In this document: positions 1 to 64,000 of the stretch, piece by piece | Layout of the letters: each line of letters opens with the position of its first letter | Numbering within the stretch: the first letter of the stretch is position 1 | Source of the DNA: an uncultured Gemmatimonadales bacterium | GTDB taxonomy: Bacteria; Gemmatimonadota; Gemmatimonadetes; Longimicrobiales; RSA9 | Assembly (NCBI GenBank): GCA_963728445.1 | Contig: CAVSJO010000008.1 | Location: 42,330 to 106,329 of the forward strand | Reading direction: 5' to 3' | DNA: 64,000 bases | Translations under genes and position numbers: made by a program | Notes under the pieces: model-generated | Database searches by the model: none | Seen by the model: only the letters and a program-made list of their open reading frames with translations | What the model was told of the DNA's origin: nothing

Positions 1-125
1 TTCGACATCTTGCCGCTGGCGTACGCCAGCACCTCGTGCCCGTTCTCCAGCTCGACCCGGAAGTTCTGATCGGGGAGCACCTCCGTCACCACGCCTTCCA
101 TCTTGATCGCTTCCTGCTTCGCCAT
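1..125 (-). CDS. infA: translation initiation factor IF-1 (C-terminal end runs off the window)
   Basis: Reverse-strand ATG at 125, preceded by AGGAGA. It translates to [41 protein letters not shown], the canonical IF-1 N-terminus. It is absent from the ORF track because the window edge truncates it. Confidence 0.85.
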
Positions 126-339
126 ACGGTCTCCTGTCCTCTGTTCAAAAACGAATCGCCCCCGGCGCGAGCGTCTGCGGGCGCGCGCTGCCGCGGGGCG
201 AAAGGCGCCGGTTTCAGCCGGCAGACAATCGTTATAATCTAACGAAATCAGGGGCAGAACGCCACCATTTCGAACCCGCCGGAGTTTGGTGTCGCCTTTC
301 CGGTAGAGAGGGCGACGTCGCCTCCGCTATATTCCGGCC

Positions 340-1425
340 ATGACACCGCGCACGATGCCTCCGCCGAACGCCATGTGGGACGCCGCGCGCAGCCGGGACC
401 GCGCCTTCGACGGGCTGTTCTGGTTCGCCGTACGCACGACCGGGATCTTCTGCCGTCCGTCGTGCCCGGCCCGCAGACCGCGAAGGGAGAACGTGAGGTT
501 CTACCCGAGCGCCGGGGACGCCCTGCGCGACGGCTTCCGACCCTGCCGCCGCTGCCGCCCCCTCGAGCCGCCCGGCGGGGCGCCGTCCTGGCTCCGGCCG
601 CTGCTCGCGGACCTGGATTCGGACGCGCGCCGCCGCTGGCGGGACCGGGACCTGCGCGCGCGTGGCCTCGACCCCGCTCGCGTGCGGCGCTGGTTCAAGC
701 GAAACCACCACATGACGTTTCATGCATACCAGCGTGCCCGGCGGGTCGGGAGCGCGCTGCGCCACCTTTCCGACGGAGGCAGCGTGACGGAAACCGCATT
801 CGAGCACGGATGGGAGTCCCTCTCCGCGTTCCAGGAGGCAGTGCGTGGCCTCACGGGACTGGCGCCGCATCAGGCCCGCGCCTCCCGGGTCGTCGAGCTC
901 ACGCGCATCGAGACCCCCCTCGGCCCGATGCTGGCGGGCGCGGACGACGAAGCGCTGCGGCTCCTGGAGTTCACGGATCGACGCATGCTCGAGACGCAGC
1001 TCCGCCGCCTCCAGCGCCGCCTCGGCTGTGCCCTGGTGCCCGGCGACGGAGCGATCCTCGCGGATACGGCCGCCCAGCTCGGGGAGTACTTCGACGGGCA
1101 ACGCCGGGAGTTCACGATCCCCGTCGCGCCCGCCGGAACCGAGTTCCAGCAGGACGTGTGGCGCGAGCTCCGCGCGATCCCGTACGGCCGCACCCGCTCG
1201 TACGGCGAGCAGGCCGCAGCCATGGGGCGCCCGGAAGCGGTGCGCGCCGTCGCCCGGGCGAACGGCGACAACCCCGTCGCAGTGATCGTCCCGTGTCACA
1301 GGGTCATCGGGGCCGACGGCTCCCTTACCGGCTACGGCGGCGGCCTATGGCGCAAGCAGTGGCTCCTCGAGCTCGAGTCCCGCCACGCGGGCCTGGACGT
1401 CACGCCTCTCGGGGGCGACGCCTGA
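340..1425 (+). CDS. ada: bifunctional Ada regulator / O6-methylguanine-DNA methyltransferase
   Basis: The N-terminus has an Ada Zn-binding Cys4 pattern (FCRPSCPAR...FRPCRRCRP). The middle is an AraC-type HTH. The C-terminus has the MGMT active site, IVPCHRVIGADGSLTGYGGG. Confidence 0.9.
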   Translation: MTPRTMPPPNAMWDAARSRDRAFDGLFWFAVRTTGIFCRPSCPARRPRRENVRFYPSAGDALRDGFRPCRRCRPLEPPGGAPSWLRPLLADLDSDARRRWRDRDLRARGLDPARVRRWFKRNHHMTFHAYQRARRVGSALRHLSDGGSVTETAFEHGWESLSAFQEAVRGLTGLAPHQARASRVVELTRIETPLGPMLAGADDEALRLLEFTDRRMLETQLRRLQRRLGCALVPGDGAILADTAAQLGEYFDGQRREFTIPVAPAGTEFQQDVWRELRAIPYGRTRSYGEQAAAMGRPEAVRAVARANGDNPVAVIVPCHRVIGADGSLTGYGGGLWRKQWLLELESRHAGLDVTPLGGDA

Positions 1426-1559
1426 GCCCACCGGGAGGTCGCTGACAGTTCGCGCGGCGGCCACCGCCGATCCGTCGTGGCCTGCGCCCGTTGCCACGGC
1501 CTGCCGCGCGGGCGCATCTTCACGCCCGGACTTCCAGACTCCGCAAACGGGACGAACGC

Positions 1560-2363
1560 ATGCTCACCGACATCGGCGTATATCATCCGCAGATCGTGCA
1601 CTTCGTCATCGCCCTGCTCATCGTGGGCGTGGCGTTCCGGCTCGTCTCCCTCTCGCCATGGATGAAGTTCACCAATCCCGCCGCCACGACGCTGATCGTG
1701 TGCGGCACCATCGCCGCAGTCATCGCGGTGAAGTCCGGCGCGCAGGCCCACGGCCCGGTGGAACGCATACCGGGCGCCCGTCAGGCCGTGCAGGAGCACG
1801 AGGAGTGGGGGGAGCGAACCCGGGACATCTTCCTGGTCGTGTCCCTCCTCGAGATCGGCGCCCTCGTCCTGGCGAACCGGACGTCGAAGCTCAAGCTGGC
1901 GAAGGGGATCCGCGTCGCATCGGCGCTCGTGGGGCTGGCGGGGCTGTACGCGGTCTACGAGACGGGGGAGCACGGCGGGCGGCTCGTCTACACCTACGCC
2001 GGCGGCGTCGGCACCCGTTCCGGCGACCCCCGTGACGTGCAGAACCTGCTCGTGGCCGGCCTGTACAACGAGGCCATGACCGCCCGCCAGAGCGGCGATC
2101 ACGTTCGTGCAGCCGAGCTGATCGACCAGCTCGCGGCGCTGCGGCCCGACGACCCGTCGACCCGCATGCTCCGCATCCAGTCCCGCATCGAGGACCGGAA
2201 CGACCCGCGCGGCGCCCTGCAGACCCTCGACAGCATCACGGCGAACGCGGGCGATGACCGGTTCCTGCGCTTCCAGTCGGCCCGCCTGCGGGCGAGCGCC
2301 TACGAAAAGCTTGGGATGAAGGACTCCGCGCAGGCCATCATGGAGGGATTGCGCCGGCGCTGA
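1560..2363 (+). CDS. DUF2231-like membrane protein with C-terminal TPR-like region
   Basis: Internal ATG at 1560 gives MLTDIGVYHPQIVHFVIALL, matching the HPxxVHF signature of DUF2231. Four predicted TM helices follow, then a helical repeat tail. The upstream part of the ORF is Arg-rich junk. Confidence 0.6.
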   Translation: MLTDIGVYHPQIVHFVIALLIVGVAFRLVSLSPWMKFTNPAATTLIVCGTIAAVIAVKSGAQAHGPVERIPGARQAVQEHEEWGERTRDIFLVVSLLEIGALVLANRTSKLKLAKGIRVASALVGLAGLYAVYETGEHGGRLVYTYAGGVGTRSGDPRDVQNLLVAGLYNEAMTARQSGDHVRAAELIDQLAALRPDDPSTRMLRIQSRIEDRNDPRGALQTLDSITANAGDDRFLRFQSARLRASAYEKLGMKDSAQAIMEGLRRR

Positions 2364-2449
2364 CGGCGGGGGGTGTGCCGGGGCCGGGCGTCATAATCAA
2401 ATGTTGGAGCGGGCCGCGGCGCAAGAGGTTGTGCGAGCTGCACGGCGGC

Positions 2450-4375
2450 TCAGCCGGCGCCCGCGCGTTCCTGCCGCTCGCCGTCGGCCGCGACCGCCAG
2501 CCGGAGCGAGAAGCGCGAGCCCGTGCCCTGCTCACTCTCCACGACGATGTCGCCCCCCATCATGCGGGCGAGACGCCGGCTGATCGCCAGGCCGAGCCCC
2601 ACCCCGCCGTGCGAGCGCGTGTAGCCGCGCTCGACCTGCACGAACGGTTCGAAGACCTCCTGCATGCGATCGCGCGCGATGCCGATACCGGTGTCTTCCA
2701 CGTCGAACCGGATGGATTCGCCCGAGGCATGGTCCGGCTCCCCGTTCTCGATTTCCCACGAGACGGTGATCCTGCCGCCCGCCGGAGTGAACTTCACCGC
2801 GTTCGTGAGGAGATTGATCAGGATCTGGTCGACCCGCTGCGAATCGCCGCGGTACCGGCCGCTCTCCCGGGGCTGTGCGCCGCGGACGACCTCGACTCCC
2901 TTGCGCTCGGCCTCGGGCCCGACGACGGCCAGTGCGGAATCGAGGGACGTCGCGGCGCTTCCCTCGGACTCGCGGTACTGGAGGCGGCCGGACTCGATGC
3001 TGGAGAGGTCGAGGACGTCGTCCACCAGCGAAACCAGGTGCCGGCCGCTCGCGCGAATTCGGCCTATCTGCTTGCGCTGATCCTCCGTCAGGGGCCCCGG
3101 CAGCTCGAGCTGGAGCAGGTCTGCATAGCCGATGATGGCGTTGATGGGCGTTCGGATCTCGTGGCTCATGGTCGCCAGGAAATCGGACTTGGCCCGGCTG
3201 GCCCGTTCCGCCTCCTCCCGGGCCTGATCCGCCTCTGCCATGGCGCCCGTGAGCTGGGCGTTCGCGCCTTCCAGCTCGGAGGCCAGAGAGCGAGCGGATT
3301 CGTACTGCTGCCGCAGCGCCTCGTGCGTCGACTCCACCTCTCCGGCCATGGCGCTGAAGGCGCGGGCAAGGAACCCGAGTTCGTCGGTGCGATCGGTCTC
3401 CACTCGGCGATGGTAGTCACCCGCGGCCAGATCGGCCGCGGCCCCGCTCAGCTCCCGAAGAGGCACCGTGATGCGACGGCTCACGATCCAGGCGCCGAGC
3501 GCTCCGAGCAGGGTCAGGATCAGGGCTGCGACCATCAGCCGCCGGACGAACGTGGCAGGGCGGGCGAGGACGTCGGTCATGGGCACGCCCGCGACGATGG
3601 CCCACGGCGAAATGCTCGTGCGCGCGGCGCGGGCCATGAACGGTTCGCCGCCAGCCCCGATGAACCCGGTGAGGGTCGAGTCGGCGGCGGGCCTCGGTGG
3701 TGCTGTCACGCTCCCGCCGAGGGAGACCCACGGGCCTCCCGGGTCGACGAAGTAGACATCCGCCCTGAGTCCGATCAGATCCCCGATCTGCTCGGCCGCC
3801 CGGGGACTGCCCACCGCGCGGAGTTGGGCCAGCGAGCCGATCCGCTGTCCGCCCGCGACGACGGGAACGTCGAACCACGTATAGGCCCGCCCGTTCACGA
3901 CGACCATGTCGCTGTAGCCGCCCTTTTCAGGGATCCTGCCGGCGGACCGCGCGGCGTGGACCAGCGAGTCGCTCCACCCATCGGGGTACTGGCCGAGTCG
4001 GCCGAGAGCCTGTCGCTCCGGGCTCCACACCTCGATCGGGAGAAGGCTGTCCGTAGGCTGTCGCAGGCGATGGAGAGCGTCCTGCAGCGCGGCCGTGTCC
4101 ACAGGAAGTCCACGCAGCGCGGCGCGCACGGGGGGCGTCGAGGCGACCTCGGTGAACAACTCGATCCGCGCCTCGGCGCCGGTCCGGACGATGTCGGCGA
4201 GGCGCGAGGTGACGCGCTCGAGGCGCTCCTGGTTCGCGAGCAGGGCAGCGCCGCGGACCTCCCGGTAGGCGAGGATCGACCCCACCACGAGGAGAGCCAG
4301 CAGCAGCGACAGCATGAGGAGCGGCAGCTTCGTCTCGAGAGACAGGCCGCGGCGTTCGCTTGCAGAAGCGTTCAT
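2450..4375 (-). CDS. membrane sensor histidine kinase (periplasmic domain, HAMP, HisKA, HATPase_c)
   Basis: N-terminal TM helix, then a second TM plus HAMP. H-box is SHEIRTPINAIIGYADLL. The C-terminus carries the N/G1/G2 ATPase boxes. Confidence 0.85.
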   Translation of the reverse strand: MNASASERRGLSLETKLPLLMLSLLLALLVVGSILAYREVRGAALLANQERLERVTSRLADIVRTGAEARIELFTEVASTPPVRAALRGLPVDTAALQDALHRLRQPTDSLLPIEVWSPERQALGRLGQYPDGWSDSLVHAARSAGRIPEKGGYSDMVVVNGRAYTWFDVPVVAGGQRIGSLAQLRAVGSPRAAEQIGDLIGLRADVYFVDPGGPWVSLGGSVTAPPRPAADSTLTGFIGAGGEPFMARAARTSISPWAIVAGVPMTDVLARPATFVRRLMVAALILTLLGALGAWIVSRRITVPLRELSGAAADLAAGDYHRRVETDRTDELGFLARAFSAMAGEVESTHEALRQQYESARSLASELEGANAQLTGAMAEADQAREEAERASRAKSDFLATMSHEIRTPINAIIGYADLLQLELPGPLTEDQRKQIGRIRASGRHLVSLVDDVLDLSSIESGRLQYRESEGSAATSLDSALAVVGPEAERKGVEVVRGAQPRESGRYRGDSQRVDQILINLLTNAVKFTPAGGRITVSWEIENGEPDHASGESIRFDVEDTGIGIARDRMQEVFEPFVQVERGYTRSHGGVGLGLAISRRLARMMGGDIVVESEQGTGSRFSLRLAVAADGERQERAGAG

Positions 4376-4536
4376 CGGTTACTCAGGCAGGAATTTCTGC
4401 GCGCATGGTATCCCATGCCCACGGTGCGGTCAATGCGGCCGGGCGGACCCGTGCCCGGCCGTTGGCCGACTCCGTCGGTGCTCCCTACTATGGAGACCGT
4501 CCGAGTCGAGGCGTCCCCTCCGCGGAGCCGCATTCC

Positions 4537-6141
4537 ATGCGACGTTCCCCCGTCATCGCCCTCGCCGCGTGCCTGGTTGCGGCCCCCCTGCCCGAGTCCA
4601 TGGCCCGCCCACGGGTCGAGGACTTCGATCCCGTCGAGGCGACGATCCCGGAGATTCATGACGCTCTCCGCACGGGTCGGGCCACGTGCCACGAAATCGT
4701 GGCGGCGTACCTCTCGCGCATCGAGGCCTACGACCGGTCGTCGGGGCTGAACGCCGTGACCGTCACGAACCCCCGCGCCCTGGCCGTGGCCGACTCCCTC
4801 GACCGCGCGCTCCGGCTCGCCGGCGGTCGGAGCGGCGCGAACCGCGCCGCCGCGACGGGCGCCCTCTTCTGCGTACCGATGCTCGTCAAGGACAACTACG
4901 ACACCCACGACCTTCCGACGACCGGCGGCTCCATTGCGCTGAAGGACAGCCGGCCCCCGGACGACGCGACGGTCGTCCGCCGCATCCGCGCCGCGGGTGC
5001 GGTGGTCATCGCGAAGACGAACATGGCGGAGTGGGCGTTCAGCCCCCGCCAGACGGTGAGCTCGTCGTACGGAACGACCGCGAACGCGTACGCCCTGGAC
5101 CGCGTGCCGGCGGGCTCCAGCGGCGGGACCGCCTCGGGCGTGGCGGCGAGCCTGGGAGCGGCGGGGCTCGGGACGGACACCGGCAACTCGATCCGCGGGC
5201 CGTCCTCGCACCTGGCCCTCTTCGGGATCCGGAGCACGCTCGGGCTCGTGAGCCGTGACGGGATCGTGCCGCTCTCGTTCGACCGCGACGTGGCCGGCCC
5301 GATGACGCGCACGGTCGCCGACGCCGCCCGCATCCTCGGCGTCATCGCCGGCTACGACGCGGCCGACCCGTACACCGCTCCGGCGCGGGGCCACCCCGTC
5401 CCCGACTACACGGCGTACCTGGACCCGGACGGGCTGCGGGGCGCCCGGGTGGGCGTGCTCCGGGCGCTGGCGGATCCCGCGGAAAGCGACACGTCCGTGC
5501 TCCGCCTGTTCGACGACGCCGTCGCCGACCTGCGTCGCGCCGGGGCCATCGTCGTCGACCCGTTCGTGGTTCCGCGCCTCGACTCCCTCATGCGGGCGCC
5601 GGGCATGTACTGTCAGCGTTTCCGATACGACATGAAGCGGTACCTGGACTCCCGCGGGCCGGCGGCGCCCATCCACGACGTGACCGAGGTCCTGGCGACG
5701 GGGCAGTACGCCCCGTACGTGGAGGACCGGCTCCGCAATGCCGCGAAGTACCCGGCCGACGTCGCCCCGGGAGATCGGGATCCGCCGTGCCCGGACTACG
5801 CGGAGAATGCACCGCGCCAGGCGTACCTGCGGGCGGTGGTGGCGGCGATGGACTCGGCAGGCGTCGACGTGGTCGTGTACCCGTCGTGGACGTGGCCGCC
5901 GGCGCACCTCGATCGGGCGCGGGAGGAGTACCGCGGGGACAACAGCCAGCTCGTGGCGCCGGCCACCGGCATGCCGGCGGCCACGGTCCCCATGGGCTTC
6001 TCGTACGGGCGGTTCCCGGCCGGTCTTCAGATCATGGCGAGGCCGTGGGACGAGACGAGGATCTTCAGGGTCGCGTACGCGTACGAACAGGCGACGCGCC
6101 ACAGGAGGCCGCCGTCGGGCTTTCCGCCGCTCGAGCCGTAA
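4537..6141 (+). CDS. secreted amidase-signature family amidase
   Basis: ATG at 4537 gives the signal peptide MRRSPVIALAACLVAAPL. Amidase signature is GGSSGGTASGVAASLGAAGLGTDTGNSIRGPSS. Confidence 0.85.
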   Translation: MRRSPVIALAACLVAAPLPESMARPRVEDFDPVEATIPEIHDALRTGRATCHEIVAAYLSRIEAYDRSSGLNAVTVTNPRALAVADSLDRALRLAGGRSGANRAAATGALFCVPMLVKDNYDTHDLPTTGGSIALKDSRPPDDATVVRRIRAAGAVVIAKTNMAEWAFSPRQTVSSSYGTTANAYALDRVPAGSSGGTASGVAASLGAAGLGTDTGNSIRGPSSHLALFGIRSTLGLVSRDGIVPLSFDRDVAGPMTRTVADAARILGVIAGYDAADPYTAPARGHPVPDYTAYLDPDGLRGARVGVLRALADPAESDTSVLRLFDDAVADLRRAGAIVVDPFVVPRLDSLMRAPGMYCQRFRYDMKRYLDSRGPAAPIHDVTEVLATGQYAPYVEDRLRNAAKYPADVAPGDRDPPCPDYAENAPRQAYLRAVVAAMDSAGVDVVVYPSWTWPPAHLDRAREEYRGDNSQLVAPATGMPAATVPMGFSYGRFPAGLQIMARPWDETRIFRVAYAYEQATRHRRPPSGFPPLEP

Positions 6142-6154
6142 GCGGGACGAAGCT

Positions 6155-6985
6155 TCAGGAGCCGCCCTGCGCCAGCCGCTTGCGCCAGACGACGATGGCG
6201 CCGCACGGCCGGAACCCGGGGTGGAGGACGAATTCGGGGGGCGTGTCCATCCCGCGGTAGACCTCCACCGCCTGGATGTCCTCCGGGTAGACCCAGTCGT
6301 CCAGGTGGCCGCCGTACCCGAGGACCGGCATGCCGTCGAGGAAGAGGTCGGGGATGCATTCGCGCCCGCTCACCCGCATCGCCACCACGCGGTCGAACCC
6401 GGAGCGCCCGCTCTCGAGGACGATGCTCGGAACGCCGCCGGCCAGGATCGTGCTCGCCCACCCGCCATTCTTCAGATCCCGCCCTTCCAGGAACGTCCCG
6501 CCGATGGTCGTGCGCTTCCGGTCGAAGTAGCCGCCCCGCAGCATGAAGTCGTTCGCGACGTGCGCGGAGACGACGATCGAGTCCAGCGCGATCGCCCGCG
6601 GCACCAGGCGCACCGTGAGGTCGATCTCCCCGTTCGGAGGCACGTTCACCAGGTGCGTCGCCTCTCCGTACGCGATGTGGGAGACCTTCATCTCGTAGAT
6701 TCCGGCGGCCACCCCGGAGAAGCGGAAGGTCCCGTCCGCGGTGGAGACGACGCCGGCCCGGTCGGGGCCGTCGATGACCACCGCGACGCCCTCGACCGGC
6801 TCCCCCGAGGCGTCGTCGACGACGCGGCCGACGATCGTGCCGGCGGCCGGGACGCCTCCCGGACCCGCCTGGGCGTGAGCCACCGACGCGGTGGAGCACA
6901 CCAGGCCGGCGGCGAGCACGCTCGAGATCAGGAGCGTGTTTCGGCACAGGGTCGTCCAGAGGGGACGTCGGAGTGAACCGGGCAT
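6155..6985 (-). CDS. carboxypeptidase-regulatory-like domain protein with plug-like C-terminal region
   Basis: ATG at 6985 gives a signal-like N-terminus. A CarboxypepD_reg-like beta-sandwich follows (GTIVGRVVDDASGEPVEGVAVVIDG...TFRFSGVAAGIYEMKVSHIAY). Confidence 0.6.
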   Translation of the reverse strand: MPGSLRRPLWTTLCRNTLLISSVLAAGLVCSTASVAHAQAGPGGVPAAGTIVGRVVDDASGEPVEGVAVVIDGPDRAGVVSTADGTFRFSGVAAGIYEMKVSHIAYGEATHLVNVPPNGEIDLTVRLVPRAIALDSIVVSAHVANDFMLRGGYFDRKRTTIGGTFLEGRDLKNGGWASTILAGGVPSIVLESGRSGFDRVVAMRVSGRECIPDLFLDGMPVLGYGGHLDDWVYPEDIQAVEVYRGMDTPPEFVLHPGFRPCGAIVVWRKRLAQGGS

Positions 6986-7111
6986 GGGCCTCCCATGGGG
7001 TACATCCCAATATACTTCGCTCTCCGTGAGCGTTCCACCGTCCTTGCCGCGTCCGACGACCGCCGCCATGCTTCGGCACGCGTTCTTTCATCCCCCGAAT
7101 TCCCGATCCGC

Positions 7112-8572
7112 ATGCGAGACGACTCCGAAGTCGCGCAGGAACGGCCACGTCCCCCGGCGGCCGCCGCCGAGGACAGGGGCCGCCTGCTCAAGGTGCTGGG
7201 CGTCGCCTTCGGGCTCGCCGTCATCATCGGCAACACGATCGGGATGGGCATCCTGCGCACTCCCGGCGAGGTGGCGGCGCGCCTTCCGTCGACGCCCCTC
7301 TTCCTGGCCGTCTGGGTGGCGGGCGGCGCGTACGCCCTGCTCGGAGCGCTTTCGCTGAGCGAGCTCGGGACCATGATGCCGAAGTCCGGCGGCCAGTACG
7401 TGTTCGTCCGGCACGCGCTGGGCAGCTATCCCGGCTTCGTCGTGGGCTGGAGCGACTGGGTGTCCACGTGCGGCGCGTCCGCCGCCATTGCCATGGTGCT
7501 TGCCGAGTACCTCGGCCCGCTGGTCCCGGCGCTGGCGGGCGTGCATGCCTGGGTCGCGGCAGCGGTCGTCGTCGGGTTCGCCGTGCTGCAGTGGAAGGGT
7601 ATCCGCATCGGCGACGTCGCCCAGCAGCTCACGAGCCTGCTCAAGACGCTCGCACTGGCCGGTCTCATCATCGCGATCCTGGCCTTCGCCGGCAGGTCGG
7701 GCGCCGCGTCGGCCGACGCCGTGGCCGCCGGCGCCGCGGCGGCGGGGGCCGCCGGTGCGCGCGCGGCCGGGGGAGCGGGCGCAGCCGCCGCGGCCGCGCT
7801 GCCCACGGGACTCGCCCTGCTGGCCGCCATCGTCGTCGCCCTCCAGTCGGCCATCTACACGTTCGACGGGTGGACGGGCCCGATCTACTTCGGTGAGGAG
7901 GTGAAGGACCCGGACCGCGACCTGCCCCGGGCGATGATCGGCGGCGTGCTGCTCGTCGCGGCGATCTATCTCGGGCTGAACGTCGCGTTCCTGCGCGTCG
8001 TCCCCGTGGCCGAGATGGCGGGGGACCCGTTCGTGGCCGGCACGGCCGCCGCCCGGATCTTCGGACCGGCCGGGGACACGGTGATCCGGGTGCTCATGAT
8101 CGTCTCGATGCTGGCCGCCGTGAACGCGTGTCAGCTCATGGCCTCACGGGTGCCGTACGCCATGAGCCGGGACGGCATGCTGCCGTCCGCGGTGACGCGC
8201 GTGAATCGCGGCGGAACACCCGGCCCGTCGCTGCTGCTGACCACGGTGGTCGCCCTGGGCTTCATCGCGACCAACACGTTCGACGCCGTGCTGGCCCTTC
8301 TGGCGTTCTTCTTCGTGGCCAACTACGCGCTCTCGTTCACGTCGCTGTTCGTGCTGCGACGCCGGGAGCCGGACGCGCGTCGACCCTTCCGGGTGCCCGG
8401 CTACCCCTGGGTCCCGGCCGTCGCCCTCATCGGCTCGCTCGCGTTCCTGGCAGGCGCCGTGGCGGGCGACCGGACGAACAGCGTGCGGGCGCTGGCGCTG
8501 CTGGCGCTGAGCTGGCCTGCCTGGCTATGGGCGAAGCGCAGCGGAGGCGACGCCGCGGCCCGCGCGGGATGA
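7112..8572 (+). CDS. APC-family amino acid permease
   Basis: About 12 TM helices with an APC-type N-terminus (LLKVLGVAFGLAVIIGNTIGMGILRTPGE). An Ala/Gly-rich low-complexity loop lies mid-protein. Start chosen at ATG 7112. Confidence 0.8.
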   Translation: MRDDSEVAQERPRPPAAAAEDRGRLLKVLGVAFGLAVIIGNTIGMGILRTPGEVAARLPSTPLFLAVWVAGGAYALLGALSLSELGTMMPKSGGQYVFVRHALGSYPGFVVGWSDWVSTCGASAAIAMVLAEYLGPLVPALAGVHAWVAAAVVVGFAVLQWKGIRIGDVAQQLTSLLKTLALAGLIIAILAFAGRSGAASADAVAAGAAAAGAAGARAAGGAGAAAAAALPTGLALLAAIVVALQSAIYTFDGWTGPIYFGEEVKDPDRDLPRAMIGGVLLVAAIYLGLNVAFLRVVPVAEMAGDPFVAGTAAARIFGPAGDTVIRVLMIVSMLAAVNACQLMASRVPYAMSRDGMLPSAVTRVNRGGTPGPSLLLTTVVALGFIATNTFDAVLALLAFFFVANYALSFTSLFVLRRREPDARRPFRVPGYPWVPAVALIGSLAFLAGAVAGDRTNSVRALALLALSWPAWLWAKRSGGDAAARAG

Positions 8573-8628
8573 AAACGGCGCGGGTCCCGCGAGCCCCGAA
8601 TTCGGCCCGCGGGTCCGGATCGCAGCTA

Positions 8629-9831
8629 CTACCGGCGTACCAGATCCACGGCGGCGCGCTGAACCTTCGCCTCGAGGTCGGGTGACGGCGCGCCGTCGTT
8701 GCGCGTGTTGTAGGCGGCGATCACCGCCCGTCGCGTGCGTGGACTGAAGTAGAAGAATGCGTGGAACCCTGCCTGGCTGCCCGTGTGGCCCAGCACCCGG
8801 TCCGCGCCGCTCCCGACGACGAAGAAAGAGAGGCCCATCCACTGCTCCGGCGCCGCTTCGTAGCCGTCGGACATGGGCTTTACGGGCCGCCACATCTCCT
8901 CCAGGCTCGAGCGCCGGAGCACGGTGTCGTAGAGAGCGGTGCTCCCGCCCGGGGGAGCGGCGCCGGTCAGAAACGCGGTGTAGCGCGCGAGCTCGGAGAG
9001 CGGAGCGTTCCAGCCGCCGTTCGGGACCGTGATCCCGGGGTCGAAGTCCGCGCCCTGGTCCGTGACGCGCAGACCCGACGTCGCCGAGTCGCGCTCCACC
9101 ACGTAGTTGTGGGAGCGGTGGCCGGACAGGTAGTACGGCGTGTTCCGGAAGTAGCTCTCCGTCAGGCCCAGCGGGGCGAAGATGTTCTTCTGGACGTACG
9201 ACTCCCACGGGTCCCCCGTGAGCTGCTCGATGATGCGCGCCAGATAGATGAAGGCCGGGTTCGAGTAGCCGTACCGCGACCCGGGCCTGAAGTGGATCTC
9301 CTGGTACGGCATCATCGCCACGAGCTGCTCCCACCGCGTCGGCTCGAACGGCTCCCAGTCGTATCCGTGATCGTACGGCCACGTAGGGTTCATGAAGCCG
9401 GCCGTGTGGGACATCAGCATGCGAATGGTCACGCTGTCGATCGAGCCGTACGGGTCGTGCACCCGGCGCAGCTCGGGAATGTAGTCCACGGCCCGGTCGT
9501 CGAGGCTCAGCAGCCCCCGGTCCCGGAGCTGCATGATCGAGATCGCCGTGAGCCCCTTCGTGATGGAGCCCCAGTGGAAGATCGTACTCCCGTCCACGGG
9601 AACCCCGCCGGCACGGTCCGCAAACCCGACGTCGACCCTGTCCAGCACGCGTCCGTCCTGCATGACCAGGGCGCTGGCGCCAACGATCGAGTCGGCCTGC
9701 ACGTAGGAGCGAAAGAGGGCCGTGAAGTCGCGCCACCCGGCCGGCGTCTGCGCCGCGGCGGAGCCGGGCGCGAAGGTCGCCAGGAGGACGAGGATCGGCA
9801 GCAGACGGAGACGGCGGGCGGATCGAGGCAT
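8629..9831 (-). CDS. secreted beta-lactamase-family serine hydrolase
   Basis: Signal peptide from ATG 9831. Ser-x-x-Lys motif (GSITKG) and YSN motif (YGYSNPAF). Confidence 0.8.
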   Translation of the reverse strand: MPRSARRLRLLPILVLLATFAPGSAAAQTPAGWRDFTALFRSYVQADSIVGASALVMQDGRVLDRVDVGFADRAGGVPVDGSTIFHWGSITKGLTAISIMQLRDRGLLSLDDRAVDYIPELRRVHDPYGSIDSVTIRMLMSHTAGFMNPTWPYDHGYDWEPFEPTRWEQLVAMMPYQEIHFRPGSRYGYSNPAFIYLARIIEQLTGDPWESYVQKNIFAPLGLTESYFRNTPYYLSGHRSHNYVVERDSATSGLRVTDQGADFDPGITVPNGGWNAPLSELARYTAFLTGAAPPGGSTALYDTVLRRSSLEEMWRPVKPMSDGYEAAPEQWMGLSFFVVGSGADRVLGHTGSQAGFHAFFYFSPRTRRAVIAAYNTRNDGAPSPDLEAKVQRAAVDLVRR

Positions 9832-9916
9832 TCGGGATGATGTCCTCCCTGCCGGGGCGCCGGCGAGGCCGACGCGCCACAAGGTTTAAGGGGCGGGCGC
9901 GGCCTCGCAGGCGGCG

Positions 9917-10600
9917 CTACCAGAAGCTCCAGCTGCCGGTGGCCAGGACGTACGCTCCGAGCAGTCCGTTCGTCACCGCGTGGGCCAGGACCGCGAGACG
10001 GAGATCCGCCGTCCTGCGGTACAGCTCGCCGTACGCGAGCCCCGCGAGCAGCCCCGCGAGCCAGAGGCGGTGCTCCGCGGCGAACACCGCGGACGTGATG
10101 ATGAGTGACTTCCAGCCGATGTCCCGGGGGTCGACGTCCGTGAAGCGTGGCTTCTCCAGCCAGCGCAAAAGGAACGACCGCCAGAACAGCTCCTCCATGA
10201 CGGGCACGACGAGAGCGGCCCCCGCGAGCCGGCTCAGCGCCAGCCCGGTATCGATGCGTCCGTCCACCAGAGGCGTGAACGGGTGGTCCGCAGCCCCGAG
10301 CACGAGCGGGGGAAAGTCGAGGGCGATCCAGACGGCGAAGACCGCCACGCCGACTCCGACGGCGGCCGAGACGGAGGCCAGCCCCGTGCCGCGGGCTCCA
10401 CGCAGCTCGACGTAGGACCGGGACAGGGCGAGCAGCAGGAGCGCCGTCGCCGCGCTGCGGATCGCGTACAGCCAGCGCGGATCGAAGCGCGGCTCCACCA
10501 GCGCGGACGCGAACGGCTCCGCGACGAGAAGCGCGATGAAGAGGGCGAACGGCGCGACGCGCGTCCACGCGGCCGCCCGGCCCGCGGACGGATCCGTCAC
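9917..10600 (-). CDS. CPBP-family intramembrane metalloprotease (CAAX protease-like)
   Basis: Motifs EELFWRSFL, FAAEH and HAVTNG in a polytopic membrane protein. GTG start at 10600 overlaps the upstream TGA (GTGA). Confidence 0.7.
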   Translation of the reverse strand: MTDPSAGRAAAWTRVAPFALFIALLVAEPFASALVEPRFDPRWLYAIRSAATALLLLALSRSYVELRGARGTGLASVSAAVGVGVAVFAVWIALDFPPLVLGAADHPFTPLVDGRIDTGLALSRLAGAALVVPVMEELFWRSFLLRWLEKPRFTDVDPRDIGWKSLIITSAVFAAEHRLWLAGLLAGLAYGELYRRTADLRLAVLAHAVTNGLLGAYVLATGSWSFW

Positions 10601-11622
10601 GCGCCGCCGTGCTGGGCCCGGAAGTGCCGGCACTCGATCGCCTCGAGCGTGCGCGACCCATCCGTCTGGATGACGAAGTCGCCCCACGCGCCAGCCGGCG
10701 CCGCCTCGAACGCATCCACGTCGTCAACCGGCCGCAGCGACACGATCAGCGTCTTCGCGTCCGGCGCATACGCCCGGAGCTGCTCCGGTACGCCGGTGCC
10801 ACGCTCGACGTGGAATCCGCCCGCCACGTGGATCACGAGGCCGGCGGGGTGGTCGGCGAGGAAGCGGGAGATCGAGTTCGCCATCGTCGCGTCCCAGAGC
10901 ACCTGGCTGTCGAGCTGGTTGCCCATCTGCGCGTGGCTGCCGACCGGCGCCTGCGGGTGCGCGACGGGCACGCCGCACTTCATCCCCTCCTGTTCCATCA
11001 CCTCGGAAATCGTCGCGATCCACTGCCGCTTGTAGGCGTCGGACGCCTGGCCGTACGGCAGCGGCGGGAGGTAGGATCGGGCCTGCTCGCTCAACTCCCG
11101 CAGCGCGTCGCGCCCCTGCCGGGCCACCATCGTCACGTAGCGCCGTGGCGCGTTCGCCGCGATGACCGGCACGTCTCGCTCCTTCGCGAGCTCCACCATC
11201 GGCCGGTAGTCGGTCGCGTAGCGCTCCCACGGCCGTGCGTCGGCGAGGAACGAAGACTCGGGAATGAGCCCGGCCAGGTACTCGTCCAGCGGGAGCTGCA
11301 CGTCCCGCTCGAAGAACTCAAGGGAGAGCGCCATCGGCCGCCCGGCCGACGTCGCCGCGTACACGTTCGTCGCCTGGTCGAACAGCTCCCGCTCGAGCAT
11401 GTGCCCGGTCGGGTCGTCGTGCGTCTCCCCGATGAAGACGACCTGACGGTCGGCCATGGCGCGGACCACGTCGTCGAGAGACGCGGGCTGGCCCGCGCCG
11501 GTGAACACGCGGTACTCGCCGGGCGAGTACGCCGTATCGACGGAGGTGGTCGGCGGCTCCTGCCCCGCGAGGGGCGCGGCGGCGGCGAGGAGGGCAGGGA
11601 GGAAGACGCTGCGTCGTGTCAT
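10597..11622 (-). CDS. ChaN/Tiki-superfamily lipoprotein-like protein
   Basis: Signal peptide MTRRSVFLPALLAAAAPLAG. ChaN-type motif VVFIGETHDDPTGH. Confidence 0.75.
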   Translation of the reverse strand: MTRRSVFLPALLAAAAPLAGQEPPTTSVDTAYSPGEYRVFTGAGQPASLDDVVRAMADRQVVFIGETHDDPTGHMLERELFDQATNVYAATSAGRPMALSLEFFERDVQLPLDEYLAGLIPESSFLADARPWERYATDYRPMVELAKERDVPVIAANAPRRYVTMVARQGRDALRELSEQARSYLPPLPYGQASDAYKRQWIATISEVMEQEGMKCGVPVAHPQAPVGSHAQMGNQLDSQVLWDATMANSISRFLADHPAGLVIHVAGGFHVERGTGVPEQLRAYAPDAKTLIVSLRPVDDVDAFEAAPAGAWGDFVIQTDGSRTLEAIECRHFRAQHGGA

Positions 11623-11659
11623 CGTGACTCCATGATGCGTTCTCGTCGGATGGGGCGCA

Positions 11660-13102
11660 TCAGACCGGAACGGTCGGGGACTGCTCCCGGTCGGGGATCG
11701 GGAGCGACACCCTGAACTCCGTGCGACCGGGCCGGGAATCGAAGTCGATCTCCCCGCCGTGGCCGCGGATGCGCGTGCGGGCGATCTCGAGCCCGAGACC
11801 GGTGCCCTGGCCCGGCGGCTTGGTCGTGAAGAACGGGTCGAACACCCGTGCCCGGTCCTCCGCCGCGATGCCAGGTCCGTCGTCGACCACGCGCACGACG
11901 AGAAACCGACTCTCGGGACGGATCGTGACAGTGACGCTGCCGCCCACGGGAACAGCGTCCAGGGCGTTGTCCAGCAGGTTCATCCACACCTGGTCCAGCT
12001 CGCCGCCCACGGCATGCACGGGCGGCACCGCATCGGGGACGTCCACCGAGACGGTCACCGACTTCTCCCGCGCCTTGTGTCCGAGCACCATCAGCGTGTC
12101 CCGAATCCCCTTCACAACGTCGACGGGCTCGGGGAGGGGCGCCCGGTCCATGTGCGTCAGTCGCTTCATCGCGCTGACCAGGTCCCCGATCCTGGACGCC
12201 GCCCGCTCGCTCTCCATGGCCAGCGCCCGGACCTCGCACCCCGCGGCCACCCAGTCCAGCGCGGCGTCCAGCGCCGGTCCCTGGATCTGTCCGGCGAGCC
12301 GGTCCAGCTCGTCCAGCGTGACCGACGTCTCGGCGAGCGCGGGCACGGCGGACGCATCCGCGCCGTGCCGGCGCAGCCAGTCCGCGATGGCGTCCTCCCG
12401 GTCCGCCCGCTCCATGGCCGAGCGGAACGTGCGGGGCGACGACGCCTCGCAGGCGTCCCGTACCCGATCCACCGCCTGGATCTGCTTCTCGTTCAGCCCC
12501 GACCGCACCAGCGCCCGCGCCGCCCGGTCCGCCTCCGCCATCGCCTCCGTCAGGAGCCGCGCGCTGCGCGCCACCACCGATGCCGGATTGTTCAGCTCGT
12601 GCGCCAGACCGGCCGAGAGCTTCCCGAGGGAGAGCATCTTCTCGTCCATCCAGTCGCTCGTGTTGAACACCCGCGCGCGATCCAGCATGATGTGCACGAA
12701 GATCGCCGTCAGCTCCGGGCACTCCCGGATCAGGTCGGGGAAGTCCTTCGGGTCGACGGAGAGCGTCTCGACCGGCGAATCGGTGATCGCGTCCCCCGGC
12801 GACGCGCGCATGCGCGAGAACGGAAGCACGCCCGAGACGTCGCCACTCTGCCACTCCATCACGCGTCGGGGGCCCGCCCCTCGGTCCACGTGAATCGCGA
12901 AATGACCGCTCAGCACCACCTCGAGCCCGAAATCGCTCTCCTCCAGGACCTGCCCCTTCCGGGACACGTACTCGCCCGTCCCGAGCCGCCGCATCCGGCC
13001 GCGCTCGGCCAGCCACTCCAGCTCCGACCTCGGCACCTGGCCCACCGTTCGGTGGCCCTGCAGCCGCTCGACGATGTCGGGAGGCTTCGGCACGAACGTC
13101 AT
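11660..13102 (-). CDS. cytoplasmic histidine kinase with N-terminal cyclic-nucleotide-binding-like domain
   Basis: ATG at 13102 (MTFVPKPPDIVERLQG). A Crp-like cNMP domain is followed by the H-box LSAGLAHELNNPAS and HATPase_c. No TM helix, and no adjacent response regulator. Confidence 0.8.
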   Translation of the reverse strand: MTFVPKPPDIVERLQGHRTVGQVPRSELEWLAERGRMRRLGTGEYVSRKGQVLEESDFGLEVVLSGHFAIHVDRGAGPRRVMEWQSGDVSGVLPFSRMRASPGDAITDSPVETLSVDPKDFPDLIRECPELTAIFVHIMLDRARVFNTSDWMDEKMLSLGKLSAGLAHELNNPASVVARSARLLTEAMAEADRAARALVRSGLNEKQIQAVDRVRDACEASSPRTFRSAMERADREDAIADWLRRHGADASAVPALAETSVTLDELDRLAGQIQGPALDAALDWVAAGCEVRALAMESERAASRIGDLVSAMKRLTHMDRAPLPEPVDVVKGIRDTLMVLGHKAREKSVTVSVDVPDAVPPVHAVGGELDQVWMNLLDNALDAVPVGGSVTVTIRPESRFLVVRVVDDGPGIAAEDRARVFDPFFTTKPPGQGTGLGLEIARTRIRGHGGEIDFDSRPGRTEFRVSLPIPDREQSPTVPV

Positions 13103-13481
13103 CGGATCCTCCTCCGTACGCAGGCGGGACGCCCCCGCGCCGGGGGCCGCCCGATCCTGCCTGCACAATAGACCCCTCGATGCCCGACCGGTAGTGGCGC
13201 CAGGGTCTGCCGGGCGAACCACGGCCGTGACCCGCATCGCGCTGATGCACCTGCCCGCCCGCGCCGGCGGTCGCCAGCCATCCCCCTCCGGCGACCCGGG
13301 AAAATTTCCCCGATACCGGCTCTTCCAGGACTCCACGCCTAGCCTGAATGCCGCGCAACTTCCTAAATGTCAGTCACTTACGGGATAGTCGCTCTTCGGC
13401 ATGGGCGTTGCCCCCTACAGCAGGCGAGATCCGACGGCCAGACCGTCAGCAGAAGCGAAATCCAGACTCAGGAGGCAACGC

Positions 13482-14039
13482 ATGCCCGGACGCACGAAGC
13501 ACCTTCTCGCCCCCGCGCTGATCGCGGGTGTCGGCATCTTCGCGCTGGGCGCTCCGGCGTCGGCGCAGCAGACCACGCCGGCGACACCGGAGCCTGCCAC
13601 GTGCAAGGCGACGATCGCGCCGCAGGCGCTGCAGGCCCAGACGGACCCGTTCCAGCTGCGGGTGGCGCTGACGCAGGACATCGGTGACGTGAGCGCGGCC
13701 ACGATCCAGGAGGAGAACAGCGGACTGCAGGTCTCGGTGAAGAAGGCGGACGAGGACGCTGCGGAGGACGTGCAGGAGGGCGCTGCGGAGCCGGCCACGG
13801 AAGAATCGCCGGAGCCGACGCCCGTGACGGAGCCGCAGACGACACCTGCTACGCCGGCGACGCCGGCACCGAAGCCCGCCGCTCCGGCGGCCGACGCCGC
13901 GGCCGCCCCTGCGCAGGTCGTGTGGCTGAACCTGAACGCCAGCGTCGCGCAGCCGGGGGACTACACGCTCCAGCTGACGGGCGCGAACGGAACGTGCCAG
14001 GGCACGGTTTCGATTCAGCCTTCCGGCGGTTCGAAGTAA
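13482..14039 (+). CDS. secreted hypothetical protein with Pro/Thr/Ala-rich central linker
   Basis: AGGAGG lies 6 nt upstream of ATG 13482. Signal peptide is MPGRTKHLLAPALIAGVGIFALGAPASAQQ. I recognise no domain. Confidence 0.5.
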   Translation: MPGRTKHLLAPALIAGVGIFALGAPASAQQTTPATPEPATCKATIAPQALQAQTDPFQLRVALTQDIGDVSAATIQEENSGLQVSVKKADEDAAEDVQEGAAEPATEESPEPTPVTEPQTTPATPATPAPKPAAPAADAAAAPAQVVWLNLNASVAQPGDYTLQLTGANGTCQGTVSIQPSGGSK

Positions 14040-14057
14040 GCCGTCACCAGCCGATCG

Positions 14058-14669
14058 TCACGGGGTCACCCCCGGTCGCATCGTATCCGGCACCGTCGTA
14101 TCCGGCGGTGTTGCGGCCGGGGCCCGTGACGAGCGGAGGTCGATGGCCTTGAGGCGGTTCAGCTCCTCGCGCAGTTCCTGGATCGCGGCGTCCCGCTCGC
14201 GGTCCTCTGCGCGTTCTGCCGCCCGCAGCGAGTCGAACCGCTCGCGCTGGAAGGCCACGAGGGCCCTCAGCGAATCAAGCCGAACACGGAGGGAGTCCGC
14301 CTCGCGGGCGAAGCGCCTGGTGCGATCCTCCGAGCGGGCCGCCGCCGAATCCAGCCGCACCACCTCGTCCACCAGGAGGGACAGCCGCCGCACATGGGGC
14401 GCGTGGGATGCGTTCGGAAAGCGGGCGAGGTAGCGCGTCATGTACCGCTCGGCGCGCAGGGGGTCGTAAACGGCCGTGCCCGGCACGGCGCGGGCCACGA
14501 TGACCTGGTAGACCGCTCCTTCCCGGGACCACAGCGTGGAATCGCTCTCGAAGATCCGCACCACGTCCGCGTAGCGGCCCTCACCGAAGCTCCGGTCGAG
14601 GGCCGAGGTCGTGGCGCAGGCGGCGCCAAGGAGCAGGGCTGCCGCGGAGGCGGTGCGGAGCACGCGCAC
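14058..14669 (-). CDS. hypothetical lipoprotein with C-terminal coiled coil
   Basis: GTG at 14669 lies 3 nt after the upstream kinase stop and gives VRVLRTASAAALLLGAAC (lipobox-like). The Arg/Glu-rich coiled coil ends in ELNRLKAIDLR. The longer upstream ORF overlaps the kinase and was rejected. Confidence 0.5.
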   Translation of the reverse strand: MRVLRTASAAALLLGAACATTSALDRSFGEGRYADVVRIFESDSTLWSREGAVYQVIVARAVPGTAVYDPLRAERYMTRYLARFPNASHAPHVRRLSLLVDEVVRLDSAAARSEDRTRRFAREADSLRVRLDSLRALVAFQRERFDSLRAAERAEDRERDAAIQELREELNRLKAIDLRSSRAPAATPPDTTVPDTMRPGVTP

Positions 14670-14671
14670 GA

Positions 14672-16231
14672 TCAGGCTCCAGCCCGCGCGAGTCCCGTCC
14701 GGGGCGGGATGGCGGTATCGTCGCTCGCCGTGCGCCGTCGTGCGGCCGGAAGTCGGACGATGAACTCGCTTCCGCCGGCCGGGGCGTCGAGGACGCCGAT
14801 CGTGCCGTGGTGCGCATCCACGATCTCGCGGCAGATGGTGAGGCCCAGGCCAACGCCCCGGCCGCGGCTCCCCCGTCCGCCCGAAGCCTGGTAGAAGCGC
14901 TCGAAGATGCGCTCCTTCTCCCCGTCGGGAACCCCCGGGCCCGCGTCGACGACGGAGAGAAATGCCGTCCGCGCCTCGCCGGGACTGCCACCCCCCCCAC
15001 CACCCCCGCCGCCGGCGGCGTCCGCAGATCCGGAGTCCAGCCCCGCGCGCACGCTCACGGTGGAGCCCCGCGGCGAGAACTTCACCGCGTTCTCCAGCAG
15101 ATTCTCGAGCACACGCGCGATGTGGTCCGGGTCGCACTCGACGATGACCGGCCCGGTCGGCGCTGGCACGTCGACGGCGATGCCGCGCTCGGTCGCGGCG
15201 GGTCGCGCGCGGTCCGCGGTGCGGGCCGCCAGCTCCGCCAGATCGGTGCGCCGGGGCTCGAGCGCGATTGCCCCGGCCTCGAGGGCGGACAGATCGAGGA
15301 TCTTGCCGATCATCGCGGCGAGTCGCTCTCCGCTCTCGTGGCTCAGGTCGAGGAGACGCCGCTGCTTCGGCGTGAGGGGGCCCGGCAGCCCGTCCTGCAG
15401 GATGCGGGTGGTCTCCTGCATGGATGCGAGCGGCGTCTTCAGGTCGTGCGAGACCTTGGAGAGGAAGTCCTGCTTCATCCGGTCAAGCTCCGCCAGGCGC
15501 GCGGTCATGCGATTGAAATCGCCGGCCATCTCGGCGAGCTCGCGCTCGGGCCCGGCGTCGATGCGATACTCGAAATTGCCCGCGGCGACGGCGCGCGTCC
15601 CGTCCCGCAGGCGACGGATCGAGACGGCGATGGAGCGGACCACGCTGCCGGCGGCGACCATGCCGAGGAGGAGCGCGACGACGACGGCGACGAGGGAGAC
15701 TCCGGCGGCCTTGCGTGCGGATGCGGCGGACTCGGAGAGTCGGCGCAGGGCGGCATCCCGGGAAGCGGCGCCGAGGCGGGTCATGCGGCCGTCGACGTCG
15801 GAGAGGCGGGATCGAAGGGAGGCGAGGGCGGTGCCGGCGGCGGCATCGTCGCCCGTGGCCACGGCGGTCTCGAAGCGGCTGACGGCCGGCCCGAGCGCCC
15901 GCCCGGCCGTCTCCAGGCGGGTCGCCTGCGCCCGCTCGGGCGGCGTGAGGGAATCGCGAACGATGCTGCGGATGGTGGTGTCCACCGCCGCGACGGCCTC
16001 GTCGAGCTTCGCGCGATAGCCGGGATCTCCGGTCACCCAGTACTTGCTCGCGGCCACGTCGATGGGCTCGACCTGCTCCGCGGAGGCCAGGCGCAGGCGC
16101 GAGAAGATGGCCGAGACCTCGTAGCTCGTGGCGACTGCGCGGCGCGTGGTGGTCGTGTGGTAGGCCATCATCCCGGCGAGAAGGACGGCCAGGAAGCCGA
16201 AGGCGCCGGCGAGCTTCGTGGCGACGCTCAC
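14672..16231 (-). CDS. membrane sensor histidine kinase (HAMP, HisKA, HATPase_c)
   Basis: GTG at 16231 overlaps the regulator stop (GTGA). TM helix is VSVATKLAGAFGFLAVLLAG. HAMP is present, the H-box is SHDLKTPLASM, and the ATPase domain carries a poly-Gly insert. Confidence 0.8.
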   Translation of the reverse strand: MSVATKLAGAFGFLAVLLAGMMAYHTTTTRRAVATSYEVSAIFSRLRLASAEQVEPIDVAASKYWVTGDPGYRAKLDEAVAAVDTTIRSIVRDSLTPPERAQATRLETAGRALGPAVSRFETAVATGDDAAAGTALASLRSRLSDVDGRMTRLGAASRDAALRRLSESAASARKAAGVSLVAVVVALLLGMVAAGSVVRSIAVSIRRLRDGTRAVAAGNFEYRIDAGPERELAEMAGDFNRMTARLAELDRMKQDFLSKVSHDLKTPLASMQETTRILQDGLPGPLTPKQRRLLDLSHESGERLAAMIGKILDLSALEAGAIALEPRRTDLAELAARTADRARPAATERGIAVDVPAPTGPVIVECDPDHIARVLENLLENAVKFSPRGSTVSVRAGLDSGSADAAGGGGGGGGGSPGEARTAFLSVVDAGPGVPDGEKERIFERFYQASGGRGSRGRGVGLGLTICREIVDAHHGTIGVLDAPAGGSEFIVRLPAARRRTASDDTAIPPRTGLARAGA

Positions 16232-17617
16232 GACGCGTCCTCGTCCGCCCACGCCTTCAGGCGATTCCGGATCGTCTTCACGTCCAAACCGAGCCGCCTG
16301 GCGGCCTCTGCCTTGTTGTTGCCCACCATCTCGAGCGTCTTGAGGATGAGGCGCCGCTCGGCCTCGGCCGCGGTGATGCCGACGGGAAGGAGCAGAGTCG
16401 GCTCGCCGCCCGGCGACTGGGCGCGCAGATACGCGGGCAGGTCCGACGTCTGGATCCAGCCGTCCCGGGCGACGATCACGGCGCGCTCGATGGTGTTTCG
16501 CAGCTCCCGGACGTTCCCGGGCCACGGGTACGCTTCCAGGCGCGCAGCCGCGTCAGGGGCGAGTCCTTCGACGCGCATCCCGTGGCGCGCGTCGCAGTCC
16601 AGAATGAACCGCTGGACGAGGAGGGGCAGGTCCTCGAGTCGCTCGCGCAGCGGAGGCAGGGCCACCTCGAAGACGCTGAGGCGGTAGAACAGGTCCTCCC
16701 GCAGCGAGCCCGAGCGCACCGCCTCGGCGGTGTCGCGATTCGTCGCAGCCAGGACCCGGACGTCGAAGGTGGTCTCCCGGCTCGCGCCGAGGCGCCGCAC
16801 CCGTCCCTCCTCCAGGATCCGCAGCAGCTTCGGCTGGAGCGTGGCCGGCATCTCGGCGATCTCGTCCAGCAGGAGCGTCCCCCCGTTCGCCAGCTCGAAG
16901 CAGCCCGGCCTCGAGCGGACCGCGCCGGTGAACGCGCCCTTCTCGTGGCCGAACAGCTCGCTCTCGATCAGCCCCTCCGGAATGGCGGCCGCGTTCACGG
17001 CGATGAACGGGCCCTCGCTGCGCGGGCTCAGCTCGTGGATGGTCCGCGCCGCCATCTCCTTCCCCGTGCCGCTCTCGCCGGTGAGGATGGCCGGCGCGTC
17101 CGTGGGGGCGAGGACCTGGATCGCTCGATACACCTGCCGCATCGCGCGGCTGCGCCCGACGAGCGACCCCGAGGCCCGAGCCGCGCTCGAGGCGATCCGT
17201 CAGCGCGCGCACTTCCCGCCGCCGCGAGCGCTCGTCCGCGAGGTCCTCCAGCACCGCTTTCAGCTTCGGGTAGTCCAGCGGCTTCAACAGGAAGTCCCGC
17301 GCGCCGTGCTTCATCGCCTCGACCGCCACGTCGACCCGCCCGTGCGCCGTCACGAGGATCACGGTGCAGTCCCGGTCCTCCTGTTTCAGGCGACGCAGCA
17401 GCTCGACCCCCGACGCGTCCGGCAGCACGACGTCGGAGATCACGACCTCCGGCACGTGCTCCCGCATCAGGCGACTCGCCTCCTCGGCGTCCTCCGCCAC
17501 CGTGACGTCGTGCCCCCACGCCCCGATCCGCATCGACAATACTTCGAGCACCGCCGGCTCGTCGTCGACGACCATGACGCTGAGAGGAATTCCCGCCATA
17601 CGCGCCCGCGGCTCCAT
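16228..17617 (-). pseudogene. sigma54-dependent NtrC-family response regulator; frame broken between receiver and AAA+ domains (frameshift or sequencing error)
   Basis: The receiver (MVVDDEPAVLEVL...DVVLPDASG...LLKP) is in one frame. SLVGRSRAMRQVY...GESGTGKE...GAFTGA...Fis-type HTH is in the next frame. The junction is at a G4/C4 run at 17167-17170. The start is either 17617 or 17599. Confidence 0.75.
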
Positions 17618-17641
17618 TGGGAGAGAGAACCTGCGCAGCCG

Positions 17642-17657
17642 TGCAAGTCTTCTGCCG
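17642..17657 (-). promoter_or_regulatory. candidate sigma54 (-24/-12) promoter upstream of the NtrC-type regulator
   Basis: The minus strand reads cGGCAgaagacTTGCA. GG and GC sit at canonical spacing and TTGCA is perfect. The motif ends about 25 nt upstream of ATG 17617. Confidence 0.3.
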
Positions 17658-17721
17658 CGGAAGTGGAAGGGGACGACTGAGGGGGTGCCGGAGAGAGGAT
17701 CGGCAGGGCGTCGAGCGGGCC

Positions 17722-19278
17722 TCAGCGCTCCGGCTCGGCGGTTCCGCCGAACAGCTCCTTCACGGCAGGCTTCGTCACCTTGCCCAGGGCGTTCCGCGGC
17801 AGCTCGGAGAGGAACAGGAAGTCCTTCGGGACCTTGTAGGGCGCGAGACGCTCCCTCGCGTAGCCGCGCAGCTCCGCGGCGTCCGGTTCCCGGGCACCTC
17901 GCGCCACCACCGCCGCGCACACCCGCTCCCCCCAATCGGGGTCCGGCACGCCGACGACGGCGCAGTCCGCCACCTGCGGGTGCGCGCGCAGCACGTCCTC
18001 GATCTCCAGGGCGGAGACCTTTTCGCCGCCGGTCTTCAGGATGTCGACGGACTCCCGCCCGAGAATCCGGTACGCGCCGTCCTCCACCACCGCCCGATCC
18101 CCGGTCCGGAACCAGCCGTCGCGACTGAACGCGGCCGCCGTGGCGTCGGGACGGCGCCAGTACTCGCGGAAGACGCCGGCACCCCGCACCTGCACCTGTC
18201 CCGGCTCGCCCTCCTCCACCGGAACATCGTCCTCGTCAGCCAGCCGGACCTGCATGCCGGGGAGAGGCCGGCCCACGTGTCCCGGGCGACGCTCGCCCTC
18301 GAGCGGATTCGACAGGGCCATCCCGATCTCCGTCATGCCGTAACGCTCCAGGAGCCGGTGCCCCGTGATCTCCTCCCATCGCTCGAGCGTCGGGACCGGC
18401 AGCGCCGCCGACCCGGACACCATGAGCCGCAGGCGACGGGCGCCGGCGCTCCAGGACCGGCGCGTATCCGCGTCCGCCGCCTCCCACGCGCCGATCAGCC
18501 GCCGGTACAGCGTCGGCACCGCCATGTAGAGGGTCAGGTCCCCCGAGCGAAAACGGTCCCAGACTGCGGGGGCGTCGAACGCCGGCAGGATCTCGCACAC
18601 GGCGCCCGACCACAGGGCGCACGTCAGCACGTTGATGATGCCGTGCACGTGGTGCAGCGGCAGGGTCAGGAGTATGCGGTCGTCCGCCGACCAGCCCCAC
18701 GCGCCCACGAGGGCGCGCACCTGCGCCTCGTTGTTGCCGTGGGTCGTGACCACGCCCTTCGGACGGCCCGTCGTGCCGGACGTGTAGAGCATCATGGCGC
18801 CCCGGTCGTCCGCGAGCGCGGGCAGCGACCGCGGCGGGCCGGCCGCCAGCAGCTCCGGGGTGGTGAGGACGGACAGGCCCCGCTCGGCGGCGACGCCGCC
18901 CACACGCTCCGCCAGCGAGGGGTGCGCCACGACGGTCTCCGGCGCGGCGTCGTCCAGCACGTACGCCAGCTCGGCCGGCGGGTGGGAGACCGCCATCGGC
19001 ACCGCCACACCGCCCGCGCGCCAGATCGCCCACTGCGTCGCGACGTAGTCCCAGCCTGGCGGCACGAGGAACGCGACCCGGGCGCTGGTGAGATCGTCGC
19101 GACCGTTCAGCAGCCGGGCGGCCGCGGACGCGGACGTCGCCAGCAGCTCGGCGTAGGTGAAGCGCCCCTCGGGCGCCACGACCGCCAGGCGCTCGCCGAA
19201 CCCGGGGGCGCGGGCGAAGAGCTCGACTTCCGCCGCGCCGCCCGTCCCACCCTTCCCGCGATGACCGGGGGCGCTCAT
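17722..19278 (-). CDS. AMP-forming acyl-CoA synthetase, probably malonyl-CoA synthetase (MatB/ACSF3-like)
   Basis: AMP-binding motif LYTSGTTGRPKGV. ATG at 19278 overlaps the madM stop (ATGA). Substrate is inferred only from the adjacent madLM genes. Confidence 0.75.
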   Translation of the reverse strand: MSAPGHRGKGGTGGAAEVELFARAPGFGERLAVVAPEGRFTYAELLATSASAAARLLNGRDDLTSARVAFLVPPGWDYVATQWAIWRAGGVAVPMAVSHPPAELAYVLDDAAPETVVAHPSLAERVGGVAAERGLSVLTTPELLAAGPPRSLPALADDRGAMMLYTSGTTGRPKGVVTTHGNNEAQVRALVGAWGWSADDRILLTLPLHHVHGIINVLTCALWSGAVCEILPAFDAPAVWDRFRSGDLTLYMAVPTLYRRLIGAWEAADADTRRSWSAGARRLRLMVSGSAALPVPTLERWEEITGHRLLERYGMTEIGMALSNPLEGERRPGHVGRPLPGMQVRLADEDDVPVEEGEPGQVQVRGAGVFREYWRRPDATAAAFSRDGWFRTGDRAVVEDGAYRILGRESVDILKTGGEKVSALEIEDVLRAHPQVADCAVVGVPDPDWGERVCAAVVARGAREPDAAELRGYARERLAPYKVPKDFLFLSELPRNALGKVTKPAVKELFGGTAEPER

Positions 19279-20048
19279 CCGAACATCGCCCGGATGGTGA
19301 AGAACACGACCGACGGACCCAGCAGGCAGCCGAGGCCTGTGTAGAACGTCGCCGTCATGGCGCCGTAGGGGACGAGCTTCTCGTCCGTCGCCGCGAGTCC
19401 GCCCGCGACGCCGCTCGTTGTGCCCATCAACCCACCGTACACGAGCGCCGAGCGCGGGTTGTCCAGCCCGATGTAGCGGGCCACGAAGGGGGTGCCGGTC
19501 ATCACCAGCACGGACTTCACGAGCCCCGCGGCGATGCTGAGGGCGATCACGTCCGAGGACGCGCCGATCGCGGTGCCCGTCACCGGACCGACGATGTAGG
19601 TCGCGGCGCCGGCCCCGATGGTCGTCATGGCAACGGGGTCCCGGTAGCCGAAGAACCACGCCACGGTGGCCCCGACGACGAACGAGCCCAGCACCCCGAC
19701 CAGGAGCGACACGACGGCGCCGACGCCCGCTCTGCGGATCTCGTCGAGGCTGACTCCGAACGCCGTCGCCACGATGGCGAAGTCCCGCAGCATGGACCCG
19801 CCCAGCAACCCGACGCCGGCCAGGACGGGGATGTCGGCCAGGCCCTGCTTTCCGCCCGTTTCCACCCCGCCGACGTAGGCCAGGAGCAGTCCGGCGAGGA
19901 TGGCGATGGCGGAGCCGTGGACGCGGCCCGCCGTCAGCCTGTCGGAAAGCAGGTACGACAGCCAGACGACGACGCCCACGAACGCGAACGCGGTCACGAG
20001 CCCGTTCCCGGCCAGCACGTCCGACAGGATGTCCGCCACGCCGGTCAC
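19275..20048 (-). CDS. madM: malonate transporter subunit MadM
   Basis: Polytopic membrane protein matching MadM as I recall it (LRDFAIVATAFGVSLDEIRRAG...TATFYTGLGCLLGP). GTG at 20048 overlaps the madL stop (GTGA). Confidence 0.75.
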   Translation of the reverse strand: MTGVADILSDVLAGNGLVTAFAFVGVVVWLSYLLSDRLTAGRVHGSAIAILAGLLLAYVGGVETGGKQGLADIPVLAGVGLLGGSMLRDFAIVATAFGVSLDEIRRAGVGAVVSLLVGVLGSFVVGATVAWFFGYRDPVAMTTIGAGAATYIVGPVTGTAIGASSDVIALSIAAGLVKSVLVMTGTPFVARYIGLDNPRSALVYGGLMGTTSGVAGGLAATDEKLVPYGAMTATFYTGLGCLLGPSVVFFTIRAMFG

Positions 20049-20458
20049 GCGGGTCCTTCCTCGGTCGGTCCCGGCGCGAGCGTGCCGGCTCCACCGGCCT
20101 CGGGGTCCCGGCCGATCCGGCTCAGCACGGGCACGAGCAGGAAGCTGAGGAACACGGCCAGGGCGCCCGCCAGGATCGCGGCCGGGCCGCCCTTGACCGC
20201 GGCGATGACGTTCTGCTTCGCGGCCATCGCCACGACGATGGGGATGTAGACCGCGCTCCAGAACAGGACACCCTGGCGGGTCAGGGGCTTCAGCCCGCCG
20301 CGCTTCCGGAGCGCGTCCGAGAGGACGATGAGAAGGAACATCGCGATCCCCACGCCGCCGACGTTCGCCTGGACGCCGATGATCGCGCCGAGGACGTCCC
20401 CGACGAAGATGCCGACGAGCATGCACACCGCCAGCAGCGCGACGCCGTAGATGACCAT
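20045..20458 (-). CDS. madL: malonate transporter subunit MadL
   Basis: 137-aa, 4-TM protein (MVIYGVALLAVCMLVGIFVGDVLG...) immediately upstream of madM, the canonical pairing. Confidence 0.75.
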   Translation of the reverse strand: MVIYGVALLAVCMLVGIFVGDVLGAIIGVQANVGGVGIAMFLLIVLSDALRKRGGLKPLTRQGVLFWSAVYIPIVVAMAAKQNVIAAVKGGPAAILAGALAVFLSFLLVPVLSRIGRDPEAGGAGTLAPGPTEEGPA

Positions 20459-20464
20459 GCTCGC

Positions 20465-22000
20465 CTACGCCCCGCCCGCGGCGGGCACGGCCCGCATGAG
20501 CGTCTCGAGCCCGTCCCGCAGGGCGCGGCCCCCGGCCCGCGCTCCCCGGTACTTCCCCAGCCGCACCACCACCAGGTGCCGGCTCGGGATCAGGATCGTG
20601 TACTGGCCGCCGGCGCCCGCGAAGAAGGTCGCCTCCTTCGGCACGGGGAACGAGCCCGTTCCGTTCACCCACTGGAAGGCGCCGCCGTACTCCGGGCGCC
20701 CGTCCACGACCCACGCCGGCGCCAGCGTGCGCGCGTACTCCGCGTAGCCCTCGGGCAGGATGCGCTCCCCGTTCCAGACGCCGTCCTGGATCCACAGGTT
20801 GCCCAGCCGCGCCCAGTCCCGGGCCGCCAGGAAGTCGTAGCCCTGGCAGAGGAAGTCGCCGTAGGGATCGGTCTCGATGACGGCGTCCCGGATGCCGATC
20901 CTGTCGAAGAGCGCCCGCTGCGGGAAGGCGTGGTAGTCGTCGCCCCGCTTCTCCACGGCCAGCCGGATCAGGTAGTTGGTCAGCACCGGGTCCGTGTTGC
21001 GGTAGCGGCCCACCGTGTTGGGCGGCCACTCCTGCGGGCGCGTCGCGGCGTAGTGGAAGGAGTTCACCCGCCCGGTATAGAGGTACAGGTGGTCCGGGTA
21101 TCCCTTCGTGGAGTCGAAGTCCGGGTCCTGCGGCGCCCGGATGCGCAGCCCCGACGACATGCGCATGATGTCCCCGATGCGGATCTTCTGCCTCGCGTCG
21201 CCCTCCGTCTGCCATTCGGGGATCGGCGCCGGCTGCCAGAGCTCGTACGCACCCTGCTGGATGAGCACGCCCATCATCGTGCCGGTCAGGCTCTTGCCCA
21301 TGGACCAGCTCTCCAGCGGCGTGTGGATGCCGATGCCGTCGCCGTACCGCTCGCCGACGATACGGCCGTCGTACGTGACGACGACCGCCTCCGTCATGGC
21401 CTCCGGCGGTCCGAACGCCTCGTCCACCGCCTGCCGGACCAGCGCCGTGTCGAGCCCGGGCGGCGGCGGCGCGTCGGAGACGACGTCGCCCATCGGCCAG
21501 GGCGTCGTGGCGGCGTCCGGCAGGTCCGGCTTCACCCACTCCGGCGTGAAGTGGATCGAGTCCTCCCCGATGACCCGCGTGACGCATCCCTGGCTCTTGT
21601 ACCGCTTCGCGGCCAGCACGACGCCGGACGGGAGCGTCAGCCGCACCTCCTCCCGCTGCCGGTCCACCACGGTGTCCGTCACGAAGCGCCGCTGCTCGTA
21701 CGGGCTCGTGAAGTAGCCCACGTTCTCGGCGGCGTCCGCGGGATCGAGGCCCGTGATGAACACCGCCGTGCACAGGATCTTCGCGAAGCCCGAGGTATTG
21801 TGCTCCAGCGGGTCGCCGGGCGGAGGCACGTACTCCGTGGGGAGCTCGAGGGAGTCGGCACGGGCGATGAGGGCCGCAGTCACGGAGTCCCGGGTCGAGG
21901 TCACGGCGGCGGGGACGTCACCGCCCGATCCGGCACCGCAGGCAAGGGCGAATGCCGCCGACGATAGGATGGTCAGTGCGGCAGGGCGGGGGATGCGCAC
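20465..22000 (-). CDS. lipoprotein-type beta-lactamase-family serine hydrolase
   Basis: GGAGG plus an 8-nt spacer precedes GTG at 22000, giving VRIPRPAALTILSSAAFALAC (lipobox). SxxK motif is SMGKS and a YRN motif is present. Confidence 0.75.
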   Translation of the reverse strand: MRIPRPAALTILSSAAFALACGAGSGGDVPAAVTSTRDSVTAALIARADSLELPTEYVPPPGDPLEHNTSGFAKILCTAVFITGLDPADAAENVGYFTSPYEQRRFVTDTVVDRQREEVRLTLPSGVVLAAKRYKSQGCVTRVIGEDSIHFTPEWVKPDLPDAATTPWPMGDVVSDAPPPPGLDTALVRQAVDEAFGPPEAMTEAVVVTYDGRIVGERYGDGIGIHTPLESWSMGKSLTGTMMGVLIQQGAYELWQPAPIPEWQTEGDARQKIRIGDIMRMSSGLRIRAPQDPDFDSTKGYPDHLYLYTGRVNSFHYAATRPQEWPPNTVGRYRNTDPVLTNYLIRLAVEKRGDDYHAFPQRALFDRIGIRDAVIETDPYGDFLCQGYDFLAARDWARLGNLWIQDGVWNGERILPEGYAEYARTLAPAWVVDGRPEYGGAFQWVNGTGSFPVPKEATFFAGAGGQYTILIPSRHLVVVRLGKYRGARAGGRALRDGLETLMRAVPAAGGA

Positions 22001-22262
22001 GCGTCGAACCTCCGGCGTCGGGGGGGCGGGTCGGCCGGTGCAGGATGGGGGCGGCGCCGCCGGAGCGGCAAGAGAAGGCCCGGGGAAACGCGAGGACCTC
22101 ACAGGCGGCCCGGCCGCGCCGTCCCGGCAGCGGGACGGCGAGTCCCGGAAACGGGCTCCGTCCGCAGCGGCCCCGCTGGAGATCTGCCCGCGCATCTCGT
22201 TCCACCGCAGCGATTTGTGCCCGGCGAACCCTTCCGGCCCCCGCCCTGCCCTCCGGACCCGC

Positions 22263-23236
22263 GTGAGCGCACCGCCGATCCGCCATTGCCTGTTCTGCGG
22301 CGCCGTCCGTGCCACCGCGCCGTCGGACGACGCGCGACCCCGGGTCCGCTTCGCCTACGATCCCGGGGGCGTGCGGGCGTGGTGGGTGTGCGACGGCTGC
22401 GGCCGCTGGAATCTCGCCGACGCCGACGAGCGACTGGAGCTGATCGACGCCCTCGAGCAAAGGGTGCGGGACTCCGGCCGGCTGCTCGCGGCCACCGAGA
22501 ACATCGCGCTGCTCGAGATCGGAAACGCCGCCGTCGTCCGCGTCGGCCCCTCGCCGCTGTCGGAGCAGGCGTGGTGGCGCTACGGCCACACGCTGCGCGG
22601 CCGCCACGCGGCATTCCGGGGCGCGGCGACCCGGTTGAGCGCGGCCACGGGCACGGCCATCGCCTACGTGGGCGGCCGCGTCGGACCGCGCCGGCGCATC
22701 CCCTCGTACGCCTGGGACGATTCGCTTCGGACGGAGTCGCTGCGCTGGTGGCGATTCGGAACCCTGGCGTGGGTCGGCCGCAGCCGCTGCCCGTTCTGCA
22801 ACAGCGTGCTCCGAGCCCTGGAGTTCGACGACGCCTGGCACGCGTCCCTGGTCGACGAGGAGGCGGGTCCGGCGCTCGGCATCCCCTGCACGCGCTGCGA
22901 CCCGTGGACGCCGGAGAAGGTGTTCCCCATCCGGGGAGAGGAAGGGGCGCTGCTCCTCCGCCGCGTGCTGGCCTACCAGAACATCGCCGGCGGCCCCGCT
23001 CCGGTGGTCGAGCGCGCCGGCGCGGCCATCGAGGAGGCCGGATCCGCCGAGGCCTTCGCGCGGCGACTCGCCCGCGCCCGCACGCCACTGCGCCGCCTCG
23101 GGCCCGTCCTCGGCCTCGCCCTGGAGATCGCCATGAACGACGCCGCAGAGCCGACGATCTCGCCCGCGAGACCCGCCTCCTGGAGGAGACGTGGCGGCAC
23201 GAGGACGAGATCGCCCGCATCATCGACGAGCTGTGA
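22263..23236 (+). pseudogene. hypothetical double zinc-ribbon protein with apparent 1-nt frame break near the C-terminus
   Basis: Two CxxC...CxxC pairs (CLFCG...CDGCG; CPFCN...CTRCD). After ...LALEIAMNDAAE the plausible helical end ADDLARETRLLEETWRHEDEIARIIDEL continues in the adjacent frame (stop at 23236). The original frame turns into Arg/Gly/Ser junk. Confidence 0.45.
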
Positions 23237-23287
23237 GGCCGGCTCAGGCCGGGGCCGAAGGCTCCGGCTCGGCGCCCGCGGCCCCGG

Positions 23288-24496
23288 TCAGTCCTGCGGC
23301 GCGGGACGGCCGACGGAGTCGTAGATCTGCCGGATCGGGCTACCAGTGCGCCGGACGGGACCAAGGGAACGCTGATCCGGAAACGAGCCGCGCCCGAAGA
23401 ACACGCTCGCCGCGAGCTTGCGGCCGGGGCCTGTCCGCAGCGCCGCGCACGCCGCCTCCGCCAGCACGGGAGACCGCATCCCTTCGAACACCCGCCTCGC
23501 CCACCTCCGCCGGCGGAAGTGCCCCCTGTATGGGAGCCCGGAATACGCCTCGAGCACGGCCGACGGCGCACCGTCCAGCCACGCGGCGATTCGGGCCGTT
23601 GCCGTACGCGTCAGCCGGTAGCACGGATCCAGCCCCCCGGCCGTCAGCGGTGACACCGCTCCCGCCGCGTCACCGATGAGCAGGCCCCGGCCGCAGCCGA
23701 TCCGACGCAGAACGCCCCCGACCGGGATGAGCCCGCCGCGGCGCTCGACCGCGTGCAGGCCCTGCATCGACCAGAACTCCGGCAGCCCGCCGAGTCGCTC
23801 ATGCAGCGCGGCGAGGGCCGCGGTCGGCTCGAAGCGGCCCGGAGTGCCGCCCACGCCCACGTGAACCGCTTCGCCGTCGGCAGCCACCCATGCGATGTAT
23901 CCGGGCGCGAGTCGCGGATCTACGATGCAATGCAACTCGGCCTCGGCCGACCCGAGCGTGCCTTCGAAGACGTCCTCCACGCCCACGATCCACGCGCGAT
24001 TCTCGTCCAGATCCAGGTCCCGCGCCACCCTCGAGCGCGCCCCGTCCGCTCCCACGATCAGCCGCGCACGCACGCGGGCGGCGCGCCCCCCGCGCTCGAG
24101 TTCCACAACGCTCCCTCGCCCCGTCGCCTCCGATCCGCGATAGCGCGTTCCCCCCCAGAACTCGACGCCGAGATCCTGCGCCTGCTCGAGCAGCCGACGA
24201 TACAGCCGCCGCATGCGTCCCACACGGAACTCGTCGGCATCGGCCGACAGCTCCAGCGCCCGTCCCGACGGAGAATGCACCACGACACGGCGAATGCCCG
24301 GGCCGAGACAGTCCTCCGGCGGCTCGAAGTCCTCCAGCGTCCGCCGGACGAAGATCCCCGTCGTGTGGACCGACCGGTCCACGGTGGGGCGGGCGTCGAC
24401 CAGCAGCACACGCGCCCGTCCGCCGAGTTCCCCGGCGGCGACGAGCCCGGCGAGCCCCGCCCCGACGATCACGACGTCATATGCCTCGTGCATCAT
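23288..24496 (-). CDS. FAD-dependent oxidoreductase (geranylgeranyl reductase-like family)
   Basis: N-terminal dinucleotide fold YDVVIVGAGLAGLVAAGEL, with family-like length and layout. Confidence 0.8.
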   Translation of the reverse strand: MMHEAYDVVIVGAGLAGLVAAGELGGRARVLLVDARPTVDRSVHTTGIFVRRTLEDFEPPEDCLGPGIRRVVVHSPSGRALELSADADEFRVGRMRRLYRRLLEQAQDLGVEFWGGTRYRGSEATGRGSVVELERGGRAARVRARLIVGADGARSRVARDLDLDENRAWIVGVEDVFEGTLGSAEAELHCIVDPRLAPGYIAWVAADGEAVHVGVGGTPGRFEPTAALAALHERLGGLPEFWSMQGLHAVERRGGLIPVGGVLRRIGCGRGLLIGDAAGAVSPLTAGGLDPCYRLTRTATARIAAWLDGAPSAVLEAYSGLPYRGHFRRRRWARRVFEGMRSPVLAEAACAALRTGPGRKLAASVFFGRGSFPDQRSLGPVRRTGSPIRQIYDSVGRPAPQD

Positions 24497-24571
24497 CCCT
24501 CGCAGTACAGAGTACTTTGTCGGCTAAAGTATAGTCCCCGGGGGCGGGAGGCAACACGCGTCATCAGGGAC

Positions 24572-25777
24572 ATGCGTGCGGGGCGCGTTCCTCCGCCGTA
24601 CTATCGGTGGCGGCTTCCACCCCGTCCCCGGAGAGCACGCCTGATCACCGAGCCGATCGCCGTCCTTGCGGCCCTCGCCGCCATCGTGGTCGTGTCGCTC
24701 GTGCTCGAGCGACACTGGCGGCTTGGACGCTCCTTCGGCGCCGCGTTCCTGGGCATCCTGCTGGGAATGCTGCTGTCGAACACCGGCGTGCTGCCCGGCC
24801 GGTCTCCCGTCTACGACTTCCTCGTGGGCCCGGCGGTCAGCGCGGGCATCGTGCTGATCCTGCTGTCAGTGGACGTCCGGACGATCGTGCGGGCGGGTCC
24901 GACGATGCTGATCGCGTTCGGCATCGGCGCGGTGGGGTCGATGGTGGGGGCGACGCTGGCGGCGCTGGCGCTCGCCGATCAGGTCGGCCCGGAGACGTGG
25001 AAGCTCGCGGGGCAGTACGCGGCGACGTACACGGGAGGAGGCGCCAATTTCGCCGCCGTGGGAGCCGCGCTGCGGACGAGCGGCGACCTGTTCGCCGCAG
25101 GTGTCGCGGCTGACGTCATCGTCACGGCCATCTGGATGGCCGTCTGTCTCACTGCGCCGGTGGTGTTCAGCCGGCGGCGTGGCGAGGCGGAGGGAGAGGC
25201 GGAAGCGGCGCACCCGACGGATGCCGGGGGCCGGCTCTACGCGACGATCGGTCGCCTCGAGCTCCTCGACGTGGCGGCCCTGGCGACGATCGCCCTGGGT
25301 ACGCTCTGGCTATCGGGCGTGCTCGGGAGGCTCTTTCCACAGCTGCCGTCGGTCCTGTGGTTGACCACCATCGCCCTCGCTCTCGCCCAGATCCCCCGCG
25401 TCGCGAAGATCCGTGGCGCGGGCGTGATCGGGAACTGGCTCGTGCTCCTCTTCCTCGCGAGCAACGGCGCCAAATCCATCGTGTCCAACATCGCCGCCGT
25501 CGGAGCACCCGTCTTCTGGTTCGCCGTGATGACCGTGACGATCCACGGGGTCATCACGTTCGGCGTGGGGCTGCTGGCGCGCATCGACGCGCGCACGCTC
25601 GCCATCGCCTCCCAGGCCAACGTCGGCGGCTCCGCGTCGGCCATGGCCCTCGCCTCCGCGCGGGGTTGGTCGGCGCAGCTCCTGCCGGGCGTCGCCGTCG
25701 GGATGGCCGGCAACGCCATCGGCAACTACGTGGGGATTGCGGTGGCCGCTGGCGTGCACCGCTGGATCGGCGGCTGA
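24572..25777 (+). CDS. DUF819-family membrane protein
   Basis: Start at ATG 24572. A polytopic protein of about 400 aa with DUF819-like segments (YAATYTGGGANFAAVG, ASQANVGGSASAMA). The upstream half of the ORF is antisense junk. Confidence 0.7.
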   Translation: MRAGRVPPPYYRWRLPPRPRRARLITEPIAVLAALAAIVVVSLVLERHWRLGRSFGAAFLGILLGMLLSNTGVLPGRSPVYDFLVGPAVSAGIVLILLSVDVRTIVRAGPTMLIAFGIGAVGSMVGATLAALALADQVGPETWKLAGQYAATYTGGGANFAAVGAALRTSGDLFAAGVAADVIVTAIWMAVCLTAPVVFSRRRGEAEGEAEAAHPTDAGGRLYATIGRLELLDVAALATIALGTLWLSGVLGRLFPQLPSVLWLTTIALALAQIPRVAKIRGAGVIGNWLVLLFLASNGAKSIVSNIAAVGAPVFWFAVMTVTIHGVITFGVGLLARIDARTLAIASQANVGGSASAMALASARGWSAQLLPGVAVGMAGNAIGNYVGIAVAAGVHRWIGG

Positions 25778-25840
25778 ATCTCCGAACGGACTCGCCGAAT
25801 CGTCCCTCGACCGGACGCGGGCCGCGCCCGGCCCGCCCGG

Positions 25841-27346
25841 TCACGCCTTCGACGGCGACGGCAGCCGGTCGTCGACCGCGGTCTCCTCCCACGGGCCCTC
25901 GCTCACCGCCGACAGCCGCTTCATCGTCGGGATCACCGCCGCGGCGATGACCGTGCCGATCACGGCCACGACGCCCAGCCGGGTGAAGAGGCTCGTGTAG
26001 AGGGGCAGCGTTGCGACGGGGCTCGTCACGTCCTGGGGCACGCTCGCGAACGTGGCGACGTAGCTTCCCAGGTACTGGGAGATCCCCGTCGCCAGGAACC
26101 ATACGCCCATGATGAACCCCCGCAGGGCCGGTCCGACGTAGCGCGCCACGACGGCCAGACCGAGGCCGCTGATGAGCAGCTCCCCGAGCGACTGGAACCC
26201 GTAGCCGGTGATCATCCACCAGAACGAGACCTTCCCGGCGGTGGCGAAGTGCCCGCTGAACCCGTAGATGAAGAATCCGAGGCTCAGCACCGCGAAGCCC
26301 ATCGCAAATTTCGTCGAGATGTGGAAGTCCCCGCCTTCGCCGCGCCCGAGGCGCGTATAGAGCCACGCCAGTCCCGGACTCAGGACGAAGATCCAGATCG
26401 GGTTCAGCGCCTGCACCTGCCCGGCGGGGACGTGGTATCCGAAGAGGTCGAGGTCGACGTTGCGGAGCGAGAAGAGGGTCAGGGACGTCGACATCTGCTG
26501 GTAGAAGATGAAGAACAGCATGCCGAGCCCTGTCAGGATCAGCACGGCCACGAGGCCCTTCCGCTCGCGCTCGCTCCCCTTTCGCATCATGATGGCGAAG
26601 ATCGCGAGCATGGTGACGAACCCGAGGACGACGGTCGCCCGGGCGACGGTACGGTTCTGCACGATGAAGGTCACGAGGGCGATGCCGACGGCGATGCCGG
26701 CCAGGACCAGCACGAGACGCTTCACGTTCAGGGGATGGAAGTCGGGCTCGGAGCCGACGTGGCGGAGGTAGCGGCTCATCACGAGGTAGTTCAGGATGCC
26801 GACCACGAGCCCCGCGGCGCAGACCGCGAACGCCGCATGCCAGCCGACCTTGATGGCGATGAGCGGCGTCGCCAGCTGCGACGCGGTCGCGCCGATGTTG
26901 ACCGCCATGTAGTACATCGTGAACGCGCTGTCGATCTTCGCGGGGTCGCCCTCGTAGAGCTTCGAGATCATGTTGGCGGGGTTCGCCTTGAACACGCCGC
27001 CGCCGACCGCCACGATGGCCAGCGCCGGGAACAGGAGCCCGGGATGGTTCGGAATCGAAAGACCGACGTAGCCCAGGGCGAGGATCAGGGCGCCGAGGAC
27101 CATGGTGCGGCGGCTGCCGAGCAGCTTGTCGCCGATCCAGCCGCCCACCGCGGGAACGGTGTAGGCGAGGGCGGCGAACGCGCCGAAGGTGAGGTTGGCA
27201 CGGTCGTCCCCGTAGCCGAGCTCCTGCACCATGAACAGCACGACGACGGCCGTCATGCCGTAGTAGCCGAACCTCTCCCACAGCTCGATCAGGAAGAGGG
27301 TAGTGAATCCCTTCGTCCGGGACGGAGTCTGCGCCGCTGTCGTCAT
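25841..27346 (-). CDS. POT/PTR2-family proton-dependent di/tripeptide transporter
   Basis: N-terminal POT signature FLIELWERFGYYGM, with about 14 TM helices. Confidence 0.85.
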   Translation of the reverse strand: MTTAAQTPSRTKGFTTLFLIELWERFGYYGMTAVVVLFMVQELGYGDDRANLTFGAFAALAYTVPAVGGWIGDKLLGSRRTMVLGALILALGYVGLSIPNHPGLLFPALAIVAVGGGVFKANPANMISKLYEGDPAKIDSAFTMYYMAVNIGATASQLATPLIAIKVGWHAAFAVCAAGLVVGILNYLVMSRYLRHVGSEPDFHPLNVKRLVLVLAGIAVGIALVTFIVQNRTVARATVVLGFVTMLAIFAIMMRKGSERERKGLVAVLILTGLGMLFFIFYQQMSTSLTLFSLRNVDLDLFGYHVPAGQVQALNPIWIFVLSPGLAWLYTRLGRGEGGDFHISTKFAMGFAVLSLGFFIYGFSGHFATAGKVSFWWMITGYGFQSLGELLISGLGLAVVARYVGPALRGFIMGVWFLATGISQYLGSYVATFASVPQDVTSPVATLPLYTSLFTRLGVVAVIGTVIAAAVIPTMKRLSAVSEGPWEETAVDDRLPSPSKA

Positions 27347-27452
27347 GTTCGGTTCCTCGGGCGGTGGAGTTCAGGCGGGCCGCACACCATTATCCGCTGC
27401 GGAGCACCGCGGCGCCACCATCACACACGTTCCCGCTTCCGGGGAGTTCGCC

Positions 27453-28724
27453 ATGCACCCGTTCGATGACCCGTCCGCCGTCCTGAGCCGCACCCGCATC
27501 GTCGCGCGGCTGTTGGACTACGTTCGTATCGACACCCAGTCCGACGAGACGAGCGAATCCTGCCCGAGCACCGCGAAGCAGCTCGACCTGGCGCGCCGAC
27601 TCGTGCAGGAGCTCAACGAGCTTGGGCTCCAGGGCGTCGGTGAGCCCGAGGTCGGGATGGACGGGAACGGCTACGTCCTGGCGGAGCTGCCGGGGACCGC
27701 GCCGGGGCGCGTCGGCCTGTGCGCACACGTGGACACGGCGCCCCAGTTCACGGGCAGGGACGTGAGCCCGCGGCTCGTCGAAAACTACGACGGAGGAAGG
27801 GTCGACGTCGGCAACGGCGTCGTCCTGGACCCCGAGGAGACGCCGGAGCTGACGGACTGCGTCGGAGATACCCTCATCACCACCGACGGCACGACCCTCC
27901 TCGGCGCCGACGACAAGGCGGGCATCGCAGCCATCATGGGCGCGCTCGAGCTTCTCGTGGCGGAGCCGGAGATCCGGCGGCCCACGCTGCGCATCTGCTT
28001 CAACCCCGACGAGGAGATCGGGCGCGGCGCGGACCGCTTTCCCATGGACCGCTTCGACTGCCCCGTGGCCTTCACCATCGACGGGAGCTTCACGGGCGAG
28101 ATCAACGTGGAGACCTTCTCGGCGGACAAGGCCGTCGTCGCCTTCACCGGCGTCTCGGTCCACCCGGGCACGGCGCGCGGAAGGATGGTGAACGCCCTCA
28201 CCTGGATGGGCAAGCTCCTCGATCGGCTTCCCATGGGGGAGGCCCCCGAGTGCACCGAAGGGCGCGAAGGCTTCTACCACCCCGTCGTCGCGTCGGGCGA
28301 CGCCGCGTCCTGCACGCTCCAGCTCATCCTCCGGGACTTCGACACCGCCGAGCTCGAGGAGCGCGGCCGAAGGCTGGAGCGCATGTGCGCGGGGCTCATG
28401 GCCGAGGAGCCCCGCCTCGACGTGAACGTCGAGATCACGAAGCAGTACCGGAACATGTACGACGTCCTGAGCCGCCATCCCGACGTCACCCGGAAGCTCG
28501 AGAAGGCCGTCGAGGCTGCCGGAATCACGCCGAGGCTCGAGCCCGTCCGCGGGGGAACGGACGGGTCACGGCTCACAGAGATGGGAATGCCGACCCCCAA
28601 CATCTTCGCCGGCGGCGTGAGCTTCCACGGGCCCTCCGAGTGGATCTCCACCCGGGTGCTGGCCCAGTCCGCGTGCACGATCCTGAACCTCGTACAGCTT
28701 TTCGCGGAGGAAGGCGACGGCTAA
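27453..28724 (+). CDS. pepT: peptidase T (tripeptide aminopeptidase, M20B)
   Basis: GGGGAG Shine-Dalgarno before ATG 27453. Motifs YVRIDTQSDE, HVDTAP, GADDKAGIAAIM, NPDEEIG. Divergent from the POT transporter. Confidence 0.85.
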   Translation: MHPFDDPSAVLSRTRIVARLLDYVRIDTQSDETSESCPSTAKQLDLARRLVQELNELGLQGVGEPEVGMDGNGYVLAELPGTAPGRVGLCAHVDTAPQFTGRDVSPRLVENYDGGRVDVGNGVVLDPEETPELTDCVGDTLITTDGTTLLGADDKAGIAAIMGALELLVAEPEIRRPTLRICFNPDEEIGRGADRFPMDRFDCPVAFTIDGSFTGEINVETFSADKAVVAFTGVSVHPGTARGRMVNALTWMGKLLDRLPMGEAPECTEGREGFYHPVVASGDAASCTLQLILRDFDTAELEERGRRLERMCAGLMAEEPRLDVNVEITKQYRNMYDVLSRHPDVTRKLEKAVEAAGITPRLEPVRGGTDGSRLTEMGMPTPNIFAGGVSFHGPSEWISTRVLAQSACTILNLVQLFAEEGDG

Positions 28725-28736
28725 CGACAGGTACGG

Positions 28737-30026
28737 CTAACGGCGGGTGCCGTTCGCCCGGCTGCGCGCGCGCCCGTTGCTCCTCTGCGCACGCATGGCG
28801 GCCACGCGCTCGCCGATGGGAACCTCGAACCGCTCGGCCGGGCTGGCGTCGTAGTCGAACCCGTCGAGCGTCCGACGCTCGATGCGCCGGCCGAGGGCGC
28901 TCTCGATCGCCCGAACGCCGGACTCCTCCTCGGGCGAGACGAACGTGTACGCTTCGCCCACCGCCTCGGCGCGAGCGGTGCGGCCGACCCGGTGGATGTA
29001 GTCGTCGGGCGCCGCGGGCAGATCGAAGTTCACCACGTGGTCGAGGGCCTCGACGTCGATTCCGCGGGCCACGATGTCCGTCGCGGCGAGTACGCGGAAG
29101 CGGCCGCTGCGAAAGCCCTCGAGGGCCTTCGTGCGCTGCGACTGGCTGCGGTTGCCGTGGATCCGTGCGACCGAGACGCCGAGCTTCTCCAGCTTCTGCG
29201 CCAGGCGGTTGGCCCTGTGCTTCGTGCGGCAGAACGCGATCACGTTGCCGACCTCGTCGCGCTGGATCAGCTCGAACAGCAGCGCCACCTTGAGGCTCGC
29301 GGGAACGGGGAACAGCGCCTGGGAAATGCCCTTCGCGGGGGCCGCCTTCTTCTGCACCTGCACGGTGGCCGGCTGGTGGAGCATCTCCCTGGCCAGGTCG
29401 GCGATCTGACGGGGCATCGTCGCCGAGAAGAAGAGCGTCTGGCGCCGCCCGTTCGGCAGGTGCCGCAGCACACGGCGGATGTCGGGCAGGAAGCCCATGT
29501 CCAGCATGCGGTCGGCCTCGTCCAGGACCAGCACCTCGAGGGACGCGAGGCGAGCGTAGTCATACTGGAAATGGTCCAGCAGGCGACCCGGCGTCGCGAC
29601 CACGATGTCCACGCCGCTCCGGAACGCCTGCTCCTGCGGCTTCATGCCGACGCCGCCGTAGACGGCCGCTCCCCGGATCCCGGTCCCAGGGGCCAGCTCG
29701 TCCAGGTGCGCCACGATCTGCGCCGCAAGCTCACGGGTGGGAGTCAGGATCAGCGCGCGCGTACCCCGCCCGCGCCCCGTCTGCAGACGCTGCAGGATCG
29801 GCAGCAGGAACGCCGCCGTCTTGCCGCTGCCGGTCATCGCGGAGGCGAGTACGTCGCGGCCGTCCAGCGCGAGCGGGATCGCCTGCTCCTGAACCGGCGT
29901 CGGCCGCGTGAACCCCATGGCGTCGATGGAGCGGAGCAGCGTGTCGTTCAACCCGAGCCCTGCAAAGCCGGGCTCGGTGGATGCGCCGGCGCCCGCGGGC
30001 GCCGGAGTCGTATTCGAATTCCTCAT
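28737..30026 (-). CDS. DEAD-box ATP-dependent RNA helicase (RhlE-like)
   Basis: Q-motif PTPVQ, then TGSGKTAAF, PTRELA, DEAD, SAT, HRVGRTARA, and a basic C-terminal tail. Confidence 0.9.
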   Translation of the reverse strand: MRNSNTTPAPAGAGASTEPGFAGLGLNDTLLRSIDAMGFTRPTPVQEQAIPLALDGRDVLASAMTGSGKTAAFLLPILQRLQTGRGRGTRALILTPTRELAAQIVAHLDELAPGTGIRGAAVYGGVGMKPQEQAFRSGVDIVVATPGRLLDHFQYDYARLASLEVLVLDEADRMLDMGFLPDIRRVLRHLPNGRRQTLFFSATMPRQIADLAREMLHQPATVQVQKKAAPAKGISQALFPVPASLKVALLFELIQRDEVGNVIAFCRTKHRANRLAQKLEKLGVSVARIHGNRSQSQRTKALEGFRSGRFRVLAATDIVARGIDVEALDHVVNFDLPAAPDDYIHRVGRTARAEAVGEAYTFVSPEEESGVRAIESALGRRIERRTLDGFDYDASPAERFEVPIGERVAAMRAQRSNGRARSRANGTRR

Positions 30027-30076
30027 TCAGTCTCTCTTCACGGGCGAATTCCGGCAGAACGCCGGTCGAGGGCACG

Positions 30077-30105
30077 AAAAAAGGACCCGGGCCGAACCCG
30101 AGTCC
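30077..30105 (-). terminator. rho-independent terminator
   Basis: The minus strand reads GGACTCGGG-ttcgg-CCCGGGTCC followed by TTTTTT. It lies downstream of the permease remnant and only about 50 nt upstream of the helicase start. Confidence 0.6.
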
Positions 30106-30175
30106 CTCTGTCGCGTCTCGGTGCCAGCGGAAGCGCCGGCGGTCAAGCTCGTTCAATCTAGCGGAACAAGAGCAA

Positions 30176-30571
30176 TCACGCCATCGCGCCGGGGGAATCG
30201 CGGGGCGGAGTCGCATGACGAGCGGCCCGTTCAGCGCCGAGAACCGGAGGGGAGGAGGCGCAGCAATGCCCTCCGCTCATCGACCCCGCGACCCAGTTGT
30301 AGGCGCCGCCGGAGCGGGGGTAGCTCGACCCCAGTTCCGCGTAGGCCAGTGCAGTCAACGTCGCCACCATCGCGTTCAGCGCGAACGCCAGGAGCAGCGC
30401 CGGGCCGGCAAGCCCGGCGGCGAACCCGGTGAGGGCGAAAACGCCCGCCCCGATCATGGCGCCGATCCCGATGAACGTGACGCTGAACAGCCCCAGGTCC
30501 CGGGACAGCTCGCCATCCCGGGCCGACGCGTCGTCGGGTCCGGCGGTCGGACCCGTGACCGGCTCGCTCAC
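30176..30571 (-). pseudogene. N-terminal remnant of an APC-family amino acid permease
   Basis: GTG at 30571. The sequence LGLFSVTFIGIGAMIGAGVFALTGFAAGLAGPALLLAFALNAMVATLTALAYAELGSSYPRSGGAYNWV matches only the first ~100 aa (two TM helices) of APC permeases. It then degenerates and stops. Confidence 0.6.
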
Positions 30572-30811
30572 CCGGCGGCGCGGCGGGGGACGCGGCGCGG
30601 TCGCAGCTCGGCTCGGGGTCTGGCGCGGCGCGGTTGCATGGGTTCGGTCGCTGGATGCGTGAGGTGCGTGGGAGGGATCGGTACCAAGATGAGCACCGTC
30701 GGCCACGGGTGGCAAGCACGACCGTGCTGGTGCACGAGCCGCTGTGGGGACAAGCACCCGACCAGAAGCAGGCATTCCCCGACTGACCCCGGCCGAAACG
30801 GAGGCAATCTT

Positions 30812-30831
30812 CCAATCGACTCTTCGATTGG
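30812..30831. promoter_or_regulatory. perfect 8-bp inverted repeat, candidate ArsR operator
   Basis: CCAATCGA-ctct-TCGATTGG, overlapping the GGAGG Shine-Dalgarno of the arsR gene that starts at 30839. Confidence 0.45.
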
Positions 30832-30838
30832 AGGCGAC

Positions 30839-31243
30839 GTGGACGGACTGGCGGACATCTTCAAGGCACTGTCGAACGAGACCCGGCTGCGGATCATGGG
30901 GCTGATCTTCCGGCACGGGCCGCTGTGCGTCTGCGAGGTGGAGCAGATCCTGGGGGTCACGCAGCCGAAGGCGTCGCGGCACCTGCGCTACCTGCGGGAC
31001 GCGGGCGTGCTGCAAGATGAGCGGGACGGGCTGCTGGTGAACTACGGGCTGCCGCGGAACCCGGACGGCGACCTCTCGGCGATCCTGGTGCTGCTCCGAG
31101 TGCTCCTGGCGAGCCGGCCGCTCCGCGATGTTGCACCGCTCCTGGTGGAGATCCGAGAGGCCCGTGCGGAGGGGCGGTCCGCGGAGGACGCGGTGCGGTG
31201 CAGCGGGTGGGTGAGCGAGACCACCGCGGCAGCGGGCGTGTGA
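30839..31243 (+). CDS. arsR: ArsR/SmtB-family metalloregulator
   Basis: GTG at 30839 after GGAGG. The wHTH region contains ALSNETRLRIMGLIFRHGPLCVCEVEQILG, with the CVC metalloid-binding motif. Confidence 0.8.
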   Translation: MDGLADIFKALSNETRLRIMGLIFRHGPLCVCEVEQILGVTQPKASRHLRYLRDAGVLQDERDGLLVNYGLPRNPDGDLSAILVLLRVLLASRPLRDVAPLLVEIREARAEGRSAEDAVRCSGWVSETTAAAGV

Positions 31244-31257
31244 GGAGAGGAGACGAA

Positions 31258-32691
31258 ATGATTCGCACGCGCAATGCGGTGGCGGAGCGGGAGGCGGTGG
31301 AGGGCGCGCAGGCCCAGCTGCGCGCGCCCGTGGGCCGCCGCCTCGTCGGCTGGTGGGCGCGGAGGCGCGCGGAGCCGGGCGCCACGGAGTGGCAGTCGGA
31401 GTGGAAGCCGCTGGCGTGGATCGCCGGCGTCTTCATCATCTTCTACTACCTCCCGGTCCGCAATGCCCGCTTCGACGGTGCGGTCACCGAGGCGCTGGCG
31501 CTGACGAAGTGGTATGCGCAGGAGCACGTGCTGCTCTGCCTGGTGCCGGCGTTCTTCATCGCCGGGGCGATCTCGGTGTTCCTGAGCCAGCAGGCGGTGC
31601 TGAAATACCTGGGCCCGCGTGCGTCGAAGCCGGTGGCGTACGGTGTGGCCTCGGTGTCCGGGACGCTGCTCGCGGTCTGCTCGTGCACCGTCCTTCCCCT
31701 TTTCGGCGGGATCTACGCCAACGGTGCGGGGCTGGGCCCCGCGTCCGCGTTCCTCTACTCGGGCCCGGCCATCAACGTGCTGGCCATCGTGCTGACTGCG
31801 AACGTGCTGGGGGTCGAGATCGGGATCGCGCGGGCGGTGGGCGCGGTCGTCTTCGCCCTGCTGATCGGTTTCTTCATGCACCTGATCTTCCGGCGCTCGG
31901 AGATCGAGCGCTCGGGGCAGTGGCTGGTGGGGGCCGAAGACGACGACGCCGGCGAAGGCCGCCCCCTCTGGCAGACCGCGGCCTTCTTCGGCGCGATGGT
32001 GGCCGTGCTCGTCTTCGCCAACTGGGGTGCGCCGGACACGACCGATGGCCTCTGGTACGCCGTCTATGCGGCCAAATGGAAGCTCACGGCCGCCTCCGCC
32101 CTGCTCCTGGCGTACGCGCTGGTCCGCTGGATCGGCATGAGCGCCGTCGAGGTGGGAGCGACGGTCGTCGTCACCGCCCTGCTCGCGCTCCACTTCCCCC
32201 ACGAGCCGCTCATTCCGTTCGCGGCCGCCACGCTGGGGCTGTCGCTCATCGCAAGCACGAGCGGCGGGGAGGCGGGGGAATGGTTCAACGCGTCGTGGGG
32301 GTTCGCCAAGCAGATCTTCCCGCTCCTGTTCATCGGGATCCTGGCCGCCGGGCTGCTCCTGGGCCGGCCCGGGCATGAAGGGCTGATCCCGTCCACCTGG
32401 GTGGCGGAGTCGGTGGGAGGCAACTCACTCGGCGCCAACCTCTTCGCATCGGTAGCGGGGGCGTTCATGTACTTCGCCACCCTGACAGAGGTGCCGATCC
32501 TCCAGGGGCTCAGGGGCGCGGGGATGGGCGACGGGCCGGCGCTTACCCTGCTCCTGGCCGGGCCGGCGCTGTCGCTCCCGAGCATCCTGGTGATCCGGAG
32601 CTTCATCGGCACCAGGAAGACGCTGGCGTTCGTGGCGCTGGTGGTGGTCATGGCCACCACGGCCGGGATGATCTACGGCGCGATCGTCTGA
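31258..32691 (+). CDS. COG0701/ArsP-like permease (putative organoarsenical efflux)
   Basis: ATG at 31258 after GAGGAGAGGAGA. Polytopic protein with a vicinal-Cys motif, LLAVCSCTVLPLF. The thioredoxin-like gene downstream is the usual partner. Confidence 0.7.
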   Translation: MIRTRNAVAEREAVEGAQAQLRAPVGRRLVGWWARRRAEPGATEWQSEWKPLAWIAGVFIIFYYLPVRNARFDGAVTEALALTKWYAQEHVLLCLVPAFFIAGAISVFLSQQAVLKYLGPRASKPVAYGVASVSGTLLAVCSCTVLPLFGGIYANGAGLGPASAFLYSGPAINVLAIVLTANVLGVEIGIARAVGAVVFALLIGFFMHLIFRRSEIERSGQWLVGAEDDDAGEGRPLWQTAAFFGAMVAVLVFANWGAPDTTDGLWYAVYAAKWKLTAASALLLAYALVRWIGMSAVEVGATVVVTALLALHFPHEPLIPFAAATLGLSLIASTSGGEAGEWFNASWGFAKQIFPLLFIGILAAGLLLGRPGHEGLIPSTWVAESVGGNSLGANLFASVAGAFMYFATLTEVPILQGLRGAGMGDGPALTLLLAGPALSLPSILVIRSFIGTRKTLAFVALVVVMATTAGMIYGAIV

Positions 32692-32736
32692 GGCGGCGCA
32701 ACGGACTGGACAACACGAGAACTCGCAAGGAGAAGA

Positions 32737-32991
32737 ATGATGAAGGTGCAGATCCTCGGAACGGGGTGCCCCAAGTGCAAGGCGCTCACTGCCAACGCGG
32801 AGAAAGCCATCTCGGAAATGGGCCTCACCGCAGAGATAGAGAAGGTGGAGAAGATCAAGGACATCGCCCGGATGGGCGTGGCCATGACGCCGGCGCTCGC
32901 GGTGGACGGCGACGTCAGGTCCTCGGGGCACCTGCTGTCGGTCGAGCAGGTGAAGCGGCTGCTGGCTGCGAAGGGTGCAACGGCATCGTAG
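32737..32991 (+). CDS. thioredoxin-fold redox-active disulfide protein 2-like
   Basis: 84 aa, MMKVQILGTGCPKCK, with a CPKC active site. AGGAGA Shine-Dalgarno is present. Confidence 0.8.
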   Translation: MMKVQILGTGCPKCKALTANAEKAISEMGLTAEIEKVEKIKDIARMGVAMTPALAVDGDVRSSGHLLSVEQVKRLLAAKGATAS

Positions 32992-33055
32992 AACTGGGCG
33001 TGCGACCGGATCACCCGGCAGCGGCGTGGTCAGTCCCCCTGCCGGGACACGGCGC

Positions 33056-34173
33056 TCAGGACGCCGAGCGCACCCCCGAGGGCACTGCACAGTTCGACAC
33101 GTCGTCCATCTCCGCCTCCGACGCGGGGAAGTACTTCCGCTTCCACCACAGCGCCACGTTCACGAGCGCAATGAGGACCGGCACCTCCACGAGCGGACCG
33201 ATGACCGCCGCGAACGCGGCCCCGTGCGCGATCCCGAACGTTCCCACAGCGACCGCGATGGCCAGCTCGAAGTTGTTCGAGGCCGCGGTGAATGACAGTG
33301 TGGCCGTCTGCGCGTACGTCGCCCCCACGGCCCGGCTCATGAAGAAGGTGATGGCGAACATGACCAGGAAGTAGATCAGGAGCGGGATCGCCACCAGCAC
33401 CACCTGCACGGCTGCCCCACGATCGCCTTGCCCTGGATCGAGAACATGACCACGATCGTGAACAGCAGCGCGATCAGCGTGATCGGGCTGATCTTCGGGA
33501 TGAACCGCTCGTGGTACCACCTCTTCCCCTTCGCCCTCACCAGTACGTAACGCGTCAGCATGCCGGCCAGGAACGGGATCCCGAGGTAGATGGACACGCT
33601 CTCGGCGATCTGCCCGATGGTGATGGCCACCACCGTCCCCTCCAGCCCGAGCCACTGCGGCACGACCGTGATGAAGACCCATGCGTAGACGGAGTAGAAC
33701 AGGACCTGGAAGATCGAGTTGAAGGCGACCAGGCCGGCGGCGTACTCGTTGTCGCCCTCTGCGAGCTCGTTCCAGACGATCACCATGGCGATGCACCGGG
33801 CGAGGCCGATGAGGATCAGCCCCACCATGAGCTCCGGGTGCCCTCGGAGGAACAGGATGGCGAGCCCGAACATGAGCAGCGGCCCGATCACCCAGTTCTG
33901 GACCAGCGACAGCCCGAGGATCTTCCAGTCCCGGAAGACATCGCCCAGCTCCTCGTAACGCACCTTCGCCAGGGGCGGGTACATCATGAGGATCAGCCCG
34001 ATGGCGATGGGGATCGACGTCGTCCCCACGTGCGTCGCCTCGTTGATCGCCGTGATCGGCTCCGGCCACAGGTATCCGAGCCCGATGCCCACGGCCATGG
34101 CCGCGAAGATCCACAGCGTCAGGTGCCGGTCCAGGAACGACATCCGCCGCCCCACGCTCTGCTGCTCCGTCAT
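33056..34173 (-). pseudogene. acr3: ACR3-family arsenite efflux permease with a single frame break
   Basis: The N-terminal 250+ aa ([23 protein letters not shown]...[13 protein letters not shown]) are in one frame. The conserved C-terminal part ([21 protein letters not shown]...[16 protein letters not shown]...[19 protein letters not shown]) is in another. The junction is near 33405-33415. Confidence 0.85.
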
Positions 34174-34222
34174 CTCGTTTGCTCCGCTGCTCGAGCTATT
34201 CCCTCACTCGCCGAGCACCCCG

Positions 34223-34996
34223 TCAGCCGGCGTCCGCGGCGTGCGTCCTCGGCATCCCGCCGGTCTCCAGGTACTCCGCAAACTCGTCCGGCAGCTCGCT
34301 CTCCCGGATCGCCGACATCGCCCGGTCCAGGTCGTACTCGACCCGGACGAAGTCGACCGCCACGTGCTCGGCGTCCATCTCGACCACCACGTACCCGGCG
34401 CGCCAGTCGCCGTCCTTCGGCCGACCCACGGAGCCCGTGTTCACGAAGTGGATCCCTTCGATGCTCCGGTGCCACGGCTTGTGCGTGTGGCCGAACGCCA
34501 CCACGTCGCCCCACTTCGCGCCCAGCTGCTCCGCCATCTGGAGGCAGAACCTGTCCGACCGGTCCTCCGTCCAATAGACGGTGTTGAGGACCGGGTTGCC
34601 GTGGACGAGGATCAGCCGCGGCCCCCCGGTGTGGCCGCCCAGCGGCCGGACGTCGATCCGGAAGGGCAGGCTCCCCAGCCACCACTTCGTCTCCGGCGAT
34701 GCGTTGGCCCTCGTCCACTCGTAGCTGAGGTGGCTCAGCTCCTCCTGCCGCGGGTCCTCGTACTTGCAGCCGCAGTGCCTGTAGTCCGTGGCCGTGGTCG
34801 AGTCGTAGTTCCCCGCGACGCCGGTGATCGCCCGCTCCCGGAGCACCGCCACCACCTCGTCCGGCCAGGGCGCGTACCCTACCAGGTCGCCCAGGTGGTA
34901 GATGCCCCCGAGGCCGCTCCGGCCATCGATGTCCGCCAGCACCGCCGCCAGCGCCGGCAGGTTCCCGTGGATGTCGCTGATCAACGCATACGTCAT
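34223..34996 (-). CDS. calcineurin-like metallophosphoesterase
   Basis: Motifs [22 protein letters not shown] and GHTH. ATG at 34996 overlaps the arsM stop (ATGA). Confidence 0.75.
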   Translation of the reverse strand: MTYALISDIHGNLPALAAVLADIDGRSGLGGIYHLGDLVGYAPWPDEVVAVLRERAITGVAGNYDSTTATDYRHCGCKYEDPRQEELSHLSYEWTRANASPETKWWLGSLPFRIDVRPLGGHTGGPRLILVHGNPVLNTVYWTEDRSDRFCLQMAEQLGAKWGDVVAFGHTHKPWHRSIEGIHFVNTGSVGRPKDGDWRAGYVVVEMDAEHVAVDFVRVEYDLDRAMSAIRESELPDEFAEYLETGGMPRTHAADAG

Positions 34997-35826
34997 GTCA
35001 GACCTCCAGCCGGTTTCCGCGCCCGCACGAACGCCGACATGAACCGCCCCTCGATCGCCTCCCGGAACGCATCCACGTCCAGACCCGCTTCCTCCAGGAA
35101 CGACCGGGCGTCCTCCGGCTCGTAGATACGCGTCGGCTCCAGGCTCGGCTCCTCGAACCCCACCTCCCGCAGCAGCGCCTCGAACTCCTTTTCCTCCAAA
35201 GCCCCCGCCACGCACCCCACCCACAGTTCCATGCTCCGACGCACCTCCGCGGGTACCTCGCCCCGCACGACGACGTCGGACACCGCGAACCGCCCGCCCG
35301 GCTTCAACACCCGGTGCGCCTCCCGCAGCACCTGCGCCTTGTCCGCCGACAGGTTGATCACGCAGTTACTGATGATCACGTCGACGCTCGCGTCCGGCAG
35401 CGGGATGCTCTCGATGTCTCCCTTCAGGAACTCCACGTTCTCGGCACCGGCCGCCGCCGCGTTCCGCCGCGCCAGCTCCAGCATCTCGTCCGTCATGTCC
35501 AGCCCGTACGCCTTCCCCGTAGCACCCACCCGCTTCGCGCTCAGCAGCACGTCGATCCCGCCCCCGCTCCCCAGGTCCAGCACCACCTCGCCTTCCTTCA
35601 GCTCCGCCAGCGCCGTCGGGTTCCCGCATCCCAACGACGCCAGCACCGCCGCCTCCGGCAGCGAGCTCGCCGTCACCGCGTCGTAGAGGTCCCGCGTGAT
35701 CGGGTCCGTACCATCCGGACCGCAGCACGACGACGTTCCGCAGCACGTCCCCTTCGACCCCGCAGCCGCCCGCACGGCGGCCTCCCCGTACTTCAGCCTG
35801 ACCACCGCCTTCATGTCCGTTCTCAT
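34993..35826 (-). CDS. arsM: arsenite S-adenosylmethionine methyltransferase
   Basis: GGAGG plus a 6-nt spacer precedes ATG 35826. N-terminal Cys cluster is [12 protein letters not shown] motif is [12 protein letters not shown] downstream conserved Cys is present (VGCVAG). Confidence 0.85.
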
Positions 35827-35839
35827 TCGCGACCTCCGT

Positions 35840-35855
35840 ATCAATTTCGATTGAT
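35840..35855. promoter_or_regulatory. perfect 6-bp inverted repeat, candidate ArsR operator
   Basis: ATCAAT-ttcg-ATTGAT, in the low-GC gap between the arsR stop (35879) and the arsM start (35826). Confidence 0.45.
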
Positions 35856-35878
35856 GTTTACGGTCAAAAAAACATGCG

Positions 35879-36208
35879 TCACCCGCAACAGCCCCCGCTC
35901 CGCACCACCGGCAGCCATCCCGCCTCCGGCTTCACCTCGCCCAGGAACGACCGCATCTCCTCCAGCGCCTCCGGCACCAGCGAGTAGTAGACCCAGCGGC
36001 CGTCCCGCCGGTCCGAGACCACGCCGGCGTCCTTCAGCTTCTTCAGGTGGAACGACAGCCGAGACTGGGCCGCGTCCAGCTCGTCCTGGAGCTCACAGAC
36101 GCAGCGCTCGCCGCCGGCGAGGCGCCGGACGATCTCGAAACGCGTCTCCTCGGCCACCGCCTGGAAGCGCTGGAGCAGGGTCGGGTCGAGCAGGGTGTCG
36201 TGTGCCAT
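35879..36208 (-). CDS. arsR: ArsR/SmtB-family metalloregulator (second copy)
   Basis: ATG at 36208. Contains FEIVRRLAGGERCVCELQDEL (CVC motif) plus a C-terminal GGCCG. Confidence 0.8.
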   Translation of the reverse strand: MAHDTLLDPTLLQRFQAVAEETRFEIVRRLAGGERCVCELQDELDAAQSRLSFHLKKLKDAGVVSDRRDGRWVYYSLVPEALEEMRSFLGEVKPEAGWLPVVRSGGCCG

Positions 36209-36221
36209 GAGAAGAGTATAC

Positions 36222-36237
36222 ATCAACCTGTATTGAT
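36222..36237. promoter_or_regulatory. 5-bp inverted repeat, weaker candidate ArsR operator
   Basis: ATCAA-cctgta-TTGAT, in the low-GC stretch just upstream of the arsR start at 36208. Confidence 0.3.
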
Positions 36238-36447
36238 ACGTCAAGGGGGTAGCGCAGCGGGAGGCGCAATGTAGCGGACGCTCGGCCATCGCCATCGCCG
36301 GGCGCCCGACCGTGCACATCGGTCGCGCCACGCCGGTGGCGGGCGCGCCGGACGGCATCACCGACCGCGATCCTGTTCATCCGACGGGATCTCGCGCATA
36401 TTCGAGGCGCTTTCCACTCCGCACATGCCCGTGCCCCGGACCACCTC

Positions 36448-39134
36448 GTGATTCCAGAGCATCCCCATGCAGGGGGCGCCACTGACCAGGGTGCTTCACT
36501 CGCCGCTGCCCTCGGCGACCGCTACCGCATCGAGCGCGAGCTCGGCGCCGGCGGCATGGCCACGGTCTGGCTCGCACGAGGACGTGCGCCACGACCGGCA
36601 AGGTCGCGATCAAGGTGCTGCACCCGGAGCTCTCGCGCTGATACTCGGACCCGAGCGCTTCCTGAAGGAGATCGAGCTCACCGCAGTCCCTGCAGCACCC
36701 GCACATCCTGCCGCTGTTCGACTCGGGCTCGGCCGACGGGCTGCTCTACTACGTGATGCCGTTCATGGAGGGCGAGACGCTGCGGGCGCGGCTCGATCGC
36801 GAGCGGCAGCTGCCGGTCGAGCGACGCCGTGCGCATCGCGGCGGAGTGTCGCTGACGCCCTCGACGTATGCACACGAGCGCGGCGTGGTGCACCGGGACG
36901 TGAAGCCCGAGAACATCCTGCTGCAGAACGGCCACGCGCTGGTGGCCGATTTCGGCATCGCGCTGGCCGTCGAGCAGGCCGGCGGTTCGCGCCTGACGCA
37001 AACCGGTCTCTCGCTGGGTACGCCGCAGTACATGGCGCCCGAGCAGGCGACGGGGGATCTCACCGTCGGGCCGCGCGCAGACATCTATGCGCTCGGGGCC
37101 GTCACCTATGAGATGCTTGCCGGCGAGCCGCCGTTCACCGGTCCCACCGCGCAGGCCGTCCTGGCCCAGGTGCTCACCGCCGAGCCGCGACCGCTGGGGC
37201 TGAAGCGGCGGCGCGTCCCGGCGCACGTGGACGCGGCAGTGCGGACCGCGCTGGAGAGGCTTCCGGCCGACCGCTTCGGCAGCGCCAGCGAGTTCGCGGC
37301 CACCCTCGTGACGCCGTGGCCGGCCGCTTGGCCCGGCGCGGGAACGGCGCCCGGCTGGCAACGGAACCGACCGGTGATCGTCGCCGCCACGATCGCCATC
37401 GTGGCCGTCGTGGCGGCGGCGTGGGGGTGGGGCAGGGTGGCCGCCGACCACGCCGGCGCAGCGGCCGCCGCCGGCCGGCCGTGGCTGGCGACGCTGTCGT
37501 TCCCGGACAGCGCGCCGCCCGAAGGCCCCTTCGCGCTGTCGCCGGACGGATCGAGGCTGGTGTACGTTGCGCACGCGTCGGGAGGACCCGAGCTCTGGGT
37601 TCGGGATGCCGACGCGCTGGATCCGCGGCCGCTGCCGGGCACCGACAGCGCAAGCTATCCGGCGGTCTCCCCGGATGGACGCCAGGTCGCGTTCGTTGCC
37701 GGCCACACCCTTCGCCTGGTGTCGCCCACCGGTGGCCCCGTCACAACGGTGACCGACACGCTGCCCAGCTATTCGCTGATCGAATGGGCGGACGACGACC
37801 ACCTGCTCATCAGCGGCCACTCCGGCATTGTGCGGGTGCCCGTGCGCGGTGGCGCGTGGGAGCAGGTCACCATCATGGATACCGTCGCCGGCGAGGTCTT
37901 CCACACCGGCGGCAGCCCGCTCCCCGGCGGCAACGCGATCCTGTTCGTCGTGGTGCCGCGCAACTACGGGGACAACTCGCGCTTCCGCATCGCCGTCTCC
38001 GATCCGGCCACCGGGCACCACCGGCTGCTCACGCCCGGCTTCTGGGCCCGCTACGCGGACCCGGGATACCTCCTCGTGGTGCGGCCGGACAGCACGCTGG
38101 TAGCGGTTCCCTTCGACGCGGAGAACCGCCGCATCACGGGCCCGCAGGTGCCGCTCTCGGCGGGAGCCATGATCGACTCCGACGCATTCCCGCAGATCGC
38201 AGTGGCGCGGACCGGTCAACTCGTGTACGCGACGGGCGGTTCGCATACGCCACGGCTGAGCTTCGCGCGCGTCCGCCGCGACGGTGCCGTGGCGCTCCTC
38301 GACTCCGCGTGGGTGGGGTACGCACGCGACGTCGCGGCGTCGCCCGATGGCGCTCACGCAGCGGCCTCTGTCGAGCTCGGCACCTGGGACATCCTGGTGC
38401 GCGATCTACGCAGCGGGGCCGCCAGCCGGATCACGGTCCCTGCGACCGTGACGAGCGATCCGGTCTTCAGCGCCGACGGCCGCACCGTGTTCTTCGCCGC
38501 CAATAATGCCCAGGGGGGCGACATCTTCCAGGCGACTGTGGGCAGCGCATCGCCCCCGCGCAGCATCGTGCGTGATACGGCGGTGAACCTCGGAGCCCCG
38601 GCAGCCTCGGCGGACGGTCGCACGCTCTACTATCTCAGATTCCGGCCGGGCCGGAGCGCCATCTACGCGCACGCCCTCGATCAACCCGCCGCCGCCGACC
38701 CGGCGATCATCGCCGATCCGGCGCGCGTCCACGCCCCCAGTCCCTCGCCCGACGGGCGCTGGCTGGCGTACGTGTCCGGGGGCGAAGTGTACGTGCGGTC
38801 CACCGACGCCTCGCGCGCCGACCTCTGGCAGGTCTCCACCGCCGGTGGAACCACGCCGCGCTGGTCCCGCGACGGCCGTGAGCTGTTCTACGTCGGCGGC
38901 GACAGCCTCATGGCCGCCGACGTGACGACCGGGGCCGGGTTCACCGTGCGCTCCCGGCGCGCCCTCTTCTCCATGGATCGCTTCGAACAGGGCCTCGGAG
39001 CCGTTGCCTACGACGTGCTGCCCGGAGGCGAATTCCTGATGCTCGAGAAGCGGGACGCCGGGCCGGGAAGCGCGCACGTCATCTTCGTTAATCGCTGGCG
39101 GGCGCTGCTCCGTTCAGAGGAGGCGCAGCGGTGA
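36448..39134 (+). pseudogene. Hanks-type Ser/Thr kinase with TM and TolB-like beta-propeller; N-lobe disrupted by multiple indels
   Basis: Compared with the paralog at 40911, the pieces LGAGGMATVWLA / EDVRH / AIKVLHPE / LGPERFLKEIELT / LQHPHILPLFDSG... fall in alternating frames between about 36565 and 36870. From HRDVKPENILL onward one frame is open to 39134, covering DFGIA, APEQ, a TM helix and PD40-like repeats. Confidence 0.8.
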
Positions 39135-39165
39135 GGCCCCCGCAGATCATGGAGTCCCCCTCCCG

Positions 39166-40914
39166 ATGAGCCCGTCCTTCCTCAGGCGGCTGAAGGAACG
39201 CAAGCTCGGGCAGTGGGGGCTGGCGTACCTCGGCGCTGCGTGGCTGCTGCTCCAGCTCCTGTCGATGGTCGCGCAGCCGTTCGCATGGCCCGACCTCGCG
39301 ATGCGCCTCGCGACAGTACTGCTGGCCCTCGGCCTGCCCGTTGTTCTGGTGCTCGCATGGTACCACGGCGAGAATGGGAGCCAGCGCGTCAGCAGCATCG
39401 AGCTGCTGATGCTCGCAGGGATCCTCGCGATCGCCGGTGCGGCCGTGGCCTTCGTGATCCGGCCGGTCGCGGAAGGAAGCGCTCCGGGAGGACGGGGGGC
39501 GACGGCGCCGCCGCCCGCCGGCGCGCACTCGCTCGCCGTTCTGCCGCTCAGCGACCTCAGCCCCGACTCGGCCGATCGCTATCTGGGCGACGGCGTGAGC
39601 GAGGAGATCCTCGGCGGCCTGACACGGCTCCCGGGGCTCACGGTCGTGGGGCGCGCCTCATCCTTCCGTTTTCGCGGCCCCGACGTGGACGCGCTGCAGG
39701 TCGGTCGAGAGCTGGGAGTCGGCGCCCTTCTGGCCGGCACGATCCAGCGAGCCGGCAGCGCGGTGCGCATCCATGTCGAGCTGGTGGACACGCGCACGGG
39801 TGTCCAGCTCTGGACGGAGCGCTACGACCGGCAAATGGGCAACCTCTTCGCACTCGAGGACGACATCGCCCGGGCCATCACCGACGCGCTTCGCGTCCAG
39901 CTCGACGGCGGCACGGTCGTGCGCCGCGGCACGCCGAACGCGGACGCGCATGACCTCGTACTGCGCGCCAACGCCCTCTCCCGGGCGGCCGACGAGCAGA
40001 GCATCGACCGGGCGGTCGCATTGTACGGGCAGGCGATTGCGATGGACTCGGGCTACGCTGCGGCCTGGGCCGGACTGTCGCAGGCGTACGGGCAGCTCGC
40101 CGATGCCTACCGCTCGCCCGTGGAGATGGCGACCCTGGCCGACCGCGCCGCAACGCGCGCCGTGGCGCTCGACGATTCATGCGCCCTCGCGCACACGATG
40201 CTCGGCGACGCCCGCTACGACTGGGAGTGGCGCTACGCCGACGCACGGCGGGAGTACCGCCGCGCCCTCGCCCTCGACCCCGGCGTGGGCGAGGCACACC
40301 TGCGATACGCGACGCTGCTCCTGTTCGTGGATGAAGACTTCGACAGTGCAGAGCGCGAGCTGGCGACCGCAGCCACGCTCGATCCGTTCAACCCCGACGT
40401 GGCGCGCTGGCAGGAATTCGTCGCGATCGCACGGCGGGATACGACGGCGGCGCTCCGACTGGCGCGCCACGTCACGGAGCTCGCCGGCGGGCCCGTGTAC
40501 TACAGCACCCCACCTCTCGCGTTGGCGAACGCCATGGCCGGCCGGTGGTCGGATTGCGTCCGGTCCTTCGATCCGGTCCCGGCCAGCCGGCTCGCCGGCC
40601 GCAGCACGCTGGCCATGTGTCAGGCCCGAATCGGAGACACGGCGAGCGCACGCCGCGTTCTCGACGAGCTGGTCGCCCAGCCCTACATGGACCAGGTGAA
40701 CGTGGCCCAGGTCCAGCTCGCGATGGGCGATCGCGACGCCGCCCTCGCGTCGCTCGCCCGCGCTGTGCAGGACCGCTCCGCGAACGTGACCGGCATCCGA
40801 ACGATGCCGTGGCTGGCAGAGCTATGGGGCGATCCCCGCTTCGCCGCGATCATCGCCCGCGCCGGCCTGCCGCCGCACGGGCCGCCCAGCGAGCACGCGG
40901 GGGCGGCGCCGTGA
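39166..40914 (+). CDS. membrane-anchored TPR protein with TolB-N/FlgO-like module (kinase-less sensor-type architecture)
   Basis: N-terminus is MSPSFLRRLKERKLGQWGLAYLGAAWLLLQLL plus TM helices. AVLPLSDLSPD...YLGDGVSEEILGGLTRLPGLTVVGRAS follows, then TPR repeats. This is the same layout as the extracytoplasmic part of the kinase at 45381. Confidence 0.7.
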   Translation: MSPSFLRRLKERKLGQWGLAYLGAAWLLLQLLSMVAQPFAWPDLAMRLATVLLALGLPVVLVLAWYHGENGSQRVSSIELLMLAGILAIAGAAVAFVIRPVAEGSAPGGRGATAPPPAGAHSLAVLPLSDLSPDSADRYLGDGVSEEILGGLTRLPGLTVVGRASSFRFRGPDVDALQVGRELGVGALLAGTIQRAGSAVRIHVELVDTRTGVQLWTERYDRQMGNLFALEDDIARAITDALRVQLDGGTVVRRGTPNADAHDLVLRANALSRAADEQSIDRAVALYGQAIAMDSGYAAAWAGLSQAYGQLADAYRSPVEMATLADRAATRAVALDDSCALAHTMLGDARYDWEWRYADARREYRRALALDPGVGEAHLRYATLLLFVDEDFDSAERELATAATLDPFNPDVARWQEFVAIARRDTTAALRLARHVTELAGGPVYYSTPPLALANAMAGRWSDCVRSFDPVPASRLAGRSTLAMCQARIGDTASARRVLDELVAQPYMDQVNVAQVQLAMGDRDAALASLARAVQDRSANVTGIRTMPWLAELWGDPRFAAIIARAGLPPHGPPSEHAGAAP

Positions 40915-43619
40915 GCACCGTGGCGGAGCGTCTCGCGGCGGCTGTCGGCGGCCGTTACCGCGTCGAGCGCGAGCTCGGCGCCGGCGGCATGGCCACGGTC
41001 TACCTCGCCGAGGACGTGCGCCACCACCGCAAGGTCGCCATCAAGGTGCTGCACCCGGAGCTCAGCGCCGTGCTCGGGCCCGAGCGCTTCCTCAAGGAGA
41101 TCGAGCTCACCGCGAGTCTCCAGCACCCGCACATCCTGCCGCTGTTCGACTCGGGCTCGGCCGACGGGCTGCTCTACTACGTGATGCCGTTCGTGGAGGG
41201 CGAGACGCTGCGCGCGCGGCTCGAGCGCGAACGGCAGCTGCCCGTCGGCGACGCCGTCCGGATCGCAGCCGAGTGCGCGGACGCGCTGCAGTACGCGCAC
41301 GAGCGCGGCGTGATCCACCGCGACGTCAAGCCCGAGAACATCCTGCTGCAGAACGGCCACGCGCTGGTCGCGGACTTCGGCATTGCGCTCGCAGTCGAGC
41401 AGGCGGGCGGGGCGCGCATGACGCAGACGGGGCTCTCGCTCGGCACGCCCCAGTACATGGCGCCCGAGCAGGCGATGGGGGAGCGCAATCTCGACGCGCG
41501 GACGGACGTCTACGCCCTCGGCGCCGTGACGTACGAGATGCTAGCGGGCGAACCGCCGTTCGCCGGGCCGACCGCCCAGGCGATCGTTGCGCGCGTGATG
41601 ACCGAGCGGCCGCGCCCGCTCGGCGAGCTCCGCGAGACGGTGCCGGAAGCCGTCGAGGACGCGGTCCACACCGCGCTGGCGAAGCTGCCCGCCGATCGGT
41701 TCGCCACGATGGAGGACTTCGCCGACGTCCTGGCAGGACGGATCGTGGTGAAGTCTGCGGCGAGCGCTGGACCCTCCGATCATCGCGCAGGCGAACAGCG
41801 GCGGTTCAGCACCTGGCGTGACGCGTTTCGCCTGCCTGTCACACGCATTCTCGCGGCCGCGCTGGGCGTCGCCATCGCTGCGGGTGCGCTGCGCGAATGG
41901 AGTCGGGGCAGCGAGAACGGCGATGTGCCACGCACGGCGGTCCGATTCCGGCTCACTTTCGACGACCAGGTGAAATGGGTCGGCAACGGACTCGGCAGTC
42001 CGATCGTGCTCTCCCCCGACGGAACTCGTCTCGTTTTCGTGGGCCGTGACGGCACCGGCTCCGCTCGACTCTACGTGCGTCCGCTCGATGAGCTTGCGGC
42101 TCGCGCACTGCCTGGAACCGAGAACGCCGAGAAGCCGTTCTGGTCGCCGGACGGCAGGTGGATCGGGTTCAGCTCCGGCGGGCAGCTCGAGAAGGTTCCG
42201 GTCGATGGCGGCACGCCGGCGGTGCTGGCCCAGATCGACGGTCTCGAAGGGGCGAGCTGGGGTGCCGGCGATCAGATCGTGATCGCGTCGCAGGCGCGCC
42301 TGAGAATTCTTCCAGCCGCCGGTGGTACGCCGCAGCTGTTGACGCGGTCTACCGGACCCGGAGCGGCCTCGGAGCGGTGGCCTCTGGTGCTTCCCGACGG
42401 GAAGACCGTGCTGTACTCGAGCTGGTCCGGCACCCTCGTCTCGAGTGCACGGATCGCCGTGCTCTCGCTGCCGGAGGGAAAGCCCAGGGTCCTCGACCTG
42501 CCGGGCACGCAGCCGCTCGGCGTCATCGACGGCCAGCTCGTGTACGCAAGCGCCTCCGGTGTGGTCATGGCGGTGCCGTTCGACGTGCGGTCGCAGCGGG
42601 TCTCCGGAACGCCCGTGGCCGTGATCGATGGGGTCGCGGTGGGGCCAGGGGGCAACTTGAAGGGCAGCGTGTCCCCCAGCGGCTCGGTCGTGTATGCCAG
42701 TGGTTCCGCGCCCACGACTCGTCTGATGATCGGCGCGCCCGGCGAGCTGCCGAGGCTGCTCCTGCCGGACGAGCGCTCGTACGCCTTTCCCCGCTTTTCG
42801 CCGGATGGGAAGCACCTCGCGTTCGCCGTGTTTGCCGGGAGGGCGGACGTGTGGATCTACGATCTTCCGTCCGGCCCGCTCCGGCGCCTGACGTTCGAGG
42901 GGCCGCTCAACGACCGGCCCGAATGGAGCGCCGACAGCCGGCAGGTGCTCTTCCGTTCGAACAGGAGCGGCGAGAGCGCCATCTGGATCCAACCCGCCGA
43001 CGGGAGTCGTCCGGCGAAGCTGCTCTTCGCGGTTCCGAACGAGGCGGTGGACGAGGCCGTCCTGTCGCCCGACGGCGAATATCTGGTCATGCAGCTCGAC
43101 TCGGCGGGATCCGGCGGAATCATCACATACCGCCGCATGCGCGGGGACACCGCCGTTCACGTGATCGCGAATCCGGAGATCGGGCAGGCGGCACACGCAC
43201 GCCCGTCGCCCGACGGGCACTGGGTCGCGTATTCATCGAGCGAGGCTGGGAACTGGGAGGTCTACGTCAGGCCGTTCCCGTCGCTCGAGGCTCGCTATCA
43301 GGCGTCGCTGAACGGTGGCGCACAGCCGGTCTGGTCGCCCGACGCCCGCCGGCTGTTCTACGTGAGTGACGGCCGTCTGATCGCGGCGACGTTCGCCTTC
43401 GATCCCTTCACGATCGTGAGACGCGACACGGTTCTGGAGAGCATGGCCGCCACGCCCACCGGCGCGGGAGCGTACACGTTCTACCACGCGAACTACGACG
43501 TCGCGCCCGATGGCAGGTCCTTCGTGTTTCTCACCGCCGGCGGCGAGGATGCCCCCGTCATCGTCGTTCATGACTGGCAGCTCGAGCTCAGGGCGCGGAT
43601 CGATGCTTCTCACCCGTAG
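40911..43619 (+). CDS. Hanks-type Ser/Thr protein kinase with TM helix and C-terminal TolB-like (PD40) beta-propeller
   Basis: GTG at 40911 overlaps the upstream stop (GTGA). Motifs GAGGMATV, VAIKVL, HRDVKPENIL, DFGIA and APEQ. Repeated SPDG...FV PD40 motifs follow. Confidence 0.85.
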   Translation: MSTVAERLAAAVGGRYRVERELGAGGMATVYLAEDVRHHRKVAIKVLHPELSAVLGPERFLKEIELTASLQHPHILPLFDSGSADGLLYYVMPFVEGETLRARLERERQLPVGDAVRIAAECADALQYAHERGVIHRDVKPENILLQNGHALVADFGIALAVEQAGGARMTQTGLSLGTPQYMAPEQAMGERNLDARTDVYALGAVTYEMLAGEPPFAGPTAQAIVARVMTERPRPLGELRETVPEAVEDAVHTALAKLPADRFATMEDFADVLAGRIVVKSAASAGPSDHRAGEQRRFSTWRDAFRLPVTRILAAALGVAIAAGALREWSRGSENGDVPRTAVRFRLTFDDQVKWVGNGLGSPIVLSPDGTRLVFVGRDGTGSARLYVRPLDELAARALPGTENAEKPFWSPDGRWIGFSSGGQLEKVPVDGGTPAVLAQIDGLEGASWGAGDQIVIASQARLRILPAAGGTPQLLTRSTGPGAASERWPLVLPDGKTVLYSSWSGTLVSSARIAVLSLPEGKPRVLDLPGTQPLGVIDGQLVYASASGVVMAVPFDVRSQRVSGTPVAVIDGVAVGPGGNLKGSVSPSGSVVYASGSAPTTRLMIGAPGELPRLLLPDERSYAFPRFSPDGKHLAFAVFAGRADVWIYDLPSGPLRRLTFEGPLNDRPEWSADSRQVLFRSNRSGESAIWIQPADGSRPAKLLFAVPNEAVDEAVLSPDGEYLVMQLDSAGSGGIITYRRMRGDTAVHVIANPEIGQAAHARPSPDGHWVAYSSSEAGNWEVYVRPFPSLEARYQASLNGGAQPVWSPDARRLFYVSDGRLIAATFAFDPFTIVRRDTVLESMAATPTGAGAYTFYHANYDVAPDGRSFVFLTAGGEDAPVIVVHDWQLELRARIDASHP

Positions 43620-43661
43620 CCCCGTATGCAGCTCTCGATTCACGCAGGACGACACGCATGA

Positions 43662-44828
43662 GTCCAGCCCGCGCTGTCGCCCGATGGGCGGTACGTCGCC
43701 TACGTTTCGAATACCGCAGCCGGCATGCGCATCTACGTGCGGCAGGTCACCGGCGGCAGGCCTGCGCCGCTTTCGGACGACTCGCTGGACGTGGAGAGCA
43801 ACCCGCAGTGGTCGCCGGATGGATCACGCATCCTGTTTCTCTCGAACGGCGGTGTGTTCAGTGCACCCTCCTCGGGCGGGCCCGCGCGACCGGAGATGGC
43901 CGAACCCCGCTCCGGAGCGGTGATCTCCGCGGTCTGGGCCCCGGACGGGCGGGCGATCGCCTACGCCGTAGGGGACTCGATCTACATCCGGGACCCCGCC
44001 GGCGGTGTCCAATTTCTCACGCGAATCCCGGAGGCCTCCCTCTGCCAGTGGTCGCCCGACGGAACTCGCCTCGCCTGCGCATCGCAAAACTCCTACTATT
44101 TCCGGCTCGGGAATTTCTTCGGTAACCTGTCGCCCAGCCGCATCGTCGTTGCGCGCGTGTCAGATGGCACCACGAGCATCGTCTCCGACAGCACCTCGAT
44201 CAATCAGAGGCCCGTCTGGTCGAACGATGGGCAATGGCTCTACTTTGTCTCGAGCCGGTTGGGGGTTCGCGATGTCTACGCGATGCGCATCGATCGCGCG
44301 GACCGTGCGAGCGGTGATCCGCTGCGACTCACCACGGGTCTCGACGCGCATACCATTTCCATTGCCGGAGACGGCTCGCGATTCGCCTACGACCGGTACA
44401 TTGCCACCTCAAACCTCTGGTCGCTCCCGTTCCCGCCCCACGGGGCCACGCAGGATGCAGCGACGGCGGTTACCAGTGGTACGCAGGTGATCGAAAACGA
44501 TTCGACAGACGGCTCCTGGATCTATTTCGACTCGGACGTGAGCGGCGTCTCGGAGCTGTACCGGCAGCGCCTACCCGATGGGGAGCCGGAACAGCTCACG
44601 ACGGATCCGAGCGATGAGTTCTCGCCCGACCCATCCCCCGACGGCCGCGAGCTCGCGTTCCATTCGTGGCGCTCGGGCTCCCGGGACCTGTACGTCATGC
44701 CGCTCCACGGGGAGTCGAAAACGCGTTTGGATTTCCTGTTAGCTGCCGTCGCCGTCCGCCTGCCGCCTGCGAAACCGCCGGCTGCATACCGCGCCTGCCC
44801 ACCGGCCGATCACCATGGCTGCGGGTGA
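43662..44828 (+). pseudogene. orphan TolB-like (PD40) beta-propeller remnant lacking both ends
   Basis: The frame opens directly after a TGA at 43659-43661 with no start codon, yet already encodes a PD40 repeat (LSPDGRYVAYVSN). It has no kinase or TM part. Similarity ends near 44715 (LYVMPLHGES), and the tail is junk overlapping the sigma gene. Confidence 0.6.
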
Positions 44829-45384
44829 GGCTCTGCCTCCCGAACTGCTACGCTCCCTGCAGGAGGGGGGCGAGGCCGCCGCCGAGCGGCTGTTCGAGGC
44901 GCTATACGACGAGCTCCACCGCCTCGCGGGGCGCGTCCGACACGGGCGCGCGAGCGAGACCCTCAGCACCACCGCGCTGGTGCACGAGGCGTACATCAAG
45001 CTCACCTCCTCCCACGACATCGACGTCCAGGGGCGCCGCCACTTCTACCGTCTCGCGGCGCGCGCGATGCGTCAGATCCTGGTGGACGCAGCCCGGCGTC
45101 GCATGGCTGAGAAGCGTGGCGGCGACCCGCTTCCCGTCACGTTCGACGAGGCGCTGCACCCGACGCCGATGCCGTCGACGAGGCTCCTTTCGCTGGACCG
45201 GGCGATCGACCGGCTCTCCGACGTCGACCCCCGTGCAGCCCAGGTCGTGGAGTGCCGTTTCTTCGCCGGCCTGTCGGTCGAGGAGACGGCGACAGCCCTC
45301 GACGTCTCGGCCCGGACGGTGAAGCGCGACTGGCGCGTCGCCCGCGCCCGGCTCGCCGCAGAGCTCGCGGCGGAGGACGGATGA
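44815..45384 (+). CDS. ECF-type sigma-70 factor, PF07638/TIGR02999-like (kinase-associated class)
   Basis: The N-terminus LLRSLQEGGEAAAERLFEALYDELHRLAGR...ETLSTTALVHEAYIKL is typical of PF07638. Region 4 is VVECRFFAGLSVEETATALDVSARTVKRDW. No anti-sigma gene is adjacent. Confidence 0.85.
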   Translation: MAAGEALPPELLRSLQEGGEAAAERLFEALYDELHRLAGRVRHGRASETLSTTALVHEAYIKLTSSHDIDVQGRRHFYRLAARAMRQILVDAARRRMAEKRGGDPLPVTFDEALHPTPMPSTRLLSLDRAIDRLSDVDPRAAQVVECRFFAGLSVEETATALDVSARTVKRDWRVARARLAAELAAEDG

Positions 45385-48257
45385 GCCGCGAATCGGAGGA
45401 GCGGGAGCGCTGGCGCCGCGTGCGCGCCCGATTCGAGGACGCAGTCGGCCGGAGCGAAGCGGAGTGGCCTGCCATCGTGGCGGCGACTCCGGCGGAGGAC
45501 CGCGAGCTGCTCGCCCGCATGCTGGCAGCGGACGCCGCGCCGGAGCCCCTCCTCGATCGTGCACACGACGATCTCGCGAACGACCTGATTCCGCCGAAGG
45601 AGCCGCTGCCCGACCGCATCGGCCGCTATGTCGTGGTACGGTCGCTGGGGCGGGGTGGCATGGGCCAGGTGCTGCTCGCACGGCCGAACGACGGCTTCGA
45701 GCCGCGCGACGTAGCCATCAAGCTCCTCCGGCGAGGCATGGACAGCGAGGACGTGCTGCGTCGCTTCCGCGCCGAGCGCCAGATCCTGGAACGGCTCAGC
45801 CATCCGAACATCGCCCGGCTGCTGGACGCCGGCATCTCGGCTTCCGGCCGCCCGTACTTCGTCATGGAGTACGTGCCCGGCGCGCCGATCACGGAATACT
45901 GCCAGTCGCGTGATCTCGCGCTCGACGCGCGCCTGCGGCTCTTCGCGGCGGCCTGCTCCGCGGTTCAGCATGCTCATGAGCACGGCGTGGTGCACCGGGA
46001 CCTGAAGCCGAGCAACGTGATCGTGGCGGACGGGTCCGACCCCGCGGGGCCTGCGGTGAAGCTTCTGGACTTCGGCATCGCGAAGATGCTCGAGCCGGGA
46101 GGACTCGACCTGACCGAGATCCGGACGCGGACCGGGCTGAAGCTCATGACGCCGGAGTACGCGAGCCCCGAACAGGTCCGGGGCGGGGACATCGGGCCTT
46201 CGAGCGACGTGTACAGCCTCGGCGTCGTGCTCTACGAGCTCCTTTCGGGGAATCGGCCATACGAGCTGAAGGGGCTCTCCCCCGCCGAGCTGGAGCGCGT
46301 CGTCTGCGAGGAGCCGCCGCCCGACCTTCCGAACCATGACAGCCGGACCCCTGCCGCGCTCCGGAAGGTGCTCTCGGCTGCGCTCCACAAGGACCCGGAG
46401 CGCAGGTACGCCTCGGCCGGGGCGCTCGAGGAAGACGTGAAGCGATTCCTCGACCGTGAGCCCGTCCGGGCACGCGGCGATCCAGTCGGCTACCGCGCCG
46501 GTAGATTCGTGCGGAGACACCGGGTCGGGCTGGCGCTGTCGACCGCCCTGCTGGGGGTTGCCCTCGCGATCGCGGCGGTCGGCGAGCGCCTCGCCGCCGG
46601 CCCGTTCGCCCCGACCGATGGCGACCCGCGGGCGGTCGCCGTGCTGCCGTTCCGCTACGAAGGTCCGGGAGATCAGGCGTACTACGCCGACGCCCTGGCG
46701 AACGATGTGAGCGCCAGCCTCTCCGGCCTGCCGGGCCTGCGGGTCGTCACCCCGCACCGCGTGCTCCCCGACCCCGATTCGGCGGCCGAGCGGGCCGAGC
46801 TCGGCGCCGAGCTCGGCGCGTCCTACCTCCTGACCGGGCGCGTTCGCTTCGAGCGACCGACGGAGCCCTCGGGCCGGGTGGTGGTGAGTCCCCGCCTGGT
46901 GCGCGTGGCGGACGGCAGGGTGGTGTGGAGTCGTACGTTCGACCGGCCGATGAAGCAGATCTTCGCGGTCCAGGAGGCGGTCGCTCGCGGCGCGGCCCTG
47001 GCCCTGGATGTCGCGGGGGATGCGGCCGGCGCAGCACCGGGTGCGCCTCCCACGACGAACCTCGAGGCGTACCGCTTCTATCTTCGCGGCAATGACTTCC
47101 GCCGCTTCCTCGAGGACGAGCAGCGGCTGCGTCTGGCGGAGGCGTCCTACCGCCGTGCGGTGGCTCTCGACAGCACGTTCGCCGAGGCGTGGGCGGCGCT
47201 GTCGGTGACGGAGACGGCGCTCTGGTTCAACCATTTCGACCGCGCGGACAGTAGACTGGACGAGGCCTGGGACGCGGCGGAGCGCGCCCTGAAGTACGAC
47301 CCGGGGACCCCGGAGGCCTACTACGCCCTCGGGCTCTTCGTCTACCAGGGGCAGGGCGATCTGCGACAGGCGCAGCGGTACTTCGAGCGCGCGCTCGAGC
47401 TCCAGCCCAACCATGAAGACGCCCTCGTCGGACTCGCGAACGTGCTCAGGCGCCAGGGACACCTCGAGGAGGCCATGTCCCGGTATCAGGAGCTCAGGGC
47501 CATAGACCCGCTGGACCCGAGCTTTCTTTTCTCCGAGGCCTTCACCCAGCAGCTTCTCCGGAACTACGGCGAGGCCGAGAAGCTGTACGCGGCCGCCGCG
47601 GCCGACGGTGCGGACCTGCCGCTGCTCCATGGCACGTGGGCGCTGCTGCGCCTGAGCCGGACGGGGTCGGTGGCGGACGCGCGTGCCGTCCTGGAGCAGG
47701 GCACGGGGCCCGCCGTCTACAACGACTACACGCGCTACATCGCGCTGGACCTGACGCTCATGGACGGACAGTACCGGGAAGCGCTCCAGCGCGTCGACGC
47801 CTGGAAGCTCGACGTCCTGGACGCCCAGCCGGTGTACGTGCCGGCCGCCTGGCTCCGTGCGCGGGCCTACCGCGGCCTTGGACAGCCTGACAGCGCCCGG
47901 GCGGAGGAGCGGATCGCCGCCCGCGTCCTGGAGGAGCGCGTGTCCAGCCATCCCGACGACGCGCGAGCGTACGGTACCCTGGGCCGCGTCGACGCCGCCC
48001 TCGGACGTGGCGACGCCGCCGTTCGCGTGGCGAAGCGGGCCGTGGAGCTCCAGCCGCAGTCCAGCGACGCCGTGCTGGCTCCCTTCCGCCTCGAGGACCT
48101 GGCGGCCGTCTACGTCGCCACGGGACGCCTCGACGACGCCGCCGCCGTCATGGATTCCCTCCTCACACGGCCTTCCCTCCTCTCACAGGAGAACATCCAG
48201 GCCGATCCGCGGTGGGCGCCGCTGCGCGGGCGACCGGAGTTTTCCGCCGCGCACTGA
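45381..48257 (+). CDS. Hanks-type Ser/Thr protein kinase with TM helix, TolB-N-like module and TPR sensor region
   Basis: ATG at 45381 overlaps the sigma stop (ATGA), with GGAGGA upstream. Motifs GRGGMGQV, VAIKLL, HRDLKPSNV, DFGIA and SPEQ. A TM helix (VGLALSTALLGVALAIAAV) is followed by AVAVLPFRYEG... and TPRs. Confidence 0.85.
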   Translation: MSRESEERERWRRVRARFEDAVGRSEAEWPAIVAATPAEDRELLARMLAADAAPEPLLDRAHDDLANDLIPPKEPLPDRIGRYVVVRSLGRGGMGQVLLARPNDGFEPRDVAIKLLRRGMDSEDVLRRFRAERQILERLSHPNIARLLDAGISASGRPYFVMEYVPGAPITEYCQSRDLALDARLRLFAAACSAVQHAHEHGVVHRDLKPSNVIVADGSDPAGPAVKLLDFGIAKMLEPGGLDLTEIRTRTGLKLMTPEYASPEQVRGGDIGPSSDVYSLGVVLYELLSGNRPYELKGLSPAELERVVCEEPPPDLPNHDSRTPAALRKVLSAALHKDPERRYASAGALEEDVKRFLDREPVRARGDPVGYRAGRFVRRHRVGLALSTALLGVALAIAAVGERLAAGPFAPTDGDPRAVAVLPFRYEGPGDQAYYADALANDVSASLSGLPGLRVVTPHRVLPDPDSAAERAELGAELGASYLLTGRVRFERPTEPSGRVVVSPRLVRVADGRVVWSRTFDRPMKQIFAVQEAVARGAALALDVAGDAAGAAPGAPPTTNLEAYRFYLRGNDFRRFLEDEQRLRLAEASYRRAVALDSTFAEAWAALSVTETALWFNHFDRADSRLDEAWDAAERALKYDPGTPEAYYALGLFVYQGQGDLRQAQRYFERALELQPNHEDALVGLANVLRRQGHLEEAMSRYQELRAIDPLDPSFLFSEAFTQQLLRNYGEAEKLYAAAAADGADLPLLHGTWALLRLSRTGSVADARAVLEQGTGPAVYNDYTRYIALDLTLMDGQYREALQRVDAWKLDVLDAQPVYVPAAWLRARAYRGLGQPDSARAEERIAARVLEERVSSHPDDARAYGTLGRVDAALGRGDAAVRVAKRAVELQPQSSDAVLAPFRLEDLAAVYVATGRLDDAAAVMDSLLTRPSLLSQENIQADPRWAPLRGRPEFSAAH

Positions 48258-48265
48258 TCCGGCAA

Positions 48266-48292
48266 TGGCCTCCTCCGGGAGCTTTCCGCGTA
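48266..48292 (+). promoter_or_regulatory. candidate ECF-type promoter (TGGCC-N17-GCGTA), copy 1
   Basis: TGGCC at 48266 and GCGTA at 48288 (offset 22), followed by GGGGAG. The same motif and offset occur at 50846 and 52349. Confidence 0.4.
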
Positions 48293-48324
48293 GGGGAGAG
48301 AGCGACGGATCCGCTCCCCCTTTT
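48293..48324 (+). promoter_or_regulatory. leader hairpin plus T4 immediately before the RBS (5' stem-loop or attenuator)
   Basis: GGGGAG(agag)CG-acggatc-CGCTCCCC, then C and TTTT, then CCGGAGG and GTG at 48338. A near-identical element lies at 50874-50904. Confidence 0.4.
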
Positions 48325-48337
48325 CCGGAGGCACCCC

Positions 48338-50674
48338 GTGCGACGAGCCCGAACCTTCATTCTTCTCCTGACGGCCCTCGCGGCCGCAGCCTGCGGCGAG
48401 CAGCCGACCGCGCCCGATGCCCCCGGTGCACCGGCGCCGAACAAGCCGAGCATGCTCTTCGTCGGCTCCGGCGACTCCTTCACGCAGGTGAGCGCGGGCG
48501 GCGATTACACCTGCGCGCTCAAGACCGACGGCTCGCTCGCCTGCTGGGGATCCGACTCCGACGGCCAGGTGGGCGGGCCCTCGGCGGCCGGCACCGGCTT
48601 CACGCAGGTGAGTGCGGGCTTCGATCACACCTGCGCGCTCGAGAGCGACGGCTCGCTCGCCTGCTGGGGAAACAACGACTACAACCAGGTCAGCGAGCCT
48701 TCGGCGGCCGGCACCGGCTTCACGCAGGTGAGTGCGGGCGGCTATCACACCTGCGCGCTCAAGACCGACGGCTCGATTGCCTGCTGGGGATCCGACGGCC
48801 AAGGCCAGGTGAGCAGCCCGGCGGCGGCCGGCACCGGCTTCACGCAGGTGAGTGCGGGCATCCTTCACACCTGCGCGCTCAAGACCGACGGCTCGATTGC
48901 CTGCTGGGGATCCGACAGCCAGGGCCAGGTGAGCAACGCGCCGACAGGTACCGGCTTCACGCAGGTGAGTGCGGGCACCTATCACACCTGCGCGCTCAAG
49001 ACCGACGGCTCGATTGCCTGCTGGGGAGACGACAGACAGGGCCAGGTGAGTAACGCGCCGACAGGCACCGGCTTCTCGCAGGTGAGTGCGGGCGGCACCC
49101 ATACCTGCGCGCTCAAGACCGACGGCTCGCTCGCCTGCTGGGGGGGATACGGCGTCGAACACGGCCAGGTGAGCGGGCCGGCGGCGGCCGGCACCGGCTT
49201 CACGCAGGTGAGTGCGGGCCTCGATCACACCTGCGCGCTCAAGACCGACGGCTCGCTCGCCTGCTGGGGATACGACAGCCAGGGCCAGGTGAGCGACACG
49301 CCCAGCGGCGGCACCACGGTCCTCCCCACGGCCACCTACGCCGCTCCGGCCTCGGCGGCCGAAGGGAGCGACTTCACCCTCTCGCTCACGGACGCCGCGG
49401 TGCCCGGCTACACGGGAACCGTCAACTTCACCTACGCATTCGACTGCGGCGACGGCAGCGGCTACGGCGCCTTCTCCTCCGGGAACAGCGCATCGTGCAC
49501 CGCGCCCACGACGGGGCCCATCACGGTCCGGGGCACCGTGAAGGACGAGGGCGGTGACTCGCAGGAGTACACGGCCACCGTCAGCATCCTCGCAGACCAG
49601 GACGGGGACGGGGTCGCCGACGAGCTCGACAACTGTCCGACGACCGCGAACCCCGACCAGGCGGACACCGATGGAGACGGCGTCGGCGACGCGTGCGCGA
49701 ACACCGCGCCATCGGCGGACCTCGGCGGCCCCTACACGGGAAGCGAGGGAGCGGCCGTCGGCTTCGACGGCTCGGGCTCCGACGACCCCGACTCCGACCC
49801 GCTGACCTACGCCTGGGACTTCGGCGACGGCAGCACCGGCACGGGGCCGACCCCCACCCACGCTTACGCCGATGACGGGGAGTACACCGTCACGCTCGTG
49901 GTGAACGACGGAACCGTGGACAGCGATCCTGCGACCACGACGGTCGGCATCTCCAACGTTGCGCCGGACCTGGGCACGATCACGCCGAGCACCGTAGACC
50001 CGCTCGCAGTGAGCTCGACGGCGTTCTCGGTGAGCGCGAGCTTCACCGACCCCGGTGTTCTGGATACCCATGCCGCCACGATCGATTGGGGCGACGGGAG
50101 CACCTCGAGCGGCACGGTCACGGAAGCCAGTGGCTCCGGAAGCGTGAACGGCAACCACCTCTATACGACAGCGGGCGTGTACGCCGTGAGCATCACGCTG
50201 AGCGACGACGACAGCGGCTCGGATGCGGAAATCTACGAGTACGTGGTCGTGTACGATCCGAGCGCCGGTTTCGTGACGGGCGGCGGGTGGATCGATTCCC
50301 CCGAGAACGCCTATGTGCAGGACCCGTCTCTGACCGGCAAGGCGCACTTCGCCTTCACCAGCCGCTACAAGAAGGGGAAGAGCACGCCCGACGGCTCGAC
50401 CGAGTTCCGGTTCAAGGCCGGTGGCATGAACTTCCACAGCGACGTGCAGGACTGGCTGGTCGTGAACCAGGGCGGCACGAACGCCCAGTTCAAGGGCGAG
50501 GGCACGATCAACGGCAGCGGCAGCTACAAGTTCATGATCTGGGCGAGCGACGGCTCGCCTGACACCTTCCGGATCAAGATCTGGCAGGACGACGGCAGCG
50601 GCGAGAGCGTCGTCTACGACAACGGCGCCAGGCAGGCGATCTCCGGGGGCAGCATCGTGATCCACGCGAAGTAG
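48338..50674 (+). CDS. modular lipoprotein: 7 mini-RCC1 blades, PKD-like domains, thrombospondin type-3 repeat, conserved C-terminal domain
   Basis: GTG at 48338 after GGAGG. Signal is VRRARTFILLLTALAAAAC. Seven repeats follow the pattern FTQVSAG.xHTCALKTDGSxACWG. The TSP3-like segment is DQDGDGVADELDNCPTTANPDQADTDGDGVGDAC. The PKD segment is LTYAWDFGDGSTG...YTVTLVVNDG. The C-terminal ~145 aa are shared with the next gene. Confidence 0.85.
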   Translation: MRRARTFILLLTALAAAACGEQPTAPDAPGAPAPNKPSMLFVGSGDSFTQVSAGGDYTCALKTDGSLACWGSDSDGQVGGPSAAGTGFTQVSAGFDHTCALESDGSLACWGNNDYNQVSEPSAAGTGFTQVSAGGYHTCALKTDGSIACWGSDGQGQVSSPAAAGTGFTQVSAGILHTCALKTDGSIACWGSDSQGQVSNAPTGTGFTQVSAGTYHTCALKTDGSIACWGDDRQGQVSNAPTGTGFSQVSAGGTHTCALKTDGSLACWGGYGVEHGQVSGPAAAGTGFTQVSAGLDHTCALKTDGSLACWGYDSQGQVSDTPSGGTTVLPTATYAAPASAAEGSDFTLSLTDAAVPGYTGTVNFTYAFDCGDGSGYGAFSSGNSASCTAPTTGPITVRGTVKDEGGDSQEYTATVSILADQDGDGVADELDNCPTTANPDQADTDGDGVGDACANTAPSADLGGPYTGSEGAAVGFDGSGSDDPDSDPLTYAWDFGDGSTGTGPTPTHAYADDGEYTVTLVVNDGTVDSDPATTTVGISNVAPDLGTITPSTVDPLAVSSTAFSVSASFTDPGVLDTHAATIDWGDGSTSSGTVTEASGSGSVNGNHLYTTAGVYAVSITLSDDDSGSDAEIYEYVVVYDPSAGFVTGGGWIDSPENAYVQDPSLTGKAHFAFTSRYKKGKSTPDGSTEFRFKAGGMNFHSDVQDWLVVNQGGTNAQFKGEGTINGSGSYKFMIWASDGSPDTFRIKIWQDDGSGESVVYDNGARQAISGGSIVIHAK
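48479..49312 (+). repeat. intragenic tandem DNA repeat, 7 units of ~117-126 bp (mini-RCC1 blades)
   Basis: Units restart at about 48479, 48599, 48719, 48839, 48956, 49073 and 49199. They share long identical strings such as cacacctgcgcgctcaagaccgacggctcg and ggcaccggcttcacgcaggtgagtgcgggc. Confidence 0.9.
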
Positions 50675-50731
50675 CCCTCCAGCTCCACGCTCGCCTGCGA
50701 GGGCGGTCTCGAGGGAGGGAAGCAGCAGGAA

Positions 50732-50758
50732 GGGGGAGTCGGAACATCCGGCTCCCCC
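50732..50758 (+). terminator. GC-rich hairpin downstream of lipoprotein gene A (terminator-like, no T tract)
   Basis: GGGGGAGTCGG-aacat-CCGGCTCCCCC, an 11-bp stem 58 nt after the stop at 50674. Confidence 0.45.
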
Positions 50759-50845
50759 TTCGCCTTCCTCTCGCCGAATCGTATCGAGGCAAATCCGGAA
50801 CGGGCGACGCCGCGAGGACGTCCGAAACTGGCCGCCAGCCACGGG

Positions 50846-50873
50846 TGGCCCCGGGCCGGGGCTTTCTGCGTTA
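50846..50873 (+). promoter_or_regulatory. candidate ECF-type promoter (TGGCC-N17-GCGT), copy 2
   Basis: TGGCC at 50846 and GCGTTA at 50868 (offset 22), then GGGGAG. A leader hairpin plus TTTT follows at 50874-50904, then GGAGG and GTG at 50918. Confidence 0.4.
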
Positions 50874-50917
50874 GGGGAGGGGCGACGGATCCGCTCCCCC
50901 TTTTCCGGAGGTACCCG

Positions 50918-52219
50918 GTGCGACATCGTCGAATCTTCCTTCTTCTCCTGGCGGCCCTCGGGGTCGCGGCCTGCTCCGAGCTGCCGACGGAGTCCACGGC
51001 CAGCGCCGATCCAGTCGGGCCCGCCGTAGCCGGTGATGTGACTCCCACGAGCTGCCTGGCCGGAACGTACCTCAGCAGCGGCACGTGCGTCCCGGCGGAC
51101 CCCGGCTACTACGTGGACGCGGACGGCGCCGTGGCGGAGACGGCGTGTCTGGAGGGCGAATACCAGCCCGATTCGGGCGCTACATCGTGCCTGGTGGCGG
51201 ACCCCGGCTTTTTCGTGAACGTGACGGGCGCCGAGGCGCAGTCGCCGTGTCCCATGGGCCGATACCAGCCCTCTTCAGGGGCTACCTCGTGCCTGGCGGC
51301 GGATGCCGGCTATTTCGTGGACACGGTGGGTGCCGAGGCGGAGACGAAGTGTGGCCTGGGTACGTACCAGCCCAACCCGGAGTCCACCTCCTGTCTGCTG
51401 GCGGACGCCGGCTACTACGTGGACGTCAAGGGTGCCGTGTCGGAGACGCCGTGCCCCGCCGGGTATACCTCGGATGCGGGAGCGAGCGCCTGTGTCCCGG
51501 AGAACACGCCGCCTTCGGTCGACGCGATCCTGGGGCCGGTGGATCCCGTTGCAGTCGGCACGGCCGTGGACGTGCGCGTTCAGTTCACCGACCCCGACGA
51601 GACGGACACCCACACGGCGCTCATCGACTGGGGCGACGGCGCCGAGACCGCCGGAACGAGCTACGCGTTCAGCGGGGGGGACGGCACGTTCGACGGAAGC
51701 CATGTCTACGCAGCCGCGGGGGTCTATACCGTGGAGGTCAGCGTCGAGGACCAGGCCGGCGGGGTCGGGACGCTGGCCTACCAGTACGTCGTCGTCTACG
51801 ACCCCAGCGCGGGCTTCACAACCGGCGCCGGGATGATCGACTCGCCGGCAGGCGCGTATACCCACGATCCGAGCGCAACGGGCAGGGCCCACTTCGGATT
51901 CAACAGCCGCTACAAGAAGGGGAAGAGCACGCCCTCAGGAACCACCCAGTTCCGCTTCCACGCCGCAGGCATGGACTTCCAGAGCGACGTGCAGGACTGG
52001 CTGGTCGTGAACCAGGGCGGCACCAACGCCCAGTTCAAGGGCAGCGGCTCCATCAACGGTGCCGGCAGCTACCAGTTCATGATCTGGGCGAGCGACGACT
52101 CGCCTGACACCTTCCGGATCAAGATCTGGCAGGACGACGGCGGGGTCGAGAACGTCGTCTACGACAACGGCGTCCAGCAGGCGATCTCCGCAGGCAACAT
52201 CAAGATCCACAGCCATTAA
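50918..52219 (+). CDS. modular lipoprotein: ephrin-receptor-like/TNFR-like Cys-rich repeats, PKD-like domain, conserved C-terminal domain
   Basis: GTG start, signal MRHRRIFLLLLAALGVAAC. Four to five repeats follow the pattern C.xGxYQPxxGATSCLxADxGYFVxxxGAxAExxC. The same C-terminal domain as gene A is present (YVVVYDPSAGF...FRIKIWQDDG...VVYDNG). Confidence 0.85.
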   Translation: MRHRRIFLLLLAALGVAACSELPTESTASADPVGPAVAGDVTPTSCLAGTYLSSGTCVPADPGYYVDADGAVAETACLEGEYQPDSGATSCLVADPGFFVNVTGAEAQSPCPMGRYQPSSGATSCLAADAGYFVDTVGAEAETKCGLGTYQPNPESTSCLLADAGYYVDVKGAVSETPCPAGYTSDAGASACVPENTPPSVDAILGPVDPVAVGTAVDVRVQFTDPDETDTHTALIDWGDGAETAGTSYAFSGGDGTFDGSHVYAAAGVYTVEVSVEDQAGGVGTLAYQYVVVYDPSAGFTTGAGMIDSPAGAYTHDPSATGRAHFGFNSRYKKGKSTPSGTTQFRFHAAGMDFQSDVQDWLVVNQGGTNAQFKGSGSINGAGSYQFMIWASDDSPDTFRIKIWQDDGGVENVVYDNGVQQAISAGNIKIHSH

Positions 52220-52270
52220 GGCTTCGGCTCCACGCCACCGGCCGGTGCCGGTGCGCGGCGGAACATCAGA

Positions 52271-52300
52271 GGGGGCAGCCGGACAGACCCGGCTGCCCCC
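52271..52300 (+). terminator. GC-rich hairpin downstream of lipoprotein gene B (terminator-like/REP-like)
   Basis: GGGGGCAGCCGG-acagac-CCGGCTGCCCCC, a 12-bp stem. A near-identical copy lies at 54284. Confidence 0.45.
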
Positions 52301-52348
52301 CTCGTGGCTCCCGCCCTTCCACCCTCCACCCGTCGCCGCCGTCCGCGA

Positions 52349-52375
52349 TGGCCCCTCACCGACGCGCCCTGCGTA
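52349..52375 (+). promoter_or_regulatory. candidate ECF-type promoter (TGGCC-N17-GCGTA), copy 3
   Basis: TGGCC at 52349 and GCGTA at 52371 (offset 22), then GGGGAG, which can pair with CTCCCC at 52415-52420. The spacer is unrelated to copies 1 and 2. Confidence 0.4.
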
Positions 52376-52473
52376 GGGGAGAAGTGGACGGGCGCGGTGC
52401 CCTCGCTGTAGGCCCTCCCCGTCCTCGCTGCCGCTACCGCTATTCCTATCAAACCGCTTCCAGCGAGGTACTC

Positions 52474-54222
52474 GTGTCATCCATCCGCTCGCGATCCGCG
52501 CCGTCCTTCCCTCCCGCCTCCCGCACCGCCCCGGCGCGCCGGCCGCGCGTGCTCGTGGTCGCCGCCGCGCTGGGGGTCGCCCTCTGCGTCGCTGCCTGTA
52601 CCGACCAGCCCACCGCGCCCGCCGACCTCTCCATGCCCTCGGCCGACCTCGTGGACGGGGCGCACGGCACGAACGGCAACGCGCACTTCTATTTCCTGAA
52701 GCCGCTCGTCACGCCGCCGGCGTCCTTCCCGGGCACATTCGATCCGACGCAGGCGCCCACGGTCGAGATCTGTCAGTGGGACGCGGACGCGACCACACCG
52801 GCATGCGTCGGGGCGAACGTCGCCGAGTTCAGTACCACCACGGGCTCCGGCTCGGAGATCATCCGCATCGATCCCGACGTCGAGCAGTACATCGTCGACT
52901 GGCACACCGACGAGTCGAATCTCGACGCGACGAAGGTCTACCGGATCCGCGTGCTGATCGGCCCGTACGAGCTGGGCCACGCCGACCTCGACCCGGTCAC
53001 GAGCGGGCGCGAGCTCAAGAACGTGAACACGGGCGAGTACATCGCGCTCAAGGACGGGCGGACGCTCCCCATCAAGTTCCGGATCGAACAGGGCGCGATC
53101 CCGGACGTCCAGCCGCTCGCCGCCGGCGGGCTCCACACCTGCGCGCTGTCGAGCACCGGGGCGACGTACTGTTGGGGATACAACCAACAGGGCGAGCTCG
53201 GGTCGGGGACCGCAGGCGGGGCCACGGCGTCCCCGCAGACCGTCACGGGGAACCACACCTTCAGCGCGGTCGCGAGCGGCCGCTACTTCAGTTGCGCGCT
53301 CACGCCGGCCGGGGCGGCCTGGTGCTGGGGAGACAACCGAAACGGCGAACTCGGCACCGGCACGATCGGCGGCAGCAGCCCGGCTCCGGTGGCGGTCGCA
53401 GGCGGGCACGTCTTCACGGCGATCTCGGCGGGGGACAGCCATGCCTGCGGGCTCACGAGCGCTGGGACGACCTGGTGCTGGGGGGGCAACCTATACGGCC
53501 AGCTCGGCATCGGCAGTGCGACGTTCTATGGCAATCCCACGCCGACGGCAGTGCCGGGCGTGTCGTTCCGGACGCTCTCGGCGGGTGGAAGCCACACCTG
53601 CGGCATCACGACCGCCGGGGTGGCCGAGTGCTGGGGAGGCAACTCTTCAGGACAGCTCGGGATCGGGACTACCACGGCCTATCCAGAAGTCATCTCCACC
53701 CCGACGCCGGTGAGTACGACTGAACGCTTCGTCAGCCTGAGCGCGGGGGTCGACTACACCTGCGCCCTCGACGACACAGGTCAGGCGTGGTGCTGGGGGG
53801 CCAACTCGTATGGTAAACTCGGACGCACCACGTTCGGGACCCTCGAGCCCACCCCCGTGCCGGTGAGCGGGAGCCAGACCTTCGCGGCCATCACGGCGGG
53901 CCCGGATCACGCCTGTGGGCTAACGAGCGCCGGGACGGCCTGGTGCTGGGGGCGCAACGAACACGGTGAGATCGGCACCGGCAGCGTGACGGAGCTCTAT
54001 CCGAAGGGCATCGACACGCCGACGGAAGTCCCGGGCGTCATGTTCCGGACGCTGTCTGCGGGGGGCAGCCACACCTGCGGGATCACGACCGCAGGGGCCG
54101 CCGAATGCTGGGGAAACAACACCGCAGGACAGCTCGGGACCGGGTCTTTCTCGACGAACTACCCGTACGCCATCCCGAACCCGACGCAGGTGACGGGCAG
54201 CCTCACGTTCCTCACGCACTGA
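52474..54222 (+). CDS. lipoprotein with N-terminal beta-rich domain and 7 canonical RCC1 repeats
   Basis: GAGG precedes GTG at 52474. Lipobox is LGVALCVAAC. Seven ~50-aa repeats follow the pattern SAGxxHxCxLTxxGxxxCWGxNxxGQLG. Confidence 0.85.
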   Translation: MSSIRSRSAPSFPPASRTAPARRPRVLVVAAALGVALCVAACTDQPTAPADLSMPSADLVDGAHGTNGNAHFYFLKPLVTPPASFPGTFDPTQAPTVEICQWDADATTPACVGANVAEFSTTTGSGSEIIRIDPDVEQYIVDWHTDESNLDATKVYRIRVLIGPYELGHADLDPVTSGRELKNVNTGEYIALKDGRTLPIKFRIEQGAIPDVQPLAAGGLHTCALSSTGATYCWGYNQQGELGSGTAGGATASPQTVTGNHTFSAVASGRYFSCALTPAGAAWCWGDNRNGELGTGTIGGSSPAPVAVAGGHVFTAISAGDSHACGLTSAGTTWCWGGNLYGQLGIGSATFYGNPTPTAVPGVSFRTLSAGGSHTCGITTAGVAECWGGNSSGQLGIGTTTAYPEVISTPTPVSTTERFVSLSAGVDYTCALDDTGQAWCWGANSYGKLGRTTFGTLEPTPVPVSGSQTFAAITAGPDHACGLTSAGTAWCWGRNEHGEIGTGSVTELYPKGIDTPTEVPGVMFRTLSAGGSHTCGITTAGAAECWGNNTAGQLGTGSFSTNYPYAIPNPTQVTGSLTFLTH

Positions 54223-54283
54223 CCCGGCGAGCCTGGGCCGCGTCGCGCCGTGGGGCGGCCCCGAACGGCGCGAGCAGCACGCA

Positions 54284-54314
54284 GGGGGCAGCCGGAACAC
54301 CCCGGCTGCCCCCC
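54284..54314 (+). terminator. GC-rich hairpin downstream of lipoprotein gene C (terminator-like/REP-like)
   Basis: GGGGGCAGCCGG-aacacc-CCGGCTGCCCCCC. The arm sequence is the same as at 52271. Confidence 0.45.
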
Positions 54315-54442
54315 TGCTTCGCGGCGAGCTCCGAGGCTCCACCGACGTCCCGCCCCCGCGGGAAGACGCTTGCCATCGGCACGGTCGCCCCCTAGATCGG
54401 GATCCGGTCCCCGCAACGATCCCGCTCGCCCGGAAGCGCCCC

Positions 54443-55660
54443 ATGAGTCTGTCCAAGCGGTACGGCGGCTACACGTCCTTCTCCTACCTCGAGCCCGGGA
54501 CCGACTACGCGTCGTTCGAGCTCACCCCGGAGCCGTACCGGGTGGAGCCCTGGCACGTCCCGCTGGACGAGGAGGGGGAGGCCCGCGTCCGGGCGCTTAC
54601 GGAGCGGTGCGTCTTCGTGTCGCTGCACGAGCACCTGGGGCTCTTCCCGGCCCGCATCGAGGAGACGCCGGAGTACGTGCGCCACGGTCGCATGGCCACC
54701 GCATTCAGGGGTCTGGCGGCGTCCCACTGGGACTGCGTCTTCGACAACCTCATGGACGGGATCTGCACCATCCACTCGCGGTCGGGGTGGCAGTGGGACG
54801 ACGTCCTCCACGACCTCGGCATGCGGCTCTGCGACCTGGCGCACCAGGACTTCGTGATCCACTGCCTGAGGGTCTCCGACATCCTCAGCGCCCACGCGGA
54901 AGAAAAGGTCGCGATGGTGTGCTCCATGGAGGGAGCCGCCATGATCGAGCACGACGTCGATCGCATCGACCTCCTGTTCGGATTCGGGGTCCGCGCGCTG
55001 GGCATCACCTACTCCGAGTCCAACGCGCTGGGCAACGGGCTGAAGGAGCGGCGGGACGGCGGACTGACGGCGTTCGGGCGCAAGGCCGTCGAGCGCATGA
55101 ACAAGGTGGGGATGCTCATCGACTGCTCCCACTGCGGGGACCGGACGACTCTGGACACCATCGAGCACTCGGAGAAGCCGATCCTCCTCTCCCACATCGG
55201 GGCTCGCGCATTGTGGGACTCGAACCGACTGGCGCCCGACGAGGTGCTGGTGGCGTGCGCGGCCAAAGGCGGCGTCATCGGCGTGGAGGCGGCGCCGCAC
55301 ACGACGCTCACGAAGACGCACCGTGTCCACGACCTCGAACCATTCATGGAGCACTTCGAGTACATCCGCTCCCTGGTGGGCATCGATCACGTGGGCTTCG
55401 GACCGGACACGCTCTACGGGGACCACGTGGGGCTCCACCGCGCCTACGCCGCCAACCTCTCCCTGAAGGAATCCCACGGCGCGGGCAGGCCCGGGCAGGA
55501 GTACGAGCCGGTGGAGTACGTGAAAGGCCTCGAGAACCCCACCGAGGGCTCGAAGAACATCGTCCGATGGCTGGTGAAGCACGGCTACTCGGACGAGGAC
55601 ATCGAGAAGGTGATGGGCGGCAACGCGCTGCGGGTTCTCGGAGAGGTGTGGCCACAGTGA
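54443..55660 (+). CDS. M19-family membrane (renal-type) dipeptidase
   Basis: Motifs VSLHEH, ITYSESN and IDCSHCG, with family-typical length and layout. Confidence 0.85.
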   Translation: MSLSKRYGGYTSFSYLEPGTDYASFELTPEPYRVEPWHVPLDEEGEARVRALTERCVFVSLHEHLGLFPARIEETPEYVRHGRMATAFRGLAASHWDCVFDNLMDGICTIHSRSGWQWDDVLHDLGMRLCDLAHQDFVIHCLRVSDILSAHAEEKVAMVCSMEGAAMIEHDVDRIDLLFGFGVRALGITYSESNALGNGLKERRDGGLTAFGRKAVERMNKVGMLIDCSHCGDRTTLDTIEHSEKPILLSHIGARALWDSNRLAPDEVLVACAAKGGVIGVEAAPHTTLTKTHRVHDLEPFMEHFEYIRSLVGIDHVGFGPDTLYGDHVGLHRAYAANLSLKESHGAGRPGQEYEPVEYVKGLENPTEGSKNIVRWLVKHGYSDEDIEKVMGGNALRVLGEVWPQ

Positions 55661-56370
55661 CGGGGCCGCCGTCCAGACCGCCGTTCCGCCCCCCGTCCGG
55701 CGCGCTGCTGGTGGCGCTGATCCTCGCCGGCGCGGTCCCCGCGTCGGCCCAGACGTCGTCCGTGAGAGCGGCGCGGCTGACCGCGGACCTCACGGCCGGC
55801 GACGGCTCCGCGGAGGTGTCGGTCACCTACGTGGTGTCGGGCCTGCGGCCGGGCGACCGGATCCCTGCCACCGCGCTCGACTTCGGCGGACGGGTGGCGG
55901 ACCTCCGCGTGGGCGGCTCCGGGGCGGCGGTGGCGCTGAGGACCGTCCCCGGCAGCGCGTGGACGACGCCGCTGCCCGTCGAGACCCAGGGCTCGGAGAC
56001 CGTGGCACGCGCCCGCTACCGCGTCGCGGCGGCGGCGACGCAGCGAAACGGCGCGGTGCGCGGCCGCGTCCCGGTGCTGAGCGCCGAGCTGCTTCCGGAA
56101 CGGACCTTCCCGGGCCTCTTCGAGGCCGAGGTCCGCCTGCCGCCGGCGTGGCGGGTGGCGGAGGGGTTCCCCACCGGGCTCGCACCGACCGGAGAACCGG
56201 GAGTGTACCGCGTCTCGCTGCCGGTGGTGCCCTCACTGGTGAGCTTCCGTGCCCGCTCCGACGAGACGTGGCACCCGGGGCTGCCGCTGGTCCTCGACGC
56301 CCTGGCAGTCGCGCTCCTCCTGGCGTTTTCGGCGGTGGGCCTGCGGCACATGCGACGGGCAGCGGGATGA
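55657..56370 (+). CDS. hypothetical secreted protein with C-terminal TM anchor
   Basis: GTG at 55657 overlaps the dipeptidase stop (GTGA). Signal is ALLVALILAGAVPASAQ and the C-terminal TM is LVLDALAVALLLAFSAVGL. I recognise no domain. Confidence 0.5.
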   Translation: MTGPPSRPPFRPPSGALLVALILAGAVPASAQTSSVRAARLTADLTAGDGSAEVSVTYVVSGLRPGDRIPATALDFGGRVADLRVGGSGAAVALRTVPGSAWTTPLPVETQGSETVARARYRVAAAATQRNGAVRGRVPVLSAELLPERTFPGLFEAEVRLPPAWRVAEGFPTGLAPTGEPGVYRVSLPVVPSLVSFRARSDETWHPGLPLVLDALAVALLLAFSAVGLRHMRRAAG

Positions 56371-56465
56371 ACGGCCCCGGTTTCATCTTCTGGGGCCTCT
56401 TCGCAGCGTGCGGCCTCGTCCTCGTGATGTACGTCGCGTGGCTCTGGTGGGTCGAGCGCCGGTGA
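56367..56465 (+). CDS. 32-aa single-TM mini-protein preceding the SSS transporter
   Basis: The sequence is MNGPGFIFWGLFAACGLVLVMYVAWLWWVERR. The ATGA overlap upstream and GTGA overlap downstream place it inside the operon. Small TM partners of SSS transporters are a known pattern. Confidence 0.45.
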   Translation: MNGPGFIFWGLFAACGLVLVMYVAWLWWVERR

Positions 56466-57901
56466 GCGTGCCGGCCGCCGTCTTCATCGCCTACTTCCTG
56501 ATCGTCTTCGCCATCGGGTGGTACAGCCTGCGCCAGACCCGGGACGAGGAGGACTACTGGATCGCCGGAGGCCGGCTCGGCTGGTTCACCGGCGGGTCGA
56601 CGCTCGCCGCCACCCACACCAGCGCCGGGACGTTCGTCGGCACCATCGGCGTGATGTATACCGGCGGGTGGTCCTTCGGCTGGGTGCTCCTGTCCATCCC
56701 GCTGGCGTACTGGTTCGTTGCCGCCGTCCTGGCGCCGCGCTTCACCCGCGTGCGCCGCCTCACGCTGCCGGCGTTCCTGGAGGCCCGCTACTACAGCAAG
56801 GGCGTGCGCGGGCTCGCGGGCGTCATCGTCCTCATCGCGACCGTGGTCTACATCCAGGCGCAGATCGTCGCCGGCGGGCTGGTCGCCAACATCGTCTTCG
56901 GCGTCCCGACGAGCTGGGGCATGATCGGCTTCACGGCGATCCTGCTGGCCTACACGGTGATCGGCGGCATGATCGCCGTGGTCTACACCGACGCCTTCCA
57001 GCTCGTCGTCATGTGCCTGGGCGCCCTTCTGGCGCTGCCGCTCGCGGTGCGCCAGGTGGACGGCTGGTCGTCCCTCCTCACGCTGGTGCAGTCGGCCCAG
57101 CCCACCGTCTTCGAGTGGGGGAGCTTTCCGCCCTCCCTCCTGTTCACCATGGGACTCGCCTTCTTCCTGGGATCCATCGCCACACCCGAGAAGCTGGTTC
57201 GGCTCTATGCCATGCGGGACATGCCGACGATCCGCCGGGGCGTCTTCTTCGCCGTCGCCGTCGTCACCACGCTCAACCTGGTGGTCTTCCTCATCGCGCT
57301 CGCCGCCATCGTGCTGTTTCCCGAGCTGCCCACGGGAGACATGGCCATGCCCATGGTGGCGACGGCGGTGCTCCCTCCCGCGCTGGGGGCCATGATGCTC
57401 GCCGCCATCACCGCGGCGATGATGTCTACCGTCGATTCGCTGCTCATCGTCGCCGGCTCCGCGCTCTCCGTGGACCTGTACCAGAACCTGCTGCGCCCCG
57501 ACGCGCCGCCGAAGCGGCGCATGTGGGTCGACCGCATCGGCATCCTGGTCGTCGGAGTCGTACCGGTGGCGCTTCTCCTGAGCGGGGTGGCGGCGGGGGA
57601 GCTGGTCCAGTTCATCGTCCTGCTCTTCACCGCGCTCATGGCGTCGAGCTTCGCCGTTCCCGTGGTGGGTGGCGTTTTCTGGCGACGCGCGACCCGCGAG
57701 GGCGCCGCCTCGGCGATGGTCGGCGGCGTCGCCACGATCTTCCTGTGGAAGGCGTTCGGCCCCGCGGCCATCGATCCCGTACTGCCCGGCTTCCTGATCT
57801 CGGCGGCGCTCTGGTGGGGCGTCAGCCTCCTTACACCACCGCCGCCGGCCGACGCGCTCACTCCTTATTTCGGGCCCGCCGGACCCGCAGCGGGAACATG
57901 A
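56462..57901 (+). CDS. sodium:solute symporter (SSS) family transporter
   Basis: GTG at 56462. The sequence VPAAVFIAYFLIVFAIGWYSLRQTRDEEDYWIAGGRLGWF is followed by about 13 TM helices typical of SSS. Confidence 0.85.
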   Translation: MSVPAAVFIAYFLIVFAIGWYSLRQTRDEEDYWIAGGRLGWFTGGSTLAATHTSAGTFVGTIGVMYTGGWSFGWVLLSIPLAYWFVAAVLAPRFTRVRRLTLPAFLEARYYSKGVRGLAGVIVLIATVVYIQAQIVAGGLVANIVFGVPTSWGMIGFTAILLAYTVIGGMIAVVYTDAFQLVVMCLGALLALPLAVRQVDGWSSLLTLVQSAQPTVFEWGSFPPSLLFTMGLAFFLGSIATPEKLVRLYAMRDMPTIRRGVFFAVAVVTTLNLVVFLIALAAIVLFPELPTGDMAMPMVATAVLPPALGAMMLAAITAAMMSTVDSLLIVAGSALSVDLYQNLLRPDAPPKRRMWVDRIGILVVGVVPVALLLSGVAAGELVQFIVLLFTALMASSFAVPVVGGVFWRRATREGAASAMVGGVATIFLWKAFGPAAIDPVLPGFLISAALWWGVSLLTPPPPADALTPYFGPAGPAAGT

Positions 57902-57972
57902 TTCGTCTTTCCCCCGGCAACGGGGCGCCGTCCCGGCAAAGGTTGCAGTGGCAGCCCGTGCCCTCCGGGTCC

Positions 57973-59244
57973 CTACGGGCCCAGTAGCGCGGCCGGGATC
58001 ACACCGACTCCGTCCGCGCGGCGATAGGCCGCCGCACCCGTAGTCACGACCACCGCGTCCAGGAGATCGCGGCCCATGCGATCGCGGAGCCACAGGAGGT
58101 GTTTGACGTCATCGTCGGAAACCGTGCGGGCGAGCTTCACCTCCATCGCCAGCGCTCGCCCGTCCGCGCGCTCGATGATCAGGTCCACTTCGTGGCGCCC
58201 GCCCTTGGTCCGCAGGTGCTTGACGTGCGCCTCCGCCGCATGGGCGTAGACCCGCACCGAAAGCGTCACCAGCGACTCGAAAAGGTGACCGAGCAGGGTC
58301 CCGTCGCGAGGGATGATGGCCGCGCCCTCTCCACCCTCGATCAGTGTGTCCACTCCAACCCCGAGCAGGCGGGCGGCCAAGGCCGGATCCGCCAGTTGAT
58401 GCTTCTCCGGCCGGGCCAACCGGGAAAAATAGTTCCGGGACGGCACCCACGCGGGCACAGGGTCCAGGAGCCAGAGGCGCTGGAGCACGTCTCGATAGTG
58501 AATGACCGTCGTGCGCGCCGGTTTCTCGTCTTCCCCGGGAGTCGCGGCATCCCGGATCGACTCCAGGGTCGCGGTGGTCGAGGCGGCGGCCGCGTACGCC
58601 GTCATCCATCGACGCAGCGTATCCGGCCGGCGTACCGTCTGTCCGACCTCCTCGAAGTCGCGATCGACCACTCGCTCGAGGTAGCTATCCAGTTGCGCCC
58701 TTCGAGCGCGATCGGGCAGGGATCGGATGGCGGGAAAACCGGAACCCACGATCTCCTCCGCATAATCGCTCAGACCGATCGAGGTCTCCCCCCTGAGCGG
58801 CGACGCCTCTCCACCCAACAGCTCCCGCAATTGAATGGACGGCGGGCCCAGTCCGCGCTCGATAAGGCTCATCGGACGCAGCCGCAGTCGCACAATTCGA
58901 CCCGCACCCGAATGCGTCGCCGGCGACTCCGGCTCCGCCGAACCAGTGAGCAGAAACCGTCCGGGTACCGGGTCCGCATCCACCGCCCGGCGCACCGCGT
59001 CCCACACCTCCGGCACCCGCTGCCACTCGTCCAGCAGCACTGGTGGATCTCCAGAGACGGCCCTGACCGGATCGGCCCGCGCAAGAGCCGCCTGGGCCGG
59101 ATCATCGAGACGCCGCACGGTCGCCGCCCGCTGAAGCGCCGTCTCGGTCTTCCCGACTGCCTTCGGCCCCTCAATCGTGAGCGCCGGGAGCCCCGTCAGG
59201 AGCTCATCCAGCTCGTCATCGATGACCCTTCGCATGTACGGCAT
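57973..59244 (-). CDS. AAA-type ATP-binding protein with DUF4143 domain
   Basis: Walker A is IEGPKAVGKT. Overall the AAA_14 plus DUF4143 architecture, about 420 aa. Confidence 0.8.
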   Translation of the reverse strand: MPYMRRVIDDELDELLTGLPALTIEGPKAVGKTETALQRAATVRRLDDPAQAALARADPVRAVSGDPPVLLDEWQRVPEVWDAVRRAVDADPVPGRFLLTGSAEPESPATHSGAGRIVRLRLRPMSLIERGLGPPSIQLRELLGGEASPLRGETSIGLSDYAEEIVGSGFPAIRSLPDRARRAQLDSYLERVVDRDFEEVGQTVRRPDTLRRWMTAYAAAASTTATLESIRDAATPGEDEKPARTTVIHYRDVLQRLWLLDPVPAWVPSRNYFSRLARPEKHQLADPALAARLLGVGVDTLIEGGEGAAIIPRDGTLLGHLFESLVTLSVRVYAHAAEAHVKHLRTKGGRHEVDLIIERADGRALAMEVKLARTVSDDDVKHLLWLRDRMGRDLLDAVVVTTGAAAYRRADGVGVIPAALLGP

Positions 59245-59532
59245 GCGCCCCCCCGTTGGTCGAGTCCAGGCTTTCCCAAGCTACATCTGGACCGCCCCCT
59301 ACGCTACGTTTGGACCGATCCTTACACTACAGCCGGTCCATCCACCCGGCGCGGGGGCTGCCGTCTCCGTGGAACCACCAGAACGCTGGATGATGTCGAC
59401 GGCGCCGCCAGAGGTAGCGGTCCGGGAAGGACCCGAGGGCCTGGAACGCCCTGCCTGGAAAGTGGCTTCGTTCCGCGAAATCCTGAGCGCGAACGCCCCC
59501 GGACGTTCCAGCGATCCAGAGGAGACGCAATA

Positions 59533-59560
59533 CGCCCCAGCGGCGTAAGCCACTGGGGCG
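59533..59560 (-). terminator. hairpin downstream of the tRNA pair
   Basis: CGCCCCAG-12 nt-CTGGGGCG, a perfect 8-bp stem 22 nt past the tRNA-Val 3' end. The T tract is weak (TATTG). Confidence 0.4.
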
Positions 59561-59581
59561 CAACAACTTCCGAAATATGCA

Positions 59582-59655
<74 letters not shown>

Positions 59656-59659
59656 TCAG

Positions 59660-59732
59660 TACCCCCACGGGGAATCGAACCCCGGTTTCCTGGCTGAGAA
59701 CCAGATGTCCTGGGCCACTAGACGATGGGGGC
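59660..59732 (-). tRNA. tRNA-Glu (anticodon CTC)
   Basis: The minus strand reads GCCCCCATCGTCTAGTGGCCCAGGACATCTGGTTCTCAGCCAGGAAACCGGGGTTCGATTCCCCGTGGGGGTA. It has a Glu-type D arm, anticodon loop TTCTCAG, and a G1-U72 first pair. Confidence 0.8.
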
Positions 59733-59914
59733 CTCAGCGCTGTACACCCCGGTCGACGTGGAGTCGTTAAATCTACCGAAATGCGGGTCGCGGTCAACCC
59801 CGCTCCGCAGGAGCGGAACCCCGCCGAAGGCGTGCCCCGGCCGCAGGCCGGTGCCCGCGAGCGCAGCGAAGCGTGCCCCGCGCAACGCGCGGTGCCCCGG
59901 GCCGTCAGGCCCGG

Positions 59915-60944
59915 CTAAAGCCGCTCCAGCACCGCCCACGCCAGCATCGGCACCATCAGCTCGTGGTGCCCCGTGATCTGGTACCCGACGCCGCCGCCGG
60001 TGCGGGTCGGCCGCTCCACCACGTTCACCCGGGGTCGGTAGTGCCGGATCATGTCGAAGTCGGCGGCCGTGAACGCCCGGGGCCGCCCTTCGTTCACGTT
60101 GCGGCAGACGGTGAGGGCCTTGAGGAAGACCTCGGGCATGACGACGGCGGAGCCGAGGTTGAGGACGACGCCGTCCTCGAGGCGCTCGAGGGCCGCCGCA
60201 AGCCGCCGGAAGTCGACCATGCTGGTGGCGCCGATGGCCGCGCCGTCGGCCGCGGGATGCTGGTGGATGATCTCGGCCCCGATGGCCGCGTGCACGGTGA
60301 ACGGGACGCCGAGCCGTCGCGCCTGCAGGAGCAGGGAAAGCTCCGGCTCGGCGAGGTCGTCTCGCGCTTCCAGGTCGCGAGCCAGCGACTCCCCCATCCC
60401 CCACCCCTCCGAAGCGCCACGACGGATCGCCTCGTTCATCCCGCGCCCGGTCTCCTCGGACATCCCGAACGACCCGTCGGCCAGCCCCGCCTCCACGTCC
60501 TCGCTCGTGCCGCCCCAGCGGGCCATCTCGTAGTCGTGGATGACGGCTGAGCCGTTGGAGGCGAGGTGCGTGATCGCGCGCCGCCGCATGAGCTCGACGA
60601 GCACGGGTCCCAGGCCCGTCTTCACGACGTGCCCGCCGACCATGCAGACCACCGCCCGATCCGGTGCCGGCAGCGGGCGACGTCGCCGCGCCGGATCGGG
60701 AGGCGGTGCCGTCAGCGGGCGCAGCCGCCGCCTCGTTCGCCCGTGCGGCCGCCGCCACGGCGTCGACCACGGCCAGGAAGCTCCGGGCCTGCAGGATGTC
60801 GGGCAGGGAGTCGAGGAACGCGGCGAACGACCGGTCGTCGCCCGGGGGCCGCGCGAAGTCCTCCGCCCGCACCTTGTTCGGGCGGGCGGCCACAGGCACG
60901 GTGCGGATGCGGGTCGGGTCGACGGCTTCCGGGCTTTCCCTCAC
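59915..60944 (-). pseudogene. deoxyhypusine-synthase-like (DHS-like NAD/FAD-binding fold) protein, frame change between N- and C-terminal parts
   Basis: The N-terminal ~75 aa (GTG 60944; MRESPEAVDPTRIRTVPV...LPDILQARSFLAVVDAVAAAARA) are in one frame. The rest (VVCMVGGHVVKTGLGPVLVELM...NGSAVIHDYEMARWGGTSEDVEAGLADGSFGM) is in another. The family call is from memory and tentative. Confidence 0.45.
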
Positions 60945-60957
60945 GCCGCCTCTCGGG

Positions 60958-61758
60958 TCAGGAGCCGGTGGTGGAGCCCGCGATGTCCGCGGCCTCGGGC
61001 GCCATCGGGCGGGCGCCGGGCATGTAGTCGGTCAGCTTGAGGTTGAGCGAGCCGATGAACGGCACGTCCGACTTGAGCTGGACGAGGATGCGCTGGTCGT
61101 CGTCGGTGAAGTAGACCTCCGCCTTGCCGCCCCTGCCGAACAGCCCGTTCGTCTGGATGATCGGCTTCACCACGATCGTCTCGAACGTGCCGGCCGGAAC
61201 CGACACCGTCTCCCGCCGCAGTACCTGGAGCGTGACGGGGTTGCCGTCCGGCTGAAAGTAGCGGTTCAGCGTGTAGGTCTTGCCGACCTCCAGGGGAAGC
61301 TGACGCGCGAAGTAGAGGAACGAGATGTCGTCCAGGGGCGTCGCGCTGCCGAGATCGCCCGTCTTGCCGCTCGACTCCGCCCACCGCATCTGCGTCGGGT
61401 AGAAGTCGATCGTACGCTCGCGCTTGTACTTGTACTCGTGCTGGTCCTGGTAGAACCGCACGGAGTGGAAGGGCTCCGGGTCCACCCAGGACTCCATCGT
61501 GTCGTCGACCTTCGCGAACAGAAGGCCGCCCTTGATGTCCATGCGCAGCCGGAAGGCCTCGACGCCGCGGACGGTGTCGCGCCCGACCACCCGCAGTGAG
61601 CCCGTCCCCACCTTCCCGAACGGGCTCAGCGTCACGTCGTAGGTCATCACCTCGCCAGGCATCGGCCGGCCCGCACCGGCGTCTGCCGGGGCCGCCTGGG
61701 CGTGGGCGACGCCGGCGCTGGCGACGGCCGCCATCAGCAGGGATCGAACGCTCAACAT
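60958..61758 (-). CDS. DUF3108-family secreted protein
   Basis: Signal peptide MLSVRSLLMAAVASAGVAHAQ, with a DUF3108-like beta-rich body (FYPTQMRW...YFTDDDQRILVQLKSDVPFIGSLNLKL). Confidence 0.7.
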   Translation of the reverse strand: MLSVRSLLMAAVASAGVAHAQAAPADAGAGRPMPGEVMTYDVTLSPFGKVGTGSLRVVGRDTVRGVEAFRLRMDIKGGLLFAKVDDTMESWVDPEPFHSVRFYQDQHEYKYKRERTIDFYPTQMRWAESSGKTGDLGSATPLDDISFLYFARQLPLEVGKTYTLNRYFQPDGNPVTLQVLRRETVSVPAGTFETIVVKPIIQTNGLFGRGGKAEVYFTDDDQRILVQLKSDVPFIGSLNLKLTDYMPGARPMAPEAADIAGSTTGS

Positions 61759-61764
61759 GCCATC

Positions 61765-62964
61765 CTATTCCTTCGAGGATTCGCCGCCGGGCGTCGGGCC
61801 CGCCGCGTCCCCCTGAGATTCCGCTCCGGATCCACCCGATGCATCAGTTCCCCCCGAACCCCCCGAGCCACGGCGGCCACCACGGCGGCGACGGCCGCCG
61901 CGCTTGCGCCGGCGGCGGCCGCTCCCCTGCGTCGAGCCGTCCTCCGAGCCGGAGGCGCGATCGGCAGCGACGCCGGAGCTCCCCGCGGACCCGGACGCGC
62001 CTCCGTCGCCCTGCTTTCCGTCCCCGTTCGGGCCCGACCGGCCGCGGCGCTTCCGGCCGCTGCTCCGGGCCCGGCCCCCGCCGCGGCTGCGCCGCCGATC
62101 GGCCTTCCGGGCCGCCTCCGCATGTTCCTGCCGCGGCAGCGTGATCTTCTCCCCGGCCTCGTAACGCTCGATGAGGGAGCGCGCCTCCATCTCCTCCACG
62201 TCCACGGACCCGTGCGGCGGCGCCGGGCGGGCCTGGGGAGGGTGCCGGAGGAACGCGACGAAGTCCTTCACCGCCGGCCACGGCTCCAGGCGACTCGGCC
62301 GCCGCCGGGCGCCGGTGCCGCCGGGGACCTCGATCTCCTCGATTCGCCGGGCGTGGGGTGCGACCGCGGCCAGCAGCTCGGCGTTCACAGTCCATCCGTC
62401 GCCCCGCAGCAGGGGGTCGCGCCCGTGCTCCTCGAACAGCTTGCGCAGGCAGATCACCCGATAGGCCCGCAGGCCGGTAAGCGGATCGCGCACCTCTTCG
62501 GGCAGGCGGCCGAAGCGACGGGCGAGGAAGACGACGGCGCGGCGCGCCCATCGGGGGCCCCGGCCACCCTCCTCCGCGGACGCGCGTGCCGCACGGGCCG
62601 ACACCAGATCGATCCCTCCCTCGATCCGCTTGACCACCTCCGGGATGCTCTCCGGATCGTCCGTGAAGTCGGCCTGCAGCGTGACGACGCAGTCCCGCTT
62701 CGGATACGGCGCGCGCCGGACGGCCTCGCGGATCAGCCGCTCCGTGGCCCGGGCGTACCCCTGTCGATGGGAATGCCGGATCACCGTCAGCGGCATCACG
62801 CGCAGGTACGGCTCCAGGACCTCCTGCGTCCGATCGGTCGATCCGTCGTCCAGGACGAGGATCTTGTAGTCGCGCTGGAACTCGGCCATGACCTGGCGGA
62901 CCTTCCACAGAAGGACGCCGATGGTCGGGGCCTCGTCGTACGAGGGAATACAGATATAGATCAC
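61765..62964 (-). CDS. family-2 glycosyltransferase with long Arg/Gly/Ser-rich C-terminal tail
   Basis: GTG at 62964 overlaps the upstream stop (GTGA). The GT2 core is VIYICIPSYDEAPTIG...ILVLDDGSTDRT...LQADFTDDP. About 115 aa of RGG/SGG-type low-complexity tail follow. Confidence 0.75.
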   Translation of the reverse strand: MIYICIPSYDEAPTIGVLLWKVRQVMAEFQRDYKILVLDDGSTDRTQEVLEPYLRVMPLTVIRHSHRQGYARATERLIREAVRRAPYPKRDCVVTLQADFTDDPESIPEVVKRIEGGIDLVSARAARASAEEGGRGPRWARRAVVFLARRFGRLPEEVRDPLTGLRAYRVICLRKLFEEHGRDPLLRGDGWTVNAELLAAVAPHARRIEEIEVPGGTGARRRPSRLEPWPAVKDFVAFLRHPPQARPAPPHGSVDVEEMEARSLIERYEAGEKITLPRQEHAEAARKADRRRSRGGGRARSSGRKRRGRSGPNGDGKQGDGGASGSAGSSGVAADRASGSEDGSTQGSGRRRRKRGGRRRRGGRRGSGGSGGTDASGGSGAESQGDAAGPTPGGESSKE

Positions 62965-63914
62965 GGATCGCGTTCCATTTCCATTGGCATTTGAATACCA
63001 GCCGCCGCGCCATTCGGTTCCTCCGGCGGCCGCGACTTCCAGCGCCTGTGGAACCAGAAATACTGCTCGGGCGCGCGTCGTATCTGCTCTTCGAGGAAGG
63101 CCGTGAACTCCGCGGTGACGGCGCGCACTCCCTCGTCGGGATCCGTCGGCACCGCGTCGGCCACGCGCCGCGTCTCGATGCGGTAGCTCCAGTCCCCGAC
63201 GCGGCGGTGCACCATCGCGAAGACCGGCACGCCGGCGCGGGCGGCGAGCAGCGCCGGGCCCCTGTGGGTCGAGGCCAGGTGCCCGAAGAACGGCACGAAC
63301 ACGCCGTGGGAGCCGGCGTTCTGGTCGGCGACGAAGAAGACCGCCCGACCACGCGCAAGCGCGCGAAGGGCTCCGCGGGTGGCGTGCCGCCGGTCGATGA
63401 CCACGGTGCCGAAGCGCTCCCGTCCGCGGTTCATGGCGGCGTCGAAGAGCGGGTTCTTCTGCCGCTGCGCCACGGCGGCGCACGGAATGCCGCGGGCCGC
63501 GATGGCCTGGATGCCGGCCTCCCAGTTCCCGAAGTGCCCCGTCGCGACGACGACGCCGCGGCCGCCGGCCACGGCGGCTCGCAGCGCCTCGAGGTCCTCG
63601 CCGCGGCCGGTGGCGAGCACCTCGTCGCGGGAGAGATCCGGGAAGCGCATCGCGACGAGCATCTCCCGCGTGAAGTGGGCGTACGCCGCGGCGGCCGTCT
63701 CCCGGATCCAGCCGTCCGGCGCGGCGGGGAACGCCCGCCGCAGGTTCGCCCGGACGACGGCCCGCCGAAGCCCCACCGTGCGGCAGAAGCCACGGCCCAG
63801 TGCCTCCGCCGCCCGCAGGTCCCGGGGCGTGCCCAGGGCCATGAGTCCGCCCGCGAGACCGCGAAAGGCGGCGTGCTCGAGCCGGTGCTGCAGCGAAGGC
63901 GCGCCGGCGCTCAT
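62961..63914 (-). CDS. LpxL/HtrB-family lysophospholipid (lipid A late) acyltransferase
   Basis: HX4E-type motif GHFGNWE, with family-typical length and the C-terminal YFWFHRRWK. Confidence 0.8.
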   Translation of the reverse strand: MSAGAPSLQHRLEHAAFRGLAGGLMALGTPRDLRAAEALGRGFCRTVGLRRAVVRANLRRAFPAAPDGWIRETAAAAYAHFTREMLVAMRFPDLSRDEVLATGRGEDLEALRAAVAGGRGVVVATGHFGNWEAGIQAIAARGIPCAAVAQRQKNPLFDAAMNRGRERFGTVVIDRRHATRGALRALARGRAVFFVADQNAGSHGVFVPFFGHLASTHRGPALLAARAGVPVFAMVHRRVGDWSYRIETRRVADAVPTDPDEGVRAVTAEFTAFLEEQIRRAPEQYFWFHRRWKSRPPEEPNGAAAGIQMPMEMERDP

Positions 63915-64000
63915 CCGGCGGCCGACGCCGTGCGACCCGCGAACTGCATCTCGTGCAGGCGCCGGTAGGGCCCGTTCCGCGCGAGGAGCTCGTCGTGCCG
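63911..64000 (-). CDS. C-terminal end of an ABC transporter ATPase (MsbA-like), partial
   Basis: The minus strand translates to ...RHDELLARNGPYRRLHEMQFAGRTASAAG*. This is a typical ABC exporter C-terminus, and its stop overlaps the next ATG (ATGA). Confidence 0.55.
   Translation of the reverse strand, partial: RHDELLARNGPYRRLHEMQFAGRTASAAG

Follow-up and report, generated by a model that had tools for sequence, protein, structure and literature searches.

An ECF43-like σ factor and its kinase in a Gemmatimonadota genome, and a predicted promoter shared by the three lipoprotein genes that follow

Kinase-activated ECF σ factors are abundant in environmental phyla, and their experimental study, in the literature considered here, concerns EcfP and EcfK. 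Members of this class carry an uncharged (Q/S)TTA motif in region 2.2 (PMC8999054, PMC13147305). The phosphorylation site of ECF43 factors reads QTTA and that of EcfP reads STTA (PMC8999054, PMC8103513, PMC13147305), the phospho-acceptor of EcfP being the second threonine of the motif (PMC8999054, PMC8103513). The locus described below lies in a 64 kb stretch of DNA from an uncultured Gemmatimonadota bacterium; “the window” refers to this whole stretch of 64,000 nucleotides. The two genes that define the locus are:

44815..45384, + strand: ECF σ factor gene, ECF43-like, 189 aa (PF07638, TIGR02999, STTA in region 2.2)
45381..48257, + strand: transmembrane Hanks-type Ser/Thr kinase gene, 958 aa (Pkinase, TPR families, TM helix)

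The product of the first gene matches PF07638 at 3.3e-52 (177 bits), as a preliminary description of this DNA had claimed, and its TIGR02999 score of 202 bits, compared to a cutoff of 126, places it in the two-domain ECF type. Its region 2.2 reads S51-T52-T53-A54 where other ECF factors have the acidic DAED/DxxD, i.e., an uncharged motif with a conserved threonine replaces the acidic one. Among 32 relatives, T53 is invariant and T52 is at least 90% conserved. The residue that is phosphorylated in EcfP and in EcfK occupies the position equivalent to T53 (PMC8999054, PMC13147305), and the STTA of the σ factor matches the sites listed above. In the linker, T109 is a possible second phospho-acceptor. 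The immediate neighbours of the σ factor gene, the kinase gene and a PD40 fragment, show no anti-σ domain, so the earlier statement that an anti-σ neighbour is lacking stands.

The stop codon of the σ factor gene and the start codon of the kinase gene overlap at 45381-45384, which reads gacggATGAgcc (ATGA), again in agreement with the preliminary description; the overlap suggests translational coupling of the two genes and was counted for family placement. The kinase has profile matches to Pkinase (5e-43) and many TPR families, and its translation contains the catalytic motifs VAIK, HRDLKPSN, DFG and SPEQ. A single hydrophobic helix spans residues 382-400, and thus the transmembrane helix and the TPRs noticed earlier were both recovered. 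The protein is laid out as an N-terminal extension of ca. 80 aa, the kinase domain, the transmembrane helix, a membrane-proximal periplasmic module and the TPRs. Its best natural PDB match is 9EED, Xanthomonas citri PknS(1-364), at 6e-47 over residues 10-358, and the alignment takes in the N-terminal pre-kinase extension of PknS. The kinase therefore has the extension, the intact catalytic motifs, the one transmembrane helix and the TPR sensor of PknS/PknT-type receptor kinases. The membrane-proximal module, described earlier as TolB-N-like, gave sub-threshold matches only (LpoB 0.014, TolB_N 0.074, CsgG 0.21), and a single-sequence structure model of it had a pLDDT of 42, too low for use.

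The co-occurrence of PF07638 σ factors with kinases, whose survey the preliminary description had proposed, was seen in most of the material: a kinase gene lies directly downstream of the σ factor gene in 73 of the 86 fetched loci, from many phyla. Relatives with 49-51% identity to the σ factor and adjacent kinase genes occur in Xanthomonadales/Lysobacterales (L024 and L041). By profile, motif and synteny, the σ factor thus appears to be an ordinary, ECF43-like member of the kinase-activated family, and the module is one among thousands of ECF43-type pairs. The earlier assignment to the EcfP/PknT class is supported by STTA, by the invariant T53 and by the PknS-like kinase.

Downstream of the kinase gene, three genes of predicted lipoproteins follow on the same strand:

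48338..50674, + strand: g1, predicted lipoprotein, 778 aa (Pfam; GC3 0.90)
50918..52219, + strand: g2, predicted lipoprotein, 433 aa (Pfam)
52474..54222, + strand: g3, predicted lipoprotein, 582 aa (Pfam)

The GC3 of the σ factor, kinase, g1, g2 and g3 genes is 0.86-0.90 (0.88 for the σ factor gene), which supports all five reading frames. Pfam searches confirmed the RCC1, PKD, TSP3 and ephrin-receptor-like modules that had been read from the translations. The product of g1 contains seven short RCC1 repeats (RCC1_2 x7), a TSP type-3 repeat (TSP_3), two PKD domains and a C-terminal domain of 146 aa that is common to g2 and 77% identical there; that of g2 contains ephrin-receptor-like Cys repeats (Ephrin_rec_like) and a PKD domain in front of the shared C-terminal domain. 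In g3, an unannotated N-terminal domain of ca. 170 aa is followed by a seven-blade RCC1 propeller (RCC1 x7). By inspection for the lipobox pattern [LVI][ASTVI][GAS]C, GVAAC in g2 and CVAAC in g3 fit, while the AAAAC at the N-terminus of g1 is less canonical and fits loosely. We infer the cellular location and the role of these lipoproteins, and the labels “surface” and “adhesion” given to them are guesses.

Each of the three genes is preceded by a bipartite element:

48265..48298, + strand: predicted promoter P1, A-TGGCC(T)C, 17 nt, GCGTA-GGGGAG (weight matrix score 29.5 bits)
50845..50879, + strand: predicted promoter P2, G-TGGCCCC, 15 nt, GCGTT-AGGGGAG (duplicate of P1)
52348..52381, + strand: predicted promoter P3, A-TGGCCCC, 15 nt, GCGTA-GGGGAG (non-coding by GC3)

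P1 begins 8 nt past the kinase stop codon, and 93 nt separate P3 from the start of g3. The GC3 of 52348-52473, 0.62, marks this segment as non-coding, which places the g3 motif between genes. TGGCC starts at 48266, 50846 and 52349, in each case followed by 17 nt and then by GCGT. The long pattern TGGCC-N17-GCGT(A/T)..GGGGAG, for which 0.01 occurrences are expected by chance in the window, occurs at 48266 and 52349, and the site of g2 at 50846, with one base more, was read directly as GCGTTAGGGGAG. The earlier claim that TGGCC-N17-GCGT(A)...GGGGAG stands before each lipoprotein gene was thus confirmed at three genes, with the amendments that the g2 site departs from it as given and that the g1 and g2 copies go back to one duplication, so that the window holds two independent sites and not three. 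The duplicated 5′ segments (48275-48408 and 50856-50988) share 134 nt at 84%, and 433 nt are similar at 82% on the 3′ side. In view of this duplication, together with near-identical hairpins after g2 and g3 (see below), the upstream similarity might have no regulatory meaning and have arisen by chance or simply because a lipoprotein cassette was duplicated in tandem. We consider this very improbable: the region upstream of g3 has no similarity to that of g1 or g2 beyond the motif itself, the chance expectation is as low as stated above, and the motif is found on nine other contigs before unrelated genes. Given this cross-genome conservation, duplication or chance is strongly disfavoured.

The preliminary description had proposed that the motif be sought in relatives. 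The motif, with invariant spacing, is present in all eight of the other orthologous loci fetched (σ factors 66-73% identical). In total, 16 sites on 10 contigs were collected, in which TGGCC, C, C.T and the 17-nt spacing are invariant and the CGT of the −10 block is found in 15; the likely target promoter derived from these comparative data is ATGGCCCC-N16-CGTA-GGGG. Because the fetched loci, except L091, had been selected for containing the σ factor gene, the closeness of site and σ factor gene is partly built in, and only the position of a site within its locus is informative; this position is just after the kinase stop codon in eight of nine orthologous σ factor-kinase loci (the window and seven others), and in the remaining one, L092, a convergent g2-like gene separates the pair from the sites. 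A leave-one-out weight matrix recovered these 16 sites and no others from the orthologous loci (199 kb); it gave one match in other loci of Gemmatimonadota (275 kb) and one independent match in ca. 810 kb of other phyla. In the source genome, the scan covered the 64 kb window, and a dispersed regulon or many further sites may exist elsewhere in it. A scan of metagenomes gave five matches, of which that on L091 is convincing, that on L088, before a guaB-like gene, is high-scoring, and three are likely due to chance.

The genes preceded by the motif are not homologous: SnoaL-like, AraC, ABC transporter and PQQ protein genes are found, as well as g2- or g3-like lipoprotein genes. Since these genes are unrelated to one another, the conservation of the motif is not due to gene paralogy. 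The g2 homologue adjoining the orthologous pair in L092 is 55% identical and has the same promoter and 5′ UTR, and the N-terminal domain of g3 matches the gene after the orthologous kinase in L004 with 37% identity (E 1e-22). The motif is absent at g1/g2 homologues of other phyla (L096-L098). The lipoprotein cargo is lineage-specific, and a regulon of modular lipoproteins, as previously proposed, is not a conserved output of these loci; of the neighbourhood whose conservation in relatives had been put forward as a check, the σ factor-kinase pair and the motif are kept and the cargo genes differ.

With two blocks, a fixed spacing of ca. 16-17 nt and CGT in the −10 block, the element has the form of an ECF-type promoter. 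The promoters of Bacillus subtilis σW and σM read TGAAAC-N16-CGTA, and AAC is typical of the −35 block of ECF promoters. The −35 block of the 16 sites, A-TGGCCCC, does not contain AAC; we take TGGCCCC to be a variant −35, and the missing AAC is not by itself disqualifying. A σ54 promoter was rejected, as the element does not fit TGGCAC-N5-TTGC and has no conserved GC 10-11 nt after GG. We regard it as quite unlikely that the element is conserved for a function other than that of a promoter, either as an operator to which a regulator binds or as an RNA element of the 5′ leader. Conservation does reach 5-7 nt past CGTA and includes GGGGAG, an extent uncommon for a −10 region, and GGGGAG could pair with a downstream CTCCCC in g1 and g2. 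However, the element is strand-specific, its two blocks keep an invariant spacing of about two turns of the helix, start codons follow it at a distance of 32-290 nt, and the sequence past GGGG is not conserved between loci. A leader RNA structure was rejected on the grounds that the folding of the leaders is no stronger than that of shuffled sequences (z of +0.6, −0.06 and +0.3) and that no Rfam family matches. The promoter reading is therefore well supported on comparative grounds.

A promoter may be real and yet be read by another σ factor, either a PF07638 paralogue or a general stress ECF factor, with adjacency to the pair reflecting an inherited neighbourhood. The paralogous σ factor-kinase loci of Gemmatimonadota bear on this point: L022 and L049 have TGGCCCC-N16-CGTT before flanking secreted-protein genes, and L022 also has a variant site before the kinase gene. 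The −35 block is thus present at paralogous loci too, and many PF07638 paralogues in these genomes may share it. The sites at L022 and L049 were also counted in favour of the promoter reading. In addition, no motif copy was found upstream of the σ factor gene in five loci inspected, so that the usual ECF autoregulation is not seen (in L007, a site does precede an AraC gene located upstream of the σ factor gene), and on L091, a contig with the motif, neither the 443 nt upstream nor the 6.9 kb downstream of the site contains a kinase gene. On the other side, the −10 region at the paralogous loci is different, CGTT(T/C)AC, the motif in its full form, with GCGTA(A)GGGG, is restricted to loci of this one orthologous clade, and the motif stays beside the pair while cargo genes and orientation change. 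On balance, we regard transcription by another σ factor as unlikely, and pairing of this σ factor with this promoter as the better-founded assumption. A promoter common to all kinase-linked PF07638 σ factors was also sought and rejected: a count of dyads in 67 regions downstream of kinase genes yielded no candidate. No conserved element was found after the kinase gene in Acidobacteriaceae loci.

Each lipoprotein gene is followed by a related GC-rich hairpin, as had been noticed before:

50732..50758, + strand: terminator-like hairpin after g1, GGGGGAGTCGG-AACAT-CCGGCTCCCCC (fold z −3.43)
52271..52300, + strand: terminator-like hairpin after g2, 12-bp perfect stem GGGGGCAGCCGG/CCGGCTGCCCCC (fold z ca. 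−3.4)
54284..54313, + strand: terminator-like hairpin after g3, stem same as that of the g2 hairpin (fold z ca. −3.4)

The stems of the g2 and g3 hairpins are identical. None of the three hairpins has a T tract, and a terminator consensus scan does not call them, their z of ca. −3.4 each notwithstanding. A genome-wide repeat was rejected, as the hairpin occurs in only three copies in the 64 kb window and is not found in relatives.

Taken together, the locus is probably a signalling module of ECF43 type, comparable to EcfP/PknT and EcfK/PknS, and includes its local target genes. The membrane kinase would respond, by means of its TPR region in the periplasm, to a cue from the envelope or from outside the cell and phosphorylate the σ factor at T53 of STTA in region 2.2, perhaps also at a linker Ser/Thr such as T109. 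The negative charge gained would allow the σ factor to bind core RNA polymerase, and the holoenzyme would start transcription at promoters made up of A-TGGCCCC (−35), 16 nt of spacer that is T-rich towards its 3′ end, CGTA (−10) and (A)GGGG. Three such promoters, with transcription start sites predicted upstream of g1, g2 and g3, would give three separate single-gene units, each coding for a modular lipoprotein and ending in a strong hairpin. We give about even chances to a broader proposal, namely that a clade of Gemmatimonadota has a conserved kinase and a phospho-activated σ factor with a “private” promoter, A-TGGCCCC-N16-CGTA-GGGG, that drives a different cargo in each lineage, the input being fixed and the output rewired by promoter capture. 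In this genome, RCC1/PKD/ephrin-like lipoproteins with shuffled domains, three in number, would make up the cargo; in related bacteria, SnoaL-like proteins, an AraC regulator, a peptide ABC transporter and a PQQ protein would take their place.

The locus leaves the known workings of kinase-activated σ factor systems unchanged. It offers a testable prediction for Gemmatimonadota, with a phospho-acceptor (T53), a promoter consensus and three single-gene targets beside the regulator. If correct, the proposal would also provide a target promoter, defined by computation, for an ECF43-type σ factor from outside the Proteobacteria; its −35 block is atypical, and its −10 block is followed by a conserved run of G. 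The comparison across genomes suggests that the sensor and the σ factor are constant and the driven genes are swapped, which would make these loci a useful model for the evolution of small regulons.

The predicted promoters share two blocks, a fixed spacing of ca. 16-17 nt and CGTA at −10 with the classical ECF promoters of σW and σM, and differ from them in a −35 block, TGGCCCC, without AAC and in a conserved G-run right after the −10 block. Synteny of a σ factor and a Ser/Thr kinase without an anti-σ factor is also known from ECF59, 61, 62, 217, 267 and 283 (PMC7826278); these groups keep a DAED-like acidic motif (PMC8999054), whereas the σ factor described here does not. EcfP of Vibrio parahaemolyticus (ECF43, partner of PknT, polymyxin resistance), compared by its described motif, has the identical STTA in place of DAED and, as here, a kinase gene in the neighbourhood. 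Both σ factors are presumed to be intrinsically inactive, and the outputs of EcfP are unrelated to g1-g3.

EcfK of X. citri (ECF43, partner of PknS), which controls a type VI secretion system, is likewise a PF07638-type σ factor without an anti-σ factor. PknS, like the kinase described here, is encoded next to its σ factor. Both are Hanks kinases that span the membrane, have TPRs in the periplasm and start with an extension of ca. 80 aa; the extra membrane-proximal periplasmic module distinguishes the present kinase from PknS. The conserved threonine of region 2.2 is T51 in EcfK and T53 here, and 55-56 residues further a conserved linker threonine is found, T106 in EcfK (PMC13147305) and T109 here, the equivalence of the latter two being judged from spacing. 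EcfK has QATE, with one acidic residue retained, whereas the σ factor described here has STTA, like EcfP. The phylum also differs, Gemmatimonadota here and Gammaproteobacteria for EcfK, as do the target genes, which are those of the type VI secretion system for EcfK and, by our prediction, three lipoprotein genes here.

The cluster consists of five same-strand genes, whose reading frames are backed by a third-position GC content of 0.86–0.90:

44815–45384, + strand, ECF sigma factor gene (PF07638, 3.3e-52; TIGR02999, 202 bits against a cutoff of 126)
45381–48257, + strand, Hanks-type Ser/Thr kinase gene (Pkinase, 5e-43)
48338–50674, + strand, g1, predicted lipoprotein gene with Pfam modules
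50918–52219, + strand, g2, predicted lipoprotein gene with Pfam modules
52474–54222, + strand, g3, predicted lipoprotein gene with Pfam modules

As the preliminary description had it, the sigma gene TGA overlaps the ATG of the kinase gene, reading gacggATGAgcc, the three lipoprotein genes come after, and the passenger modules named for their products are recovered by Pfam. The window (G+C ~70%) contains no other PF07638 sigma gene, has three further kinase-related genes upstream of this one, and shows no composition shift that would mark the cluster as an island.

The motif TGGCC-N17-GCGT is found at 48266, 50846 and 52349, in front of each lipoprotein gene, and its long form is expected 0.01 times by chance in the window; the stretch 52348–52473 is non-coding (GC3 0.62). 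Since g1 and g2 are paralogues that have their first 134 nt in common (84%, promoter spacer to signal peptide inclusive) as well as a 433-nt 3′ segment (82%), the predicted promoters P1 and P2 count as one lineage. Thus, the motif itself stands, but as two independent sites rather than three.

All comparative work was done on relatives of the source genome. The sigma protein has a 100% identical counterpart on a 248-kb database contig and its nearest named relatives among Gemmatimonadales and Gemmatimonadota MAG proteins, and the closest sigma locus in a collection of 185,579 genomes is 68% identical. The orthologous clade was sampled by nine contigs, eight of which carry a sigma gene 66–73% identical (L001, L004, L005/L006, L007, L092, L093, L094 and L095), while the ninth, L091, has none and came from a motif scan of a metagenome. 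Because loci were picked via the sigma factor, only the position of sites within a locus counts as evidence. Seven of the eight loci with a sigma gene have the motif right after the kinase stop codon. In L092, the exception, a convergent g2-like gene faces the kinase gene, and two divergent motif copies are present at the far end of that g2-like gene; one of them stands before the g2 homologue, with a 5′ leader that is a homologue of the g1 and g2 leaders. Further copies stand in front of an AraC-type gene in L007, a PQQ/cytochrome c gene in L094 and a 202-aa gene in L095. L091 has a divergent secreted-protein gene and no kinase in the 443 nt upstream of its motif, so sites away from the module probably exist. 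In L004 (a 164-kb JGI contig), the orthologous kinase gene (10570–13497) is split into three frames, and a T8 run comes after it; this probably reflects errors in assembly or sequencing, not pseudogenisation, and the gene is intact in the sister contig L094.

Altogether, the motif search proposed for relatives yielded 16 sites on 10 contigs, window and L091 included. TGGCC and C at +6 are invariant, C at +5 occurs in 15 sites, and A before TGGCC and T at +8 in 14 each; the spacer has a T-rich 3′ end, C-G-T-A of the -10 block is conserved in 16, 15, 16 and 15 sites, respectively, and block spacing is constant throughout. The genes behind these sites are mutually unrelated:

five loci: SnoaL/DUF4440 proteins
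two loci: lipoproteins resembling the N-terminal part of g3 (L004 by direct comparison; L094 inferred from gene order and lengths)
a g2-like protein
an SBP_bac_5 ABC operon
AraC and PQQ genes

Modular lipoproteins are not a conserved output, cargo differing between orthologues (SnoaL/DUF4440, ABC, AraC, PQQ); a "modular lipoprotein regulon" is limited to the source lineage and the relatives closest to it (L092, L004, L094).

A leave-one-out weight matrix with the lowest site score as threshold retrieved exactly the 16 known sites from the orthologous loci (199 kb), one match from other Gemmatimonadota loci (275 kb) and one independent match from other phyla (~810 kb). The simpler fixed-spacing pattern TGGCCC-N16-NCGT[AT] was observed 14 times in Gemmatimonadota (1.4 expected) and twice in other phyla (3.3 expected). 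The extra Gemmatimonadota matches fall in two paralogous sigma–kinase loci, L022 and L049, where TGGCCCC-N16-CGTT(T/C)AC stands 32–60 nt upstream of flanking signal-peptide genes. In L022, a Gemmatimonadales locus, the variant TGGCCC-N16-CGTTTACC (6835–6875) overlaps the sigma 3′ end upstream of the kinase start, a hint that the kinase is subject to feedback in this clade. On the 3.5-kb metagenome contig L088, a high-scoring copy (654–686, - strand; 32 bits) precedes an IMP-dehydrogenase-like gene by ~70 nt, and its -35 block overlaps a divergent gene at the start codon. The pattern scan could have picked this copy up by chance, or it could be a dispersed site.

The motif looks like a sigma-specific promoter: it consists of two blocks with a spacer of fixed length, has CGTA at -10, is strand-specific and lies 32–290 nt before start codons. 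The 5′ leaders showed no structure in a fold test and neither motif nor leader matched Rfam, which argues against an RNA element. The strongest point is that the motif stays beside one orthologous sigma–kinase pair as the cargo genes and their orientation vary. The main alternative, that a paralogous sigma factor reads the promoters, is in our judgement improbable. We consider it most likely, with fair confidence, that the kinase would phosphorylate the sigma factor at T53 and that the sigma factor so activated would read these predicted promoters. The promoter model does not account for the conserved G-run right after CGTA, for the lack of a detectable autoregulatory motif copy upstream of the sigma gene, or for the near-identical hairpin stems of g2 and g3. 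The new findings are modest: for one Gemmatimonadota clade, a credible promoter consensus whose -35 block is atypical, and evidence that orthologues differ in their local output.

The N-termini of the predicted lipoproteins end in VAAC in g2 and g3 and in AAAAC in g1. The g1 and g2 products end in the same 146-aa domain (50234–50671 and 51779–52216; 77% identity), a domain that matches no Pfam family and gives only a sub-threshold NCBIfam "post-COAP-1" match (~30 bits against a cutoff of 40). The ~170-aa N-terminal domain of g3 (within 52474–53130), also without a Pfam family, is 37% identical (E 1e-22) to the lipoprotein following the L004 orthologous kinase (13669–14436), and is probably present in the L094 lipoprotein after the kinase. 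The GC-rich hairpins reported after g1, g2 and g3 (50732–50758, 52271–52300 and 54284–54313) are indeed strong (z ~ -3.4), have no T tract after them, and are the only ones of that kind in the 64 kb. Those of g2 and g3 have identical 12-bp stems despite unrelated adjoining coding sequences; no further copy of this stem occurs in the window or in relatives, and gene conversion, a common cassette end or a role in binding protein or RNA are possible explanations.

The combination of PKD with the 146-aa domain recurs in hundreds of proteins of Anaerolineales, Acidimicrobiia, Phycisphaerales and others. On three lower-GC contigs (51–61%) of other phyla (L096, 3311–9121; L097, 4297–9635; L098, 3951–9332), a g1/g2 homologue adjoins a divergent ~1100-aa regulator with BTAD, NB-ARC/AAA_16 and TPR, with a ~70-aa ORF between them in the first two. 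This suggests a recurring pairing of such modular secreted proteins with a dedicated regulator, the type of which varies.

Upstream of the sigma gene, a row of kinase-related genes occupies 36520–44825: two Ser/Thr kinases with PD40 beta-propeller repeats (~36.5–39.1 kb, its kinase domain seemingly split between frames, and 40545–43616), a TPR protein (39166–40911) homologous to the sensor half of the sigma-linked kinase, and a PD40 fragment (43725–~44700) that has no N-terminal part, is probably a truncated paralogue, and whose open frame continues into the sigma start. Elsewhere, an AAA_14/DUF4143 ATPase gene (57976–59244, - strand) adjoins tRNA-Val(CAC) and tRNA-Glu(CTC) (59582–59732, - strand).

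The sigma-linked kinase has intact catalytic motifs, a single hydrophobic helix (residues 382–400) and a TPR-rich C-terminal half, in agreement with its first description; for the "TolB-N-like" label, the membrane-proximal module gave only sub-threshold matches (LpoB 0.014, TolB_N 0.074, CsgG 0.21) and a single-sequence structure model at pLDDT 42, which is unusable. A survey of sigma homologues found a kinase gene directly downstream in 73 of 86 fetched loci, spanning Gemmatimonadota, Acidobacteriota, Rhodothermales, Balneolales, Ignavibacteria, Planctomycetota, Verrucomicrobiota, Lysobacterales and Myxococcota.

ECF43 sigma factors are defined by an adjacent Hanks kinase, no anti-sigma factor, and uncharged residues replacing the acidic sigma2.2 motif (STTA in EcfP, QTTA as family consensus), the second Thr being the phospho-acceptor that restores beta′ subunit binding (PMC8999054, PMC8103513, PMC13147305). 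The assignment to this kinase-linked class is borne out by the adjacent kinase, by S51-T52-T53-A54, in which T53 is invariant and T52 nearly so among 32 relatives, and by the best natural PDB match of the kinase, 9EED (6e-47). EcfK also requires the linker Thr T106, 55 residues past T51 (PMC13147305); T109 of our sigma factor, well conserved in the 32 relatives and 56 residues past T53, may be its equivalent, judging from spacing only. The 9EED entry is PknS(1–364), whose pre-kinase extension is conserved according to its authors (PMC13147305, the 2026 PknS paper), and the alignment with our kinase, starting from residue 10, covers that extension. The regulator is an ordinary representative of a large family that has already been characterised.

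Follow-up and report, generated by a model that had tools for sequence, protein, structure and literature searches.

A repeated bipartite motif in front of three Gemmatimonadota lipoprotein genes, very probably the promoter of a neighbouring kinase-activated ECF sigma factor

The closest described systems are EcfP/PknT of Vibrio parahaemolyticus and EcfK/PknS of Xanthomonas citri, whose sigma factors lack DAED in region 2.2 and, as we take it, belong to the same HMM family as the sigma factor considered here. The replacement of DAED by xTTA has been described for this group (PMC8999054, PMC13147305), and STTA in region 2.2, the form carried by EcfP, defines the phospho-activated sigma factors of the ECF43 type (PMC8999054). 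In the published ECF43 systems the gene for a single-pass, receptor-type Ser/Thr kinase adjoins the sigma gene, no anti-sigma gene is seen nearby, and the targets, which are polymyxin-resistance or T6SS genes for EcfP and EcfK, adjoin the regulators (PMC8999054, PMC13147305). Promoters of ECF sigma factors are exemplified by those of Bacillus subtilis sigma-W, TGAAAC-N16-CGTA, in which CGTA is the -10 element; an AAC in the -35 element is typical of most ECF promoters, though not universal (PMC5758882). Here we describe a candidate locus of this kind in a 64,000-nucleotide stretch of DNA from an uncultured Gemmatimonadales bacterium (hereafter the window).

The sigma factor and its kinase partner

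Directly upstream of the motif copies lies an operon of two genes:

44815 to 45384, forward strand: ECF sigma factor gene, ECF43-type, 189 aa (PF07638, TIGR02999)
45381 to 48257, forward strand: Hanks-type Ser/Thr kinase gene, 958 aa (Pfam Pkinase, E = 5.5e-43; TPR families)

The sigma factor matches Pfam PF07638 (E = 3e-52) and NCBIfam TIGR02999 (202 bits against a cut-off of 126), families that presumably correspond to ECF43, and it is the only member of the TIGR02999/PF07638 family in the 64 kb window. Its region 2.2 reads S51-T52-T53-A54 (within LSTTALVHEAY, residues 50-60) where the acidic DAED would be expected, and xTTA is kept in almost all of its 120 best homologues. The sigma stop and the kinase start overlap within ATGA. 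The kinase is of the single-pass receptor type, having one transmembrane helix in a hydropathy scan (residues 382-400) and an extracytoplasmic part of about 560 aa with TPR repeats. No anti-sigma domain was found among the neighbouring genes scanned.

The pair therefore resembles the published systems in its STTA, which is identical to that of EcfP (PMC8999054), in an adjoining kinase gene, here also overlapping, in having no anti-sigma gene seen nearby, and in targets that adjoin the regulators (PMC8999054, PMC13147305). Unlike EcfP and EcfK, it belongs to the phylum Gemmatimonadota, its kinase carries a large extracytoplasmic TPR region, and its proposed targets are RCC1/PKD lipoproteins. 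An earlier note on this DNA had guessed that the sigma factor is controlled by phosphorylation; at the sequence level the STTA in region 2.2 and the gene overlap with a Hanks kinase fit that guess.

Three motif copies and their counterparts in other loci

The motif stands in front of three lipoprotein genes on the same strand:

48338 to 50674, forward strand: lipoprotein gene 1, 778 aa; RCC1 repeats, thrombospondin-type repeat and PKD domains (Pfam)
50729 to 50761, forward strand: strong terminator-like hairpin 3' of gene 1; -30.9 kcal/mol, z = -5.38; inverted repeat I2
50918 to 52219, forward strand: lipoprotein gene 2, 433 aa; ephrin-receptor-like repeats, PKD domain and the C-terminal domain that it shares with gene 1
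52269 to 52303, forward strand: strong terminator-like hairpin 3' of gene 2; -31.4 kcal/mol, z = -5.75; inverted repeat I6
52474 to 54222, forward strand: lipoprotein gene 3, 582 aa; RCC1-like propeller

The product of gene 1 has the lipobox LAAAAC. Shine-Dalgarno sequences precede all three genes (GGAGG at 48327-48331 and 50907-50911, GAGG at 52465-52468), and the strong hairpins after genes 1 and 2 set the three units apart.

The three copies were found as the earlier note had placed them, with TGGCC at 48266, 50846 and 52349 and exactly 22 nt from its T to the G of GCGT in each. TGGCC-N17-GCGT has exactly three matches on both strands of the 64 kb window, all of them these sites and all on the forward strand. 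Set against chance, the placement of the motif is significant but its raw count alone is not: shuffled windows contain 1.48 matches on average and 17 of 100 contain at least three. We also scored the DNA with a matrix built from 12 sites in the loci of other organisms, leaving out the window sites. The three copies took ranks 1 to 3 in 128 kb, with scores of 25.8, 14.2 and 13.9 (next best, 6.7). In shuffled windows the highest score is 10.3 on average, and its 95th percentile is 16.6; since such maxima reach about 14, neither copy 2 nor copy 3 exceeds chance by itself unless the G-run and the position of the copy are taken into account, which counts against the promoter reading.

Among orthologous sigma/kinase loci of other Gemmatimonadota, 13 have enough flanking sequence for comparison (sigma factors 67-74% identical). 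The same bipartite motif, cggATGGCCCCnT...(T-rich)...gCGTA(A)GGGG, is present in 12 of these 13 (L001-L004, L005, L006, L008, L009, L087 with L173-L176, L167, L168/L169, L170-L172, L177-L180 and L182), the exception being L181, which has no site within 13 kb. The distinct sites number 19 and are spread over about 11 non-homologous promoter regions. Each site has a start codon ahead, 45-100 nt downstream except at L001a, where the first long open reading frame begins about 250 nt from the site. Most lie right after the kinase stop or diverge from the sigma gene. Two are placed differently, L001b about 6 kb beyond the kinase and L009a ahead of a gene that precedes the sigma gene. The sigma and kinase genes are paired in all orthologue loci. 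The genes downstream of the sites are unrelated to each other across loci and include RCC1/PKD lipoproteins, SnoaL-like proteins, an SBP_bac_5 ABC-transporter operon, a PQQ/cytochrome c dehydrogenase, an alpha/beta hydrolase and proteins of unknown function. Matrix scores of at least 21 occur nowhere but in the window and the orthologue loci; in about 1.5 Mb around paralogous sigma genes the highest score is 19.7.

The conserved columns define two blocks at an unchanging distance. In the first, T1, G2, C4, C5 and C7 are invariant (19/19), G3 is found at 18 sites and C6 at 17; in the second, C and T are invariant, and G and A each occur at 18 of 19. GGCCC-N17-CGTA has the same spacing throughout, with a variable spacer sequence, and GGGG(A/G) follows CGTA(A) directly at 17 of the 19 sites, including those with non-homologous leaders. 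Two forms of the motif occur naturally in the family, CGTAGGGG and CGTAAGGGG; copy 2, CGTTAGGGG, is a substitution in the second of them rather than an insertion variant.

RNA polymerase ordinarily starts transcription about 7-8 nt downstream of the -10 element. On this geometry each promoter would consist of a -35 element ATGGCCCC, a spacer that is T-rich at its 3' end, a -10 element CGTA and a discriminator (A)GGGG, with starts predicted about 8 nt 3' of CGTA:

48265 to 48272, forward strand: putative promoter 1, -35 element ATGGCCTC (family consensus ATGGCCCC)
48289 to 48292, forward strand: putative promoter 1, -10 element CGTA, preceded by the T-rich spacer end CTTTCC
48293 to 48298, forward strand: putative promoter 1, G-run GGGGAG, read as a discriminator between -10 and start
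near 48300 (48298-48302), forward strand: promoter 1, start predicted from promoter geometry
50845 to 50852, forward strand: putative promoter 2, -35 element GTGGCCCC
50869 to 50879, forward strand: putative promoter 2, -10 element CGTT, then A and the G-run GGGGAG (50874-50879); predicted start near 50880
52348 to 52355, forward strand: putative promoter 3, -35 element ATGGCCCC
52372 to 52381, forward strand: putative promoter 3, -10 element CGTA and G-run GGGGAG; predicted start near 52383, which would give a leader of about 91 nt

With canonical ECF promoters (sigma-W; GGAAC-N16/17-CGT) these sites have in common the two blocks, a spacer of about 17 nt, the CGTA -10 element, a -35 element starting with GG, and short leaders. 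They differ in a -35 element GGCCCC that lacks AAC (0 of 19 sites), in a T-rich stretch that adjoins the -10 rather than the -35, in the conserved G-run after the -10, and in the absence from the window of a motif copy upstream of the sigma gene (44815), so that the usual ECF autoregulation is missing; L009 is the only locus whose site could read into its sigma gene. The missing AAC, the missing autoregulatory copy and the siteless L181 count against the promoter reading. A sigma-54 promoter (TGGCAC-N5-TTGC), which also starts with TGGC, had rightly been dismissed: none of the 19 sites has a TTGC or GC element 5 nt downstream, and the second block lies 17 nt away. In contrast, the earlier proposal of an ECF-like -35/-10 pair with fixed spacing and variable spacer is backed by the 12 sigma/kinase loci and by the non-homologous genes downstream. 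The assignment of the motif to the sigma factor rests on this co-occurrence, from which we infer that the repeated motif is very probably the promoter of the neighbouring kinase-activated ECF sigma factor.

The G-run, the leader hairpins and alternative readings

The earlier note had further proposed that GGGGAG pairs with a downstream CTCCCC in every copy, forming a terminator, attenuator or stabilising stem in the leader. The two elements are indeed present at all three copies (GGGGAG at 48293, 50874 and 52376; CTCCCC at 48314, 50894 and 52415), and downstream of the hairpin in copies 1 and 2 come C, TTTT and GGAGG, the genes starting with GTG at 48338 and 50918:

48293 to 48324, forward strand: weak hairpin GGGG-AGA-GAGCG / CGCTC-CCCC, then TTTT; -13.7 kcal/mol, z = -1.62
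50874 to 50904, forward strand: weak hairpin and TTTT of copy 2, homologous to that of copy 1; -16.6 kcal/mol, z = -1.60
52415 to 52420, forward strand: CTCCCC, proposed 3' arm of copy 3; z = +0.12

The complementarity thus stands, but it does not exceed that of dinucleotide-shuffled leaders. The best match of the 6-nt G-run to the downstream leader has p = 0.14, 0.13 and 0.14, and over 11 independent leaders Fisher's combined p is 0.72; because the leaders are C-rich, pairing with a C-run is expected by chance. As a set they have a mean z of about 0 against shuffles, with folding begun either at the G-run or at the predicted start. At copy 3, 99 of 200 shuffles fold as well, and we judge its CTCCCC to be a chance match. 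The hairpins after genes 1 and 2 are twice as stable as the leader stems, and a terminator scan of the window, which called for at least 5 T in 8, did not flag the leader hairpins, which have only 4 T. Apart from copies 1 and 2, only the leader of the gene 2 orthologue at L005 has a hairpin with TTTT; as the earlier note had cautioned, copies 1 and 2 are related, their leader being shared by descent with each other and with L005. This hairpin with its TTTT thus appears to be a lineage-specific feature of one duplicated leader. Furthermore, since the predicted starts lie about 8 nt past CGTA, near 48300 and 50880 and so at or past the end of GGGGAG, the 5' arm would be mostly untranscribed from its own promoter. 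Comparison of the sites suggests that the GGGGAG block is a promoter element, not primarily the arm of an RNA stem, its GGGG being a conserved part of the promoter and probably the discriminator.

Two alternatives nevertheless give the hairpin a function. It might act within the sigma-initiated transcript as an attenuator or 5' stabilising stem, as its presence in copies 1 and 2 and the orthologous L005 leader could suggest, along with a compensatory change of one inner pair (C:G to U:A) between the window and L005 and an inner 5-bp stem right at the 5' terminus of the predicted transcript (48300-48316 in copy 1). GC-rich stems followed by TTTT ahead of the Shine-Dalgarno also recall an intrinsic terminator or attenuator. 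However, the stem is weak beside the terminator-like hairpins of the same locus, its 5' arm is probably untranscribed from this promoter, and the G-run is conserved in non-homologous leaders that have no equivalent stem (L006, L173- and L170b, for instance). We consider this role quite unlikely, and the hairpin would at most give a small 5'-terminal stem-loop, GAGCG/CGCUC. Alternatively, the hairpin and TTTT of copies 1 and 2 could stop read-through from the sigma/kinase operon or from gene 1, the G-run doubling as the 5' arm, and the lipoprotein genes would then depend solely on the sigma promoter. Both arms are transcribed in read-through RNA, and the stretch from the kinase stop (48257) to promoter 1 contains no further hairpin. 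GGGGAG-N6-30-CTCCCC occurs three times in the window (expected 0.53; none of 100 shuffles reaches three), the third being the terminator-like hairpin 3' of gene 1, similar in sequence to those of the leaders. Yet a weak stem with a short T-run speaks against it, as do the strong hairpin already present 110 nt upstream of copy 2, the position of the homologous L005 hairpin in a divergent intergenic region with nothing reading in from upstream, and the lack of a T-run at promoters that follow the kinase gene in the other loci. We consider this explanation unlikely.

Other readings concern the motif itself. That it is the site of a different sigma factor or of a transcription factor linked to the locus would fit the lack of AAC and of an autoregulatory copy. 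It would also fit the weaker related motifs near paralogous sigma genes, which may allow cross-recognition. We regard it as very unlikely: the sigma and kinase genes are the only genes common to all motif loci, neighbours and targets differing, and two fixed blocks around a 17-nt variable spacer, at fixed distance and orientation to start codons, look like a promoter. TGGCCCC and GGGG are partly complementary, as a transcribed RNA element in which CCCC pairs with GGGG might be, but there is no covariation (copy 1 has a C to T change in the 5' block with no matching change), Rfam gives no match, and the motif occurs in divergent intergenic regions, where it would not be transcribed from upstream. 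An RNA element is thus extremely improbable. In our view the three motifs are likely to be promoters read by the upstream ECF43-type sigma factor (44815-45384), each lipoprotein gene forming its own transcription unit.

A proposed route from kinase to lipoprotein genes

By analogy with EcfP/PknT and EcfK/PknS, a signal from the envelope or from outside the cell may be sensed by the outer, TPR-bearing portion of the transmembrane Hanks kinase (45381-48257), which would phosphorylate the second Thr of STTA, T53, in region 2.2 of the sigma factor. Phosphorylated T53 would restore the negative charge needed for binding to core RNA polymerase, and the holoenzyme could then transcribe from promoters 1, 2 and 3, with the units of genes 1 and 2 each predicted to end at a strong hairpin.

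A more specific and improbable version gives the G-run two roles. The (A)GGGG after CGTA would be a third, sigma-specific element, a discriminator contact for an ECF sigma factor without region 1.2. At promoters 1 and 2 it would also supply the 5' arm of a terminator-like hairpin that stops read-through RNA, sigma-initiated RNA escaping by starting inside the hairpin. If true, such a promoter would contain its own insulator and answer to a phospho-activated sigma factor. The system itself is known in kind, that of the kinase-activated ECF43 sigma factors, and as judged from its sequence the Gemmatimonadota case, with its putative lipoprotein targets, is a further member.

Placement of the motif and its gene neighbourhood

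Each of three consecutive lipoprotein genes is preceded by a copy of a bipartite motif, and the three positions given in the earlier note proved exact:

P1, 48266, sense strand, ahead of lipoprotein gene 1: TGGCCTCCTCCGGGAGCTTTCCGCGTAGGGGAG
P2, 50846, sense strand, ahead of lipoprotein gene 2: TGGCCCCGGGCCGGGGCTTTCTGCGTTAGGGGAG
P3, 52349, sense strand, ahead of lipoprotein gene 3: TGGCCCCTCACCGACGCGCCCTGCGTAGGGGAG

On both strands of the whole window (70.7% G+C), the pattern TGGCC-N17-GCGT matched at P1, P2 and P3 only. Shuffled windows gave a mean of 1.48 matches and reached three in 17 of 100 shuffles, so that the count by itself is unremarkable. It is the placement, unlike the raw count, that is remarkable, with all three copies in the sense orientation ahead of successive genes and the T of TGGCC lying 72–125 nt from the start codon. 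The idea that the motif exceeds chance thus held for its placement but not for its frequency.

The surrounding genes were mapped from frame-specific GC3 and from Pfam and NCBIfam searches.

Genes around the motif copies
43725-44741, PD40 beta-propeller gene fragment, apparently truncated, ending just upstream of the sigma gene
44815-45384, ECF sigma factor (PF07638, E = 3e-52; TIGR02999, 202 bits, cut-off 126)
45381-48257, Hanks-type Ser/Thr kinase, whose ATG overlaps the sigma stop codon
48338-50674, lipoprotein 1, with RCC1 repeats and PKD domains
50918-52219, lipoprotein 2, with ephrin-receptor-like repeats and a PKD domain
52474-54222, lipoprotein 3, with an RCC1-like propeller
54443-55660, M19 dipeptidase
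56249-57901, sodium:solute symporter

The sigma factor is the sole member of its family within the window. Its region 2.2 reads ...ETLSTTALVHEAY..., that is, it carries the uncharged STTA motif of EcfP, the Vibrio parahaemolyticus sigma, which in ECF43 sigmas replaces the acidic DAED and accepts the phosphate on its second Thr (PMC8999054, PMC13147305). The form xTTA was kept in almost all of the 120 best sigma homologues. The kinase has a single transmembrane helix (residues 382-400) and an outer part of ~560 residues with TPR repeats, and all three lipoproteins contain a lipobox. Two more Hanks kinases, fused to PD40 beta-propellers, are encoded at 36753-39134 and 40545-43619, neither adjoining a sigma gene.

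Lipoproteins 1 and 2 have a common C-terminal stretch of 241 residues with 63% identity (49950-50674 and 51500-52219), the last ~140 residues of which (VVVYDPSAGF...KIWQDDG) gave no Pfam match. Their signal peptide is also common and their leaders are nearly identical from GCTTTC onward, in agreement with the suggestion that copies 1 and 2 are partly related by duplication. The middle parts are unrelated, and from sequence the pattern looks like duplication followed by domain swapping.

Conservation beside the orthologous sigma/kinase pair

Orthologue loci were taken as those from other Gemmatimonadota encoding sigmas 67–74% identical to that of the window; in every one fetched, an orthologous kinase-TPR gene directly follows the sigma gene. 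A metagenome scan with the sigma added a single close orthologue, L087 (1.1 kb), and its other matches were paralogues that served as controls. The same motif was present in 12 of the 13 orthologue loci with sufficient flanking DNA, L181 being the only one without a site; L007 was left out of this count, its flank being too short. Altogether there were 19 distinct sites in ~11 non-homologous promoter regions.

Motif sites in orthologue loci
L001 +5774, GGATGGCCCCGTCCGCCGGCTTTTCCCGTAAGGGGGA, precedes SnoaL-like genes
L001 +11668, second site of this locus, precedes an alpha/beta hydrolase gene
L005 -11603, GGATGGCCCCGTCTCCGAGCTTCTTGCGTAAGGGGGAG, precedes the orthologue of lipoprotein 2
L005 +11694, divergent site, precedes an opposite-strand gene
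L006 +13532, L170 +13480 and L177 +7426, related sites, precede the gene of a 612-aa protein of unknown function
L008, L009 (second site), L167, L168 and L169, related sites, precede a SnoaL_2 gene
L173 +8389 and L182 +3470, related sites, precede an SBP_bac_5 peptide-transporter operon
L173 -4708 and L087 -187, divergent from sigma, precede the gene of a ~200-aa protein of unknown function
L170 -9773, divergent from sigma, precedes a PQQ/cytochrome c dehydrogenase gene

The consensus of the 19 sites is cggATGGCCCCnTc...(T-rich)...gCGTA, with columns T1, G2, C4, C5, C7, C24 and T26 invariant and A0 present in 17/19; (A)GGG directly follows CGTA, again in 17 of the 19. All sites point at a start codon, 45–100 nt from the -10 element; at site L001a, the one exception, the distance to the first long open reading frame is ~250 nt. 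At L006, a called 197-aa gene on the minus strand (13396-13989), with no Pfam match, overlaps the promoter as well as the 5' end of a long plus-strand open reading frame starting ~45 nt past the motif; it is probably a miscall.

With a matrix built from the first 14 sites, scores of at least 21 occurred only in the window or in orthologue loci, the top score around paralogous sigmas (40–59% identical; ~1.5 Mb of loci) being 19.7. A second matrix was built from 12 foreign sites only, with the G-run left out. In the window's 128 kb its three best scores were P1 (25.8), P3 (14.2) and P2 (13.9), the next being 6.7. Shuffled windows gave a mean best score of 10.3 and a 95th percentile of 16.6; since these maxima overlap the scores of P2 and P3, the credibility of those two copies comes from position, G-run and context rather than from matrix score alone. 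We conclude that the motif is real, non-random and conserved.

Upstream regions scoring above 10 made up 6.8% of those at paralogous sigmas as against 0.8% of random segments, and this sub-threshold enrichment suggests that promoters resemble one another family-wide. Four paralogous loci from Gemmatimonadota and Acidobacteriota (L029 -9313, L016 -3047, L023 -9844 and L012 -9826) have a related -35-like GATG(G/A)CCCC, divergent from the sigma gene and upstream of genes for lipoproteins or secreted proteins. They also have a conserved (G/T)TGAAG(G/A)CA exactly 8 nt past the -10 position, the place of the G-run in the window's subgroup. The family as a whole may conserve the sequence around its start sites.

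Promoter and hairpin readings

The motif has what is expected of a group-specific ECF promoter: its two conserved blocks keep a fixed distance across a spacer of variable sequence, it holds one orientation and distance relative to gene starts, and it is strictly linked to a single sigma/kinase pair. From these sequence features, its best explanation is as the cognate promoter of a kinase-activated Gemmatimonadota sigma of ECF43 type, and the three lipoprotein genes would be separate units, each with its own predicted promoter. In layout, GGCCC-N17-CGTA parallels the known ECF promoters GGAAC-N16/17-CGT and, for sigma-W, TGAAAC-N16-CGTA (PMC5758882). Three features set it apart from textbook ECF promoters: the -35 element lacks AAC, a T-rich stretch adjoins the -10 element and the G-run directly follows it. 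We agree with the earlier rejection of sigma-54, there being no TTGC 5 nt after TGGC, and of a sigma-70-type promoter (TTGACA/TATAAT), which is likewise excluded. An Rfam search returned nothing relevant, and membership of any Rfam family is also excluded.

By analogy with EcfP/PknT and with the Xanthomonas citri pair EcfK/PknS, a signal would act on the kinase, which would phosphorylate T53 of the sigma; the phosphorylated sigma would then bind core polymerase, and transcription would begin at P1–P3. Such an EcfP/PknT-like pathway is likely to be the mechanism here. No copy of the motif lies ahead of the sigma gene in the window, and approaches based on autoregulation would therefore not find it. 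At L009 (9154-10001), a copy precedes a 181-aa gene immediately upstream of the sigma gene, which may be autoregulated by read-through.

The earlier note had also proposed that GGGGAG pairs with a downstream CTCCCC in what could be an attenuator or 5' stabilising stem. This was not borne out: pairing was at chance level, the folds were weak and the G-run is conserved as a promoter part. Because that conservation extends to unrelated leaders, GGGGAG cannot be treated as a stem arm in its own right. Within each leader, the closest complement of the G-run was at the level of shuffled leaders (expected match 4.2–5 of 6), with p values of 0.14, 0.13 and 0.14 for the three copies and a Fisher's combined p of 0.72 over 11 independent leaders. 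Folding the leaders between G-run and start codon gave no stability beyond that of dinucleotide shuffles (z mostly from -0.7 to +1.2; below -2 in L170a and L008 alone), and folding them from the predicted start gave the same picture (mean z -0.12). The three leader stems alone gave -13.7, -16.6 and -18.5 kcal/mol (z -1.62, -1.60 and +0.12), a terminator scan did not flag them, and a hairpin followed by TTTT was found only at P1, P2 and the L005 orthologue of gene 2. We thus regard a functional hairpin in the sigma-initiated RNA as improbable, even though the inner stem GAGCG/CGCUC (48300-48316) would occupy the 5' end of the predicted RNA and shows a single compensatory change, C:G to U:A, when the window is compared with L005. 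That the hairpin instead stops read-through from the kinase gene seems to us equally doubtful; in its favour, the stretch from 48257 to P1 contains no other hairpin, and GGGGAG-N6-30-CTCCCC has just three occurrences in the window, one of which is the hairpin that follows gene 1.

Directly 3' of lipoprotein genes 1 and 2 are very stable, GC-rich hairpins without a T-tract (50729-50761 and 52269-52303; -30.9 and -31.4 kcal/mol; z -5.38 and -5.75), which are probably real terminators. In sequence (GGGGAG...ATCCGGCTCCCCCTT), the one after gene 1 is similar to the leader hairpins.

Predicted starts, leaders and wider significance

Transcription starts ~8 nt downstream of a -10 element in established promoter geometry. 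With CGTA as that element, starts are expected near 48300, 50880 and 52383, at the end of, or past, GGGGAG. Calibration on leaderless transcripts in paralogous loci, where ATG or GTG stands 8 nt past the -10 position at several weak sites, was rejected: the true gene starts there, with Shine-Dalgarno (SD) sequences and signal peptides, lie 35–97 nt downstream.

The 12 independent predicted leaders (window 48302-48337 and 52385-52473; L001, L005, L006, L008, L009, L170, L173 and L182) are 42% C and 25% G, and 9/12 have a run of at least four C, the control of 4 genes being too small to judge whether this is special to the regulon. Pairing of the C-run with GGAGG as an anti-SD was discarded, being found in some leaders only (8 bp in copy 3), with folds not better than shuffles. 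In the lipoprotein 3 leader, CCTCGCTG (52423-52430) is perfectly complementary to CAGCGAGG (52461-52468), which includes the SD GAGG, and from sequence the two could pair into a helix that sequesters the SD; CCCTCGCTG, at 52400-52408, is a second copy.

Gemmatimonadota, Acidobacteriota, Planctomycetota and related phyla commonly encode phospho-activated ECF43 sigmas, and our search found more than 6,500 homologues. To our knowledge, the systems studied so far are those of Vibrio, Xanthomonas and a Hyphomonas neptunium homologue only. ECF promoters are usually predicted by looking upstream of the sigma gene; since ECF43 sigmas are often not autoregulated, this misses their promoters. The locus yields a clean, conserved promoter motif for one ECF43 subgroup, together with putative first regulon members. 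Further members can be sought by scanning genomes with the motif, and the locus lets heterologous reporter tests of the kinase-to-sigma switch be designed for organisms that cannot be grown. The motif's AAC-less -35 element and putative G-rich discriminator bear on how ECF sigmas read DNA. Though unsurprising in principle, the finding is useful for the regulons of a very large and poorly studied sigma group.
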